Shown here in pieces: positions 1 through 64,000 of a stretch of DNA of 64,000 nt. The stretch is from Nageia nagi (lineage: Eukaryota; Plantae; Pinophyta), in assembly GCA_050084985.1 (NCBI GenBank), contig JBITNC010000001.1:98270001-98334000 (forward strand), given 5' to 3'. The translations under genes and the position numbers were made by a program. The number at the start of each line of letters is the position of its first letter. Positions within the stretch are counted from its first letter, which is position 1. A model generated the notes under the pieces. It was given only the letters and a program-made list of their open reading frames with translations. It made no database searches and was not told the DNA's origin.

Positions 1-310
1 GCAAATTTGTCAGCTTCAAAAGAACTTGGATACAAGATTGAAGATCAAGAAGATGTATACATACCGATTCAGTGCTGTAGATTATCCACGATGGATGTGA
101 TTTAATGAGCTCACCATTTGAAATGTAGCATTCCGAGAGGCGATTTTCCCAGGATCTGCAAGCAACTGATGCAAGTTATTCGTGAAAATTCTATAATTTA
201 GAGTTGTTTATATGAACATAAGCTCCCTTATGTTTGTAAATAATACCGTCTTTTCACGGTTGAAATGAGTATTCTCTGTTCTTTTGGAATAATGGCTACT
301 CGGGGTAAAT
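1..310 (+). other. Possible terminal coding exon plus 3' UTR of a host gene entering from upstream of the window
   Basis: Frames 1 and 2 are open from the window edge to stops at about 100-105 (frame 2 reads QICQLQKNLDTRLKIKKMYTYRFSAVDYPRWM*). CpG dinucleotides are retained in 1-310, unlike the depleted flanks. The product is not recognised. Confidence 0.25.
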
Positions 311-780
311 GGTCCTATTAAAGAGAGATTAGGTGCTTAGAGAGTTTAAGTGGGAGCTCAGAGATCTTATTTACTAATTTTTTCTTTAACGATTTATATA
401 ATTCATTAACACACATATATCAAAGATAAATAATGTATATTAAGGAAGGTTGATAATTTGTTCAAGATGCTTTTTGGTATATTATTAGATTTTGATATAT
501 GTTTAATTTTACAATCTTACTTTTTTGTAATTTGATAATAAATGACATTGTTTGTTATGTAAGGTATTTTTGATATTATTTTTGATGTGATGAGGTTTGA
601 CTACCATTGAGGAGATTTCTTTCATCGAAGTAAGCCCTTCTTCTAAAAAGATTTACATTTAGTTTTCAATCATCATTTTATTAGTTCCTTGTAGATAGAT
701 AGATAAGTCTTTTCAAACCCTTGATTTGTAGGACTCAAGTTGTCAATATATATTTATAATATAATAATATATAATATATA

Positions 781-893
781 AGCTTAATCATCAAATGTTT
801 GCATGATGCAAAGAATACAATGCAAATAATATAAAAAAAATAATATATATATATATATATAAGCTTAATCATCAAATGTTTGCATGATGCAAA
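781..893. repeat. Direct duplication of about 32 bp separated by a (TA)n microsatellite
   Basis: agcttaatcatcaaatgtttgcatgatgcaaa occurs at 781 and 862, with (TA)n between the copies. Confidence 0.85.
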
Positions 894-1089
894 AAGAACC
901 TACAATGCATGTGGGAGATTGCTCATTATTTGTTGGCCATAGCATGATCGAGCCATGGAGTCCTCACACTTATGAACTCCTCTCCTTCGAGGCAAATTTT
1001 CCTTCAAGGATGTACTACAAAATTAACCAACCCTTATCTCCCATGGAAAGTCTTATAAACAAATAATAACCTCCTTTTGCATACCTAGA

Positions 1090-2880
1090 GTGGACTCTCT
1101 CAAGAATAAGTTCAAATACATGAAAGCAATAGTTGATATTCCTTTTAACCAACTCAATTGCTCAAATATTAATATAGAAATTGCCCATCTTAACTCTACT
1201 GCCCTAATATGCAAATTTGTTGGTCCACACCTATCACCTAAGAACATAAAACATTGGACGAACACACACTAGATAATGAAGGGAGAGTACATGATTAGTT
1301 TCTACACATGTGGATACTTCTTGGCCTCGTTTACCACGAAGCAAGATTGAGATGATATTTTCCAAAGTGGTCCTTAGTTTCACAATAGTGTCAATATATT
1401 CCTCAAACCTTGACATGCTAACTTCGATCTTGAAGAATAAACTCCAACTATAACTCTAATTTAGGTAAGACTTATAACTCTTCCCCATAGATTTTGGAAT
1501 GAAACTAGTCTTGCCAAGATAGGAAATTCCTTAGGTTCTTACATAAGTTCTTATAATCATACTTTGACTCTCAAACATTTAGCCTATGCTCGTATTTGTA
1601 TATATATGGACCTCCATAACCCTCTCCTTGAGAAAATCCAACTCTAGGTGGTGGGTTATGTGAGAGAGAAACCATTGGATTGTGAGCATATCCCATTTTG
1701 TTGTGTACCTACACTAAATATGAATATTTATCCCGTAGTTATCCCCATGCTTCTCCACCTGAATTGCAACAACCACCACTCATTAATCAACCTCATATAC
1801 AAAAGAGGAAACAACAAGTCCTTACATGATAACTAATCATTAGCAAAGAGATCCCAAATAAACTAATAATTTCCAATCCCTTGAGTCCTTGGATATTTAT
1901 GGTGACCCTGTTACAACAACTACAAGCAACCTTATTAAGCTTGTGACTCCCTTATCTAATGTTTGAGCCCCTTGATATTTTTACTTTCACTATGCCCTCT
2001 GACCTAAAAGACCTGATAAACAATAATAATCTTTAAACTATGAATCACATCTTAGTTATTCCTCATCATGGACACAACTATGGAAGAGACAAGAAGGAAA
2101 ACTTATCCCTCTCCAGCATAAGAAAATACTGACATCTATACCAGTTTAACAAACCATAATAAACCCAAAGGCAAAAATCTAGCCATTAAATAAACTCCAA
2201 ACAACCTCAAATTTTACAATATTGGAGACCACAAGAAAAGAGGTCATCATTAAAAGCAAGAGAAGCTTCAACGGGCTATCTTTCAATGAGCATTGGAGAT
2301 ATATCATAATCTTAGATTGATGATCTTTTAGGCATAAAAAAAATTGAAGTATTTTAATGTATATAATATCTTGAAATATAATATGGATCAATTTTACCCT
2401 CAATAAAAGCAAAACTAAATTCATGGTTACCTATAAGTAACCCACCATCTTGCTTCTTAAAAAATTAAAGACTTCTACAAATGAACTGGATGCTCTTAAA
2501 TTAAAGTTTAGGCCAATAAGTTTAGTTATTATTAGTCATGCCTTTGGTCAATCAAGCAACCTAATTATACTTTGGGATGATTCAAAAGCTCAATGTACAT
2601 TAGATAGTGCTCATCAACATTGTTTGGTTGTTATAGGACATTGTCTTATCACAGGATAATCCTTTGGTTTGATCAACATTTATAATCATCAACATCTTAA
2701 AGAATAATAGGAATGTTGACAATATTTAGTAGCCTAGTTAGCCTTACATTATCACATCCCTTGCATACTAGAGGTTGATTTCAATATCATTCATCATCTT
2801 GGTGAAAAATAAGGAGGTCCAAGAAGAGTGTACTTGAAGATAAATGCTTTTAATGATTTCATTATCTACCAAATGCTTAA
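1090..2880 (+). mobile_element. Degenerate L1-clade LINE: ORF1 (DUF4283-like plus zinc-knuckle region) and the start of the ORF2 endonuclease, 3'-truncated
   Basis: ORF1 motifs: ALICKFVGPHLSPKNIKHW, LPHRFWNETSLAKIGNSLG, AYARICIYMDLHNPL, PLDCEHIPFCC. Endonuclease motifs from about 2380: LIILWD, LINIYN, PCILEVDFNII..GEK*GG, AFNDFI. Many stops and frameshifts. Confidence 0.8.
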
Positions 2881-3349
2881 TATTTTGCTAGGGAAATATT
2901 TTAAAGGTATCAAAGATAATATTAGAATACTCCTATGGTATATGCCTTGAAGGATTATATCCCTGGATATGGTAGCAAGGTAATGTGGCATGCCAAAATA
3001 TAATTAAACTATTAGCTAAAACTATTCTTTAAAACTTTACAAGGCTAACCTTAATGTTAAGCCAAAGCTAATAGTTTACATGGTGAATTGTCATTTTCAT
3101 CATGAACTAATTTTGTAAAAATGGATATGTTGGAATTTTTAAATGAAATTTGAAAACCCCAACTCTAGCTTTAGTTGGGATAAATCATTTAATGGAATAA
3201 AATGAACTAAAAAATCCTAAATGTTTGAGGGTCTTATTGAAAACCAAATTTTTTTTTCTAACCAAGCAAAACTTAAAGCTAACTAAATAGCAAAGAACAA
3301 AAACAAATACTATGTATAATATAATACATTATTATTATTTGATCAATTA

Positions 3350-4700
3350 ACCTTCACATTATGAAAATACTTCTTTAGATGTTGAGCATTGATTGGAAAT
3401 TGTAGCTCTTCTTCTTTAAAAAATTTCAATTTGTAAGAATGTTTCCCAAATTTAAAAGCTATTGGATATAGTCCTAGCCAATTAGGTTCCTATTTCTATT
3501 TATTTTTCAACAATCTTATTTATGGGGTCCCAATAAATAACAATCTCTCCAACCTTGAATGGTTTTCCTTTAGCTCCTTTGTTGAAAGATTCAATAGTCT
3601 TGTCCACTTGCTCTAATATCTCATAAAAAGGTAGCCTTTTTTCTTCATCTAATTGTACCAATTGATGTAACATTTTATGCAAGGGAACAATATATTTTTC
3701 CTTCACCTATTGATATTTTGATTTGTTGGGACTACAGCAGAAGAATTGAGAGGTATTTGATTTGCATTTTGGTCATTTTCCATTATGGTAAGGATATGAT
3801 ATTTTGATCTATGGTAGGACTTAACGGATCAAGAATTATCTTATTGGTTTTAACCTTAAGGAGGACTCAAGGGTTTGCTAATTCAAGTAATATTTTCTTA
3901 TTCTTACTTCCAATATTAGCCAAAATAACTAAGATTTTTAAAGGATGAAGTCGCCAACATTGTAGGTGCAATTTCTTTTAGATTTTATAGTCGATGATAT
4001 GTAAAATAGAGAGCAATTTTTGGTAGAGGTGAATTCAAATTGACTTTGAATCCTTCCTTGTAATTACGCTAAAGAAACTATTGTGGAAAAATATATGACA
4101 CCTTCATATTATGAAGCTAAGTGTCACTAATTGCATATTTTATAATATGTTGTCAACTCAACACCAACAAATATGAGATTACTTGACTATAAACTTCAGT
4201 TTATATATATTTCTCTAGTTACTTCAATATTTTAGATCTAGGGTTGTAACCTTTTTTTTATATCTTTATATTTGACATGTAAATGTTCTACTGACTAGAA
4301 TTTAAATGCTAAAAAATAGTCAAAGCGATGATTAATGATAATAGTTTAGAGACCCACTTAGCATGCAAGTGGATCTCAATGTAAAGTTTGATGCCAAGAT
4401 GGGTTAAAGGGGTGTGTTTGAAGTGTCTAAAATCTATATTTATTGATAAATATATTAGCTACTTTTCAAACTATAGAGAGATTTAGGATTATGTTGTAAA
4501 ACCAATCAAATGCTTCATCATTGAACTCATATGGAAGAATCTAACCATTAGCTTTTAATCATTACTAAACTTTGTATTGTATTCTTAAAAAATAACAATA
4601 AATGCTACCTTATATATTATTCTCTATTAAATATTCTAAATATAGGAGATTTGTCGTTTTAGGGGAAGGGGAATTTCTAAATACCCAAAGAAAAAGGACT
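3350..4700 (-). mobile_element. Degenerate, internally deleted Ty3/gypsy remnant (gag fragment plus integrase C-terminus)
   Basis: Minus strand 3350-3710 reads QLVQLDEEKR...FNKGAKGKPFKVGEIVIYWD...EPNWLGLY...PINAQHLKKYF, the gypsy integrase tail. About 4430-4680 reads PYEFNDEAFDWFYN, which is gag-like. Confidence 0.65.
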
Positions 4701-4985
4701 TTAGCTAAGATTATTGTAAGAGTAATGTGAATAACCTTGTAGTATAATATATTTTGTATCAACCTTGGTCTAATAGCTTCCTTAATTATGTTATTTATGA
4801 ATCTACATGTATCATTTTGATTATTTTATGTTTGCTAATTAATTTGAATATTTTGATTATGTTATAAGAAAAATTGGTATTCTTTATTCATATAATTATC
4901 TTTAAATATTTGTTCAGGTAGATTTAGATGGGATGATGAAGTCATGATGCCCTAAGATCAAATTTACGATCTTAGATCACATACA

Positions 4986-5220
4986 TTTTTTTTATAGGTC
5001 ACTCCCTTTGCAGGGAGAAGAGACTATGGCATTAGATTTCATGATTGAGGGGCATCCACCCCGTCAAAATCCACCCAGGGCATGATCCTGATCTCGTCTT
5101 CACCTACCATCAACTTGATAGGATTTTTGATATATTTCAATAAGTAGTAGGGAGACTTGAACCCGGGTCTCTTATTTCTTGAGAGTTTCAACTACCCATC
5201 TCCAACTCGCCTATCCGTCA
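4986..5220 (-). mobile_element. tRNA-derived SINE
   Basis: Minus strand has an A-box-like TAGGCGAGTTGG (5213-5202) and a B-box GGTTCAAGTCTCC (5163-5151), about 39 nt apart. A ~165-nt body follows and ends in an A8 tail (T-run 4986-4993). The flanks atacattt/attcattt are an imperfect direct repeat. Confidence 0.7.
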
Positions 5221-5530
5221 ATTCATTTATATATATATATATATGATTATTAGAAGTATTTTTTCTTAATTGCCAAGTTCACCCAAATCAAAGGGTATGG
5301 GTATTATTTTTATATGGTTAGGTATCAAAGAAAAATAGTGACAAAACTTAGGGTTCCAACCAAAAATATTTTTATTAATCAATTTTTGATAAATACAAAT
5401 AAAAAGAATTAGGTGTTAACACATAAAAATGATTTTATGTTTTTAAATCAATAAATTAATGAAATATGCTTGGCCTAACTATATGTCTTGAATAGATTAA
5501 AGTGATAATATCAATGTTTGGCTTGAATAT

Positions 5531-5614
5531 GAATATTGTATGGGTTATCTTGAATATTGCATGGGTTATCTTGAATATTGTATGGTTTATCTTGAGTATT
5601 GCATGAATTATCTT
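5531..5614. repeat. 21-bp tandem repeat, 4 copies
   Basis: gaatattgYatgggttatctt is repeated from 5531 with period 21. Confidence 0.9.
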
Positions 5615-6195
5615 GTTTATTGATGTATTTATCTTAAATCTTATGAATTAACCTTATTTATGTGGATGCACGCCGACCTATGGGAGGTATTACCTATATC
5701 TATATAAATAAGGGATCTAATAGTAAGTCCACAACAACAAGGATACACATGATCCCGCGTATGGTCTTGTAAGTGGCTACCCCTTAAGGTATCTCTTGGT
5801 ACCGCCTACAAAGCTGTGGTTTGTGTGCTTCCTTTCGCGAGCTATCCTGACATCTATGATCTATTCTGATATCACACTGTTATCTGAGACATCCGTATTA
5901 AAGCTCTGGACTTGATTGAGAGATCAAAAATCATCAAAAGAAGGCCGCCGGTGCTCCCTTATGAACTAGGAACACCGCCGACGCTCTATTATCTCTGAAA
6001 CGGACCGACCGCAGTCCTCTTTTTGCATCTTCACAGGTGACTACATTTTTGAGAGGCAGTTCATCATCAGTACATCGCCAACATCTTCATCTTTCATTGT
6101 CAGGTACGTTCCGTGAGGTAAGTATACAAACCATAGTCTTGTTTGATATAATTACAATTACATTTCTGAATTGGTTATTTTGTTTATTGTTATCT

Positions 6196-6396
6196 AGAAT
6201 AAATTGCTATCTTTAGTTCAAATACAAATATATTGGGTTTGTAGATATTTATCTATTTATTTATTTGCATGCTCAATTTTATTTGTAAACATTTGTGAGA
6301 ATAAATTGCTATCCGTAGCTCAAATACCGATAATATTGAGTTTGTAGATATTTGCTTATTTATTTATTTACACGCTCAATTTTATTTGTAAACATT
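6196..6396. repeat. Tandem duplication of about 100 bp
   Basis: agaataaattgctatc...gctcaattttatttgtaaacatt occurs twice (about 6196 and about 6298). Confidence 0.9.
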
Positions 6397-8439
6397 AGGT
6401 TTTACCAATTTGCACATAATAATCAATAATATATTAATATATACATATTATTATATTTACAAAAGTAAAATAGATCAATAAAAACATTTAATATACGATT
6501 CAATAATCAAGGTCATGCAAAATTCATAAGAGGAGATATTGAAAAGATTTATCTTGAGGATGGAGTATTGTTAGAGAACAACTTGTGGTCTTGTAGGGTG
6601 AACCCTAATTGCATCCAAATGATAGATCTAGATAATTCTAAATATGTTGACCTTGAAGATGAATTTAAAATGATGATTCTAAAAATTATTTTTTTAAAGT
6701 TGGTTTTGCTTGAGATTATACAATAACAAATGTGTAAGCATTTTATAATGATTTGGTTGAGCTACAGAGGATCCCAAGCCTTGGGATCAAAGTGTTCACA
6801 TTATAGGCCTAAGAGCCAAAGCATTGGACTTTTGATCTTGATGCTTGTATTTGGTTGCACTTCTTCCAAGATATTTATTTCAACTTCTTAGATGTTTATG
6901 CAATTCAACTATGATGATAGAAGATGATATTGCACACATTGATTGTAACAATCCTGTTACACCTTCAAGATTGAATGCTTTCCAAAATTTTGTAATGATC
7001 CATTCAATTTTGTTACTTTCGAAAAAATCAACTATGAATGGGAACATGATTTAACAAATAAAATATGATTATATGTTATATTTGTGACAAATTGATGTTG
7101 GTTCAAGATTTTTTATGACACAAGAAACGAGTCAATTTAACGAGAGAATCAAGATGGAGATCCTAGGGAACCAAGATGAGTGGTTACAGGAACGGATTGG
7201 TAAGAGTGAGGAAATGATTGACATCGAATTATTGATAGATTCATAAGGACCTTCGTAGATCATATAGTTGCACATCATAATTTTATGTTTTGATCCTTAT
7301 GATATGTGTGATGCTTGAATATATGTGAGTGTACACTAACGAAGCTTACCTTGCAGGATGAAGAGACCTCTGCAAGTAAATATTATTCTAAGAATGTTGT
7401 GTGTTTTCTTGAATTGGTTTGGAAAATTTAAAATTAGCAATTTTTCAAACAAGGAATATTCCACCTATTCAAATTTTAAATTTTTACTAAAGAACCTTGT
7501 TTTACAACAATAAAAATTTAAGAAAAAGATAAATTTTAAAGACAAAGGATTTCTCATCTTTCATAGGGGTTACAAGGCATTTTGGTGCCTTGCTAAAATA
7601 TTAGAAAGAAACACCCCACACAACTTGTCTCTTTTTGTTAGGTGCAACATGATAGATAAAATATTTTATTTATAATGTTAGATGCAAAATTATTTTTGGA
7701 AGGTATAAGAGCCTAAAAACAAAAATTATCCCAAACCCCTTACAAAAAAAATAAAAACACCACACCCTACGTATAAAAGTTGATGAGATAGATAAATAGT
7801 GTTTTCCTTTGAAGGATTATACCACATTTTAATTATAAATATTAGGGACCCTTAAGAGAATACCATTATTTTCTTTTCTCTCTTTCTAAGAGTCTTGGCC
7901 TAGATTCATGTGGGGAAAAGGAGCATCTTCTCAATTATCTAGGTGCTTCCTCTTATTTTTAGTATTTAGATGTTAAAATCTTATGTCTAACATATGATAC
8001 AAATCTTTATATGATATATTGTTCTTTAAAGTATTGAAGAATGATATTAATTTTAGATTTTAATAGTTGAATAAGAAGGGAATAACATGTGACTCTACAA
8101 GTACAAAATTATCTTATAACCTTACATAGAGAGGGTATTTTAATATTCTTACTAGTTTTCAAGTTGGCTTGTTACATGTGAAGATTATAGTACTCTTATT
8201 GGATACCTTGACATGTAAATTTATTTCATGAATTATCATTTTATAATTAATGGAGGCAATGTAATACATGTATTCACTTGTCTCAAAAAACAAAAAAGGA
8301 AGCTAATCTTGAAAGGGTGATTTTTGCTTTCTTTTAGAAATTACTTTAATAGCTAAATAAACTAAGACCATGTGATTGAGAACTTAGTATAAAAGTACAA
8401 CACATAAAGGAGTCATAAAATTACTATAGATTGAATTAT

Positions 8440-9210
8440 TCTATGAATAGTCCCTTCTTTACAAATTTAAATCATTAAGCCATTTAGAGATGCCATGGAT
8501 ACCTTTGTCGTAGCTCCTTGAAAACCTAGTATGGAAATAGATAAAATAAAGGAGTGATGCTTCTTGAACCTTGTGCACCTTCCTTGTCTGCAAAATTGAT
8601 TTCAACACTAGATAATTAATTTCATACTTCCCATGGTAGCATACGTTGTGAGAATGTTGATATGGCATGGAGAATGTGCTCCAATCGACTCTCAAATCCT
8701 TCTACATTTTCACCCTTATAGACCATCAATTTGCATTCATTAAGTTTCTTATCAAATATTTCAAAATACTCTTCCAAATGAATCTATTGGGGCATATCTC
8801 ACAACTAGAAGACTACATTCTGTAAGGGATCTTTGGCAAATCCATTCACAGTCCCTCTAAATGTATTTACATCAAATATATTACACTCAAGAAGATAACA
8901 CTTAGGTGATATTCCTTGGTCTTTATATAGAGTTTATCATATGCTCTTTGTAATATATATGTGTGTTCATGAAGCCCATATAAATCCCATTTGAATGAGG
9001 CATTCATAAGCCTTTCCCATGTATCCATTTTGGGAAGATCATGCGATCATTTCGGCCTATGAAATTGTAGCATTCTATCAAGTGATTCACATGTCCTTTT
9101 AATGCCTCATGTACATATTTTGTGCTCATTATGATCATAAGAATGGATTTGAGGAGGGTCTTTGCTAATAAAGTTTTTAGGATCTTCCCAATGTACTCGC
9201 TTGGCTCCAT
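8440..9210 (-). mobile_element. Highly decayed LTR-retrotransposon internal fragment (gag-like plus integrase zinc-finger-like pieces)
   Basis: Minus strand reads VFKELRQRYPWHL*MA**FKFVKE, which resembles the integrase motif L.QRYYW..M..DV..FVK.C. Upstream KGENVEGFESRLEHIL is gag-like. The signal is weak. Confidence 0.35.
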
Positions 9211-9225
9211 TACATCTCAAGATAT

Positions 9226-9759
9226 TGTTAATCACGCATTCATGTCTATGTAAAATATGAAGGATTTGCATTATAAAGAATACAATCCTAAATGCCCAAG
9301 ATTATATGGAAGCTCACACATTCAACACTATTCTAAGGAATAAGCAATCTCACAAAGTAACTCAAGATGTACAGTGGTTCCTCCAACTAGGAGTACATCC
9401 ACTAACTAGATCTTTACTTCAATCACAAATACAACTCTCTTACAATCCTCCTAATCTCAACTACTACACTTCTATCCTATAGCATAATTTTACTCCACAA
9501 TTGGTGTGTGATCAAAAAGAGGGAGCCTTCTATTTATAGGCCAAAATCCCTCTTTGGATCACCCTTGTATCCAATGTACAAAAGCATGACATGCACATCT
9601 TTTTACCTAAGGGGCATGCTTATGACATGGAGTGTAGGACAAGTTACATTATCACATTCACTTAAATACTTAAGGTATCAAATGATACCTTTTAGGATTA
9701 GTGAACTTACATAGAATATTTAATACAAACCTTTACAATAATGCATTATCATTCCAACA
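9226..9759 (-). mobile_element. LTR, probably the 3' LTR of a decayed minus-strand element
   Basis: Minus strand TGTTGG...TTAACA with TATA box cctataaatag. It shares the motif gtgga(t)gtactcc...tggaggaaccact.tacatcttg.gttact with the LTRs at 10274 and 17553. A PPT-like gggcggtat lies immediately upstream on the minus strand. Confidence 0.65.
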
Positions 9760-10273
9760 AAATACCGCCCATAAGGTTATGATTGGAAGAAATATATTAT
9801 CAAATCATTCTCAAGCCTCCTAATACATTTGGGTATTTTTAAGATATTGTATTCATATAACCCTTATAATTCATCCATTATACATATTTGACAACTATGA
9901 GGCTACTAGTAAATAAGGTACTTAGTCAAATATTTCATAGATCTTTTATGGACTTATCATGTGATTATCATAGACTAAAAGACTACTTTTTGACAAGGCA
10001 ATGAGTCGTAATAATTCATAGGTTCTTTCATCGTAAATAAGCTTGTTGATAAAAAAATAACTTGTAGATCTTCTTAAGGCATTGTTTGATCTTAAGTTTA
10101 CCTGTTAATGAGGCATTTTATCAAATAATACAATGTCATCTTCAACATACTGCAACACAGCACCTCAACAAGGCATTATGTCAAATAATTCATTCATTTG
10201 GAGGCACATCAACGAAGCATTTTGCCAAACACATTATAGATCCATTTTGCCTATCCAATTGACACCTATCCTA

Positions 10274-10833
10274 TGTTAGAACTATAATGTTATTTAGGGC
10301 ATTATGTAATTAATAAGGTTAGCATATTAATAATCACCTAAATTTGGTTATTAGATGATAACGAGGTTCATGCATGGTGGGTGGAATAGTATTCTCCACT
10401 AGCAATTAAATGTAATTTTTAAATTGTAACTTAGGGTTAACTAACCAGTTATGGTTAGGTTAGTTAACTACCTAAGGTTAGTTGTGAGTCCTATAAAAGG
10501 AGCTCAGATTGTGAACATAGGTATGGGGATGAAGATGAGAAGTGGATAGAATTATAGTTGTTAGTATAGATCTTAGTTAGTAAGATTTTAAGCATTCAAA
10601 CTATGTTTCGTGTTAAGGAGAGCATGGTTGAAATCCATATGAATGTACATTATTTGAGAGTATAGTGAAAAAGAGACCTAAAGTGGAGTACTCCATGTGA
10701 TGGAGGAACCACTATACATCTTGTGTTACTATGTGAGAATGCTTCTTGAGTTCTTAGTTTAGAATGATTGATTTCTATATTAGATGAAGGTCCTACAAGT
10801 GTTCTTGGGTTATGGAATCCTTCAATTCCATTA
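10274..10833 (+). repeat. 5' LTR (560 bp)
   Basis: tgttagaactataatg...ttccatta, with the terminal CA mutated to TA. TATA box cctataaaagg at about 10490. Confidence 0.92.
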
Positions 10834-10835
10834 AA

Positions 10836-10847
10836 TGGTATCAAAGC
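10836..10847 (+). promoter_or_regulatory. Primer-binding site (tRNA-iMet)
   Basis: tggtatcaaagc differs by one base from canonical TGGTATCAGAGC and lies 2 nt after the LTR. Confidence 0.9.
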
Positions 10848-11399
10848 GACCTTCTGGTGATCTCTCTCAAATATCTACATGGTAATTTTGAGGTAACTTC
10901 TTCAAATTAAGGTATATATATACTCTTATCTTATTTAAAGTTTCATGTGAAACTTAAATATTTAGTCCATTTCAATTGCTAATTATAAAATTGAAATTTT
11001 GATGTTTATACTAACATACTTTATTTTGAGGTTAATGGGCTCAAATTTAAGGTAAAATTTTACCTTAACCACATGTTAGTAGTATTTTTTTTGCTAAATA
11101 ACATATGTTATAAAGTTAGATTGCAAATCTTATGATTTTAAGACTAACATATTTAAGCTCATGTTATGGATAAAATCTAACATTTTATGTTAGTTGCATG
11201 TTAATAGTACAAAAATTGCAATTTTTTACAATATATGTTACTATTAAAAAATTACAAATCATACTATTTTAAAGAAATGAAAAGATAATTATCCATTTTT
11301 TCAGTAAATTTGCTTTAATATATGTACTTAATTTTTTATGTTAGATTAATGGTTCTAAAATCTAACATTTATTGTTCGACATATTAGTAGTATAAATTG

Positions 11400-11435
<36 letters not shown>

Positions 11436-14400
11436 TTTTTGTCAATTTATGGAAGGGGAGATAATTAGATAATTATGCTTATATTAAAAAAATTAAACAC
11501 AATAGCAACCATAAACAAGAATAATAGCATCATTGGTTGTTGTGTTCCCTTGATCTCCCTTCATGGATCTTTGATTTTTTTTTTTGAAGAAAGAAATTGA
11601 AGGGGAATCTCGCTAGAATTCTATTCCAATCTTAAAATTTGGAATCCACTAAGAGAAGGATCCTCCTATAGTGATGGCTTACCTCCTCACTACCATCCTC
11701 TCCTTCTCCCACTACTCTTTGATCTAAAAAAAATAGGGGGGGATGTGCAAAGTTTAAAATGACTTTTCCTCCAGGCCTTTTTCAAATAGGGCCCCCTCAT
11801 GGACCTTTAGCCCCATAGCTCCTTCACCTTCAGTGTCTTGCATTGCTTCTTATCAGTGTGGTGAAACCTGCACCCACCAAATGCTTGCGACCTCCTTGTG
11901 GTCAAAAAAATAAGCAGTTGGTTTTGTTACGATCCAAAAAATGACATCTTGGAGAAATTACAACTTATAACCAACCATCGTTTCCTGACTATTAAAGATA
12001 TTATTGGCACCACTCAGACTTGAACTGGAGACCTTTAATGTGTTAGATTGACATGATGGTAGCTTATCTTTGTTAGAGGATCCTTCATGTGCCCTTGTGC
12101 TGCCTCATGGTGCCTCCCTTTTCCCTCGCATGGCTAGTATTTTCCCTCCATCATGTCTTCTTGCTATGCATGGACCTAACCTCCATAGGTGTCCTTGAAA
12201 AAAGAAACATTGCATGCCTTGCAAGTTTTTTTTTCCTAGTGGCAGACCCTATGATGGATGCTAGATGTATTATTATTATTACTTAAGCCTTAAAATCAAT
12301 TTTATTTAATGAGCTTCTTTTTTCCACACCCTGCCAAAGTGGGTGACACTATAATGAATGAAGTGACTTATATTATTTTTTGGTGGTAAGTGGTCTATTA
12401 TTCATATATGGACATTTTTTTTAAAAGGGATACCTTATTTTTTCAAACAAGTCTTTAATTGACATGATGCCATATATTTTTACCTTATTCCACATTACCA
12501 CTTGATAAGATCACATATTTTTTAATGTTTTAACTATGCCTTAACTACATTTATTTCATTAGATGTTACCAGCACTTATTTCCTTGTCCTTCTTCACTTG
12601 GCTTGATAAAAGTTTTTTCACAATTATTATACCCTTTTGTGGTATGGATGATGCTGGGCGCTACTCCTAGTCTCTTTTTTTTTATGCACATTTCTTAATT
12701 TACATTAAGCTACAATCAAAGCTTTAAAGGTATCATACAAATGAGAACCATTGTGTGTTTTTTAAGCTTGAATCTCTTTCAGAAAGTCTATTTTAACCCC
12801 CTCTACAAAAATTTGAATCTTTATCTCGTGATGAGGGTGGCATGCCAGGGGCCTTACCCTTTGGAACCCTGTAAGGAGCGTAAAACTCAATTGTTGGAGG
12901 GAGTCCAACATGCTTACATTTAGTGCACCTATTATTCGACATGCTCAAGTTTAATCTTTCATATCTAAGATTAAGTATTTTTTTTTCAACCTTATTACTG
13001 CACTCTTGTGGGACCCCCTTAACCCATGCATTTTTTTAAAACAATGTGAGGTATGTTCCACTTCACATTACTTTTATCCCACATATGTTATGCTATGATG
13101 TTTCAACCCCTTTACATTCAACCTTGTTTCATTCTACAAGCATGAGGGTTCGTTCACCAGGTAATCTCAAATTACTATGCACCTTCATCGGGTGATCATA
13201 CTTATTTTCTGCATATGAATCAAGTTTTTTACTTCTATAACTCTTTTAATGCATTTTTTTCTTATGTCCTTTATTACACCCAAGAAAAAGGGGGAGGATG
13301 CATTAAATCTTATATTAAAAGCACCAAATCTTATATTAAAAATGTGTATACTTAAACATTAAGTATTTTATGCACTAATCCTTTCTTGTAAAATTTAGCA
13401 TTAACTATGAATTCATAAATTACACTTATACAAATAAGCACTATCTATATTGCATTATTATGTTTTATGTGCATCATTGTTTAAGATGTCTTTAAATTGA
13501 AATTATTGTATTTGAGGCTTTTTTTCCTTATCTTAAGAATTTGGAAATTTATCTAATAAATAATTTGGTACAAGATAGAAGCAAAAATAATATTTATTAA
13601 TTCTGTAAAGTTCCACTCACATGCCCAAGTGGATAGTCAAACTAAGTAGAATCATTGGCATGATCAAGAGAGTTGAAGTGAGAACTCTCAAGATCTGTGA
13701 TAGGTGAACTGGGTATATTGAATAAAGCAGCATGAGTGATCGGGGAGAAACAACATCATATATAAAAAAAGGGTAGTATACCCATTGATCATCTTCTTGA
13801 GTTAGTTGTAAAATATAAATGGACTCCCAATGAAAATCATGTTGCCATACATAAACGCAATGGTATAGGGGTGATAGTACTCATGAGGATGTAACATGGT
13901 AGGACCTACATAATGCAAAAAATGGTAGACAAAAGGTGTCAAAGAATAGTAAAGGATGATCTTCCATGTTTAGTTCGGATGATAAACAAGTGTGATTATG
14001 AGGTGCAACTGCTTGGCATCCTCCAAATGATGGATAAATTTGATGGCCCATCGAAGAATAATTCGATGATCCTATATGCAAATCAGGTTTTATCGTAAAG
14101 CAGTTTATAGTGTAGTGCAAGCATGTTGTATGAATCACCTTTGAATAAGTCAATAAAGAACTTCTTAAAGAAGATCATATAAAAACCTTAAAAAATGGTC
14201 ATATCCATGATGGATGACAAGTGAGTTAGATCTTCTTAGGGTTATACATAGTGAACATGATGAGATCAAATAGAACAATGAACTTATAGAATTACAAACT
14301 AATTAGATCATCAATCATAAATAGGAAATTAAAATGGATCAACCATGCAAGCATAATAACCAATGTAATCATGTATTTATTTTATTAAAACGCTAGAAAA

Positions 14401-16039
14401 ATTTCCATTAATAAGTCCAAGTGGGTTGTGCTTTTGACATGATTATGCTAATCTGGTGAATGGTCATCAAAATCAGAAGAATTAGCATCATCTTCAGATA
14501 TGCTAAAATTTGATGTGTCCAATCTTAAAAAATATTGATGTGAAAGAGGCAAAAAGTGATAAGAAAAAGAAAATTAATGATATAAAATATGATATCCACC
14601 TCACCAAGCAACGTAAAAAGAGTACATGGATGATCACTATAGCCTATGTTGATGAACTACCCATGTAATAGTGAGTGGTTTGAAATACTCCTATGGATGT
14701 AGGGAAGGCAGTCTAATATAGCATACGAATTGCAAAAGATAACGATTAAATAGAGTATAAACCATTATATGCAATCAAGCCGACTAAGCAAATGAAATAA
14801 TAGGTGAACATGATCATCATGATTGAGATGAAAAATCATGCAAATACCATAATAATCATTTAGGTACAATTGAAAAAATACTAGTTACTATTGCAATAAA
14901 ACCTTAAAGGCAATCAAAGCATGATTTTCTAAAGCTGTATGAATGCTGTGATGCACTATGTTATCCTGGAGATCACTCGATAGGGCATGAAACTAAGAAA
15001 TATCCATGAAAGATAACTAAAAATAAAAGATTTTAGCTCAAATCATAAATGCAAAGCACCAAATGATAAGCGAGGATCATTTACAGCTACTTATAATGTA
15101 AATGATTTAATATAATCAAACTATAATAATTATGACAACTAAAGATAAGGATTAATTAGACAATGAATCTACGAAGATAAAATATCTCACCTACCACTCA
15201 TTTAATTGATTAATATCATACACATCACATCATGTCAAGATTGCAATAATGATAGTACTACTAAGCCACGTGATGACTAAGTAATAGTGGTATCACTATA
15301 TTATTTTTATCTCTCCTTGACTATTAAATTAGATTGTTTAATCATGAGTAATAAGTTGATCATCATGACTCCCATAGAGAATTTTGTCACACACATGGGA
15401 AGTCCTTCCTTGAATTTTGACAAGGAAATAAACATATGGGTAGACTTAGAGAATGCCTACCTTCACCACTAATTGGTTAAATAAAGGTTGAGATGGAGAT
15501 AATGGGCCATCGTTATGATATGTTACAAAAATAAAAAGCTATATGCATATAGTATTACCATGAACTCTTAGTTGAGCAAAATAAACTACTAGTTGAGAAA
15601 AATTTATAGCAATCAAAGAAAAAGAGAATGATATACAAATTAGCCATGATGCAAGCAATAGCCATTATGGAATGCGATGATTAAAAAAAAAGTGAAAAAA
15701 AAGAACTCCCTGTATAAGGATATCCTTGAACCCTTTGCTATTCACATTCCAAAAGAAATAGCATCTAAATCTTCTATGGGTCCTGCAAAAGTTGGACCAT
15801 AATCTCAATCACAGCAATTAGATGCTCTGGTATGGAATGGACTTTCTTACACAAAACCTATGCATCTTTTATTCATCAAGCCTATTTTTGAAGTTAGGTT
15901 GGTGAAATATCCCTCCAGGAGAAGTATTGGTTGAATTCTTATTGAATTATTTATTCACTATTGTAATATATATGCAAACTTTGTTGATGATTCGTATTCA
16001 AAACCCAAACCTTTTTTTTTTTACATTTTTCTTGATTGG

Positions 16040-16392
16040 TTGACTATAAGTATTGGCTTGGCATCTCTATGATGACTTATAATGCAACCAAAATCCAAAC
16101 CCTTTATTTTTAAAAGCAAGTTCTTGATGAAACAATTGCAGCTCTGTTCATCTACATTTTTTTTACTTCTATGTTAGAAAATTAGATCCATTTTGATAGA
16201 TTGTGTTACAGTGCTAAATCCAACATCTTTTATTGATGGATTTTGTTACATTACTAAATCCATGCATCTTTTATTAACTATAAGTATTAGCTTGGCATCC
16301 TCCATGATGACTTATAGTGCAACATAAAATTCAAATATCTTTTGGGGATTATAAGTATTAGCTTGGCATCTCCGTGATGACTTATAGTGCAT
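16040..16392. repeat. Three dispersed copies of a ~48-bp motif
   Basis: (g/a)actataagtatt(g/a)gcttggcatc...tgatgacttata(a/g)tgca occurs at about 16042, 16276 and 16347. Confidence 0.85.
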
Positions 16393-16561
16393 TAGTGGCC
16401 ACACTCTTTTTTACTTCCATGATGATGGAAGATAAATCCATGATGATGGATTATTTACATATTGTTGATAAAATTTGGATCATTTTGATTGATTCATGCT
16501 ACCAATTTCATCATTTCTCTCTTAACTAGTAGCATGGTTAAGATGAACTTCTAATTATAAA

Positions 16562-16722
16562 ATCTTGACTCACTCTTGGTAAAGTCAAGTTTATTTATTG
16601 TGGCATCTTGACTCACTCTTGGTAAAATCAAGCTTATTTATTATGCCTTCTTGACTTACACTTGGTAAAGTCAAGTATATTTCATATGTGATATCTTGAC
16701 CTACTATTGGTAAAGTCACGTT
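16562..16722. repeat. 43-45-bp tandem repeat, 4 copies, each with an internal inverted repeat
   Basis: atcttgactcactcttggtaaagtcaag occurs at 16562, 16605, 16648 and 16693, with a diverged fifth copy at about 16808. Confidence 0.9.
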
Positions 16723-16937
16723 TCTTTATGGAACCTTATGGCTTTATGCATTTTAATGTGGTAATTAATATGGCATTTTGTGCCTTATGATATTTTTTTT
16801 CCTTTAAATCTTGACATCACTATTGGTCAAGTTGGCATTTATTCTTAGCATGATTCATGTCACATTGTCACACATGTATTTGTTTGAAGAAGTTATCATC
16901 AAGGGGGAGAAAATGTCAGGTTTTAATATGATGACAA

Positions 16938-17064
16938 CCCTCATATAAAATAAATACAAAAGAAAGAATGATAAATAGTACCCTCATATAAAACAAATAC
17001 AAAAGAAAGAATGATAAACAGTACCCTTCATATAAAATAAATAAAAAAGAAATAATGATAAACC
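16938..17064. repeat. 43-bp tandem repeat, 3 copies
   Basis: ccctcatataaaataaatacaaaagaaagaatgataaa(t/c)agta occurs three times. Confidence 0.9.
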
Positions 17065-17552
17065 ACAAAGACAAATGAAAATTAAAAAAATCAATTTTTT
17101 AATTTTTGATGCATATCAATTGGTTGATAGTGCACATGTCTTGATATATGCACATATGATATTCTTAGATATCATAGTTGATGATTTATGTCATCCTTGT
17201 TGTTGTGCATTTATGATTTCTTGACATCTTTATATGTTTTAGTGTATAGTATGATTCGATTCATGTTGATATGAATGTATAATGCTTCTAACTGATCTTG
17301 TTATAAGCTGATTGTAGTTTACAGGTTTTCTCTAAAAGATTGCATGTTACTTGTGACAACAGCTATGAGACTTCTTAGCTTTTGGCATTTGGATCTTCAA
17401 CCTTCTCTCTTTTATATAAAGTTTCAAAAGGTCTCCTGTCTCTCAAAATTGTAAAGCCTTGTTTAGATATATGTACACTTTGTAGCATGAGTAAAAACTT
17501 TTTGTAAAATTATTATTTTTCTAATCATTCCCAAAATAACATTAAGGGGGAG

Positions 17553-18154
17553 TGTTAGAACTATAATGTTATTTAGGATATTATGTAATTAATATGCTTA
17601 GTATATTAATAATCACCTAAATTTGGTTATTAGGTGATAATGAGATTCATGCATGGTGGGTGGAATAGTATTCTCCACCCAACTTAAAATAATATTGTTA
17701 GGTGGAATAGTGTCTCCATTAACAATTAAATGTAATTTTTAAATTGCAACTTAGAGTTAACTAACCAATTATGATTAGGTTAGTTAACTACCTAAGGTTA
17801 GTTGTGAGTCCTATAAAAGGAGCTCATATTGTGAACATAGGTATGGGGATGAAGATGAGAAGTGGATAGAATTATATTTGTTAGTATAGATCTTAGTTAG
17901 TAAGATTTCAAGCATTCAAGCTATGCTTCATGCTAAGAAGAGTCATGGTTGAGATCCATATGAGTGTACATTATTTAAGAGTATAGTGAAAAAGAGACTT
18001 AAAGTGGAGTACTCCATGTGATGGAGGAACCACTATACATCTTGTATTACTACGTGAGAATGCTTCTTGAGTTCTTAATTTAGAATGATTGATTGCTATA
18101 TTAGATGAAGGTCCTATAAGTGTTCTTGGGTTATGGAATCCCTCAATTCCATCA
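17553..18154 (+). repeat. 3' LTR (602 bp)
   Basis: tgttagaactataatg...ttccatca. It is colinear with the 5' LTR apart from about 40 extra bp at about 17680-17720 that duplicate ggtggaatagt.tctcca. Confidence 0.92.
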
Positions 18155-19399
18155 TCCTATAAAGTGTTTAATTGGATTTTAATCTATACTTAGATAATGT
18201 TTATTTACTATAACTTAGAGTGATTTAATGAGGGCTTTACGAATTAGCTTGAAAGCTATTATTAGAATTAAACCATTTATTTTATAAAAGGGGTTAAAAA
18301 TATAAACTCTATAAAGCTAATTGAACTTGGATTTGATAATTGTGAGGATGCATGGAACACAATATTTATTGGGAATGCCTTTACAATGAGAAGGTTAATG
18401 AATATAGTTAAAATTATCACTATTTGGTTTATGAAAATATCCCCACAATTGGATCTTTTTTTGTAGAATGCATGGAACATGGTATTTATTGAAATAGTCA
18501 TTGATAAGGTTCTTCGTTAATGATAGAATTTTATTTGAATCTTGGTTGAATGTTTTCCTTTGATAAAATTATACTTTATGGTTGAGGAAGGGAGGTAGCT
18601 TCAATAAGGCGTAAAACCTCCAGAGATCATATGTATAGAGTATAAAAATTAGTTAAATGGTGTATAGGAATTTTATTGGATGAATTGATGCATGTAGCAT
18701 AATGGTCATTCAAAGAGCTACCCTGATCCTCGCAATGCTTGAAAACCTTCCCTAGTACTTACGACCACTCTCTCTTCAAACATTGGGAATTTCATGAAAT
18801 GAAGATGGCACGAGAGAAGATGAAGACCCCTCCCTACCATGAAGCTCATTGGATGAGAAGTAAACAAATGATATATTTGATTTATTTGGTTCAAAAGATA
18901 TTATTTTGATGTATTAATTATGTAATGGGTTAGCAAGGGGAATAAATAACATAACTTTCAAAAAATAAACTATGATCATTGTATTGTAAGATGTAGAGTA
19001 TAGGATTTGGAAATTAATTTTGAGATGAATAGAGAGTATTGAAGTAAAGGATCATGCTCATACACAATTAGAGATATAAAAAGCACCTTATTGAATGGTC
19101 AATATAGAATAGTAATACAAACTAAACAAAGTTTAATCCCATAATTATACCTTTGATTGCATGATAATCATTGATGGTTATATAGATTATTGCAAGTTAT
19201 TAGGATGTGATCTTGATAATATATGCTAGACCTATCTCACTCATATGTTAGGGTTTTTAAATATTTTGCAAGGTAAATATTTCAAAAAGTAGTTAGAACT
19301 AAGTATTAATACAATCCTTTCTAGAATTTGAAGTATATCACTTACAAGTTATGTGTAAAAGGAGGATACAAATATTTTAGCAACCTATTGAAATAAAAG

Positions 19400-20100
19400 G
19401 TCTAATAATCATGGAATTTAAGATTTAACGTTCAAAGGAAACCATCAAACCTAGTCCACAATAAAGATAGAATAAGTTCCTACAATCATATGAATAAGGA
19501 TGCCAAATAAAATTAGAGCACACACATAACGGGATACTGCACACAAGTGAGGTGGCCTTGCATGTTGAACATGCCTTAATACTTACCTAGGGAAGGTAGT
19601 ATCTAGGTAAAGCATAAAGAGCATCATCATCTAGTCCATGTGGGATAAAAGATTTGCAAGTAATAGACTATCCACAAGGATTATTTAAAAAAAAGGGTCT
19701 AAAATTTTGAGGTTAAGTATAAAGAAGGGTAGCGTTACATTGATATTCATTAATGATCATTCATGAACTCACATCATCATTTGAAATGAGCCATTAGAAG
19801 TATTTTACAAAGGATATACAAACTAAATTTATAATTTACCTATGTGGACCCACTTAGAAAAATATGCATTAAGATTATTCTACTTTTGAGATATTTACTT
19901 AAATTAATCTTGATTCACCCAAAGTGGTTCCAAATAAAATACTTAGATAAAATAATTTTATTTTTTTAAAGTATTTTGTGTTGATTTCTATATAAATTTA
20001 TAAGATTGATGTTTTGGGTTCAATATATAGGAACCATCATGAAAATTACTGAATGAAGAAAATGAAGTATTACTTTCTTTTTTAAGTAGAGATTTATATT
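19400..20100 (+). mobile_element. Very old Ty1/copia pol remnant (integrase region)
   Basis: Scattered motifs GKA/HLVHV, LIFINDHS and LCGP, all interrupted and partly out of order. Confidence 0.3.
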
Positions 20101-21475
20101 GTCCAATTTCACAAGATAAACGATGAACTCATAAAAAAATTAATAATTTTAAATAATTGAAATACAAATTTAAATGTCTATACAAATTGAAAAAGGGTAA
20201 GCTCTCAAAATTTAATACACATTAAGAAACCCAACTTATGGAACCTTAGGTTAATGTAGATATTCAAAGAATTTACTATAGTACAACTAAATTCAAAGTT
20301 TTCCATCTTGACTATTTGATCAATCCTTTTGATTTTTTTACGTCAAGAGGCGTAACTACAATGGCAACCAAGGGGTAGGGAGCTAAAATGTCCCTTTGTC
20401 TGTATGTCCATCATCAAGAGCCAATTCTATTAATTATTTTAAATATAAATTTAATAACAACATAACTATATTAAATTGTTACTGTATTAATCTTATACGT
20501 TGGTTATTTAAATTTTTTAATATACATTTGATGTAAACATTAGTTTCCAAATTATTATATTATCACCAGTGAAATAGGTTATAATCTATATTATTGACAA
20601 TGTAATAATTTTAAGAAATACTTTCTAAATTATTCAAAAATGATATCTTTCGACATTTTTTGATATATATAAAAGATTATATCAAAGCTAGTCAATATAA
20701 TTGTAACAAGATGTTAGCTAAAATGATTTCCATTCTATGATAAACTATATACCTATAAATTAAAGAAGTATCATTTTAAAATGCAAATGTTACATATTCA
20801 TTATTGATGATATAAATAATCTAAAATGTTAAATATGTTAATATAAATCATCAATTCAAACTATATAATACATATTAATTTATATTTTACAACTAATTAA
20901 AATTAATCTTATGCTTCCCATGTTATTATGCCAAGTAAGTCATTCTATTATATTTTGTTATATGTTCTACTTTGAAATTATATTTTATTCTATGTTCCAT
21001 AACTATATTATCTTAAGACTTGACTTCCTTGCAAGCCAATCCACATGGATCTTATCTCCACAGCACGAAGTGAGCTAGATTAGCTTCAATAATGGTAGGT
21101 CAGTTGAGTTATTTTGTTGACAGATTTTGAATTTGAGCGGTTTTAATGGATATATCATTTCACCGCCACATTTAGATGGAAGAATTCGAACGTGTTGGAA
21201 TTTTAATTTGTTGGAAATGATCCGTTAGAAAGGGAGAATAAATCCGGCTTTGAAAAGATAACATCTATTTTTCAATTCAAACGGTGCTATCCTGCTTGGT
21301 TTTTCTACTGTGTTGGTTTGGGTGCTATGGCCATGGCCATGGCTTGGGATTGGTTTGTGTTCATTATTTTGCTTTTGACTCGTTTCTGTGTTTATTATTT
21401 TTTATGTGATTTGTTTTTGTTATTTTGTCTGTTATTTGATTTTGTTTTGTGAATTCTTTTTGTGCTGTTGAGAAA

Positions 21476-22997
21476 TTACCCTTTTCTCTTCCATGATTAC
21501 TATTTTCTATTTTTGAGATGGTTAATTCATCTTTTTTTCAACTTTTCTGAAGGCATAGAAACAAAGTTTGTGGTGGCATCAGCTTCGCATTATCATGAGG
21601 GTGCATCCTTAGGGTTTCGGTATGTTTTTTTTTTTTTTTAATTATTTTTAATTTCTTTTGACCAAAATTATTTTCTGGTTTTTTTCCTTCATGGCGGGGT
21701 AAAATGATATAAGATTTTAGAAACTGACTTCTATGTGTTTGAAGATTGCATAGCAATAGGATGATGAATAGGAACGAAGTTTGTGATGGGCATAGCATTG
21801 CATTTTCTTAGGTATGTTCTTTTAATTTCTTTACTTTCAAGATCAACAATTATTTGATGTTTCATTTTTTTTATTTGCGTAAAATGATATAAAATTGCAA
21901 CTAACTCATAAAATAGACTGGCCAACTAGAAGGACGACTTCGATCATGGAACCTTCTTTTCGACCATCCCATAATATATACTTTAGCTCTATTATACTTT
22001 CTCTATCTACGACAGAATTAGCTGATAGCCACATAGAGAAAGAGCAAGAGAACCATAAAAATATAAATAATATAAGAATAAACCTGAAAGTTCTAAGAGC
22101 AATGCACCATCCAGCCTTTATTGCTAATACATATAGAATCCATCTACTACAAAATTAGCTGACACCACATAGCAGATACCTATAACAAATTAAGTTAGAA
22201 AAGGTCCATTGAAAGAAAAATTAGATGAAAATGTAATAGCATCTTCAAGCATGTTTTAGATTCATACTTACTTTTTATTTTAGGTCTATTACAACTACAA
22301 AAGCAATAATCCAAAAGAAAGTCTACTACGATTAAGGAGGAACATTAGGAAATATGAGTATTGTTGAATGGGCATTAAAGGAGGAGCGTGAATGGTATAA
22401 TAGGTCCGTTTCCATTACCAGAACGAAGATGCTCTCATTCCATTACTCTTTGGTGGGAATGTCAAACACGACGGATTCTATCTTATTCGTGATCGGATTC
22501 GCCTTATTCCATTCGGGGTTGGCCAGCCTATTTAATGAGTTGCAAATTTTATATCATTTTACCGAGCAATGAAGGAAATGGAATAAAAATAATTGCTGGT
22601 CCATAAAAGAAAAGAAATTAAAAGAATTAAAAAAACATAAAAACTTGAGGATGCTCTGTCAGGAAAATCGATGTTCTGCCCATCACAAACTTTGTTCTTA
22701 TTTATCGTCCATTGCTATGCCATCTTACATAGAGCCAAAGAAACAGTTTCTAGAATCCTATATCATTTTACCCCGCAATAAAGGAAAAAGAACATAAAAT
22801 AATTGTTGGTCAAAGAAATTAAAAAGAATTAAAAAAAGCATACCGAAAACCCTAAAGATGCACCTTGAGGAAAATGCGATGCTGGTTCCCATCACAAGCT
22901 TTGTTCCTATACCATCTTCAGACATAGTGGAGAAGAGGAGATGAATTAACCATCTCAAAAATAAAAAATAGCAGTCACTGGGATAGAAAAGGGTAAC
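21476..22997. repeat. Large imperfect inverted repeat (foldback): arms about 21476-21950 and 22485-22997, spacer about 535 bp
   Basis: Colinear reverse-complement blocks: ttacccttttct/agaaaagggtaa; tttgagatggttaattcatc/gatgaattaaccatctcaaa; ggtgcatc.ttagggtttcggtatg/cataccgaaaaccctaaagatgcacc; gcggggtaaaatgatata/tatatcattttaccccgc; gtttgtgatgggca/tgcccatcacaaac; ctggccaac/gttggccag. Confidence 0.9.
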
Positions 22998-23742
22998 GAG
23001 GAGGTTGAATTGGGTATATGCTTTTAACTCTATTGCACTTTCTCTCACTATTCGATTCAATCCAATGGAAGTAGTTTGAGCTTTGTTGATTCAATCCAAT
23101 GGAAGTAGTTTGAACTTTGAAGGACTAATTGTAATGCATCATTCCTTAATGAACACTAATGCCACCCTCAACTTAATAGTTCATACATATTGCCTTACTC
23201 TAGGATTCTCTTGATGAAAGTAATCAAAGCTTGGTTTAAATGATAGTTTTTAGTTTCACCTTAATGAAATTGTGATGGGTACTTAGTTTATATATTTTTC
23301 TATAACTCAACTAAATCCTGTTTACATAAGGATTGAGTTTGCACATTTTCTACATGTTAAACTAAATCTGAATCTGTTACCGAGTTGCTAAATCTGAATC
23401 ACAGTCTCATATATGCTGTGGACATTCACTAACTAGAGGGGTTTCATTAACAGTCCATTGACAACATGTTTTCCTATTGTCTAACTACATGGGAATTGTT
23501 GTAAGCTAGCATGGTACACCCAATAGAAAGGCACACATTTACAGAACCATGCATGCTTTTAGCGTTCTTTTGAGCGTATATTATGCATTGTATACACATG
23601 TTTCTCCAGGAGTAACATTGTAACAATGACCTAATAGAATTATATTTCATTCATTCTTTCCAGGTAATGTTACCATCACCTACCTAAGACTTTCTTAGAA
23701 ATGGATGTTAAATTTAAAATTGTTAATATATGCAATAGTTCA

Positions 23743-24276
23743 TAACCACATCATATATTTTTGTTAGTGCAAGACAACAACATGTTTTTTGAATGTGGAA
23801 GACAACATGTTTTTGTTTGTGCACAAGGAGATCCATCTAAATTGTTGTCAATGTGAAGCGGTGTTTTCCAACAGAAGACAATCATGGAAATGGAGATGGG
23901 CAATTGGGCATACAAGACTCATATTGGGTATACAAGACTCTCATGGAATGTAAAGTTATTTCTTTGTTAGAGCATTTCTTACTTGTAATTTGTCAAACTA
24001 CTGTGAATCATATATTTGTCAAACTAATTTCTTACTTGTAACCACATCATATATTTTTTTTAGTGCAAGACATCATCATCTTTTTGAATGTGGAAGACAA
24101 CATGTTTTTGTTTGTGCACAAGTAGATCCATCTAAATTGTTGTCAATATGAAGCAGATTCTTCCAACAGAAGACGGTCATGGAAATGGAGGTGGGCATAC
24201 AAGACTTTCATGGAATGTGAAGTTGTTTCTTTGTTAGATAATTTTTTACTTGTAATTTGTCAAACTCCTGTGAATC
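23743..24276. repeat. Tandem duplication of about 295 bp
   Basis: taaccacatcatatatttttt...gtaatttgtcaaact.ctgtgaatc occurs at about 23743-24009 and 24039-24276. Confidence 0.9.
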
Positions 24277-24487
24277 TTGGCTGATTGCAAGTAAGACATA
24301 TTCTTGCATACATTTAAGAAAGCAAAAGTTGAAGAATATTACATGGATGTCAAAAGATTATTGAGGTATATTTATGTTTAGTTTCCTATTGTCTCAAAAC
24401 AAACAAAAATGAAATTTGCTAATATGAATCCAAAACAAATAAACAAAAGATCATTGAGGTAATGATATGCACTTGAAACTCGGAATC

Positions 24488-24800
24488 TATGTTTGCTTCT
24501 AGTTTGGGCGGTTGTGATCCAAGATGTGCTTTTGATTTATTCTTTGTTGAGCATTTGTGCTTGCCTTTGGTCTGGGTGATTGTCTTTCTTTCTACAAATG
24601 TGTCTTTCTTTCTATCTTGTTGGGCATCTGTGCTTGCTTTTAGTTTGGGTGACTATCTTTCTTTCTACAATGTTCTTTCTTTCTATCTTGGTGGGTGTTT
24701 GTGCTTATTTCTAGTTTGGGTGGTTATCTTTCTTTCTGTCAATGTGTCTTTCTTTTTGTCTTGTTAGGCGTTTGTGCTTGTTTCTAGTCTAGGTGGTTGG
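24488..24800. repeat. Pyrimidine-rich tandem repeat of about 72 bp, about 4 copies
   Basis: t(t/c)tgtgcttg...tgggtg...tctttctttct...tctttctttctatcttg occurs at 24554, 24627, 24698 and 24771, with a diverged copy at 24488. Confidence 0.85.
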
Positions 24801-26539
24801 GCTTTTGTGTTGATTGTTGCACTTCAAGGTGTCCTTGTGGTTGGCTATGGAAATTGATTTTGTGTGTAGAGAAGAAATGGCTGATTGTTTAGGGTTTTAA
24901 CTTTAACTTTTGCTTTTCTACTTTAGTTTTAAATTTTCAAGGGTTTACTTATAAACTTTCGTATGCAAAGAGGGTGGAGAGGCTTTGGTGGGCCCCACCA
25001 CCCCTTTTTGGGCCTTTTTTGTTTTTTAAAGTGTAGACTGCAAGGGACAACTAGCCATCCTTGGACGATCGAGGGATATCATTGGCATTTCCCTCCTTTC
25101 CAACCATTTCCTAAGATGTATGGGAAATGTTCAGCCTTTCTCCTCAACCATCCTGGATATGGTTAGGAGATGCATCCTATTTGGGGATGTCGTGAGAAAT
25201 GTATCCTATAGATTTTTATTGTATCCAAAGCAGGGATATGAGGATACAGGCATTTTATGGGGGAATGCATATCCTAATATCCTTGGTTTAAACTAAAAAA
25301 TGTTATCTATATAGTGAAGGAAATCCCAACAACTTTTTCTCCTTTTAGTGTTTCTTGAACTCACATACTCACATTAATGGTTACGAATATATATTTGAAG
25401 AAAGATTAATTATTATTTAAGAATGAATAAGATTGCGTTTGGCATGAATTTGACGTGTACTAGCCTTTTGGTCAAGAATATAATGCAAGCACAAAATCAT
25501 TTTCTTTATCGTTAGTTGCTTGCTAAGATATCTAAGTTTTAGGTTTTATACACAAGTTTTCTCCTTTAACATGCTTACTTCATTGTCCAATGAAATACTC
25601 TCACTTGAAGATTCATCACTTGATTTTGGAAGTCATTAGAGGAGTTTTTAAAGCCTACAAGTTACGCATCGTGTACATCTTTAAATGATTTTATCTCTTG
25701 TCCTGATTGTGTGATCTACACCTTTTTTATTTGAGAAAGGAAAAAGCTTAGATTGATTTTGAAAATTACATTTACATTTGGGGTTGCCTTTGTGTTTTTA
25801 CAATAAAGGGGAATAAAATATACTTCATGATCTAACATCTAGAGACAAATCATATTTTTGTTAGCAACTCTAACATCTATTGTCAAATGTGATCAAGGCA
25901 GTAAAACACAAAATGCTAACCTTGTCATCATCCAATTACACTTATATTTTTGCAACTTTTGATATCACACTTAATAAAAAATACTAATGTTGAGCATGGA
26001 AAGTAGTATCCCATGTAGATATGCTTTGCTGGGAGATATGGGGAAGCCATTTGTGTTGGCATTGTAACCCTAGCCATGCACGAAACAATCATATTCTTTC
26101 CCTTCAATGTGGAGTATGCTTGGGCCTTTCTCTTCCATGCCTCCATGTGTCCATTTTGGTGAGTTGTCTGTGGGAAAGAGAGCCATGGCAACCCCAAATA
26201 GAGGAGCCACCATGAAACTTTACTCCATGTATCATTGCTTTTTTTGGTAAGGGTAAATTTAGAGGGGTTTTTGTATAGGTACCCAACCTGTTATTACAAA
26301 TTTGAAACAGTTTTGACAACATCCTGCCATTGTTTATTTTGTGGCAACATCTTGCCACTAAATGCAACTTGGTTATCCAATCAAACATTGGACATTGGTT
26401 TTATACAAATTTCAATGTAAAAGTTATCTTCCTTGAGTGAATTTGCTACAGTAATCGTAGCGTGTAGATCAACGATTTCTCATACAATTCTTAGTTCTTT
26501 CCAACTTTGAGGAGAAAACCTCTCTCGAAGCCAACGAGC

Positions 26540-27600
26540 GATGATTGTTTCCCATCTGCAACATCCTTGGCTACTTTCATCTATCTGATTTCATTACTGC
26601 TAGGTCTTCCCACATGTATGGCACCAATATTTGTGATTTAGAGGCACTACAGATCATCATTCTCATAATGTTTCTTCCCCGTTGTGTTTCCTTTACTATG
26701 GTCTCCTTTGAGTTCGACATTTGGTCAATATTTCGGTCCTTTCTTTTCTTCGGTCCATCATTTGTCCATACATTGATGTATTTTGGATTATTTGGGCTCT
26801 GATCTTGACCCTTTGTCACTTGAAGGCCCGTAGAGGGAGCTGCGTCTACTTCCAAAGGGATGGTTGATTGTTCAAGTAACGCTACCTTTGTTGACCCTTC
26901 TATTGTTGGTTGAGGAATCTCACCATCCTCCAGATCGTTTGAGTTTTCTCCTATCTTTTGTTTGGGCCTCCACTCTTTACGGGCTGATCTTGCATCTACA
27001 ATATTAGTCGAGCATAATCTAGTTGAATGTCCTATTTAATTACATCTTGAGTAGAGGCAGTTATTAAATTCATACCTCAATTCTTGGATCCACTTGCCAA
27101 TTTTAGAATCTAGGCTTATGGTCTTTTGCAGTTTTACTCCAAATTCCACCAATACATAGAGCCTTGCTTCCACCAAACATGACCGAGCTTTTGTGATCTC
27201 ATCCGCCATGACAAATTTTCAAAAGGTAATTTGAAAGTGTTTCCTACATAGGAGATAATATGATTTGAGCCTTCTTCATAGTTGAATCATTTCCAAAAAT
27301 AGTCCCCTCTTCTTGAAAATCTAAGGGGTGCTCAAAACATAATCCCTATCCTCTATATTTCCAAAAGAGAACATCAAGTAGTCATTGGTAGCGCAATGAC
27401 TTCCAGATTGCCTTGATCTTCCATCATAATTTCATCCATCTATGAACTTGGTCAATGTTTGGCCTTGCACAATGCAATTTTCCAATCAGGCTGAGTTGAC
27501 CTCTATTTGTCATTTTATCTGTGATTTCTTTTAGAATCTATAGACAAATTTTTCCATCATTCAAGGCAAACACTACCAATGGAGGTCCATAATCTAACTT
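26540..27600 (-). mobile_element. Degenerate L1-clade LINE ORF1
   Basis: Minus strand reads LIGKLHCARPNIDQVHRW (DUF4283-like), then EARLYVLVEFGVKLQKTISLDSKIGKWIQELRYE..CLYSRCN*IGHSTRLC (zinc knuckle), then the C-terminal GRPSSNEIR*MKVAKDVADGKQSSL. Confidence 0.75.
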
Positions 27601-28574
27601 TGCCTCGTGCCCTAGCTCATCAACTCCTCGTGCCCTAATCGCTCGCTCCTATTTGCGCTTTGCGTCTAAAAAAATGATCCATGTGTCATTGCTTAAACTC
27701 ATAATAGCTTGAAGGTTTTCTAGATAAAGCCATCAAATATCTATCGAAACCTTAACTCCAAACCATGATTTCAAGGTCATCCAAGCCTCAACTCTAAATT
27801 ATTACATTGTTATTGATGAGGTTGTGGAGGAACCTCCTCCCTTGGTTCAAAGAAGTCTCTATTAATTTCCACTTGCCCAAAATAGAATGACATCATCTTC
27901 AATGCTACATTTTGCAATCAAGGGCTTAGCTTATGAATCACTGCTCTTGGGTTTTCAATGAGGATAATTGACAACAATTGTGATGTCATGAGAAGGTGTT
28001 GCATTCTTGACCCCTCTAGATAAGTAGTAATCTCTCCCTAGGTTTAAGGTTCTTCATGTATCTCTCTGTTAGCAAAAGGTAAATTGGAGTTGTAATTGTT
28101 GTTACCTTGGCCTTCACCGTTGACAAGCATATTAACCATAATCTTAAGCTCTGAAAATTCTGAATATAACTCCATTATTGTCTCTATCTTGCACCGATAG
28201 GTGGGGAATATGCAAATAAGGCTCTGAAACTTCTAAATATAACTCTACTATCATCTCTATTTGCCACCAATAGGTGGGGAGTACATAAATAATTTCACAA
28301 ACTATCCTCAAACAGTTAAAATGTGTCATGTTATAACTAGAGTGAGATGTAAGTGGTGTCCATCCATCCACCCAAATATTAAATATTCATATTGCCAAAA
28401 GTCTATTCTGAGTTGAGATAGCTTTCCCCTAATATTAAATAATTTTTGACTTCTTACATATTTCCATTCAACATAGGCATGTTGATATCCCCAACGTGTA
28501 AATTGGTATAACATGTAGTAAAAAAGAGTTTTGAATTTGATTATATGTTAATACATGCAAATAAATATGGTTTC

Positions 28575-30625
28575 CTTTTTTTTAAACCCATATCTATACA
28601 GGTTCCAATAAATCTAACCATTGGATGAGGGGAGTTTCATCACCGTCCATCCTAAATTTTTTTGTGTATCTTGTTTTTCTTTTAATCATCATTTGGAACA
28701 ATTTCACATTGTTACGAGGCATCGTTATCCTCACAGTGTTTATCTTTTTTAATAAGTTTAATTATTTGGGCATCCAAGTCTGGAAGAGGGCTTTTGATTT
28801 TGCATCCCTTCATAATAATGTTAGAGTCCCACTTCACATATCAATTTTGTTTCATTTTCAAGACCTAGACACAAGGCTCCATTTCTGCTAAATTATTAGT
28901 GGTATCTGAAATTGCATACTCTCCCAGCAAATTGCATCTCTTTGCATTGTCCCAGATTAAAGCCTTTGTTGCAGCCAGATCAGGGTTACCCCTAGCAGCA
29001 CCATTGAAGTTATGCTTCAACCAACTAGGAGGGGTAATCCATTTAATATATTCCTTTTTCTTTTTCTATTTTTCATTTGCTGACTATTTATGTAGTTTAG
29101 CAAAGAGGAAGATGTTACATTTGCCATCTTTGCTACCATTTTAGAGCCTTATTTTGAAACAACCTATCACTTCTTTTCCCTCCAACTCCACCAGGGACTA
29201 GGGTTTTAGCAATCTAGCATATGAGCATATCCCTTTGGGGATCTTTTTCCTCAATCATCAAGAAAAGGAATTAGGAAAACATTGGTCATAGCCCATCCAG
29301 CCTATCAGAGCTATCCAAACTTATGTAGTGTAACTACAACTAAGTAAAACAATATTAAAATTTTCATCATTTTTGCGAAGTATACAAATCCTAGGCCCTT
29401 TGAAGTTTGAAATCTTATTTTTGGAGGTTATCATGGGTCAATATCCTATTCCTTAAGGCCAACCAGGTAGTATCTTAGCCTTTGGCCATACCTTCCTTTT
29501 CTAAATTGCTGAATAGGTCTTTGGGGGTTTGAGTTGTCAAAGAATAATTCATGCCCCTCTTTAACTGTATATTGGCCTATCTTGCCTAGCGACCAGATCC
29601 AGTAGTCCTCATTTTGATGAGCAAGGACATTAAAAGTCACAAGCATCTTTTTAATGCTTTTCCATTGGGCTTTGTGTTTTGGTTGAGGGGATTGGAAATT
29701 CTTCCATCCCTTTGATCTATCGTGCTTAGTTTTCTAGTAGTTTTTAGTTTTTCATCCCCAAAGCTCCATAAGATATTTGAAGGGTTGTTGGTTCCTTGGG
29801 GATAAAAGGTGAGAAATATTTAATCTAATTTTCCTGGTACAAGCAGGTGGAGTTCCCATTAAGAATAACTTTATACATATGGATCAAGCTAATATATCCT
29901 TGATTATTGTTAGGTGTTTTGAAAACATTCTAAAAAAATCTCATCATATATTTCTTCTACATGATACGGCTCTAGAGAACTTTTGAACCTATTTATTTAA
30001 GAGGGTGATATCCTGGAAACCTAGTCCTCCTTTGTGCATGGTTTTCCAAATCTTATCCAAAGCCATTAAAGATATCATGTTCCTTTCTTTTTTGACCTGC
30101 CATAAAAATCTTTTTTGGATTTCCTAAATCCTAGTTTTAATATTTTTTGGCATACATAATAGTGTCATTGGGTAGATGGGCTGGATTTGAAGAAAAATCC
30201 TCCAATAGATAGGAATTTTTAGTTTCTGAGCTTCATTTGTATTTTATCAATAAGGGATTGCCATTTTCATTTTTGTTTTAAGCTTTGAAGAGAGGAAACT
30301 GAACATAGCTAGTAGGGAGTTCTATCTGATACTTGATGTAAGCACCAATTGCGGCTTGGACATGAAGTGGGGTATGGAAGAAGTAGATAATAGATTTTTT
30401 CATACTTATCTTTTGACCAACTGCTAACTCATAAAGGGAAAGCATCTCTTTGAAAGTTCTAGCTTCTGACATGATTGCTTCTCCAAGAAGAATATTGCCA
30501 TCATCAAAGGAGTGTGATAGGCTATTAGAGTCAATATGTAGAATGCCTTTGATTCTGTTTTTGTTCTTTCTTTTTTGATAGACATCTACTAAGTGCCTCA
30601 GCTAATATGATAATGAACAATCTAC
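28575..30625 (-). mobile_element. Degenerate L1-clade LINE ORF2, 3' half (RT C-terminus through RNase H), with A-tail
   Basis: SHSFDDGNILLG (decayed FADD), LYELAVGQKISMKKSIIYF, IQPIYPM...RFLW, KGGLGFQDI. RNase H motifs WITPPSWLKHNFNGAARGNP, TTNNLAE and VKWDS. T-run at about 28576. Confidence 0.85.
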
Positions 30626-30639
30626 ACTTTTAACTTGTG

Positions 30640-33030
30640 TATCGTAATTGAATCTTTGGCATTGCTAGTTTCGAACAATTTTTTTATTCTTTGAAGGCAA
30701 TTAAGCAAACAAACCTTTTCTTTGATTCCTCTTTCTTTATTTTTCTGAATTTTATATTTCTATTAAGTTGTCACATCCTCTTTTCTTTTGACTATTTTTT
30801 GCTCATCCATTTGAACTTAACATTAAAGGTCATGAATTCTCTCTTCAATATATCTATCTAAACATGGAGGGCATTCTTTTGAGCTTGGAATTTCCTAACT
30901 TGATCTTGAAATCCCATGTTTGTGTAGTTATGAATTTATTCCTAGAATGCATCCTTGGACCTTATCAATTTTTCCTAAATCATTAAAATGTTCTCTTAGC
31001 TCACAATTATATTAAGTGACAACTTGGATTTGTTGTCTTTAAGAGTTTACATTATTTGAACAACACAAACACCCCTTTTTTCTATATTGGCTATTGTTTC
31101 TTCATTGTCTTCAAGTCGATATGCATGATTGATTGTGTAATCCATTTCTCTTTCAATAATTTTTTGCTATGTTTTATAACTTCTCTTTCCAGATCCTAAA
31201 ATCTATTGTTGATGATGTTTAGCATGCACACTCCTAATTGAATTTGTGCCCTTGAAGGTGCTTTACTTGATTTTGAAAACCATTGAGACCTCATTTTAGC
31301 AAGTTTATATTGCCTAGATGTTCATAAATTTCTATTCCATTTATAGAGAATGTTTAATTGAAGATTTTATGCTCTAGTGTTTGAACATTTTTGCTGGGAC
31401 TAGAAAGTTATTGCTTAGCTATAGTGATATGTTCATCAAATTATGTTTAGAGGAAGTTGCTAATTCTTTTTTTTCCAAAATGTCTTCATGAGCATTCTCT
31501 AGTCCAATTCTCAATTCTTTTAAGATATCTACATGTTTCACAACCTGTTGTGGTAAGGGTATTGAAGATTCTCAATTTTTGATTTTGCAGGTGGAGTAGC
31601 ATTGAATGGTGAACTTGTTGAATATAGCTTGATTAGGCCGAGTATCATCATCAAATCTAGTCGCCTTTTGATCAATCAAATCCTATCGAATAACCCTTAG
31701 CTTTTTGCACTTTTTGTGGTATATATAGTATTTTGATGATGTTGCAGGATTTTTTAAACCTACAACCTTTTGGGACATCAATGGAAAAATGATGTTCTCT
31801 TCTTGAGGGCAATTCAATGATCTACCCTTTAACTAGGGTGTCCAAAACTGAACTTAAGCTTTTATGAAATCATGAAATTTTTTTTATGGTCTTTCGTGAA
31901 GGTTGTTTTGAACTTCTTCTATGATTTCTACAAAGTTTATTTTTATATTTATCAATTGTTGTGTTTTTCATTATTTTATTGTTACTCTTTTCATATTTTT
32001 ATATTCCACATTCTAAGAGAACAATTTATTTTTGATCATATTGTGAATCATTTTCTCGAAACACAAATCAATGAGATTACAAGTGTGACCTTTGAATGTT
32101 GGAAGAAGTGCTTGTGATAGATATTCTTTTAAATCCTTTTGTTTTGCTATTATTTCATTTACTTTCCTTTTCCATACCTTTATGAAATCATAAAATTTCT
32201 GTTTTGGTAGTTGTTTTAACTTGTATAAATCCCCTAGTGTAGTATCACATTTGATGCTCAATCCAAATTTTTGCAAGAACTTCTATGTAAGATTGTCAAA
32301 ATTCTGAATGCTATCATTTGGTTATTCTTGAAACCATAGAAGGGCATCATTTTTAAAGCTCTTGAAAAATACGTAGTCTAGGGTATTTGTTGAATTCACT
32401 TGTGTAGTATCACATGTCACAACATCTTCATTGTTGTTGAATTCACTTTCTTCATTCTTGAATTTGAGTATATGTTGTCTAGGGTATTTCGCACCGTTGT
32501 ATTTGTTAAAACTTGGTAGATCCTTTTTTGGCAAAGTGAGTGATTTGATTCTTAAAAATGAGAAATTTGTTGATGCTTTTGTATGGAACCATATGATGTG
32601 GAATATTGCCTTTATTTTTGAGCATTATCAATTTTTGTAATATTTTTTGAACTTCATTAAATAAATGTATTTAGCCTATTTGTTTTGTTGATTGCATCTT
32701 AAATTGTTCCTTGGGTTTTTCTAATGTTTGGCTTTGTTTTGTAAAGACTTATTTTTTGTTTTCATGTTACCATTGGAGTACTCTTTGACTTAATGTCAAT
32801 TTTATGTTGTTCTTTAGGAGATAACTTTTGGGATAGAGGTTTTTCTTTTCTCCATTGTATTAAATTTATGATGGTTATTGCTTCATCATATGTATTGGAT
32901 TTCTTGATCTTGATGTTGTATGCTTGGACTTAATGGTTGTGATGTTACTCTTGATTTTGTTTTACTTTTTGTTGCCACTCAAAGTCTCAAGCTTTCGCTT
33001 CAGGAAGTATTTTAGGATATTTCACATCAT
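30640..33030 (-). mobile_element. Degenerate, internally deleted Ty3/gypsy (Tat/Ogre-like) element; gag is recognisable
   Basis: LPSFNKYNGAKYPRQHI, FFKSFKNDALLWF..PNDSIQNFDNL..FLQKF, TLGDLYKLKQ...FYDFIKVWK and YHKKCKKL..I.DLID parallel the gag at 46300-47200. Confidence 0.75.
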
Positions 33031-33569
33031 AGGCATTCCTAGGATTAATGTGGTAGGAAGTGGCAATAATGTAGTAGGAGGTGAAATAGAATAAGGGATG
33101 ACATTAGACATAAAAAAGTCTATTTCTAGGTTGACAGCAAGCGAATTGTGATTTTGGGGTGTTAGGGCCAAAATGTTGGCACTTTGGTACATAGGGTCTA
33201 GAATGTCCACATTCTAGGATAGGAATTCTAGAATGCTCATGTTTTGAGATTGGGACCTCAAATTCCTTGCATTTTGGTCAAGAGGTCCCAAAATGTCTGT
33301 GGTGGGATGGGAAATGTAAAACATGTAGAGAATATGATGCTTTTGTTGGATTTGATGCTAAACTAAAGTTATCCTAAAATAAAATATCTTTAAAACTATT
33401 GGTTGACTCAAATTCATAAAAGGATGAACGGGGTGGATCTTAGATACCTTTGGCCTTATATAAGTCAATGATTACGTTTTGTAATCTCGACGACATGAAA
33501 AGTAATGAAGGAAATCATTATTGACCAATATAATCTGAAGGAAATCTTCTGTGGTTGGGCATGTAATGG

Positions 33570-34865
33570 TAATTCAAAATATTTCTAAATATATGTTGAA
33601 AAGGTTTGGGATGGACATGTACAAGCCTGTTGCTACACCAATTGCTCATGGAGAGCTTTTGTGTAAAGAAGATGGGGTTGACAAAGCACATAAGACTGAA
33701 TTTAGGAGCATAATGGGAAGTCTCATGTTTCTCACCAATACTAGATCTGATATATAATATGCTGGTTCATTGGTAGCCAGATTTATGAGTGATCCTTCCA
33801 TTGTGCATTTGAAGGCAACAAGAAGAAATATTGAGGTATGTTAGAGGTACTATGGATTTTGGTATTCATTACTCCCATTCAAAGAAGTTTGAAATTGTTT
33901 GGGTATAGTGATAGTGATTGGGAGAGTAACGTTGATGATAGAAAGTCCACAAGTGGAAATTGCTTCTCATTTGGTTCATACCTGATTACATAGAGTTCTA
34001 GAAAGCAAAGTACAGTGGCATTATCTTCAACAAAGGTTGAGTATATAACACTTACTTCAGTAGGAGCATATGCCTTGTGGCTTCACAGAGTCTTGGAGGA
34101 GATTGGTGAGAGGAAATGTGGACCTACATTACTTCTTTGTGATAACACAAGTGCCATTCACTTGACACAAAAACACATTGATGTGAAGTACCATTATATT
34201 TGAGACACGATGGAAAAAAGAGGTGTTTGGAGCTTGGGCATGTTGGCACTAAATTTCAATTGCCAAACATATTACTGAAAACCATTGCCAGAGCTCAGTT
34301 TTTGTTGTTGAGAGAGTCACTTGTGAGCCCTCTCATCTCAAGGGGGAGTATGTTGGAAGTCAGAGCTCTACTTAAGGTTTGAAGTATTCTGTTATTCCAG
34401 AGCCAACACATATGTCAGCCTTCGTGCCCACACCAACATCCAAACCCACGTTAGCATCCACACCACATTAGCATTTGCACTGTCTTTCTGTTGTTTTGTA
34501 TATGACGTTTCATTTCCAGTTTTCGAAGGAGTGTTAGGATTTAGACTGTTGGTGTTTCAGATTCAACATAATTCCTGAATTCTGAATTCAAATGTATATA
34601 CTTCTGTTTTGTCCATAAAAAATGTAAGAGTGTGTAATGAGATATAAGTTTGATTCAAGTATTGCATCTATTACTGTGTTGGTATGATATTAATCAAATA
34701 GACTTCATTATTGTCTCTGGTTTAGTTTTGTTGCTCCATTATTGAATATTTTGTTTTAGCTATTTACTTCACTCTTTATCCCCGAATACTTCCTAAAAAT
34801 GGCCCGGTGCACCATCCCATCTTGGAAACCTATACCGCTATCCCTTGCCATATTCATCCCCAACA
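33570..34865 (+). mobile_element. Ty1/copia 3' fragment: RT C-terminus, RNase H, PPT and 3' LTR
   Basis: LKRFGM..KPVATP, FRSIMGSLMFLTNTRSDI, GYSDSDW..DDRKSTSG, SSRKQSTVALSS, CDNTSAI and KHIDVKYHYI. PPT caagggggagta at 34339-34350. LTR TGTTGG...CCAACA at 34351-34865. Confidence 0.92.
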
Positions 34866-36136
34866 CATTGTGTAACCTTGCTTAGTTGTAGCCTACAATG
34901 ACGCTGTAATGCTCTTTGGTTTAATCTCGGTTCTTTTTTCATTCAAAACATAAAGCTCAAACATCACATCCGAAAATATGAAAGTACAAAATACTGAGTT
35001 AGCTGCTATTCTTCAAACAATTCATACTAAAGGCAATGGATGTTCGTTAGTCACCCATAATGATGAAAGAGATTTCTGTGTCAATATTCCCCATTTTCAA
35101 AGTGCATGGAATGTAGGATTGTATTTCAGATGTTTCTGGACATTTCAAAATAATGACCCTAAGTTCATAATCTAAAACACAAATTAATGTTTGGCCATCT
35201 TTGATGAGTTGGATATTTTTACAAAGACGTGGCTCTGGAATGACAAATTGACTTTGAACAATTTCCACTAATATATATAAAGGTAGGACTCCTCATATAC
35301 CTTTGTCTTGGAGATCCTTAAGAAAATTTATCTAATTGGAAAGGCTACATGAGAAAATTGAACTTTTGCCCTAGATTTTATTCTAAACCTTGTAAATTGG
35401 ATGCCTCATTACTGTCATGAAATTCTATACAGCCTACCATCAAACTGCAAAAGACTGTTCCACAAGTTAAGAGCATGTGACTCCATCTTTAAGTTTACCA
35501 ACGCATTTACTGTTATGCACCAATCCTACCACCCTTAGATGCGACATTGCATTCAGTTGGGATCAAATGTAACTGGATTTATTTCAATGCATGTTCTTTC
35601 CTTTGAAATTCTAATAGAAAGGTGTGATGGTGGTTCTTTCAATCTACCAAGTTTTCTTGAAAACAAACTAGATATTATTCAGCTTAAAGGGCTTTTCTCA
35701 ATAGTCGCCAATCAGACAAACTTCTGTCAGAATATAATCTTGCATATATTCATTTGCAATTTGGATAAATTATACATAGACTGTTGTAAGATCATTTCAC
35801 TTGAGGAAGAAACCAATTCTACATGCTTCAAAATATTGTTTGTGAAATGATAAAAAACATAATGTCTTGTGTTATATGCTTTGTTTGCATCGCCTTGAAA
35901 TGAACTAGTTTTGTTAAACCTACATAATCTAGGTCAGCAAAGGGCATTGCCACATTTTTGGAATGCATTAAGTTTTGTTACTTGATTTTCAATAGAACAG
36001 AAGAAACATTATTTTTTTAATCCCAATATTAGAATGATCAATGAAGTATTGAAAGTCCACAAGGGGTGTATATGCTTACAAGGAAATTTGCCAAAATATA
36101 TTATGGGCATGTAGATCAAAAGCTAAAACACTTCAG

Positions 36137-36960
36137 ACATACCGTTAAAGTCTGCCAACCTTGTGTTGTTCATCAAAATTTGAACTATGCAATTATTCTA
36201 CAGGATGATGGATTCAATCCACATCTTTCTGAATCTGGTTTGGCAGATCTTACATCATCTGTTCTGAGAGTCGGATAAAAATTGGGACTTGTATATTCCG
36301 TGGTTTTTCTATCAATGAAATTATTTTGATATGACTTGTGTGACTTATTTGGTTCAGGTTTTAGCCCAAGCACTTGGATCATTTGGTCAGAGTGCCCCCG
36401 GGTTTTGCAACATCTGGATCCTACACCATGAAAAGTGATGTTTATAATTTTGGTGTTGTAATGTTAGAACTCCTAATAGGTCGCAAACCTTTAGACAGGT
36501 ATGGTGTTGTTAGAATTGTTGACTACTGACTTGTATAAGCTAGAGCTTTAACATACAAACATTTGTATTTTCCATCATCTGGATAAAGGCTTTTCAATAT
36601 GATGAGAGTTGGAGAAAGATACTCATGTATTTAATTTTTGCATGTTTGTATATAACCTAATGCTGTATTGGAACAACTCAAGGCCACATTCAAAGCAGTT
36701 ATTGGTGAGATGGGAAGCTCCCAAACTAGATGATATTGATGCATTCTCCAAGATGTTATTTATCCTCCTTTGAATGGTATTTATCCTCCAAAATCTCTTT
36801 CATGATTTGCAGATAGCATCTATTTATGTGTCCATGTTATGATTTCTTCCATTATGTTTTATATGCATTCTCTTCATTAATCATAACGTTTTCCTTCCAT
36901 GTGTGCAATTTTTGATGCGTGTTATTGGTTGGCAGTCAGAATTTGAGTTTAGACCACCAC
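36137..36960 (+). pseudogene. SRF: STRUBBELIG-receptor family (LRR-V RLK) kinase-domain pseudogene with 4 exon remnants
   Basis: Exon 36137-36274 reads VCQPCVVHQNLNYAIILQDDGFNPHLSESGLA. Exon 36358-36498 reads [39 protein letters not shown]. Exon 36677-36835 reads SRPHSKQLLVRWEAPKLDDIDAFSKM/PPLNGIYPPKSLS*FAD..LCV. Exon 36936-36960 reads EFEFRPP. These match the SRF consensus and exon structure. Frameshifts, a stop, a mutated donor (AT at 36275) and a mutated acceptor (AA at 36675) are present. Confidence 0.9.
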
Positions 36961-37969
36961 TAATATAGGGATTTAGTAGCATCAATTTTTTGAAGAAAGT
37001 TAGATTTTGATTATCAACTCCTTGGAAACATAGACATGTACATAAGAGGGTTTGACGATGAGAATATAAAACCAATAAGAAATATCTCTATACCAATTGA
37101 AGTAGGGAACAAAGTAGTTGATTCATAATTTTATGTCATGAATAAATCCCTCAATTTGCTACTTCAAAGACCTTCGCACATTATGTAAATTGTGTTTCTT
37201 TTATAGTGCATAGATGTGTTTCAAAGATGATGGAGTAATTATTACACTTCTTATAAATGATAAAGCTTCTTCATCATTGCAAATTTATGCGCTATGAGTT
37301 CAAACCAAATGATTTAGTATACCCCTTAGATTCACCATGAAGCGAATATAATAAAATAACTAAAAAAAGTAAATTTTTTTTACAAATTTCAATTTTAATC
37401 CACTTTGACAATGAAAATATGAGATAGAAAACATTGACACATTTCTCAAGAAATATTATTATAATTCTATATTAGGATTATAGTATAAGAAAATATAAAA
37501 TTTAGTTTGGTAATAACTCATCTATTAGTTTCGGTTCACTTTGAGATCAATTGATAGAAAGAAAGAAAGGAAGAAAGAAATTTTATCAATGTCCATAGGA
37601 GACCAAGAGTGGTCTATGGGACGATTGTAGAGAGTACATTATATCATAGTTTGTTGGTTGAGTTGGTCATGTTGTGACCTTGTTTTATAGAGTGTCCCAT
37701 GTTCAAATACCAATAAAAAAGGACTAACAATTCAAAATATATTCTTTGGTTTGACCTTTGCAACTAAGATAGTCAAAATGTATGGCCATCAAGGGCAAGA
37801 ACAAACAAGGTATAGTTAAATTAATTCAAACTATAAATCATAGATAATTTTTTTTTATGATATTTGTATATTAGAATTATAATGTGAGAAAATAGAACAT
37901 GAAAACATTTGTTAATTTAGGTTCACTTTGAGATCAGATTATACAACAAAAACCAAGCATATTAGGTCC

Positions 37970-40900
37970 TATTGTGCCTTACACAACTTGCCCCAAAATC
38001 TTGCAATTTTGGGGACCCTTCTAACTCATGTCCGTGTAACACCACGTTTTGTCTTGTGTCGTCCTGACTCCATCCAAATGGGAATCATGTTTATATCCCA
38101 TCACCTATGTGTGCTAAATCGCCTGGTCTTAGTCATGTTAGAATGAAAGCCAAAATCCTCCAAAAAATGGCTAAGTCTGGAAAGTCATGTCAAGTTTAGG
38201 TGAATTAGGGAAACCCATGTTGAGTCGAAAATGAGTCTAGTGAGTTTGGGCCAATCCTAGGCCCAGTCATGCCTCACAAGGACAAAGCTTTGTCTTTTTG
38301 AGATGTGCGCTCGGACCTAGAGTCATCCAAGTCAAAATCTGAACTTGGAAAGGCAAACTAGGCCACTTTTAGGCCCAGTGTGTGCTTCAAAAAGATAAAG
38401 TTTTGTCTTTCTAGGACATGCACTTGGGTTTAGGAGGTGCGCGAAGTGGAATGAAAGGTGAAGAAGGCAATAGGAGACATCTCAAACTTGGCGCATGCCT
38501 TCAAAAAGACAAAATCTTATCTTTTGGGAGCATGCGTCTGAGCTAGGAAGCTACCAGGATGAGTTTGAAGGTTGGAAAAGTGGAACATACCCACCCAGGA
38601 GGTGGCACATGCCTCAGAAAGACAAAATCTTATCTTTTGGGAGCATGCGCCAAGGGCATCCAATTTGAACGAAAGGCAAAATTTGGCCAAGGCATGGAGC
38701 TTTGAAGCCCAAATCCAGCTTCAATATGATCAGAAGGGGCTGGTGCATGGTTCAAAAAGACAAATTTTGGACTTTTAGGAGCATGCACCAAGCTTGGGGA
38801 GACAACAAAACAGGAAGAACATGAAAATTTGGTTAAGTCTTGAGAGCAGAAAGCCAAAACACAACCAATTTGGGCATTTGCAACCCAATGCATACCCCAA
38901 AAAGATAAAATATTGACTTTCTGGATCATGCGCCTAAGCTGGAGGAGCCGGAGAGTTGAGCACATGTTTCGAAAGGATAAAATCTCTGTTTTGAAATCAT
39001 GCACCAAGCTTGGGGGAGTTTTAGTTGAGTTCGTTGGACATATTTGGCTATGGCACAATCCCCACAAACTAACATCCAACTCAAGCATGACCCAAGGAAT
39101 TAGTAGCACCGTTTCAAAAGAAAAAATTTGTCTTTCTGTAGCATGCTCCTAGCTTAGGAGAGAGTTGAGAGCACCATTTCAAAAGATAAAATCTTTTTTT
39201 TTGTAGCATGCTCCTAGCTTAGGAGAGAGTTGGGAGCACCATTTCAAAAGATAAAATCTTGTCTTTCTGTAGCATGCTCCTAGCTTAGGAGAAAGTTAGG
39301 AGCATTGTTTCAAAAGAAAAAATCTTATCTTTTTGTAGCATGCTCCAAGCTCAGGAAAGAGTTGGGAGCATCGTTTCAAAAGATACAATCTTGTCTTTCT
39401 GTAGCATGCTCCTAGTTCAGGAGAAAGTTGGGAGCATCGTTTCAAAAGACAAAATCTTGTCTTTTGGTAGCATACTCCTAGCTAAGGAGAGAGTTGGGAG
39501 CACCATTTCAAAAGACAATCTTATCTTTCTATAGCATGCTCCTAGCTTAGGAAAGAGTTGGGAGCACCATTTCAAAAGATAAAATCTTATCCTTTTGTAG
39601 ATGCTCTCTAACCCAACAAGACACCAATTCCAGGCAAATGTGAAAATTTGGCCAAGTCCCACTTGCTAAAGCTCTGAGATAAGACAAACCAGGCAAGAGC
39701 AACCTAGCGCATGACTCAAAAAGACAAAATCTTGTCTTTCTAGAGCATGTGCTCAAGCTGACACGATTGGAGAATTAAGGGCACTGTTTCAAAAGACAAA
39801 TCTTAACTTTCTTTGGCACATTCCAGGTTTCAGGGCATACGCCCAAGATGGCCAGATTTCAAAGATAGTCCCAGATCATGCCAATGATACATGCAATCTA
39901 CTAGATTTTCCTTACAGATGCCCAAAAGTTGAAAAGGCCAAGTCCAGTGTTGTAGAGGCCAAAGAGATGCATGAGCCTAAGAGTACCAAAAGAGCACAAC
40001 GGCATGTTGTTGCAATTGCAACAATTTTATTTTGTTTGTTGCAAGTTTACTTTAAATTTTGATTCCAAAGACTTATTAATTCTGTATAGCCTTGTGACGA
40101 ATGAAGATTTGCTTCTACAAGTGCTGGAATGAATTTTGTAATGCCATGTGGCATATTTTTATTGGACTGATTTTTATTTTTCTTGAAACTCTGATTAGGG
40201 TTAGGGCAACATTGTGGTTGCTCCAAAAACTATTTATACCCCATTTTAATTCATTTGTAAAGGGGGATTGACATTTTAACAATTGAAGGAACTTTTGCTA
40301 ACAACACAATTTTTTTCTAAATTTGTTAAATGTGGTGTATGTGAATGCAATTATGTTTATATGCCCTCATGTCGTAATGCCAAACTTGAATGAATGATTA
40401 CAATGTTGTCTAGTTTGTTCTATCACTACTTGGTGTTGATTTTTAATCACTTAGTGCATCTTGTAAATTCCAGTGGGGGTGGACAAGAGAATGCTTAGAG
40501 ATTTTAAAGAAGTGGTTGATTAGCATCTTGTTTGTGATATTTTGTCATTTGCAAGCTTGGGCTTGGATACCTCAAGATGTCTTGTTGATGTCACTCACAG
40601 TAGGAACTTTACTCGTATCGTTGAGTGTTACCTTCATCCCATCCTATTCCATCCTTGCCACAACTTCATTCTCCTTGCACTAGACCATTCTGTTGTTGTT
40701 TAGTGGAATGGATTTAGGGTGTGTGGAACCTAATTGAGACCCAACAAGTTGAACTTTTGAGGACCTTATCCTAAGCCCATGAGTACGCATGTCTATAGTT
40801 GCATCTCACTACCCACTATCTTTTCACAATTTTTCTTTATTTTATTTTACACTTGTTTTCATGATTTTCGCACCCCTATTTCCCTTTAAACATTTTCCAA

Positions 40901-41127
40901 AAATAACTTTGTCTAGCCATGGAGACAATGAGTCCTTGAATCCACACATGATATTCATGTTGGTAGGCAACTTTAAACATCTCAGCCATTCTCTGAGTTA
41001 TTTTTGCCCAAGTCATGAAGCTAACCTTTGGGGTAATCAGTCTTCATAACAAGAGGGAGTAACGTCCCTTCACCTGAGGTGTTATAGTATTTCTCACTAC
41101 TCTAGTAGGAAAGAAAAACCACCAACA
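37970..41127 (+). mobile_element. Giant solo LTR (3158 bp)
   Basis: It starts T(A)TTGTG, with TG mutated, and ends CCAACA. Flanks are GGTCC (37965-37969) and GTTCC (41128-41132). Removing it restores the flanking repeat unit (catattag|ttccaatataaaaaaac, compare 41532-41556). No coding motifs. A TATA-like ctatttata at about 40230 is followed by a GT-rich U5-like region. Confidence 0.82.
39105..39607. repeat. 66-bp tandem repeat, 8 copies, inside the solo LTR
   Basis: agcaccatttcaaaagataaaatcttgtctttctgtagcatgctcctagcttaggagagagttggg starts at 39105, 39170, 39235, 39301, 39367, 39433, 39499 and 39563. Confidence 0.95.
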
Positions 41128-41748
41128 GTTCCAATATAAAAAAACTCTTCCAATACAAAATATGTTTTTAGGTGTGCCTTCTATAACTAAATTTTTTAAA
41201 ATGTATAGTTAAACCAATCCAAACTCCAAATTATGAATCCAAATGTTATTTTTAATTCATTATAGCTCAAAAAGCATAAGTTAACAAACACCTAAGTTTT
41301 GCAACTAAGATTGTGAAAATGTATGGCCATCAAGGTAAGGTCTTTGACAAGAATAAACAAAATATAGTTAAATCAATACAAACTATAAATTATGGATAAC
41401 GATTTATTATATTATTTTTATATTAGAATTATAATATAAGGAAATAGAACATGAAAAAAATATAGTGTGATAATAATACATTTATCAATTTAGGATCACT
41501 TTGAGATCAGATGATACAATAAAAGTGAAGTATATTAGTTTCAATATAAAAAAACCTTCCAGTACAAAATACATTTTTAGGTTTGAGTTCTGCAACTAAG
41601 ATTTTCAAAATGTATAATTAAACTAATTTAATCTACAAATTATGGATCCAAATGTTGTTGTTTATTTATTATAGCTTATAAAGTGTAAGTTGACAAACAT
41701 CAAAGTGATATGTCTAATTTATTTTATTTTGTTGATGGTTGTAGTAGT

Positions 41749-42599
41749 TGTAGAACCTAAAAATGACCCTCGTTCGAAAGTCGATCAGAAAGGGATTAAA
41801 AAAATTAGCACAAATTATAGAAAATCATAATCTTCGACTTCAATACCCACTCGCCAACGATTCTGTACTTAGCAAAGCTAAAACAAGTTACAAGCTCATG
41901 CTCATCCATAGTTCAAAATAGGGATGATACACATCTTGAATGCTAATCCTCAATTTGAAAGCGACAACTAAAGCCATTTAGGATTCTGGATTTGCTTTGA
42001 ACCCAAATTTTGAGGTCTAAAATTGACAAATCAAACAAACTCAAGGATCTATAAATACAACCTCATACCTTGAGCAAAGTGACCCCTTTTCGAAGTAAAC
42101 TTATGTGTCAGAATCTTTCCAGGACTTGTTATGAGATTGCTTCATTTTATGAATGTTATGTCCTATTTAGTGCATATTGAATATTTTGTGTGAACATGTA
42201 TGTTTGATGTATTGTTTTGGCGTGTGTGCAAGGTCCATAGGTGCTGAAGCTTCAAGCCACCGAAATACATCGAACCAGGAGCCATCTAAATTCCATAAGA
42301 GAGCTTACACAGAAGAGAGATAAAAATCCTTCCATACAACTTAAGTGCAGAAATGCCAACGATTCACATCGGATGCTAGCGATTGAAGGGAAATGCCAAC
42401 AACTCATCTTGATTTCAAGCAACTCTGTAAAGCCCAAGGAGGCTAAAAACCTAGCTTGTATGAAAAGCCCTTCCTAACAAGGCATCAAATCTAGGGATCC
42501 ACATTGTAAAATTGAGGTTACCTCAAAAAGTAATAAAATATACATTGGATTAAATGTGTGTTTATCTTGTTTGCTAACAAGTTACTTTTTGGGATAACA
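41749..42599 (+). repeat. 5' LTR (851 bp)
   Basis: tgtagaacctaaaaatgaccctcg...gggataaca. TATA box ctataaata at about 42049. Confidence 0.93.
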
Positions 42600-42602
42600 T
42601 TT

Positions 42603-42616
42603 TGGTGCTAGGAGGG
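42603..42616 (+). promoter_or_regulatory. Primer-binding site, probably degenerate tRNA-Asn type
   Basis: tggtgctaggaggg lies 3 nt after the LTR. It resembles TGGCGCTAGAAGGAGGG, which I recall as the complement of the plant tRNA-Asn 3' end, with one C>T and a 3-nt deletion. Confidence 0.55.
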
Positions 42617-44419
42617 TCTCGCATACAACGACATCACATACTATACACGGGGTTTCTTCTCGTTATTATAGTCTAGTGTCTCTTCGTATCTTGTGGTTTC
42701 CAACATTCTGATCTTATTTTCATGTTTTGTGTTTTTAAAGGTCATTAACAGAGTTGCCAACGATTCAACCTTGAATGTCAGCGATCATACTTGAAATGTT
42801 AGCAATTCACATGGAATGTAGGTGATTCAGATACATAGGTGAATTCCCAACTTGTGTCAATACAACAAGCACAATGTAGGTACCTAAACTGAAAGATGGG
42901 AACGAACCTCTTGTTTGTGATCTGTCTGCTCAAAGTGCATGTAGTGATGGGTAGAATAAAATGTAGGAATGCATTTAGTTTAAGCTTATTTTTGAAGGTC
43001 TAACTCATCTTATTTTACTTGTTTGTTGGGTTGGGATCATTGTATCACATTTAAGACTTCTCTTATCCTATCTACTTATGCTCTCCCTTTGTGCTTTTAT
43101 GCGATCTTAGGTGACCAAAATGGGTTTGATAGGGAAGAGGTAAATGAACTTTCACTTTCACACTACTACTAAGTTGGCTAATGAATTGACATTAAGATAC
43201 TTCCATACTTAGGAGGGGTTATGAACTCTCATTAAAATGAAAATGAACCTAAGGACAAAGAATCAGTTGAAGTTAGCATAGCACATTAAATTGTTAATGA
43301 ATTTGGTGGGCACGTTTACATAAAATACTTTTATTAAACTAAGTATGCTCTTACTTTTGCAGCCTATGGTGATTTGAAGTGATCAAAAAAGTTTAATAAT
43401 GAGGGGTAAATGAACTCTCACATGGTTTTAATACTTATCTCACAATAATACTCTTACTTGCCTGCCCTTACTACGTTGAGAGGTGGTTGAAGGTTGATGT
43501 GACTCAAAGAGGGGTAAATGAATCATATTTAAGGCAATTTACATTCACTTAAAAGGCTTCCTACATGTTTGCCCTTAACACTCCGAGAGGAGGTCGAAGG
43601 TTGATGTGACTAGTAAGAAGAAGAAATATATCTCACTAAGTACTTCCACAGCTAGAAGAATCTAATAAATCTAATTTAATCTTGGTGAATGAATATCACT
43701 TAATTTGGTAATGAATCTTGTGGGTACTTAGATCAAGATTCATTAAAGTAAAACATTGTTTTTAATCACATAAACATAAACTTAATCAATAAACATGTAT
43801 GTTGGGAAGGGTTAAGTTTGCATATCATATGTATTTTTGTTTATTAAATGCATAGTCATGTGTCCTTTTAAAATGAACATCAATGAGTTAGATGTAATTA
43901 CCGATCATTGATTCTTATATTCTCAAGTTTCCACTGATCAAAATCATAAGCTTTAGAGCCAAAATCCAGAGATGAATACCAGGGTCATAGGGTAGAAGTC
44001 GTAACTATGCGTTGGACAACTATAAAAAAGGGACTACCCTTAGATTTAATCATCAAAGTAGATCTCAACGATATTCCCCGAGCCCCATTGCACTAAGGGG
44101 ACCACTTTAAGTACCAAGCCATGACTTCACCTTAGACATCCTTTTAGGATTACCAGGCTACCTTGTTAAACACATGACTAGAGCACAAAGTTAGGAAAAT
44201 TAAGCAAAATTAAAAATAAATTATTCATCATACACTTAAGCAATATTAATCAAATTTATTCAAATCCTTAACAAAGATAAACACATCGAAAAGTGAAAGT
44301 TCATGTAGGGTGTTTGTGCATCTTTTATTTTCCTGTATAATCTAAACATAAAAAATGAAAAATATAGTTACTGTGTGTTATTTGTATTTATTAAGTATAA
44401 TTTAAAGTAAAATGAAACA

Positions 44420-47400
44420 ATGGTTCAAATGCGTTCGCAAAAGGCTAAACAAGAATAAGTACCTCAACGTATGTTCGATCCAGGTGAAGGAAGTATTGTT
44501 GGACCTAGAAGGATTCCTTCACAAATGCAAACACCTTGAGAACAAATGCTTGAACCTTTACTACGGGAAATTTATCTCAAAGATTTGGTCCAACCTATAG
44601 TAGAAGAACCTTGTGAGGAGTTGGATACCTATAAAAGCCTAGAGAATCCGCAATCTACGTGCAAACTTAACAAATCTAAAGAAAGAACATGATTATGTGT
44701 TGATAGAGGCTAGAGAACGCTTAAAGTAGTCAAGAATGCCTCCATCCTCTCCTTATGTACATAGTGTCTCTCTATATATAACACATTATAAGTTGGACGA
44801 ACTACCCTTAGACACATCATTAACATCGAGAAACTTGAATAAGTCGGATGAACTAGAGTTTCCTTCGAGTATGCATATAGTTGATCCTATATTACAACAA
44901 GGGCCTTTTAGGCCTAAGTTTACTCATGTCAAAAAGTAAATCCTGATGGGTCATTAGTTCTTACGTATGTAAGAAGAGTAGATTATTCATCTTCCACCAT
45001 ATCTAGAGAAATGAAATAAGATTATGATAAGATTTCTACACATTCAGGAAGTCTTGTGTCACAAAATTTACATGGATTCAATGTAAGCTACAACCCTTAT
45101 CAATTACTAAATCCAAGGGAAATACCTTCTATGAAAAGAGATGAACCATCGACTTAACAACAATTACAAATCATAAGAATTGAGAATCTACCTTAACAAA
45201 GACCATCTGAGTCAAGTAGATCACAACACTGGTTACAAGGAATTCCTCCATATATGCACAAAAATGTTGAAGCATCTCCAAAAGATGCACACTTATCAAG
45301 GGAAGATTGCTAGTGCAATTTACAAGAGTACGATCAAACCTTAGCTCAAGCTCATAAAACAAAGGAATTGAGAAGGTTCACTGAACAATATCAAACTCCA
45401 ACTCAAGATATGTGGAATCCACAATCTTTTGCATAGGTTTTAAATGTCCAACCCCAAGTGGAAACTCAAGTCATACCTCAAGAGTAGTAGACTTTAGGTA
45501 TTCCATCTCAACAAATACAACCTCAAGTCATATCTCAAGTGTTATACACTTTAGGTATGCCTCAACAAGTTTAAACCCTGGTAAGACCTCAAGCACAACA
45601 ACAAAATGTATTATGGATATTGAAAAAAAAGGTAAGTAAGCTATATATCAAGGTCAAACTAGTATGAGTCAAAACGTAAGTAAACCAATTCAAACTAGAA
45701 CAAGGTCAGGGCCACCATCCCCTAGGGTCAAAGTACATTCCCCTAGACCTTGATCACTATCATTTTAGGGATGAGTGCATCAAGATCCATATCATGCTAG
45801 AAAACAAGAAGTTATATTAAAGAATAGGAAAGATCAAGGTCAAATAATTACTCCTCGATTGCAAGGTAGATAACAAAAATATCATATGCCTCATCAACAA
45901 CGTCCTCCTAGAATTCCTCAGCAGCCTCAACCATAGGTTAGGCCACTAGAATATCAAGTTACTTATCAACATCCTTTACCACTGGTCAGCCACAAGAATA
46001 TCAAGTTCCTTATCTACCACAAATTCTCGAAGTCCCTCAACAAACACAACAAGAAATGGTACCTTATGATGAAGGATATTATGAGCAACAATACGAACCT
46101 TTGCAAGGATATCAAGAAGAAAGTAATCCTGAAGATGAAGATTACATTTAGGAAGAGACCCAACCATTAGCAAGAATAACCAAAGAAGATAGTGATCTTG
46201 TGAAATGATTAAAAGAAATAGAAGAAAAGATCCTTATGCAAGATAAGAAGAAGTCATCGTATGAAACAATTTGCAACAAGCCAATACATCCTAGTGTTCC
46301 TAAGAAGGACATTCCTTATAAGTTTGAAATACCCAAGATTGAACCTTTTAAAGAAAAAGAGGATCCCAAAAAACATCTAGAAGGTTTAAGTATTCAAGCT
46401 ATTTGATCACTAATGACAATGTATTAATGCTACATGTTTTTCTCATGATGCTTGTTGGACAAGCCATGGATTGGTACAACAACTTGCTTGAATATAACAT
46501 TAAATCATATTCTCAGTTAGCAAATCTTATTTTACAACACTTTAGGATTAATGTTAAGGATAAAACATCTATCACTGATCTTACAAGATTACAACAATTC
46601 CCATATGAATCCATTAGTGATTTTGTTTCACGATGGAGAGTTGTGTCAACAAGTATGCCTTACACTATGCCTCAAGAAGAATCGATCAAATTATTTAGTC
46701 AAAGTTGTTTGATACCAATTGCTAGTATGTTAATTATCCAACAACATAAGACCTTTGAAGATGCTATTTCTTAAGCAGTTGTTATTGAAAAAGTAAAAAT
46801 TTAAGATGGAGAAATAAAAGGTAATAAACACGAAGGTTATACAAAACGCAAAACTCAAATGGATAAGCAATTACTAGCAAATAAGGTCTCCATTACAAAA
46901 TCGAATGAACCAACACAAACACAAAATAATCAAAGGGAAAATAGACCAAGAAGGAACTATACACCCCTATCCGAATCCCCTTTTGATATTTTGAGAAAAT
47001 TGTGTGACCATCAGGTGATCACATTGCCTGACATAAGGCAAGATAATACTATAAATAAAGAAAGCAAATGGTACAAGGAAGAAGAGTTTTTTCATTTCCA
47101 TCATCAGAAGGGTCATGATACAAACAAATGTCAAACTTTAAAGAACATAATTCAAGACTTGATAGACAATGGAAAGCTGAAAGTAGATAATCCTGTTACA
47201 ACTCGTAATCAAAATTTAGGAATTTACCAAAATCCACTTCCTCAACATCCAACTAATGTTATTTCTTTACATTCAAAGGAAAAACAAGTAAAATACAAAT
47301 GGAGTCAAGATGATGCAAACTTTGTAGGCATGATAAGTGTAACTACTAGAGCTCAAAAGATCCAAGGAGAGCAAAATGGGTCAAACAATCAATAAGATAA

Positions 47401-48100
47401 GTTCATGTGCAAGCACACATACCAAGACCCCAACCACCTAAAGTGTTTGTAAAAGGTGCTTTGCAACAACTAAAAAACTCACAACTAAAGTTATCCTTGT
47501 TTGATTTGTTACAATAATCCAAGGATCATAGAGATGCCATGAATCAGTTGTTGCAAACGATTGAGTTGGATATTAATGATCCTGAAAGTTTTGCAACTTT
47601 TGTGGGAAATGTTAAATTAAGCCAAAAGCCTGTAATAACCTTTTATGATCATGAAATAAAAGATTCTAATGGGACACAAAATTTAGATCCACCCTTGCAT
47701 ATTATAGCTAAGGTTGATGGAAAAACATTTAAAAGAATTTTAGTTGATGGAGGATCAACTATAAACATTATTTCCACAACTGCATACAAGAATTTGAATC
47801 TCTATTTTTCCCATATTTGTGCACCTTCTCTACAACTTAAAGCATTCAACGATGCTTTATGTTAAATGGTGGGATCAATTTTGTTACCTGTCACCATAGG
47901 AATGAAAGCTGTGCAAACATTACTATAAGTAATTGAAGGGGATATTACAAAATACAATATTCTCTTAAGGAGACCATGGATTAAAGATATGCAGTGTGTT
48001 CCATCTACATATCATAATTGTTTGAAATTTATTCATAAAGGGGTACTACACTGTGTCCTTGGAGATGAGAATCCATATTCACATTGTAATACTACTCATT
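44420..48100 (+). pseudogene. gag: gag plus aspartic protease, disrupted
   Basis: Start MVQMRSQ at 44420. KFEIPKIEPFKEKEDPKKHL; LVGQAMDWYNNL..IKSYSQLANLILQHF; LQQFPYESISDFVSRWR; knuckle FHHQKGHDTNKCQTLKNIIQDLIDNG; protease RILVDGGSTINII and YNILLRRPWI. Confidence 0.9.
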
Positions 48101-49299
48101 TGCCTAATGATCTAGCCTTACCATCTACACACTTTTTTACAACAACCATATCAAAAAGTGAATCCTTGATGACCAATTCTTATAAAAATGGAAATATTTC
48201 TAATGTGTCAAAAGATAAGCAAATTATAAACCAACGTAAGCCATGTAATCATAGTCAAGAAGAGAATATTGGTTTACAATCAAAGTTAACAGTAACATCA
48301 CAAGAAAAGAAATCTTGGGAAGAAAGAGCTAAAAAGTTAGATGAAATGAATGAAGCTTCTTCTTCAAAAAGTTCATCTCAAGTAAATGTATCATCTCAGG
48401 ATGCTGAGATTAATGAAAATAAATCATTAGAGATTTATCTAGTAACGATACAATTATTTGACTTAGGCATAGGAGAATATGATATCAATGATGTCATATT
48501 CGATATTCCTTCTACTCAAGATATGGGATGACCTAGTCAATCTCCTTGTGTGGTAGGACAATTAGTACCATTAGGGAGAGAACCTAATCAAACAGTGTTT
48601 GTATATGCGGGAGCCGAGGAGCCTAAATCAATTCCTTTACCTGAACCCAATGAAGGTGTATTTTGTATTACATTGGATTATCTTTCTCCTTTTGTGCTGT
48701 ATTTTGTTCAAAAATATTTCTGTAGATGTTAATGGAAAGGGTATGGCCTTATACGTTATGAACAAGGACCTAGGTACGTCATATTGACATTTATTATCAA
48801 CTACCAACAAATAAAATAGGACTAGGATACAAAGAAAAGAACAAGAATCAATCTTTAATGGAAATAGTTGATCTAGAACTAGAAACCCTTGATTATGAAG
48901 AATAAGTGCAAGATTATGAATGTGGATCTAGCTAGAGTGAAACACAATCAAAAGTGATAATCCCTGAATACCTATATTCTAATATCATCTCAATCAACAT
49001 GGTGCAAATTGATGAAATCTCTAATAATCAAGGAAATAAAATTACTTTAGAATGGTCTAGAAATGAGGAACTATTCACAATTAATGAAGACACTATAGAT
49101 TTTTCATTCATTTCTAAGAACCCTACCATACAAGAATTCAAAGATATAAATATTATATCTTAAATGTTGGAACCAACTATGAATACAACTTTAATTGAGA
49201 AAAATATCGATGAAGATGAAGAATATAATGTGAATGACAAGCATTGTATCCCTATGCCTAATCAGTTAGAAGATGGATCCCATATGCTGGTAGAGGAAA

Positions 49300-52200
49300 C
49301 AGTGACTGTAGACTTAAGTGATGATCCTAAAAATCCCAAGATAGTACAATTAGGAACATCTTTCAATGAAAAGGAAAAGAACATATTCATAACCATTCTA
49401 AAAGAGAAACAAAAGGTATTTGCATGGTCTTATGCAGATAGGCTTGGACTAAATTCGAAGTTAGTCGTACACAACCTAGAAATGAAGGAAGATGCTAAAC
49501 CTGTTAAATAAAAACTAAGGAAAATGCATCCTGCAATTGCTTTAATGGTGAAAGAAGAATTGCAAAAATTATTTAAAGAAAAGTTTATCCAACCTATTGA
49601 CTAATTGGATTGGATTTCCAACATGGTTCCGGTTAAAAAGCCTAACAAAAAAATTCGAATTTGCATAGACTTTAGAAACTTGAAAAAAGCATGTCCGAAA
49701 GATGATTTTCCTCTTCCAAATATCTATAATTTAGTAGATTCTATGGTTCGACATGAGATGCTTTCATTAATGGATGGATTCGTTGGATATAATTAGATAA
49801 GGGTAGCTACAAAAGACTAATATAAGACAACATTATCAGTCTGCAAGGTACCTTTTTTATAAAGTGATGCCCTTTGGTTTGAAGAATGCTGGGGCAACTT
49901 ATCAAAGAGAAATGACATACATCTTCCATGACCATATGAATGACATTATGGAAGATTATGTGGATGACCTATTGGCTAAATCAAAAACTAGAGAGCAACA
50001 TCCATAAGTACTAATTAAAATCTTTGATAGATTGCTAGAACATAATGTGAGATGAAATCCGAAGAAGTGCATGTTCAGAGTTACTTTTGGAAATTTATTA
50101 GGTTTCATTGTATCTAGGCATGGAATATAAGTAGACCCCAACAAAATAAGAGCTATAGTAGATATGCCTCCTCCTTTGAGTATAAAACAATTGCAAAGCT
50201 TACAGGGGAAATCACAAGCGATCAAGTGTTTTATATCTCAACTATTTGACAAATGTAAGCCTTTCAATAAATTGTTAATAAAGGAAATTACTTTTGATCG
50301 GGTAAAGAATAGCAAGAGGTGTTTGACGAAATAAAATATTATCTCTTATCACCACCAGTATTGGTTCTCCCTAGAGAAGGAGAACCATTTCTACTATATT
50401 CGTTAGCCATCGAAACTGCCTTAGGTACTATGATTGCACAAAAGAATGAAAATAACAAAGAACAAGCTATATATTATCTTAGTCAAACCTTAGTTGACTC
50501 TGAAATAAAGTATCTATACATGGAAAAATTGTGGTGTTTGCAACAAAAAAGCTTAGACATTATATGTTTAACCATACAACTTATGTGATTTCCAAAGCAG
50601 ATCCACTAAAATATATGATGAACAAGACATCAAAATGCAAGAACATTCAAGCAGATTATGTATTTAATAGTTTGAATTGCAATATATAAAGGTCAAGTTA
50701 TAGTAGATTACCTTGTAGAAGCCCCATTAGAGGATGATAAGATGCTTGTAATTGAATTACTAGATGAACACGTATTTCATCTAGATGAAATGAAACTCCC
50801 CGTGGAACCTGAAAAGGATTGGGTAATGATCATTTATTTTGACAAATCTAGATGTGAACAAAGTGGAGGTGCTGGCATTGTATTTGTCATGTTGCAAGGA
50901 GCACCCATTCCCTATTCTTTTAAACTAAATTTTCCCTATACAAATAATAATGTTGAATATGAAGCTTTAATAGTAGCCATGAAAATCGCCATAAAATTAA
51001 AAATGAAAAGAGTAAAAGTCATTGGTGATTCATTATTACTAGTAAATAAAGTTAAGAGAATCTTTTAGTGTAAGAAGTATTTACTTTAGAAGTATAATAC
51101 GTTATTCAATTTGTTATTACAATATTTTGAAAAACATGAATTAGAAACTGATCCTAGATCAACTAATAGGTTTGCTGATGCTATGGCATTAATTGGATCA
51201 CTCATACCACAAGATCCTCATAGATGTATTATTCATATTGAAGTGGTTCAAATTACTGAATCTTCCTTAGATGAAAGTGAAGAATCTTATGAATTTTGAA
51301 CATTACCATGGAAGATAAGAACCTATGGCATGATCAACTAGTTAAATTTCTAAGCGATGAAGTCATATCAAAAGACCTAACTAAGTTAGCCAAAAAAGAT
51401 TTCAAGATTCTTGTTATTAGATGTTAAGATATGTGTTGTACAATAAGATTTTAGATGGAATACTACTAAGCTGTTTTGAATGGGCTGATTCACAAATAAC
51501 TATCTCATGTGTACATGATGGGATATGTGAGGACACTTCAATGGTCCCACCATCACAAAGCGATTGATGCGCATGGGTTACTATTGGCCTACAATGGAAC
51601 ATGATTGTATTGAATATGTTAAAAAATATTTTAAATGTCAGCAACATGCTAAGTTATATATTCAACCATATCAATCCTTAACACTCATGCAATCCTTGTG
51701 GCCATTTTCAAGGTGGGCATTAGATTTGATAGGATAAATCTCGTCTACATCATCAGAAGGTTACAAGTTCATAATTATAGTGACAAAATACTTCACTAAA
51801 TGGGTGGAAGCTATTCCCATGATTTCAACTAAAAGACCTAAGATATCAAAATTCATCAAACATCATATTATATGTTGCTTTGGAATTTCTCCTCAAATAG
51901 TGATCGATAATGGAAAAAATTTTAAAATAAGTAAGTGTTAGCCTTGTGCAAAGGTTATCACATCAGGATTAGTTTTTAAACTCCATACTATCCCAAGGGA
52001 AATGGCTAAGTTGAGGTGACAAATAAAACCATTAGAAGTATTCTATTGAAAACTGTTAATAACTCTCATAGAGATTGGCATGCAAGAATTCCCCATGCTC
52101 TATGGGCGTATCATACAAGCATTAGAACTCCTACTGGGGCAACACCCTTCTCCTTGGTTTATGGAGCAGAAGTAGTGTTACCCTTAGAAATTGAAATCCC

Positions 52201-52573
52201 TTCCCTATGTGTGGCTTTACAAGATTATATAACTAATGAATTAGCCCTCTAGACAATGTTGGATCAACTCCTTCTACTAGACAAAAGACGAATCCAGGCC
52301 ATGGAACACATTAGAACTTATCAAAATTGAATAAAAAGAACCTTTGATAAGAAAGCCAAAATTCATGAATTCAATATAGGAGACTTAGTACTTAAAAAAT
52401 ATCAACAAACCTCTTGTATGGAACAACAACTCCATGATAAATTTGCCCTGAATTGGCTTGGACCATATGTTAAGAATTTTTTTGGATCAAGAGCTTATCA
52501 ATTAGTTGATATAAAAGAGAACAAAGAGCATGAGCCTATAAACATCACATGTCTTAGTCCTTTCTATAGTTAA
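49300..52573 (+). pseudogene. pol: pol: RT, RNase H, second (archaeal-type) RNase H and integrase, disrupted
   Basis: RT: VFAWSYAD, WISNMVPVKK..KIRICIDFRNLKKACPKDDFPLP, MPFGLKNAGATYQR, YVDDLL. RH: LLSPPVL...QAIYYLS. aRH: YFDKSR..GAGIV..TNNNVEYEAL..IGDSLL. INT: HDGICEGH..GYYWPTMEHDC..C, WALDLIG, FTKWVEA, TGATPFSLVYGAEVVLPLE. Confidence 0.95.
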
Positions 52574-53838
52574 AAAATCTTATATTTTTATTTGTATATA
52601 GTGTAGATATAATTAGGATAATATAGTACAAGGAACTAATAAATACATTTAATAATTCTCATAGAGATTGGCATGCAAGAATTCCCCATGCTCTATGGGC
52701 GTATCATACAAGCATTAGAACTCCTACTGGGGCAACACCCTTCTCCTTGGTTTATGGAGCAGAAGTAGTGTTACCCTTAGAAATTGAAATCCCTTCCCTA
52801 TGTGTGGCTTTACAAGATTATATAACTAATGAATTAGCCCTCTAGACAATGTTGGATCAACTCCTTCTACTAGACAAAAGACGAATCCAGGCCATGGAAC
52901 ACATTAGAACTTATCAAAATTGAATAAAAAGAACCTTTGATAAGAAAGCCAAAATTCATGAATTCAATATAGGAGACTTAGTACTTAAAAAATATCAACA
53001 AACCTCTTGTATGGAACAACAACTCCATGATAAATTTGCCCTGAATTGGCTTGGACCATATGTTAAGAATTTTTTTGGATCAAGAGCTTATCAATTAGTT
53101 GATATAAAAGAGAACAAAGAGCATGAGCCTATAAACATCACATGTCTTAGTCCTTTCTATAGTTAAAAAATCTTATATTTTTATTTGTATATAGTGTAGA
53201 TATAATTAGGATAATATAGTACAAGGAACTAATAAATACATTTAATAATTCTCATAGAGATTGGCATGCAAGAATTCCCCATGCTCTATGGGCGTATCAT
53301 ACAAGCATTAGAACTCCTACTGGGGCAACACCCTTCTCCTTGGTTTATGGAGCAGAAGTAGTGTTACCCTTAGAAATTGAAATCCCTTCCCTATGTGTGG
53401 CTTTACAAGATTATATAACTAATGAATTAGCCCTCTAGACAATGTTGGATCAACTCCTTCTACTAGACAAAAGACGAATCCATGCCTTGGAACACATTAG
53501 AACTTATCAAAATTGAATAAAAAGAACCTTTAATAAGAAAGCCAAAATTCATGAATTCAATATAGGAGACTTAGTACTTAAAAAATATCAACAAACCTCT
53601 TGTATGGAACAACAACTCCATGATAAATTTGCCCTGAACTGGCTTGGACCATATGTTAAGAATTTTTTTGGATCAAGAGCTTATCAATTAGTTGATATAA
53701 AAGAGAACAAAGAGCATGAGCCTATAAACATCACATGTCTTAGTCCTTTCTATAGGTAAAAAATCTTATATTTTTATTTGTATATAGTGTAGATATAATT
53801 AGGAGAATATAGTACAAGGAACTAATAAATACATTTAA
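52056..53838. repeat. 593-bp tandem triplication of the integrase 3' end and adjacent sequence
   Basis: tctcatagagattggcatg starts at 52064, 52657 and 53250 (period 593). The copies are about 99-100% identical. Confidence 0.97.
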
Positions 53839-53852
53839 ATTAGAAAGAAACA

Positions 53853-54830
53853 ATGATCAAGAGGAGGAAAAGCATCCATGTACCACTGGACAAAAGAGGA
53901 ATTTCACAAACATTATGGTTTGAGAGGTCTCGATACTTAGGGGATAAAGCTATATCATGACTTTCAATATTTACCTTCTGGGGATCTCAAAACTTCCTAC
54001 GACTACCTATTGAAATACAAAAGATTATAGCTTTGAACTATTGTCAAGGAAAGGATGATGGGTGGGAAGCACATATCAATGGAGATGACATTGAAATTCA
54101 TATAGAATCAAGGTACATACTTCTTGGTTTTTGGCATTATAGAACACAAATACATAAAATAAACCTATTATGTCTATATTGGCCAACTATAGCCCCTAAA
54201 CTTATACTGGATTGCATAATTAATGATTTCATCTTGGACATTGCCATGTACACCCTTGATAATTTAGGCTTGGTTTTGAATTGGATAAATCATCTTGCAG
54301 AAGATGTGTGCCATCAAAAGCTAGTATATGATTTTTCTCCTTAATTTGTACCCAAACCTAAGAGGCCAAAAAGAATTAAGCAAAAAATCAATCAAAGCTT
54401 TGTTCATTTAAAATCAAGGTTTCCTTATCCTCCATCTCATAACATTCAAAAGAGATTCCTTGTAAGACAACCATAAAGAGGGTTCCACTCAACAAAATTC
54501 CAATTTGATCTTGCCAATCAAAATTTTATGGATAGGTATAGAGGAGATGCTTATATGAAGCTATTAGGAAGAAATCCCTCTACACTTATTTCTCATTTTT
54601 TATCCCTACCAAAAAGAGATTCAAAAGGTGATTATGAATTTTTATTTTTAATATTTGAACATAAAGGATTAATATATTATTCTTCAATTACATTTTGAAA
54701 GAGAATTTTTATGAATAGTCCATCGTCCATGGATCAAAAAATAGTGAACAGACGTTTCAATCAAAGATGCACAGGACCTGATCCAAGATTTGAAGATCGA
54801 GAATGGGTAGGATAATTTTACTATCCTTAA
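53853..54830 (+). pseudogene. Accessory ORF-A of the Ogre/Tat element (about 325 codons, decayed), with an F-box-like motif and an NLS-like segment
   Basis: One frame runs from ATG 53853 to TAA at about 54830 with no frameshift and five internal TAA/TGA stops. It includes the tracked ORF 54033-54344. Motifs: FLRLPIEIQKII (53994-54029) and PKPKRPKRIKQK. Confidence 0.6.
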
Positions 54831-54895
54831 TGCTTACCTACAATTAAGGATTAATTGTAGCTAAAATTTACTATCCTTAATTGTAGGTAAGCATT
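54829..54895. repeat. Perfect 23-bp inverted repeat with a 21-nt loop
   Basis: aatgcttacctacaattaaggat (54829-54851) is the reverse complement of atccttaattgtaggtaagcatt (54873-54895). Confidence 0.95.
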
Positions 54896-54908
54896 CACTT
54901 GTGACATA

Positions 54909-55472
54909 ATGAGTTATCCAAATTGTGTTTTTGAACCCATCTCTCAATGTGCATCTAATCCTATCCGCATTCCACCCACCAATTGGGATTTATCATCACC
55001 TATCACTTTACATTTGCCTTGCACATTTATATATTCACATATACATCTATCTTCTCTATCAGAAAATGTGGAACTTAATTGCTTTTATGATTTACCCGAA
55101 TGCATCCAACACAAAATCCTATTCATGGCAATGATGTCAAATGTTTTTGACAAATCTAATCAAGCCTTTTACGACCTAGAAAACTCTATGGATGTGAGTA
55201 TTGTGATAAATCATGAATCATGTTGGGGAACCTATTTTGTTTATGACATACCTAATGAAGAATTCCTCAAAATCTTGATGCACTTATTGTATTGTCTAGG
55301 GTTTATTTGGAGAATAACACTCAATGCATGTGTGAATACCTTTGTAGGCAAGTTCATTTCATTTTTCGATCCACCATCTTTGCACCCTCATGAATCATTT
55401 AATCCACTCACTATAGCTCACATTATGTCACAAAATATATTCCATTGGGATACTATGTTGTCTCCACAATAA
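54909..55472 (+). CDS. Accessory ORF-B of the Ogre/Tat element (187 aa), with an F-box-like motif; function unknown
   Basis: It is the longest uninterrupted ORF in the window and starts with ATG. Motif FYDLPECIQHKIL starts at 55083. The same frame continues past the stop into ORF 55494-55688. Confidence 0.5.
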   Translation: MSYPNCVFEPISQCASNPIRIPPTNWDLSSPITLHLPCTFIYSHIHLSSLSENVELNCFYDLPECIQHKILFMAMMSNVFDKSNQAFYDLENSMDVSIVINHESCWGTYFVYDIPNEEFLKILMHLLYCLGFIWRITLNACVNTFVGKFISFFDPPSLHPHESFNPLTIAHIMSQNIFHWDTMLSPQ

Positions 55473-57379
55473 TGTGCAATCATACCTATTGGCATGTCAA
55501 GCATACCTTTCATACATTTTGTCATTTTTGCACCATTTCCCATCGTTAGTTGTTGCAAATCTACATATAACATAGGATTCTCTTTGATGTGTTGGATGAA
55601 GATTAAAAGCAAAAAACTCAAAAAAAAATTCAAAAAATTTAAAAATCCAAAAAATTCTATATATATATATATATATTTATATACTTAAAAATTATATTTT
55701 TGAAGCATCTTGGCTATTGGGTGTGCTGCTCATCATATCTATTCCATTCCATTATATATACTTTGTATTACCTATCATCTGTGAGTGATAAAACTATTGA
55801 GCGTCAAACATGTTAATGTTATGACTCACCAAGCTATATATATCATCCACTTATCCATCTACTATCCATACACATAACTGTACTTATAAATAAGGAAGTG
55901 TTTTAGGAATATAATATTCATATTTGATTTGGTCAAAGCATCTAATGTGAAGTTTTTGAAACTTCACATGATAAACAAATAAAACTATGATACATCATCA
56001 ATATATTACAAACTCATGCACATTTTCACACTTAAAATCTCAAAAAAATTAAAAGCTAGATGTTGCTTGAGCATAATTTCGAGTAATTATTCATCCTATT
56101 ATTTCATTTCATCTCGAACCCAAGAGATAGGATTCAAAAAAAAAGAAAAAAGAAATAAGAAAAAAAATATAAGATTAAAAAAAAAGGAAAAAAAAGAGAC
56201 AAGTAAAATTCTTGGGTGATTATAGTATCTTCTATCAAGGCTATGTATGCCTAACTAACAATAGAGCAAGGTTGTAGCAGGATCTAGAGGTTAATCTCCA
56301 TCAGGGCTATGGATATCTATCTGGCAGTGGGGCATACCTTACGAAGTGGCAACATGTCGATTCCTAATAGTGGACCAATGTACATTTTATATGGACCAAT
56401 TAGCTTACATATTTTATGCTCTTGAAACATTAAGCTTGTGAGTGTCAAGAGAAGGAAATGGACATCATTGCCCACACATGAGTTCACAATATAGTTATGT
56501 ATGTGTATTATAACCTTGTTTTATATCATCCCTAGTAGATGAAATTTGAACAAAAGATCATTTGATGAAATCAATAATTGAATGTCTTATTTAATACACT
56601 TCTTTATTATATTATCCGTCTATCCCACTTCATGATATATACATTATTATTATAAGCTTGATGAGTTATTTACATGTCATGTTTGACATTTGTATGGTTA
56701 TATCATTCACCTACTTATCCATTTTCATGACCAAATATTTACACACCATCACCTACTATCCTATTAGATTGAAAGCCAATGTTCATATTTTACCACATGT
56801 TCATTCATTTTACACATCCATATGTTCCCATTTCCATAAATAATTTGTGTATTGTTTCATTATGTTTGTTTATCCATTCCTTGTCATATGTGTACATCAA
56901 TCATCTATGAAATAGCCAAGAACAGAAAATGATGCAATTTGAATCTGTACTACTATAAATAAAATATTATTCCAAAACAAAACACTCCACATGTATCAAT
57001 TAACTTCTAGCTATCAGTATTCCATCTAAATAACTTGAACAACTAATCATAAACAATGCATATCATTTCATTAATAATAAAAATAAAATCCCTAACTCAT
57101 ACATCTAGTAAAACATGTCATCAATAGCCATAAATCATGAGTATAAAACTATAAATATGCACAAAATATCATCATCAATAATAATCATAATCATCATAAA
57201 AGTAACATCAATATCATCATCATCAAAATATAAAATATATAGCAATTAATCAAAAAATAATCACGTCCATCCATGAAGCTACATCATGCCCTCCATGATT
57301 CCAAAAATAAGTAAAGTCAAATCTATATAGTCTAGCAAATAACATCATCATGAAAAATATAACAAACTCTAAGGCATCC

Positions 57380-59726
57380 TCATGCACTTCCCTCACCCTC
57401 ACCTTTGTTCTCTTTAGTACCTCAACCTAGATGAGTAGTGCCAACTGATCCACTAGGACTAGCCTCTTATCCATCCCTATTTAACTTTGAAGAACCTACA
57501 AGATGTTGAGATGATACCCCTACAGTCACACTCCTGCTATGGGACAAAGCTGATATGACTAGTTTTCTTTGGGTGCTGACAGTCCCCTAAGCCCCATTGG
57601 TTGTAGCCACTACATGTGCACTAATATCAATGGGAACATGCCCACTAGGAGGGAGAGGATACTGACCACTTGTATTAAATGTTGGAACACCACTCAACCA
57701 AGTATGAACTATACTCATATAAAAATACCTCAACATACAAATGCCTCACACAAAAGATGAGAACTAACTGTCTACCCCTACAGAAGAGCTTGCTATACGT
57801 TCCTACTACTCTTAAAACCTTTGGATGGTGGCACAACCCTTATCCCTCTCTCGCTTGTAGTGATTTCGCTTATCTCTATATCTATAATGATGTGAGTTGG
57901 CTTGAGCCAAATGATATCGTAACTCATATATATCACCTAACAAGGAGTCAATACTAGGCACCTATGATGGAGGTACCTCATCCCCTCCTATGTCTCCCTC
58001 CTCTCCTTGAGTAGCCTCCTCCTCACCCTATGTGGCCCTCTCAAGAACATCAGTTGCAATCTCTAGCTTGACCTCCTTAGAGATATCTGTTGTAGGCTCT
58101 ACTCCAATCTCCTCTGCCATACCCTCCTCAACATCTACTCATTGCTGTACCTGACATCCCTAAGCCTCCTCATCCATCTCCTTTAACTCTACCTACCACT
58201 AGGAAGTGAAAGCCTTAGTCACTCCAACATCATCCTTAGCAGACTCCTCCTCAACATCTTCCTCCTAAGTAGGTTTTGGTTTTGCATACACCAAGGTTTG
58301 TAGTCCATCAACTAGAAGGGTTCCATCTCATTGATATCTCATTAGCTTAGGGGGCACATCTTGAACCAATGCAAATGATGCTCACATGCTCAAAATAAAA
58401 GTACTCCATGAACTCAATTCCCCTACCACTCAGGACCCTCGCCTAATGAATATCTTTTAACTCAACCTCGAGCTCATCCCATGTCAGGTATAGATGGTAT
58501 GTCCTGAATAAGACATGATCAGGCACTAGATGGGATAGCATATCTTTGTAAAATCCTACATCCTACAAACTTCATCTATTTGATGCAAGTAAAAGTCATC
58601 CCTCCACCTCATGAATCCAGTTGAATACTCAGCATGGCTAGAGAAACCGAGAACATGTAATCCTAGGGGATGAGCAAATGGAATATGCTCATAAGCCCAT
58701 GCCTGTAAAGTGATCATCATCAAAAATGAAGCTTGATGACCCTAAGAATTGAAGAATAACTCTCTATAAATTTGAGCTAGTAAATTAGGTGTCCATGCAT
58801 AAATCATCCCATGATGGACCATATCTGCAATAATGGATAACAAGGAGCACAAAAATCTACCACTTCTAGTTTTCGAAAGAGCATAGCACTAGATCAACCC
58901 CATCAATATATAAAAATCTAATATTGCCCTACTAATCCTCCATCCAGTACTGGTAATAACGGATGGCCCCTAAACTAATCTCTGAAGCTATAACATACAC
59001 CCTATCTTCTCCATACAAATGAGAGATGGTTAGAAATGCACAATCCCTATCCACTATGTGCTAAATCCTACATCCATGAATAGGCAAGTGATATAGACAA
59101 TGAATGTCCTCCATTGTGATCATCATCTCCCCTATCAGGAGATGAAAGGTGGAAGTTGTAGAATCCCACCTCTCGAAAAGAGCAACCAATAAAGCGTACT
59201 CCCAATGAATCTGACCCATGAAGGGTCCCACTCCAAAACCAAATATCTAGAAAAATGCATGGTCTATGATAGTAAGAAACTAATATCCCTCTTGCAAAAT
59301 CGAAGGATATCACCCCCATCGACTGAATACATCATGAACCTAAAAATAAAAATTGCATAAGTAAAAAGAAACTAACTAAAAAAAAAAAGTTGATGACCCA
59401 AAGTCAGATGCTGATGATCAAGAAACCTAGTTGCAGGTTCATCGATGTTTGACCCTTAATGTCAATAATTTTGCTAAGCCTTGACCCTGGTTGGTGACCA
59501 TGATTGAGGGTTTTCAAAATTTTCAAAAAGCTAAAAAAATAAGCTAAAATGAAAAAATAAATGGTTGAAAATGCTTTAAATGCAAAAATAAAGACTTATA
59601 CGATTTTTATTTTGTGAATTGCTGAATAAAATATTAATTACAGGTAAAAGACTAAAATGAAGGTTTAAAAAACCCTACCTCATCCTAGATTGGTCTCCTC
59701 TAGCTAGCCGGTCATCGTTGTGGCAT
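57380..59726 (-). pseudogene. Antisense Plant Mobile Domain (aminotransferase-like, MAIN/MAIL1-related) gene of the element, two exons, disrupted by stops
   Basis: PMD signatures: ALLVALFERWDSTTSTFHLLIGEMMITMEDIHCLYHLPIHG (about 59200-59070) and YAWTPNLLAQIYREL...TLQAWAYEHIPF (about 58800-58680). An acidic tract and a coiled-coil-like segment follow. Exon 1 is 59726-59679 (MPQR*PAS*RRPI*DE), joined by a phase-0 GT..AG intron at 59678-59340. Confidence 0.85.
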
Positions 59727-60645
59727 GCTGGCCCTTAAATGTGAACAATAGCTAAAATAGTGGTCAAAAGTAAAAAAGAACATGGGTAGCAAGATGATAA
59801 GAGCTTTGAATTGAAAAAGCAAATAATAAAATGATAGTGGTTTTATTCTTTTTATTCCCACTGCACCTTGAAATGTCGACGACTGACGACGGATGCCGGT
59901 GATTCTTCCCAAACGCAAACGATTTCTTGAAGTATTAAAAACAACATATAAATTGGTAAAAAAAAATAATATAAAAACTTTTACAAAAAACAAAAATTCA
60001 TTTGTCCTCACTTCTAAAAAAAATAAAAAATAAAAAAGGGAAAATGATAATATAACCCTCCTTCCATGAATGAAAACAAGGTTGAAAATATAATATTCTT
60101 CCTATTATTGGAACACAATAAATCAACATTGAACAAGTCCTTGGTTTAGAAATTTACTCCAGGCCATGTGAATGAAAAGGACTTAAGCTTCTTTAACATT
60201 TTAAACTTCAAAAAATTGAACATGATTTGAAAATGAAATAATCTTTTGCACAAGATTATCACGAAACCCCACTATCAGCATAAAAGCCAGTACTCTCAAA
60301 ATCAAACTGATATACACAAAACTAAGCTTAATGACACATACTTGCTTTGACATGCAAAGATGAACAAGAGTCTCTTCATGCAATTTTCACAACAAGCACA
60401 TAGTATGTATGGTTAATACAAGCAATGTTTTAGTATAAATTTCAATTATTTTCAAAACGCATCAAGAGCAAAAGATGAAAACATTTTTAACCATGATTCA
60501 ATCAATTGAACTTGACTTTCTCGAGAGACTAAGTCAATTTTAAATACCGACCCCAGAGTCAAATTATCAAGCAAAGAAACACAACCTTATTTATTTTTGA
60601 ATTATCACCCACTTCTAATAACTAATAATTCAAAAAGGGGAAAAA

Positions 60646-61550
60646 TGTAGACACCTAAAAATGATCCTCGTTTGAAATTTGATCACAAAGGAGCTAACCA
60701 ACTTAGCACAAACTATAGAAAATAATAATCTCTAGGTGATTGGATTGGTTTGTTGATGATTCATCTTAGTATTTAGTGTCTGATACCCAATCACTAGTGA
60801 TTATATACTTAGCAAAGCTAAAACAAGTTATGAGCTCATGCTCATCCATAGTTCAAAATAATTATGATATACATCTTGAACCCTATCCTATATCTGTGAA
60901 AGCGATGACCAAAGCCATTTAGGATTCTGGATCAGCTTTGAACCTAGATTTTGAGCTCTAAAATTGATAAATCAAACAAACTTAAGAATCTACAAATACA
61001 ACCTCATACCATGAGCAAAGTGACCCCTTTTTGAAGTAAACTTATGCTTCTAGAATCATTCCAGGACTTGTTGTGAGATTACTTCATTTTATGAATGTTA
61101 TGTCCTATTTAGTGCATATCGAATATTTTTTTATGAACAGGTGTGTTTGATGTGTTGTTTTGGCATGTGTGCAGGGTCCATAAGTGCTGAAGCTTTGAGC
61201 AATTGAAATACATTGAACCAAGATCTATCCAAATTCCATAAGATAGGTTATATAGAAGAGAAAGAGAGAAAAAAATTCCTAACATACAACTTAAGTGCAG
61301 AAACACTAGTGATTCACATCGGATGCCAATGATTGAAGGAAAAAGCCAACAACTCATCTTGATTGTTAATGACTCTGTAAAGCCCAAGGAGGCTAAAAAC
61401 CTAGCTTGTATCAAAAGCCCTTCCTAACAAGGCATTAGATTTTGGGATCCGCATTGTAAAATTGAGGTTACCTCTCAAAATAATAAAATATACTTTGGTA
61501 TTAAATGTGTGTTTATCTTGTTTGCTAACAAGTTACTTTGTGGGATAATA
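60646..61550 (+). repeat. 3' LTR (905 bp)
   Basis: tgtagacacctaaaaatgatcctcg...gggataata, with the terminal CA mutated to TA. It is colinear with the 5' LTR apart from about 50 extra bp near 60735-60780. Confidence 0.93.
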
Positions 61551-61559
61551 GTAGTAATG

Positions 61560-63300
61560 GTATTTTTTGAATGAAAAGAGTTTTTATATTACTAAAAATG
61601 TTTTCATACAAAAAAAGTGGGTGGAGTTGAGCACACTCTGTGGAAGACCACAACTACAAACTAACTACATAGTAGTTAGGAAAGGTTACAAAAATATCGC
61701 ATGAAAAAGAACATGCAAAACATAATAGTGACCACCAATGAACCCTCAAAGTCCACAACCAAAAACCAAAATCATAGTCCCCAATGTTTAATGATCAACA
61801 TAATAAAACACCTCATCAATCATGAGAAGATGATAGGTAAAAATTATCAATAAATTGCATGTGTTCTCAACCACCACCCTCAACAGGAGAAACATTCTAG
61901 CCATCATTGTAATTACTTCCACTAGCATTAGTGCACATCAACATCATGAGTTGGCTGGTGTGAGGGATTTGAAATATCTTCCCATCTTGTAATTGAGGAA
62001 AAACTTTCTGACCAAACATCCCACCTGCTTTAAGAACGAGTAGTAATCTCTCTCGATTGTATGAGCTTGGGATTAGGCATAGGCTATGATAAGTGTCGAG
62101 GTAAATTCGTAGGACTAGTAGACACACATCGTAATGGAGCATGAGTGCAACTATGTGATCAACATTGGGGAGCTTCATGAGATATGCTTGATGAGGAGGA
62201 AGCTCATTAGGTGGGACACAACTAATAGTGCAAGGAGCATTCCCCCAATGGTTTAGTAAGTTACATAATTAATGAACCTCCACATGAAATTTTTCAACCT
62301 AAAATATAATCTGCAACCCATAATATTAGAAAATAGCAAATTTATCATCAAGAGAGAAGGTGGTCGAAGGGGCTTCTCAACCAAACACAATATTATTTCT
62401 TATTTCCCAAGATGGTAGAGAATACTAGTTTTGAAAATATGCCAAACTTTGCCTAAGGGCTCTAAAAATTAAAGAGGGTCCCCTAGAATAGCATGAACCT
62501 AAGAACAAGGAGACACTAAGAAAGGATTAAAAAAGGAAATAATCTAGTCCCAAGCCTACTAGTTCGTAGCACATGTAAGATCCAAACAAGATCTCAAGCA
62601 ATAATCAACAAATTCAATTACAAAAACTTCAAGCTAGGACATCCACTTTATACTACAATAACCATAGTATGCCAATGTTGGGTCTCTTAAGTACAATAAC
62701 ACCAAACAATGCCAATGAATGGCCAATACCAATAATATAGGACCACAAAAAGCTTATAATGCCAATGTATGGCTTACACATGCACAATAATGCCAAATAA
62801 TGCCACAATATGAACACATACAACACAAATACTGAGATCTGAATGCCCATGGCTTATATTATGATATGGAATGAGCAACAATACAATACCAAGCCTAAGA
62901 GGGCTAATGTCAACCTCTTAGGATCTAACTAGGGTCAGATGAAGTCACCTGCAATGCTAGATGGACGTGGGATAGTAGTGCCTCCTCACAACCTGATTCT
63001 TCTCTAGTGAAGGAGCCCTCCTCAAATTTGGATAGCCAAGTGAATGGTATGTAATCCACCTTGAAATACCATTGTATGGGAAAGGTGCTACACTAGTGCC
63101 ATAGGTTGTGAAGATCTCTCAGTCAGACAACCCTCTTAGGTGCTCCACCTAAGGAATACACTTAGAGTTGCATTAAGGTTGTGTCCATTGAAAGTTGTAG
63201 AAGTAAATGTATAATAATCAGTCTATCTAGCAAATGAGGCTCTAAGCCTCTTTATACACCTTTCTTGGTCCTATATCTCACCTTAAAATCACCACTAGGC
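61560..63300 (-). mobile_element. Very decayed LINE-like remnants
   Basis: Weak minus-strand motifs: FKVDYIPFT near 63050 (ORF1-like) and RNase H-like fragments at 61900-62390. An A-run lies at about 61563. Confidence 0.3.
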
Positions 63301-64000
63301 TCTTAGGCCCCAACATTAGCCTCCAAAGGGCCTAGGATGCCTAACATGGGTGCTTAGGGATCAAGCATGCCAACGTGGGGTTTTGGGTGCCATAAATGCC
63401 AATGTAAGGTCAATGGGTGCCATTCATGCCCACTTAGGTCTAGGTGTGTGTGATGGGCCAACGTGGGGTCTAGGGGACTCCCCAAGGCTGGTGCAAGCTT
63501 ACAATCTCCTATCCAGACCATTTAAGTGCATTAAGAACTTGGGATTCCCATAATCAAATTTGGGATCTCCAAGTACACTTATCTAACCTATTCTACACTT
63601 ACATGGGAGATGTCCCACTAGGGGCTCATAGTGGGTCCATTGACCCATTAAATTCCTATCCCAAGTTACACACAACATAACACACTATTAATGCAATATC
63701 ACTAAGATGGGCCTTTTGCCCATTACAAATATTTTCTATGTTACAAGAGGGGCATCATAGCACATGACCAAAAAACATGGAGAAAGTATTTAAACTCTTA
63801 ACAAAAAGGAAAAGTAGGATTAACCACACCCAATACATGCACCAATGCCCAATGGTAAGATCTTGATGCAAAAGACTCCAAATGAAAAAACTTTGTTTAG
63901 GTTCAATATACTTAGCCTAAACACTAGAAAAATACAGGGACCAATGGGATTGGAAGGAAATAAGATCCTATCTAAGATTAAGAGTATGAACACATAGGGA

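Follow-up and report, generated by a model that had tools for sequence, protein, structure and literature searches.

Two undescribed sense genes accompany the antisense PMD gene in a sublineage of Ogre-type retrotransposons

The 64,000-nucleotide stretch of Nageia nagi DNA analysed here (hereafter the window) contains an Ogre-type element of 19.8 kb (41749-61550), an old, inactivated Ty3/gypsy retrotransposon of the Ogre clade (Tat lineage) in which all genes are broken. We consider it likely that this copy, itself dead, belongs to an Ogre sublineage carrying three accessory genes that serve the element: two sense genes, ORF-A and ORF-B, followed by an antisense PMD gene. The antisense PMD part is already known, and indeed textbook for Ogre elements; ORF-A and ORF-B are undescribed sense genes. 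Comparison with related elements indicates that all three were protein-coding and kept by purifying selection during the active life of the lineage, and identifies ORF-A and ORF-B as true genes of the family. In the window copy, all three are dead.

The element is framed by a GTAGT target-site duplication, read directly on both sides (5' copy at 41744..41748, equal to the 3' copy at 61551..61555). Its 5' LTR (41749..42599, + strand; TG...CA termini read) and 3' LTR (60646..61550, +) were matched to each other by blastn and are 82% identical over a 904-column alignment. A putative primer-binding site (42603..42621, +), whose TGG starts 3 nt past the 5' LTR and which in the Ogre clade is complementary to tRNA-Arg, is followed upstream of gag by the remnant of an Ogre ORF1-like 5' extra ORF (44691..45127, +; tblastx 52-57% identity to the related element L004). 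The gag-PR-RT-RH-aRH-INT region (46352..53759, +) survives in pieces of up to 200 aa, recognised through Pfam matches (Retrotrans_gag, RVT_3, RNase_H) and colinear with pol of the relatives L003 and L004. The last PR piece ends at 48528 and the first RT piece begins at 49164, leaving a gap of ~630 bp in this heavily decayed copy, and the aRH piece (50676-51065; RVT_3 8.5e-8, RNase_H 2e-5) lies between the RH and INT pieces. Around the end of pol, a 593-bp tandem repeat of ~3 copies (52043..53838, +) contains the integrase C-terminus in triplicate, together with its stop codon and ~80 bp downstream; with 97-98% identity between its copies, it must be far more recent than the divergence of the LTRs. 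LTRs, duplicated GTAGT and the position of aRH bear out the sequence-only reading, which had proposed a Tat/Ogre element bounded by a target-site duplication. That reading had put the polypurine tract at 59930; the actual tract, AAAAAGGGGAAAAA, is at 60632..60645 (+), directly before the 3' LTR, and the post-pol region therefore spans 53760-60645.

ORF-A persists in frame 0 as a remnant (53853..54830, +) that starts at a conserved ATG at 53853 and is interrupted by 6 in-frame stops. Because the other two frames hold 22 and 27 stops over the same 326 codons, we read frame 0 as a decayed coding frame; the ORF of ~325 codons proposed earlier is thus upheld as a coding frame but not as an open one. 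In relatives, the protein is ~500 aa long, with a basic N-terminus and two tandem modules of ~130 aa each, shown to be paralogous by aligning the modules from relatives, each headed by LPxEIQxxI and separated by a basic, NLS-like linker. In L001, L003, L004 and L012 the start codon is kept and stops lie ahead of it, and two relatives retain long open stretches, one of 201 aa from the conserved Met (P0021) and one of 259 aa over module 1, linker and module 2 (P0017). What the window copy keeps is module 1, with its head motif LPIEIQKII (54003..54029, +), the basic NLS-like linker (KPKRPKRIKQK..., 54345..54473, +; also kept in L001, L003 and L012), and just the beginning of module 2, an 'LPK' at 54606..54614 (+) after which ~740 bp present in siblings are missing.

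ORF-B (54909..55472, +), in the frame common to ORF-A and the integrase, has an open frame of 187 aa counted from its ATG and of 193 codons from stop to stop, a length reached in 0 of 1000 shuffles of the region, in agreement with the minimum of 187 aa given before. Its size across the sublineage is ~190-260 aa and its head motif, here LPECIQHKI (55092..55118, +), is of the ORF-A type. A search for homologous proteins with ORF-B alone as query gave no match; exhaustive HMMER searching of 1.84 billion representative proteins yielded 15 homologues, the best E-value being 7e-27, all of them short (none above 258 aa) and none annotated. There is no more than a hint of homology between ORF-B and the ORF-A modules, in a weak hhalign match between head regions (E=0.0012, probability 19%); similarity was absent from whole-length hhalign comparisons of the ORF-A modules with ORF-B. 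Just upstream of ORF-B, the window copy alone carries a hairpin made of a perfect 22-bp inverted repeat (54830..54894). This copy-specific hairpin gave the sole match, a miRNA-like one to mir-7563, in an Rfam scan of 53760-60645, and was rejected as not significant at 26 bits against a threshold of 80 bits.

On the opposite strand, the PMD-domain part of the antisense gene (58446..59342, -) corresponds to PF10536 and is 50-67% identical to its siblings. One piece (59064-59246) matches PF10536 with E=6e-12 and 45.8 bits (cut-off 34.9), and a sibling (L009:3711-4199) matches Pfam PMD with 44.7 bits. Compared piece by piece against siblings, the gene is colinear from 59342 down to 58446 and pseudogenised, carrying 5 or more in-frame stops and 2 or more frameshifts, so that the antisense orientation and PMD assignment made from the sequence hold but a working gene does not. 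The same comparison gives the gene an N-terminal extension, and a stop triplet conserved in 5 of 5 lineages (59343..59345, -), which immediately precedes V[QHR][DE][IV]F without an intervening ATG, may mark a 3' splice site. At the other end lies a conserved C-terminal block (57590..57745, -) with 35-53% tblastn identity in L003, L004, L007 and L009, a dN/dS of 0.11-0.33, and no Pfam match. The host PMD proteins MAIN, MAIL1 and MAIL2 reportedly belong to the PMD-C family (Nicolau et al. 2020). The antisense gene shares PF10536 with these proteins, and differs from them in being encoded within a retrotransposon, antisense to pol, in being broken in the window copy, and in its additional C-terminal block.

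ORF-B and the PMD gene converge, as the tail-to-tail layout described from the sequence had it, although the spacer between them measures ~2.1 kb (55473-57589) and not the ~1.7 kb then given. This spacer includes a conserved non-coding block (55600..56750) with 68-78% blastn identity to all lineages, whose core (56188-56534) holds two copies of a motif of the ATCAGGGCTATGGATGCCT type. Codon periodicity is absent from the block, mismatches being flat over the three positions (0.23/0.22/0.25). We claim no RNA structure for the conserved spacer because covariation was weak in RNAalifold. A second, short conserved non-coding block (56912..56976) is recognised from its identity to siblings, ~81-85% to L003, L004 and L009 and ~74-75% to L001 and L007.

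The comparison set consisted of eight independent related elements on metagenome contigs, with 12 ORF-B loci for which context was available; related loci were retrieved with a 7-sequence alignment. Wherever contigs reach, the order is integrase, ORF-A, ORF-B, non-coding block and antisense PMD gene, and the ORFs lie in the same Ogre setting at all 12 loci with context. Identity between this element and its eight relatives is 55-75% for pol, 30-62% by piece for ORF-A, 32-46% for ORF-B and 40-67% for PMD. In DNA alignments made by blastn only, mismatches by codon position follow a coding pattern in ORF-A (0.29/0.21/0.38) and ORF-B (0.29/0.21/0.41), as they do in RT-RH (0.29/0.17/0.35). Values of dN/dS were 0.18-0.56 for ORF-A, mostly 0.15-0.55 for ORF-B, and, between distant pairs, 0.08-0.19 for pol and 0.13-0.24 for PMD, all of them rough since dS is saturated (>1) for distant pairs and the alignments were protein-guided. 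The outlier for ORF-B is the close pair L001-L011 (1.11), for which pol itself gives 0.90; close pairs such as L003-L004 appear neutral, as expected after insertion. By these figures, ORF-A and ORF-B changed at about twice the rate of pol.

Conservation of order and of reading frame among siblings, as well as purifying selection on ORF-A and ORF-B with dN/dS well below 1, thus came out as the sequence-only reading had anticipated; no intact copy was seen. The same data bear on the notion that the frames are non-coding, open by chance or through AT-richness in a region kept for reasons at the RNA or DNA level. The adjoining spacer is conserved in just such a non-coding manner, and both structure models obtained for the ORFs (see below) are of low confidence. 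We nonetheless hold this explanation to be extremely improbable: it is contradicted by the three-base periodicity of mismatches in DNA-only alignments and by stop depletion in one frame only, and the conserved ATG and the long open fragments in several lineages likewise speak against it.

The proposed three-gene cassette between integrase and polypurine tract is therefore real and conserved, but the F-box identity assigned to its sense genes is not borne out. ORF-A and ORF-B had been taken for divergent F-box-like adaptors that recruit SKP1/SCF and, together with the PMD protein, counter silencing in the manner of polerovirus P0. The first helix of F-boxes has the form LPxE[IL]xxxI, and the ORF heads resemble it: LPxEIQxxI, with an aromatic residue before it, starts all three modules across lineages. 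Both genes evolved faster than pol, as host-interacting factors often do, and an F-box cluster appeared in the ESM Atlas at rank 26 with a score of 0.77, within noise by the tool's own statement. The likeness to F-box proteins (PF00646, PF12937), polerovirus P0 and nanovirus Clink amounts to this short LPxE[I]xxxI at the module start, of which the four-residue LPxE matches often by chance, and no match to a profile or a solved protein accompanies it. In a set of 44 family sequences, made up of pieces from the window, 15 homologues of ORF-B and 8 of ORF-A, and 9 pieces from siblings, no match to the Pfam F-box families appeared at E up to 10. Four profiles, built on the motif region and on whole modules and run with the same E limit of 10 against 177,635 PDB sequences, returned unrelated matches only, and no solved F-box protein. 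The spacing appears to differ as well, the conserved W following the LP by ~20 residues, as against ~28 in canonical F-boxes. AlphaFold2 models, with pLDDT of 52 for ORF-B and 42 for an ORF-A module, too low to judge the fold, consist of one long helix and of a helix then a beta-hairpin, respectively, rather than three short helices. Foldseek with the low-confidence ORF-B model gave no match, and the ESM Atlas gave no usable match for the ORF-A module and noise-level matches for ORF-B; across Pfam, PDB and the ESM Atlas, no relative was found. ORF-A and ORF-B thus do not detectably appear to be F-box proteins, and we find no support for the F-box and anti-silencing reading of the cassette, which we regard as very unlikely. 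A bolder variant, to which we give a slightly lower probability still, would make ORF-A and ORF-B a new retrotransposon-encoded adaptor family in which LPxEIQxxI is a divergent helix binding SKP1 or another host hub, and in which up to three such heads act with PMD to destroy or inactivate the factors of host silencing.

Extra ORFs form a heterogeneous set in plant LTR retrotransposons and could derive from a variety of sources (PMC6317226; PMC7264820), which fits the idea that ORF-A and ORF-B are pieces of a host gene captured by transduction and carried as passengers useless to the element. This origin seems unlikely to us, given that the exhaustive HMMER search returned the short unannotated relatives only, that the Ogre setting of the ORFs recurs at every locus with context, and that purifying selection extends across deeply diverged element lineages; its persistence over such lineages disfavours a useless passenger in particular. 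These observations may still be compatible with an ancient capture of genes that the element later domesticated. We favour ORF-A and ORF-B as element-encoded accessory proteins that would serve retrotransposition, a role suggested by their composition and by analogy. Their products would probably be nuclear, because of the basic stretches, and would probably be expressed from sense transcripts that are sub-genomic or spliced, since both ORFs lie behind the pol stop. Since the head motif is repeated, a common binding partner, from the host or from the element, may be envisaged.

The Ogre clade is treated in Macas & Neumann 2007 and Neumann et al. 2019 (REXdb). The window element resembles its members in length (19.8 kb, within a reported range of 7.7-24 kb), in its 5-bp target-site duplication, in having aRH between RH and INT, and in its 5' extra ORF remnant and antisense 3' PMD ORF; it differs in adding two sense ORFs after pol and in its short LTRs of ~0.85-0.9 kb. 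An antisense 3' PMD ORF is an Ogre hallmark, Retand elements carrying Transposase_28 instead, and Neumann 2019 reported 431 PMD matches in Ogre antisense 3' (3'R) ORFs, with a 3'R ORF in 60% of Ogre elements, so the earlier remark that such ORFs were already known is correct (PMC6317226). Sense 3' ORFs of at least 250 codons, by contrast, were present in only 6% of the Ogre elements surveyed, none with a named domain; this length, between pol and the 3' LTR, defines an eORF-3'F in that study (PMC6317226). Against the 250-codon limit, ORF-A is broken in the window and ORF-B has 193 codons, whereas ORF-A of the relative P0017 reaches 259 aa.

A second point of comparison is the 'env-like' ORFs of Athila/Calypso and SIRE, which occupy the same position and orientation as ORF-A and ORF-B and are likewise lineage-conserved, fast-evolving and without a known domain (Vicient & Casacuberta 2020, PMC7264820). 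ORF-A and ORF-B differ from them in that no signal-peptide-like N-terminus was noticed by eye, in the basic N-terminus and linker of ORF-A, and in the tandem duplicated module that is followed by a second small ORF. The ORF-A and ORF-B family sequences showed no similarity to Pfam ATHILA ORF-1.

Plant LTR retrotransposons, Ogre above all, occupy large parts of big plant genomes. What is new here is a defined gene family without a described relative, in which two sense genes show a repeated module, a conserved start codon and measurable purifying selection, and in which a conserved non-coding block lies beside the canonical PMD gene. The label of F-box proteins hijacking SCF is removed as unsupported before it could spread, and biologists working on transposable elements are offered a set of proteins and a DNA element that may take part in replication or in interaction with the host.

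Positions 41749-61550 of the window (19,802 bp) are taken up by a single LTR retrotransposon, complete and old, whose LTRs (41749-42599 and 60646-61550) are 82% identical over 904 aligned columns. Both LTRs open with TG, the 5' LTR closes with CA, and GTAGT at both element ends forms a 5-bp target-site duplication (TSD). The interior is ordered gag-PR-RT-RH-aRH-INT in fragments of at most 200 aa, with Pfam matches backing gag and the extra RNase H. An aRH situated between RH and INT, the TSD of 5 bp, and a PMD ORF in antisense orientation assign the element to the Ogre clade in the sense of Neumann et al. 2019 (PMC6317226); together with the LTRs, these features bear out the TSD-bounded Ogre/Tat element of the sequence-only reading. 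That reading misplaced the polypurine tract at 59930: the actual tract, AAAAAGGGGAAAAA, occupies 60632-60645 and abuts the 3' LTR, so that the post-pol region spans 53760-60645. Upstream of gag, a 5' extra ORF remnant (44691-45127), 52-57% identical to L004:215-637 in a related metagenome locus, is probably an Ogre ORF1-type gene. At 52043-53838, a 593-bp unit that takes in the integrase C-terminus with its stop codon and ~80 bp downstream occurs three times in tandem; with copies 97-98% identical, and thus far younger than the LTRs, the triplication occurred after insertion.

Three accessory genes follow pol, in differing states of decay. ORF-A (53853-54830, + strand) spans 326 codons with 6 in-frame stops, against 22 and 27 stops in the other two frames, which identifies frame 0 as a decayed coding frame; the ~325-codon ORF-A first proposed is thus no longer open. 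ORF-B (54909-55472, + strand) is open as initially described (at least 187 aa), with 187 aa from the ATG and 193 codons stop to stop, a length matched by 0 of 1000 shuffles. The integrase end, ORF-A, and ORF-B share one frame, yet 6 stops intervene between that of pol and the ORF-A ATG. On the opposite strand, the PMD domain extends colinearly from 59342 to 58446, interrupted by 5 or more in-frame stops and 2 or more frameshifts, and a C-terminal block conserved in relatives lies at 57590-57745. When PMD pieces were searched one by one, 59064-59246 matched PF10536 above the gathering score (E=6e-12) and a second piece matched weakly. The antisense PMD gene is therefore present on the predicted strand but not intact, and its window copy is a pseudogene.

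All three genes recur in related elements. An exhaustive HMMER search recovered 15 ORF-B relatives (71-258 aa, E down to 7e-27) from Logan, ENA, and JGI contigs, and an ORF-A module profile retrieved 18 further fragments, with none named in either set. Scanning JGI metagenome contigs yielded 12 loci, corresponding to eight distinct elements, on which window protein pieces were placed by tblastn. Combined, these loci conserve the order gag-pol, ORF-A pieces A1-A4, ORF-B, spacer, and PMD gene on the opposite strand, although only L003 and L004 span it whole and L007 covers it from the integrase end onward. Relative to the window, pol is 55-75% identical, ORF-A 30-62% (by piece), ORF-B 32-46%, and PMD 40-67%. 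All sibling locus copies are decayed as well; two homologous protein fragments are open, P0021 for 201 aa from the conserved ORF-A Met, and P0017 for 259 aa through module 1, linker, and module 2. Visual inspection of the L003 flank (16385-17893, identical to L002:9112-10620) picked out an ORF resembling a plant NRT1/PTR-type transporter, which confirms a plant origin for these "metagenome" contigs.

L003 and L004 differ little across pol, ORF-A, and ORF-B (dS 0.2-0.4) but are distant in PMD (dS ~1.05), which suggests that the 3' part was swapped by recombination between element lineages. At L011:1971-2645, ORF-A module 1 runs at its end straight into mid ORF-B, a deletion having taken the intervening linker and module 2 as well as the head of ORF-B. 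In the window, a second LTR-bounded element of ~7.8 kb (10393-18152; LTR-like repeats 10393-10831 and 17713-18152, 94-95% identical) has no recognisable gag or pol. On the minus strand, it contains the C-terminal half of ORF-B in two diverged copies (13826-14071 and 14655-14851; ~30% identity, with E-values as low as 6e-9), and the element is possibly a non-autonomous relative.

Judged by sequence comparison, ORF-A and ORF-B are genes, on the evidence of a retained ORF-A start codon, codon periodicity, and constrained dN/dS. The ORF-A ATG is conserved, with stops ahead of it, in L001, L003, L004, and L012. In DNA-only (blastn) alignments, mismatch at codon positions 1/2/3 was 0.29/0.21/0.38 for ORF-A, 0.29/0.21/0.41 for ORF-B, and 0.29/0.17/0.35 for RT-RH, and flat in the spacer (0.23/0.22/0.25). 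Nei-Gojobori dN/dS, calculated from protein-guided alignments with saturated dS, was 0.18-0.56 for ORF-A, mostly 0.15-0.55 for ORF-B, 0.13-0.24 for PMD, and 0.08-0.19 for pol (distant pairs only), with dN of ORF-A and ORF-B about twice that of pol. Within the close pair L001-L011, ORF-B reached 1.11 and pol 0.90, and in L003-L004 and like close pairs every gene looks neutral, as expected for post-insertion decay. At the family level, none of the outcomes originally said to refute the cassette (absence of the ORFs, frame loss, dN/dS of about 1) holds.

Between the converging genes lies a conserved non-coding block (55600-56750, core 56188-56534, and 56912-56976), which retains ~68-78% identity across lineages with saturated synonymous sites and lacks codon periodicity. 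The core includes two ATCAGGGCTATGGATGCCT-type motif copies ~70 nt apart, and RNAalifold detected only weak covariation. This block may represent a cis element, e.g. a binding site, terminator, or RNA signal.

In relatives, ORF-A consists of a basic N-terminus, module 1 (~130 aa), a basic, NLS-like linker, a paralogous module 2, and a tail. Only "LPK" (54606-54614) is left of module 2 in the window, where ~740 bp present in siblings are missing. Near this site, a hairpin formed by a perfect inverted repeat of 22 bp (54830-54894) closely precedes the ORF-B ATG; no sibling locus has it, and its match to an Rfam miRNA scores far short of the threshold. Each ORF-A module starts with F-x-x-L-P-x-E-I-Q-x-x-I, and ORF-B carries the same head (LPECIQHKI), confirming the motif previously noted in both ORFs and adding a third site. 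Head-region profiles of the ORF-A modules and ORF-B align in register but weakly (E=0.0012, probability 19%), and whole-length profiles do not match. This head had been read as F-box-like, an identity for which we found no support: none of 44 family sequences matched a Pfam F-box family with E allowed up to 10, searching all PDB sequences with four profiles hit no F-box protein, and Foldseek found nothing with a low-confidence AlphaFold2 model (pLDDT 52 and 42 for the models obtained). An F-box cluster did appear in the ESM Atlas, at rank 26 with a score of 0.77, which the tool itself rates as noise level. A conserved W lies ~20 residues past the LP; in canonical F-boxes, this W lies ~28 residues after it. 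Nor did a full-text literature search return any paper joining F-box with an additional ORF of an LTR retrotransposon.

The antisense PMD part is already known: of 434 elements with PMD, 431 carry it in Ogre antisense 3' ORFs, and an antisense 3' ORF is present in 60% of Ogre elements, a sense ORF at the 5' side in 21%, and one at the 3' side in 6%, with F-box absent from the domain table (Neumann 2019, PMC6317226). Extra ORFs of plant LTR retrotransposons are heterogeneous and of unknown function (PMC6317226, PMC7264820), and the ORF-A/ORF-B family is a new addition to this class. Taken together, the three accessory genes and the conserved non-coding block were maintained by the element lineage. 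ORF-A and ORF-B would be accessory proteins serving the element, probably expressed from a sub-genomic or spliced sense RNA, probably nuclear given their basic stretches, and potentially bound to a common partner via the recurring head motif. This candidate cassette could conceivably act against host silencing.
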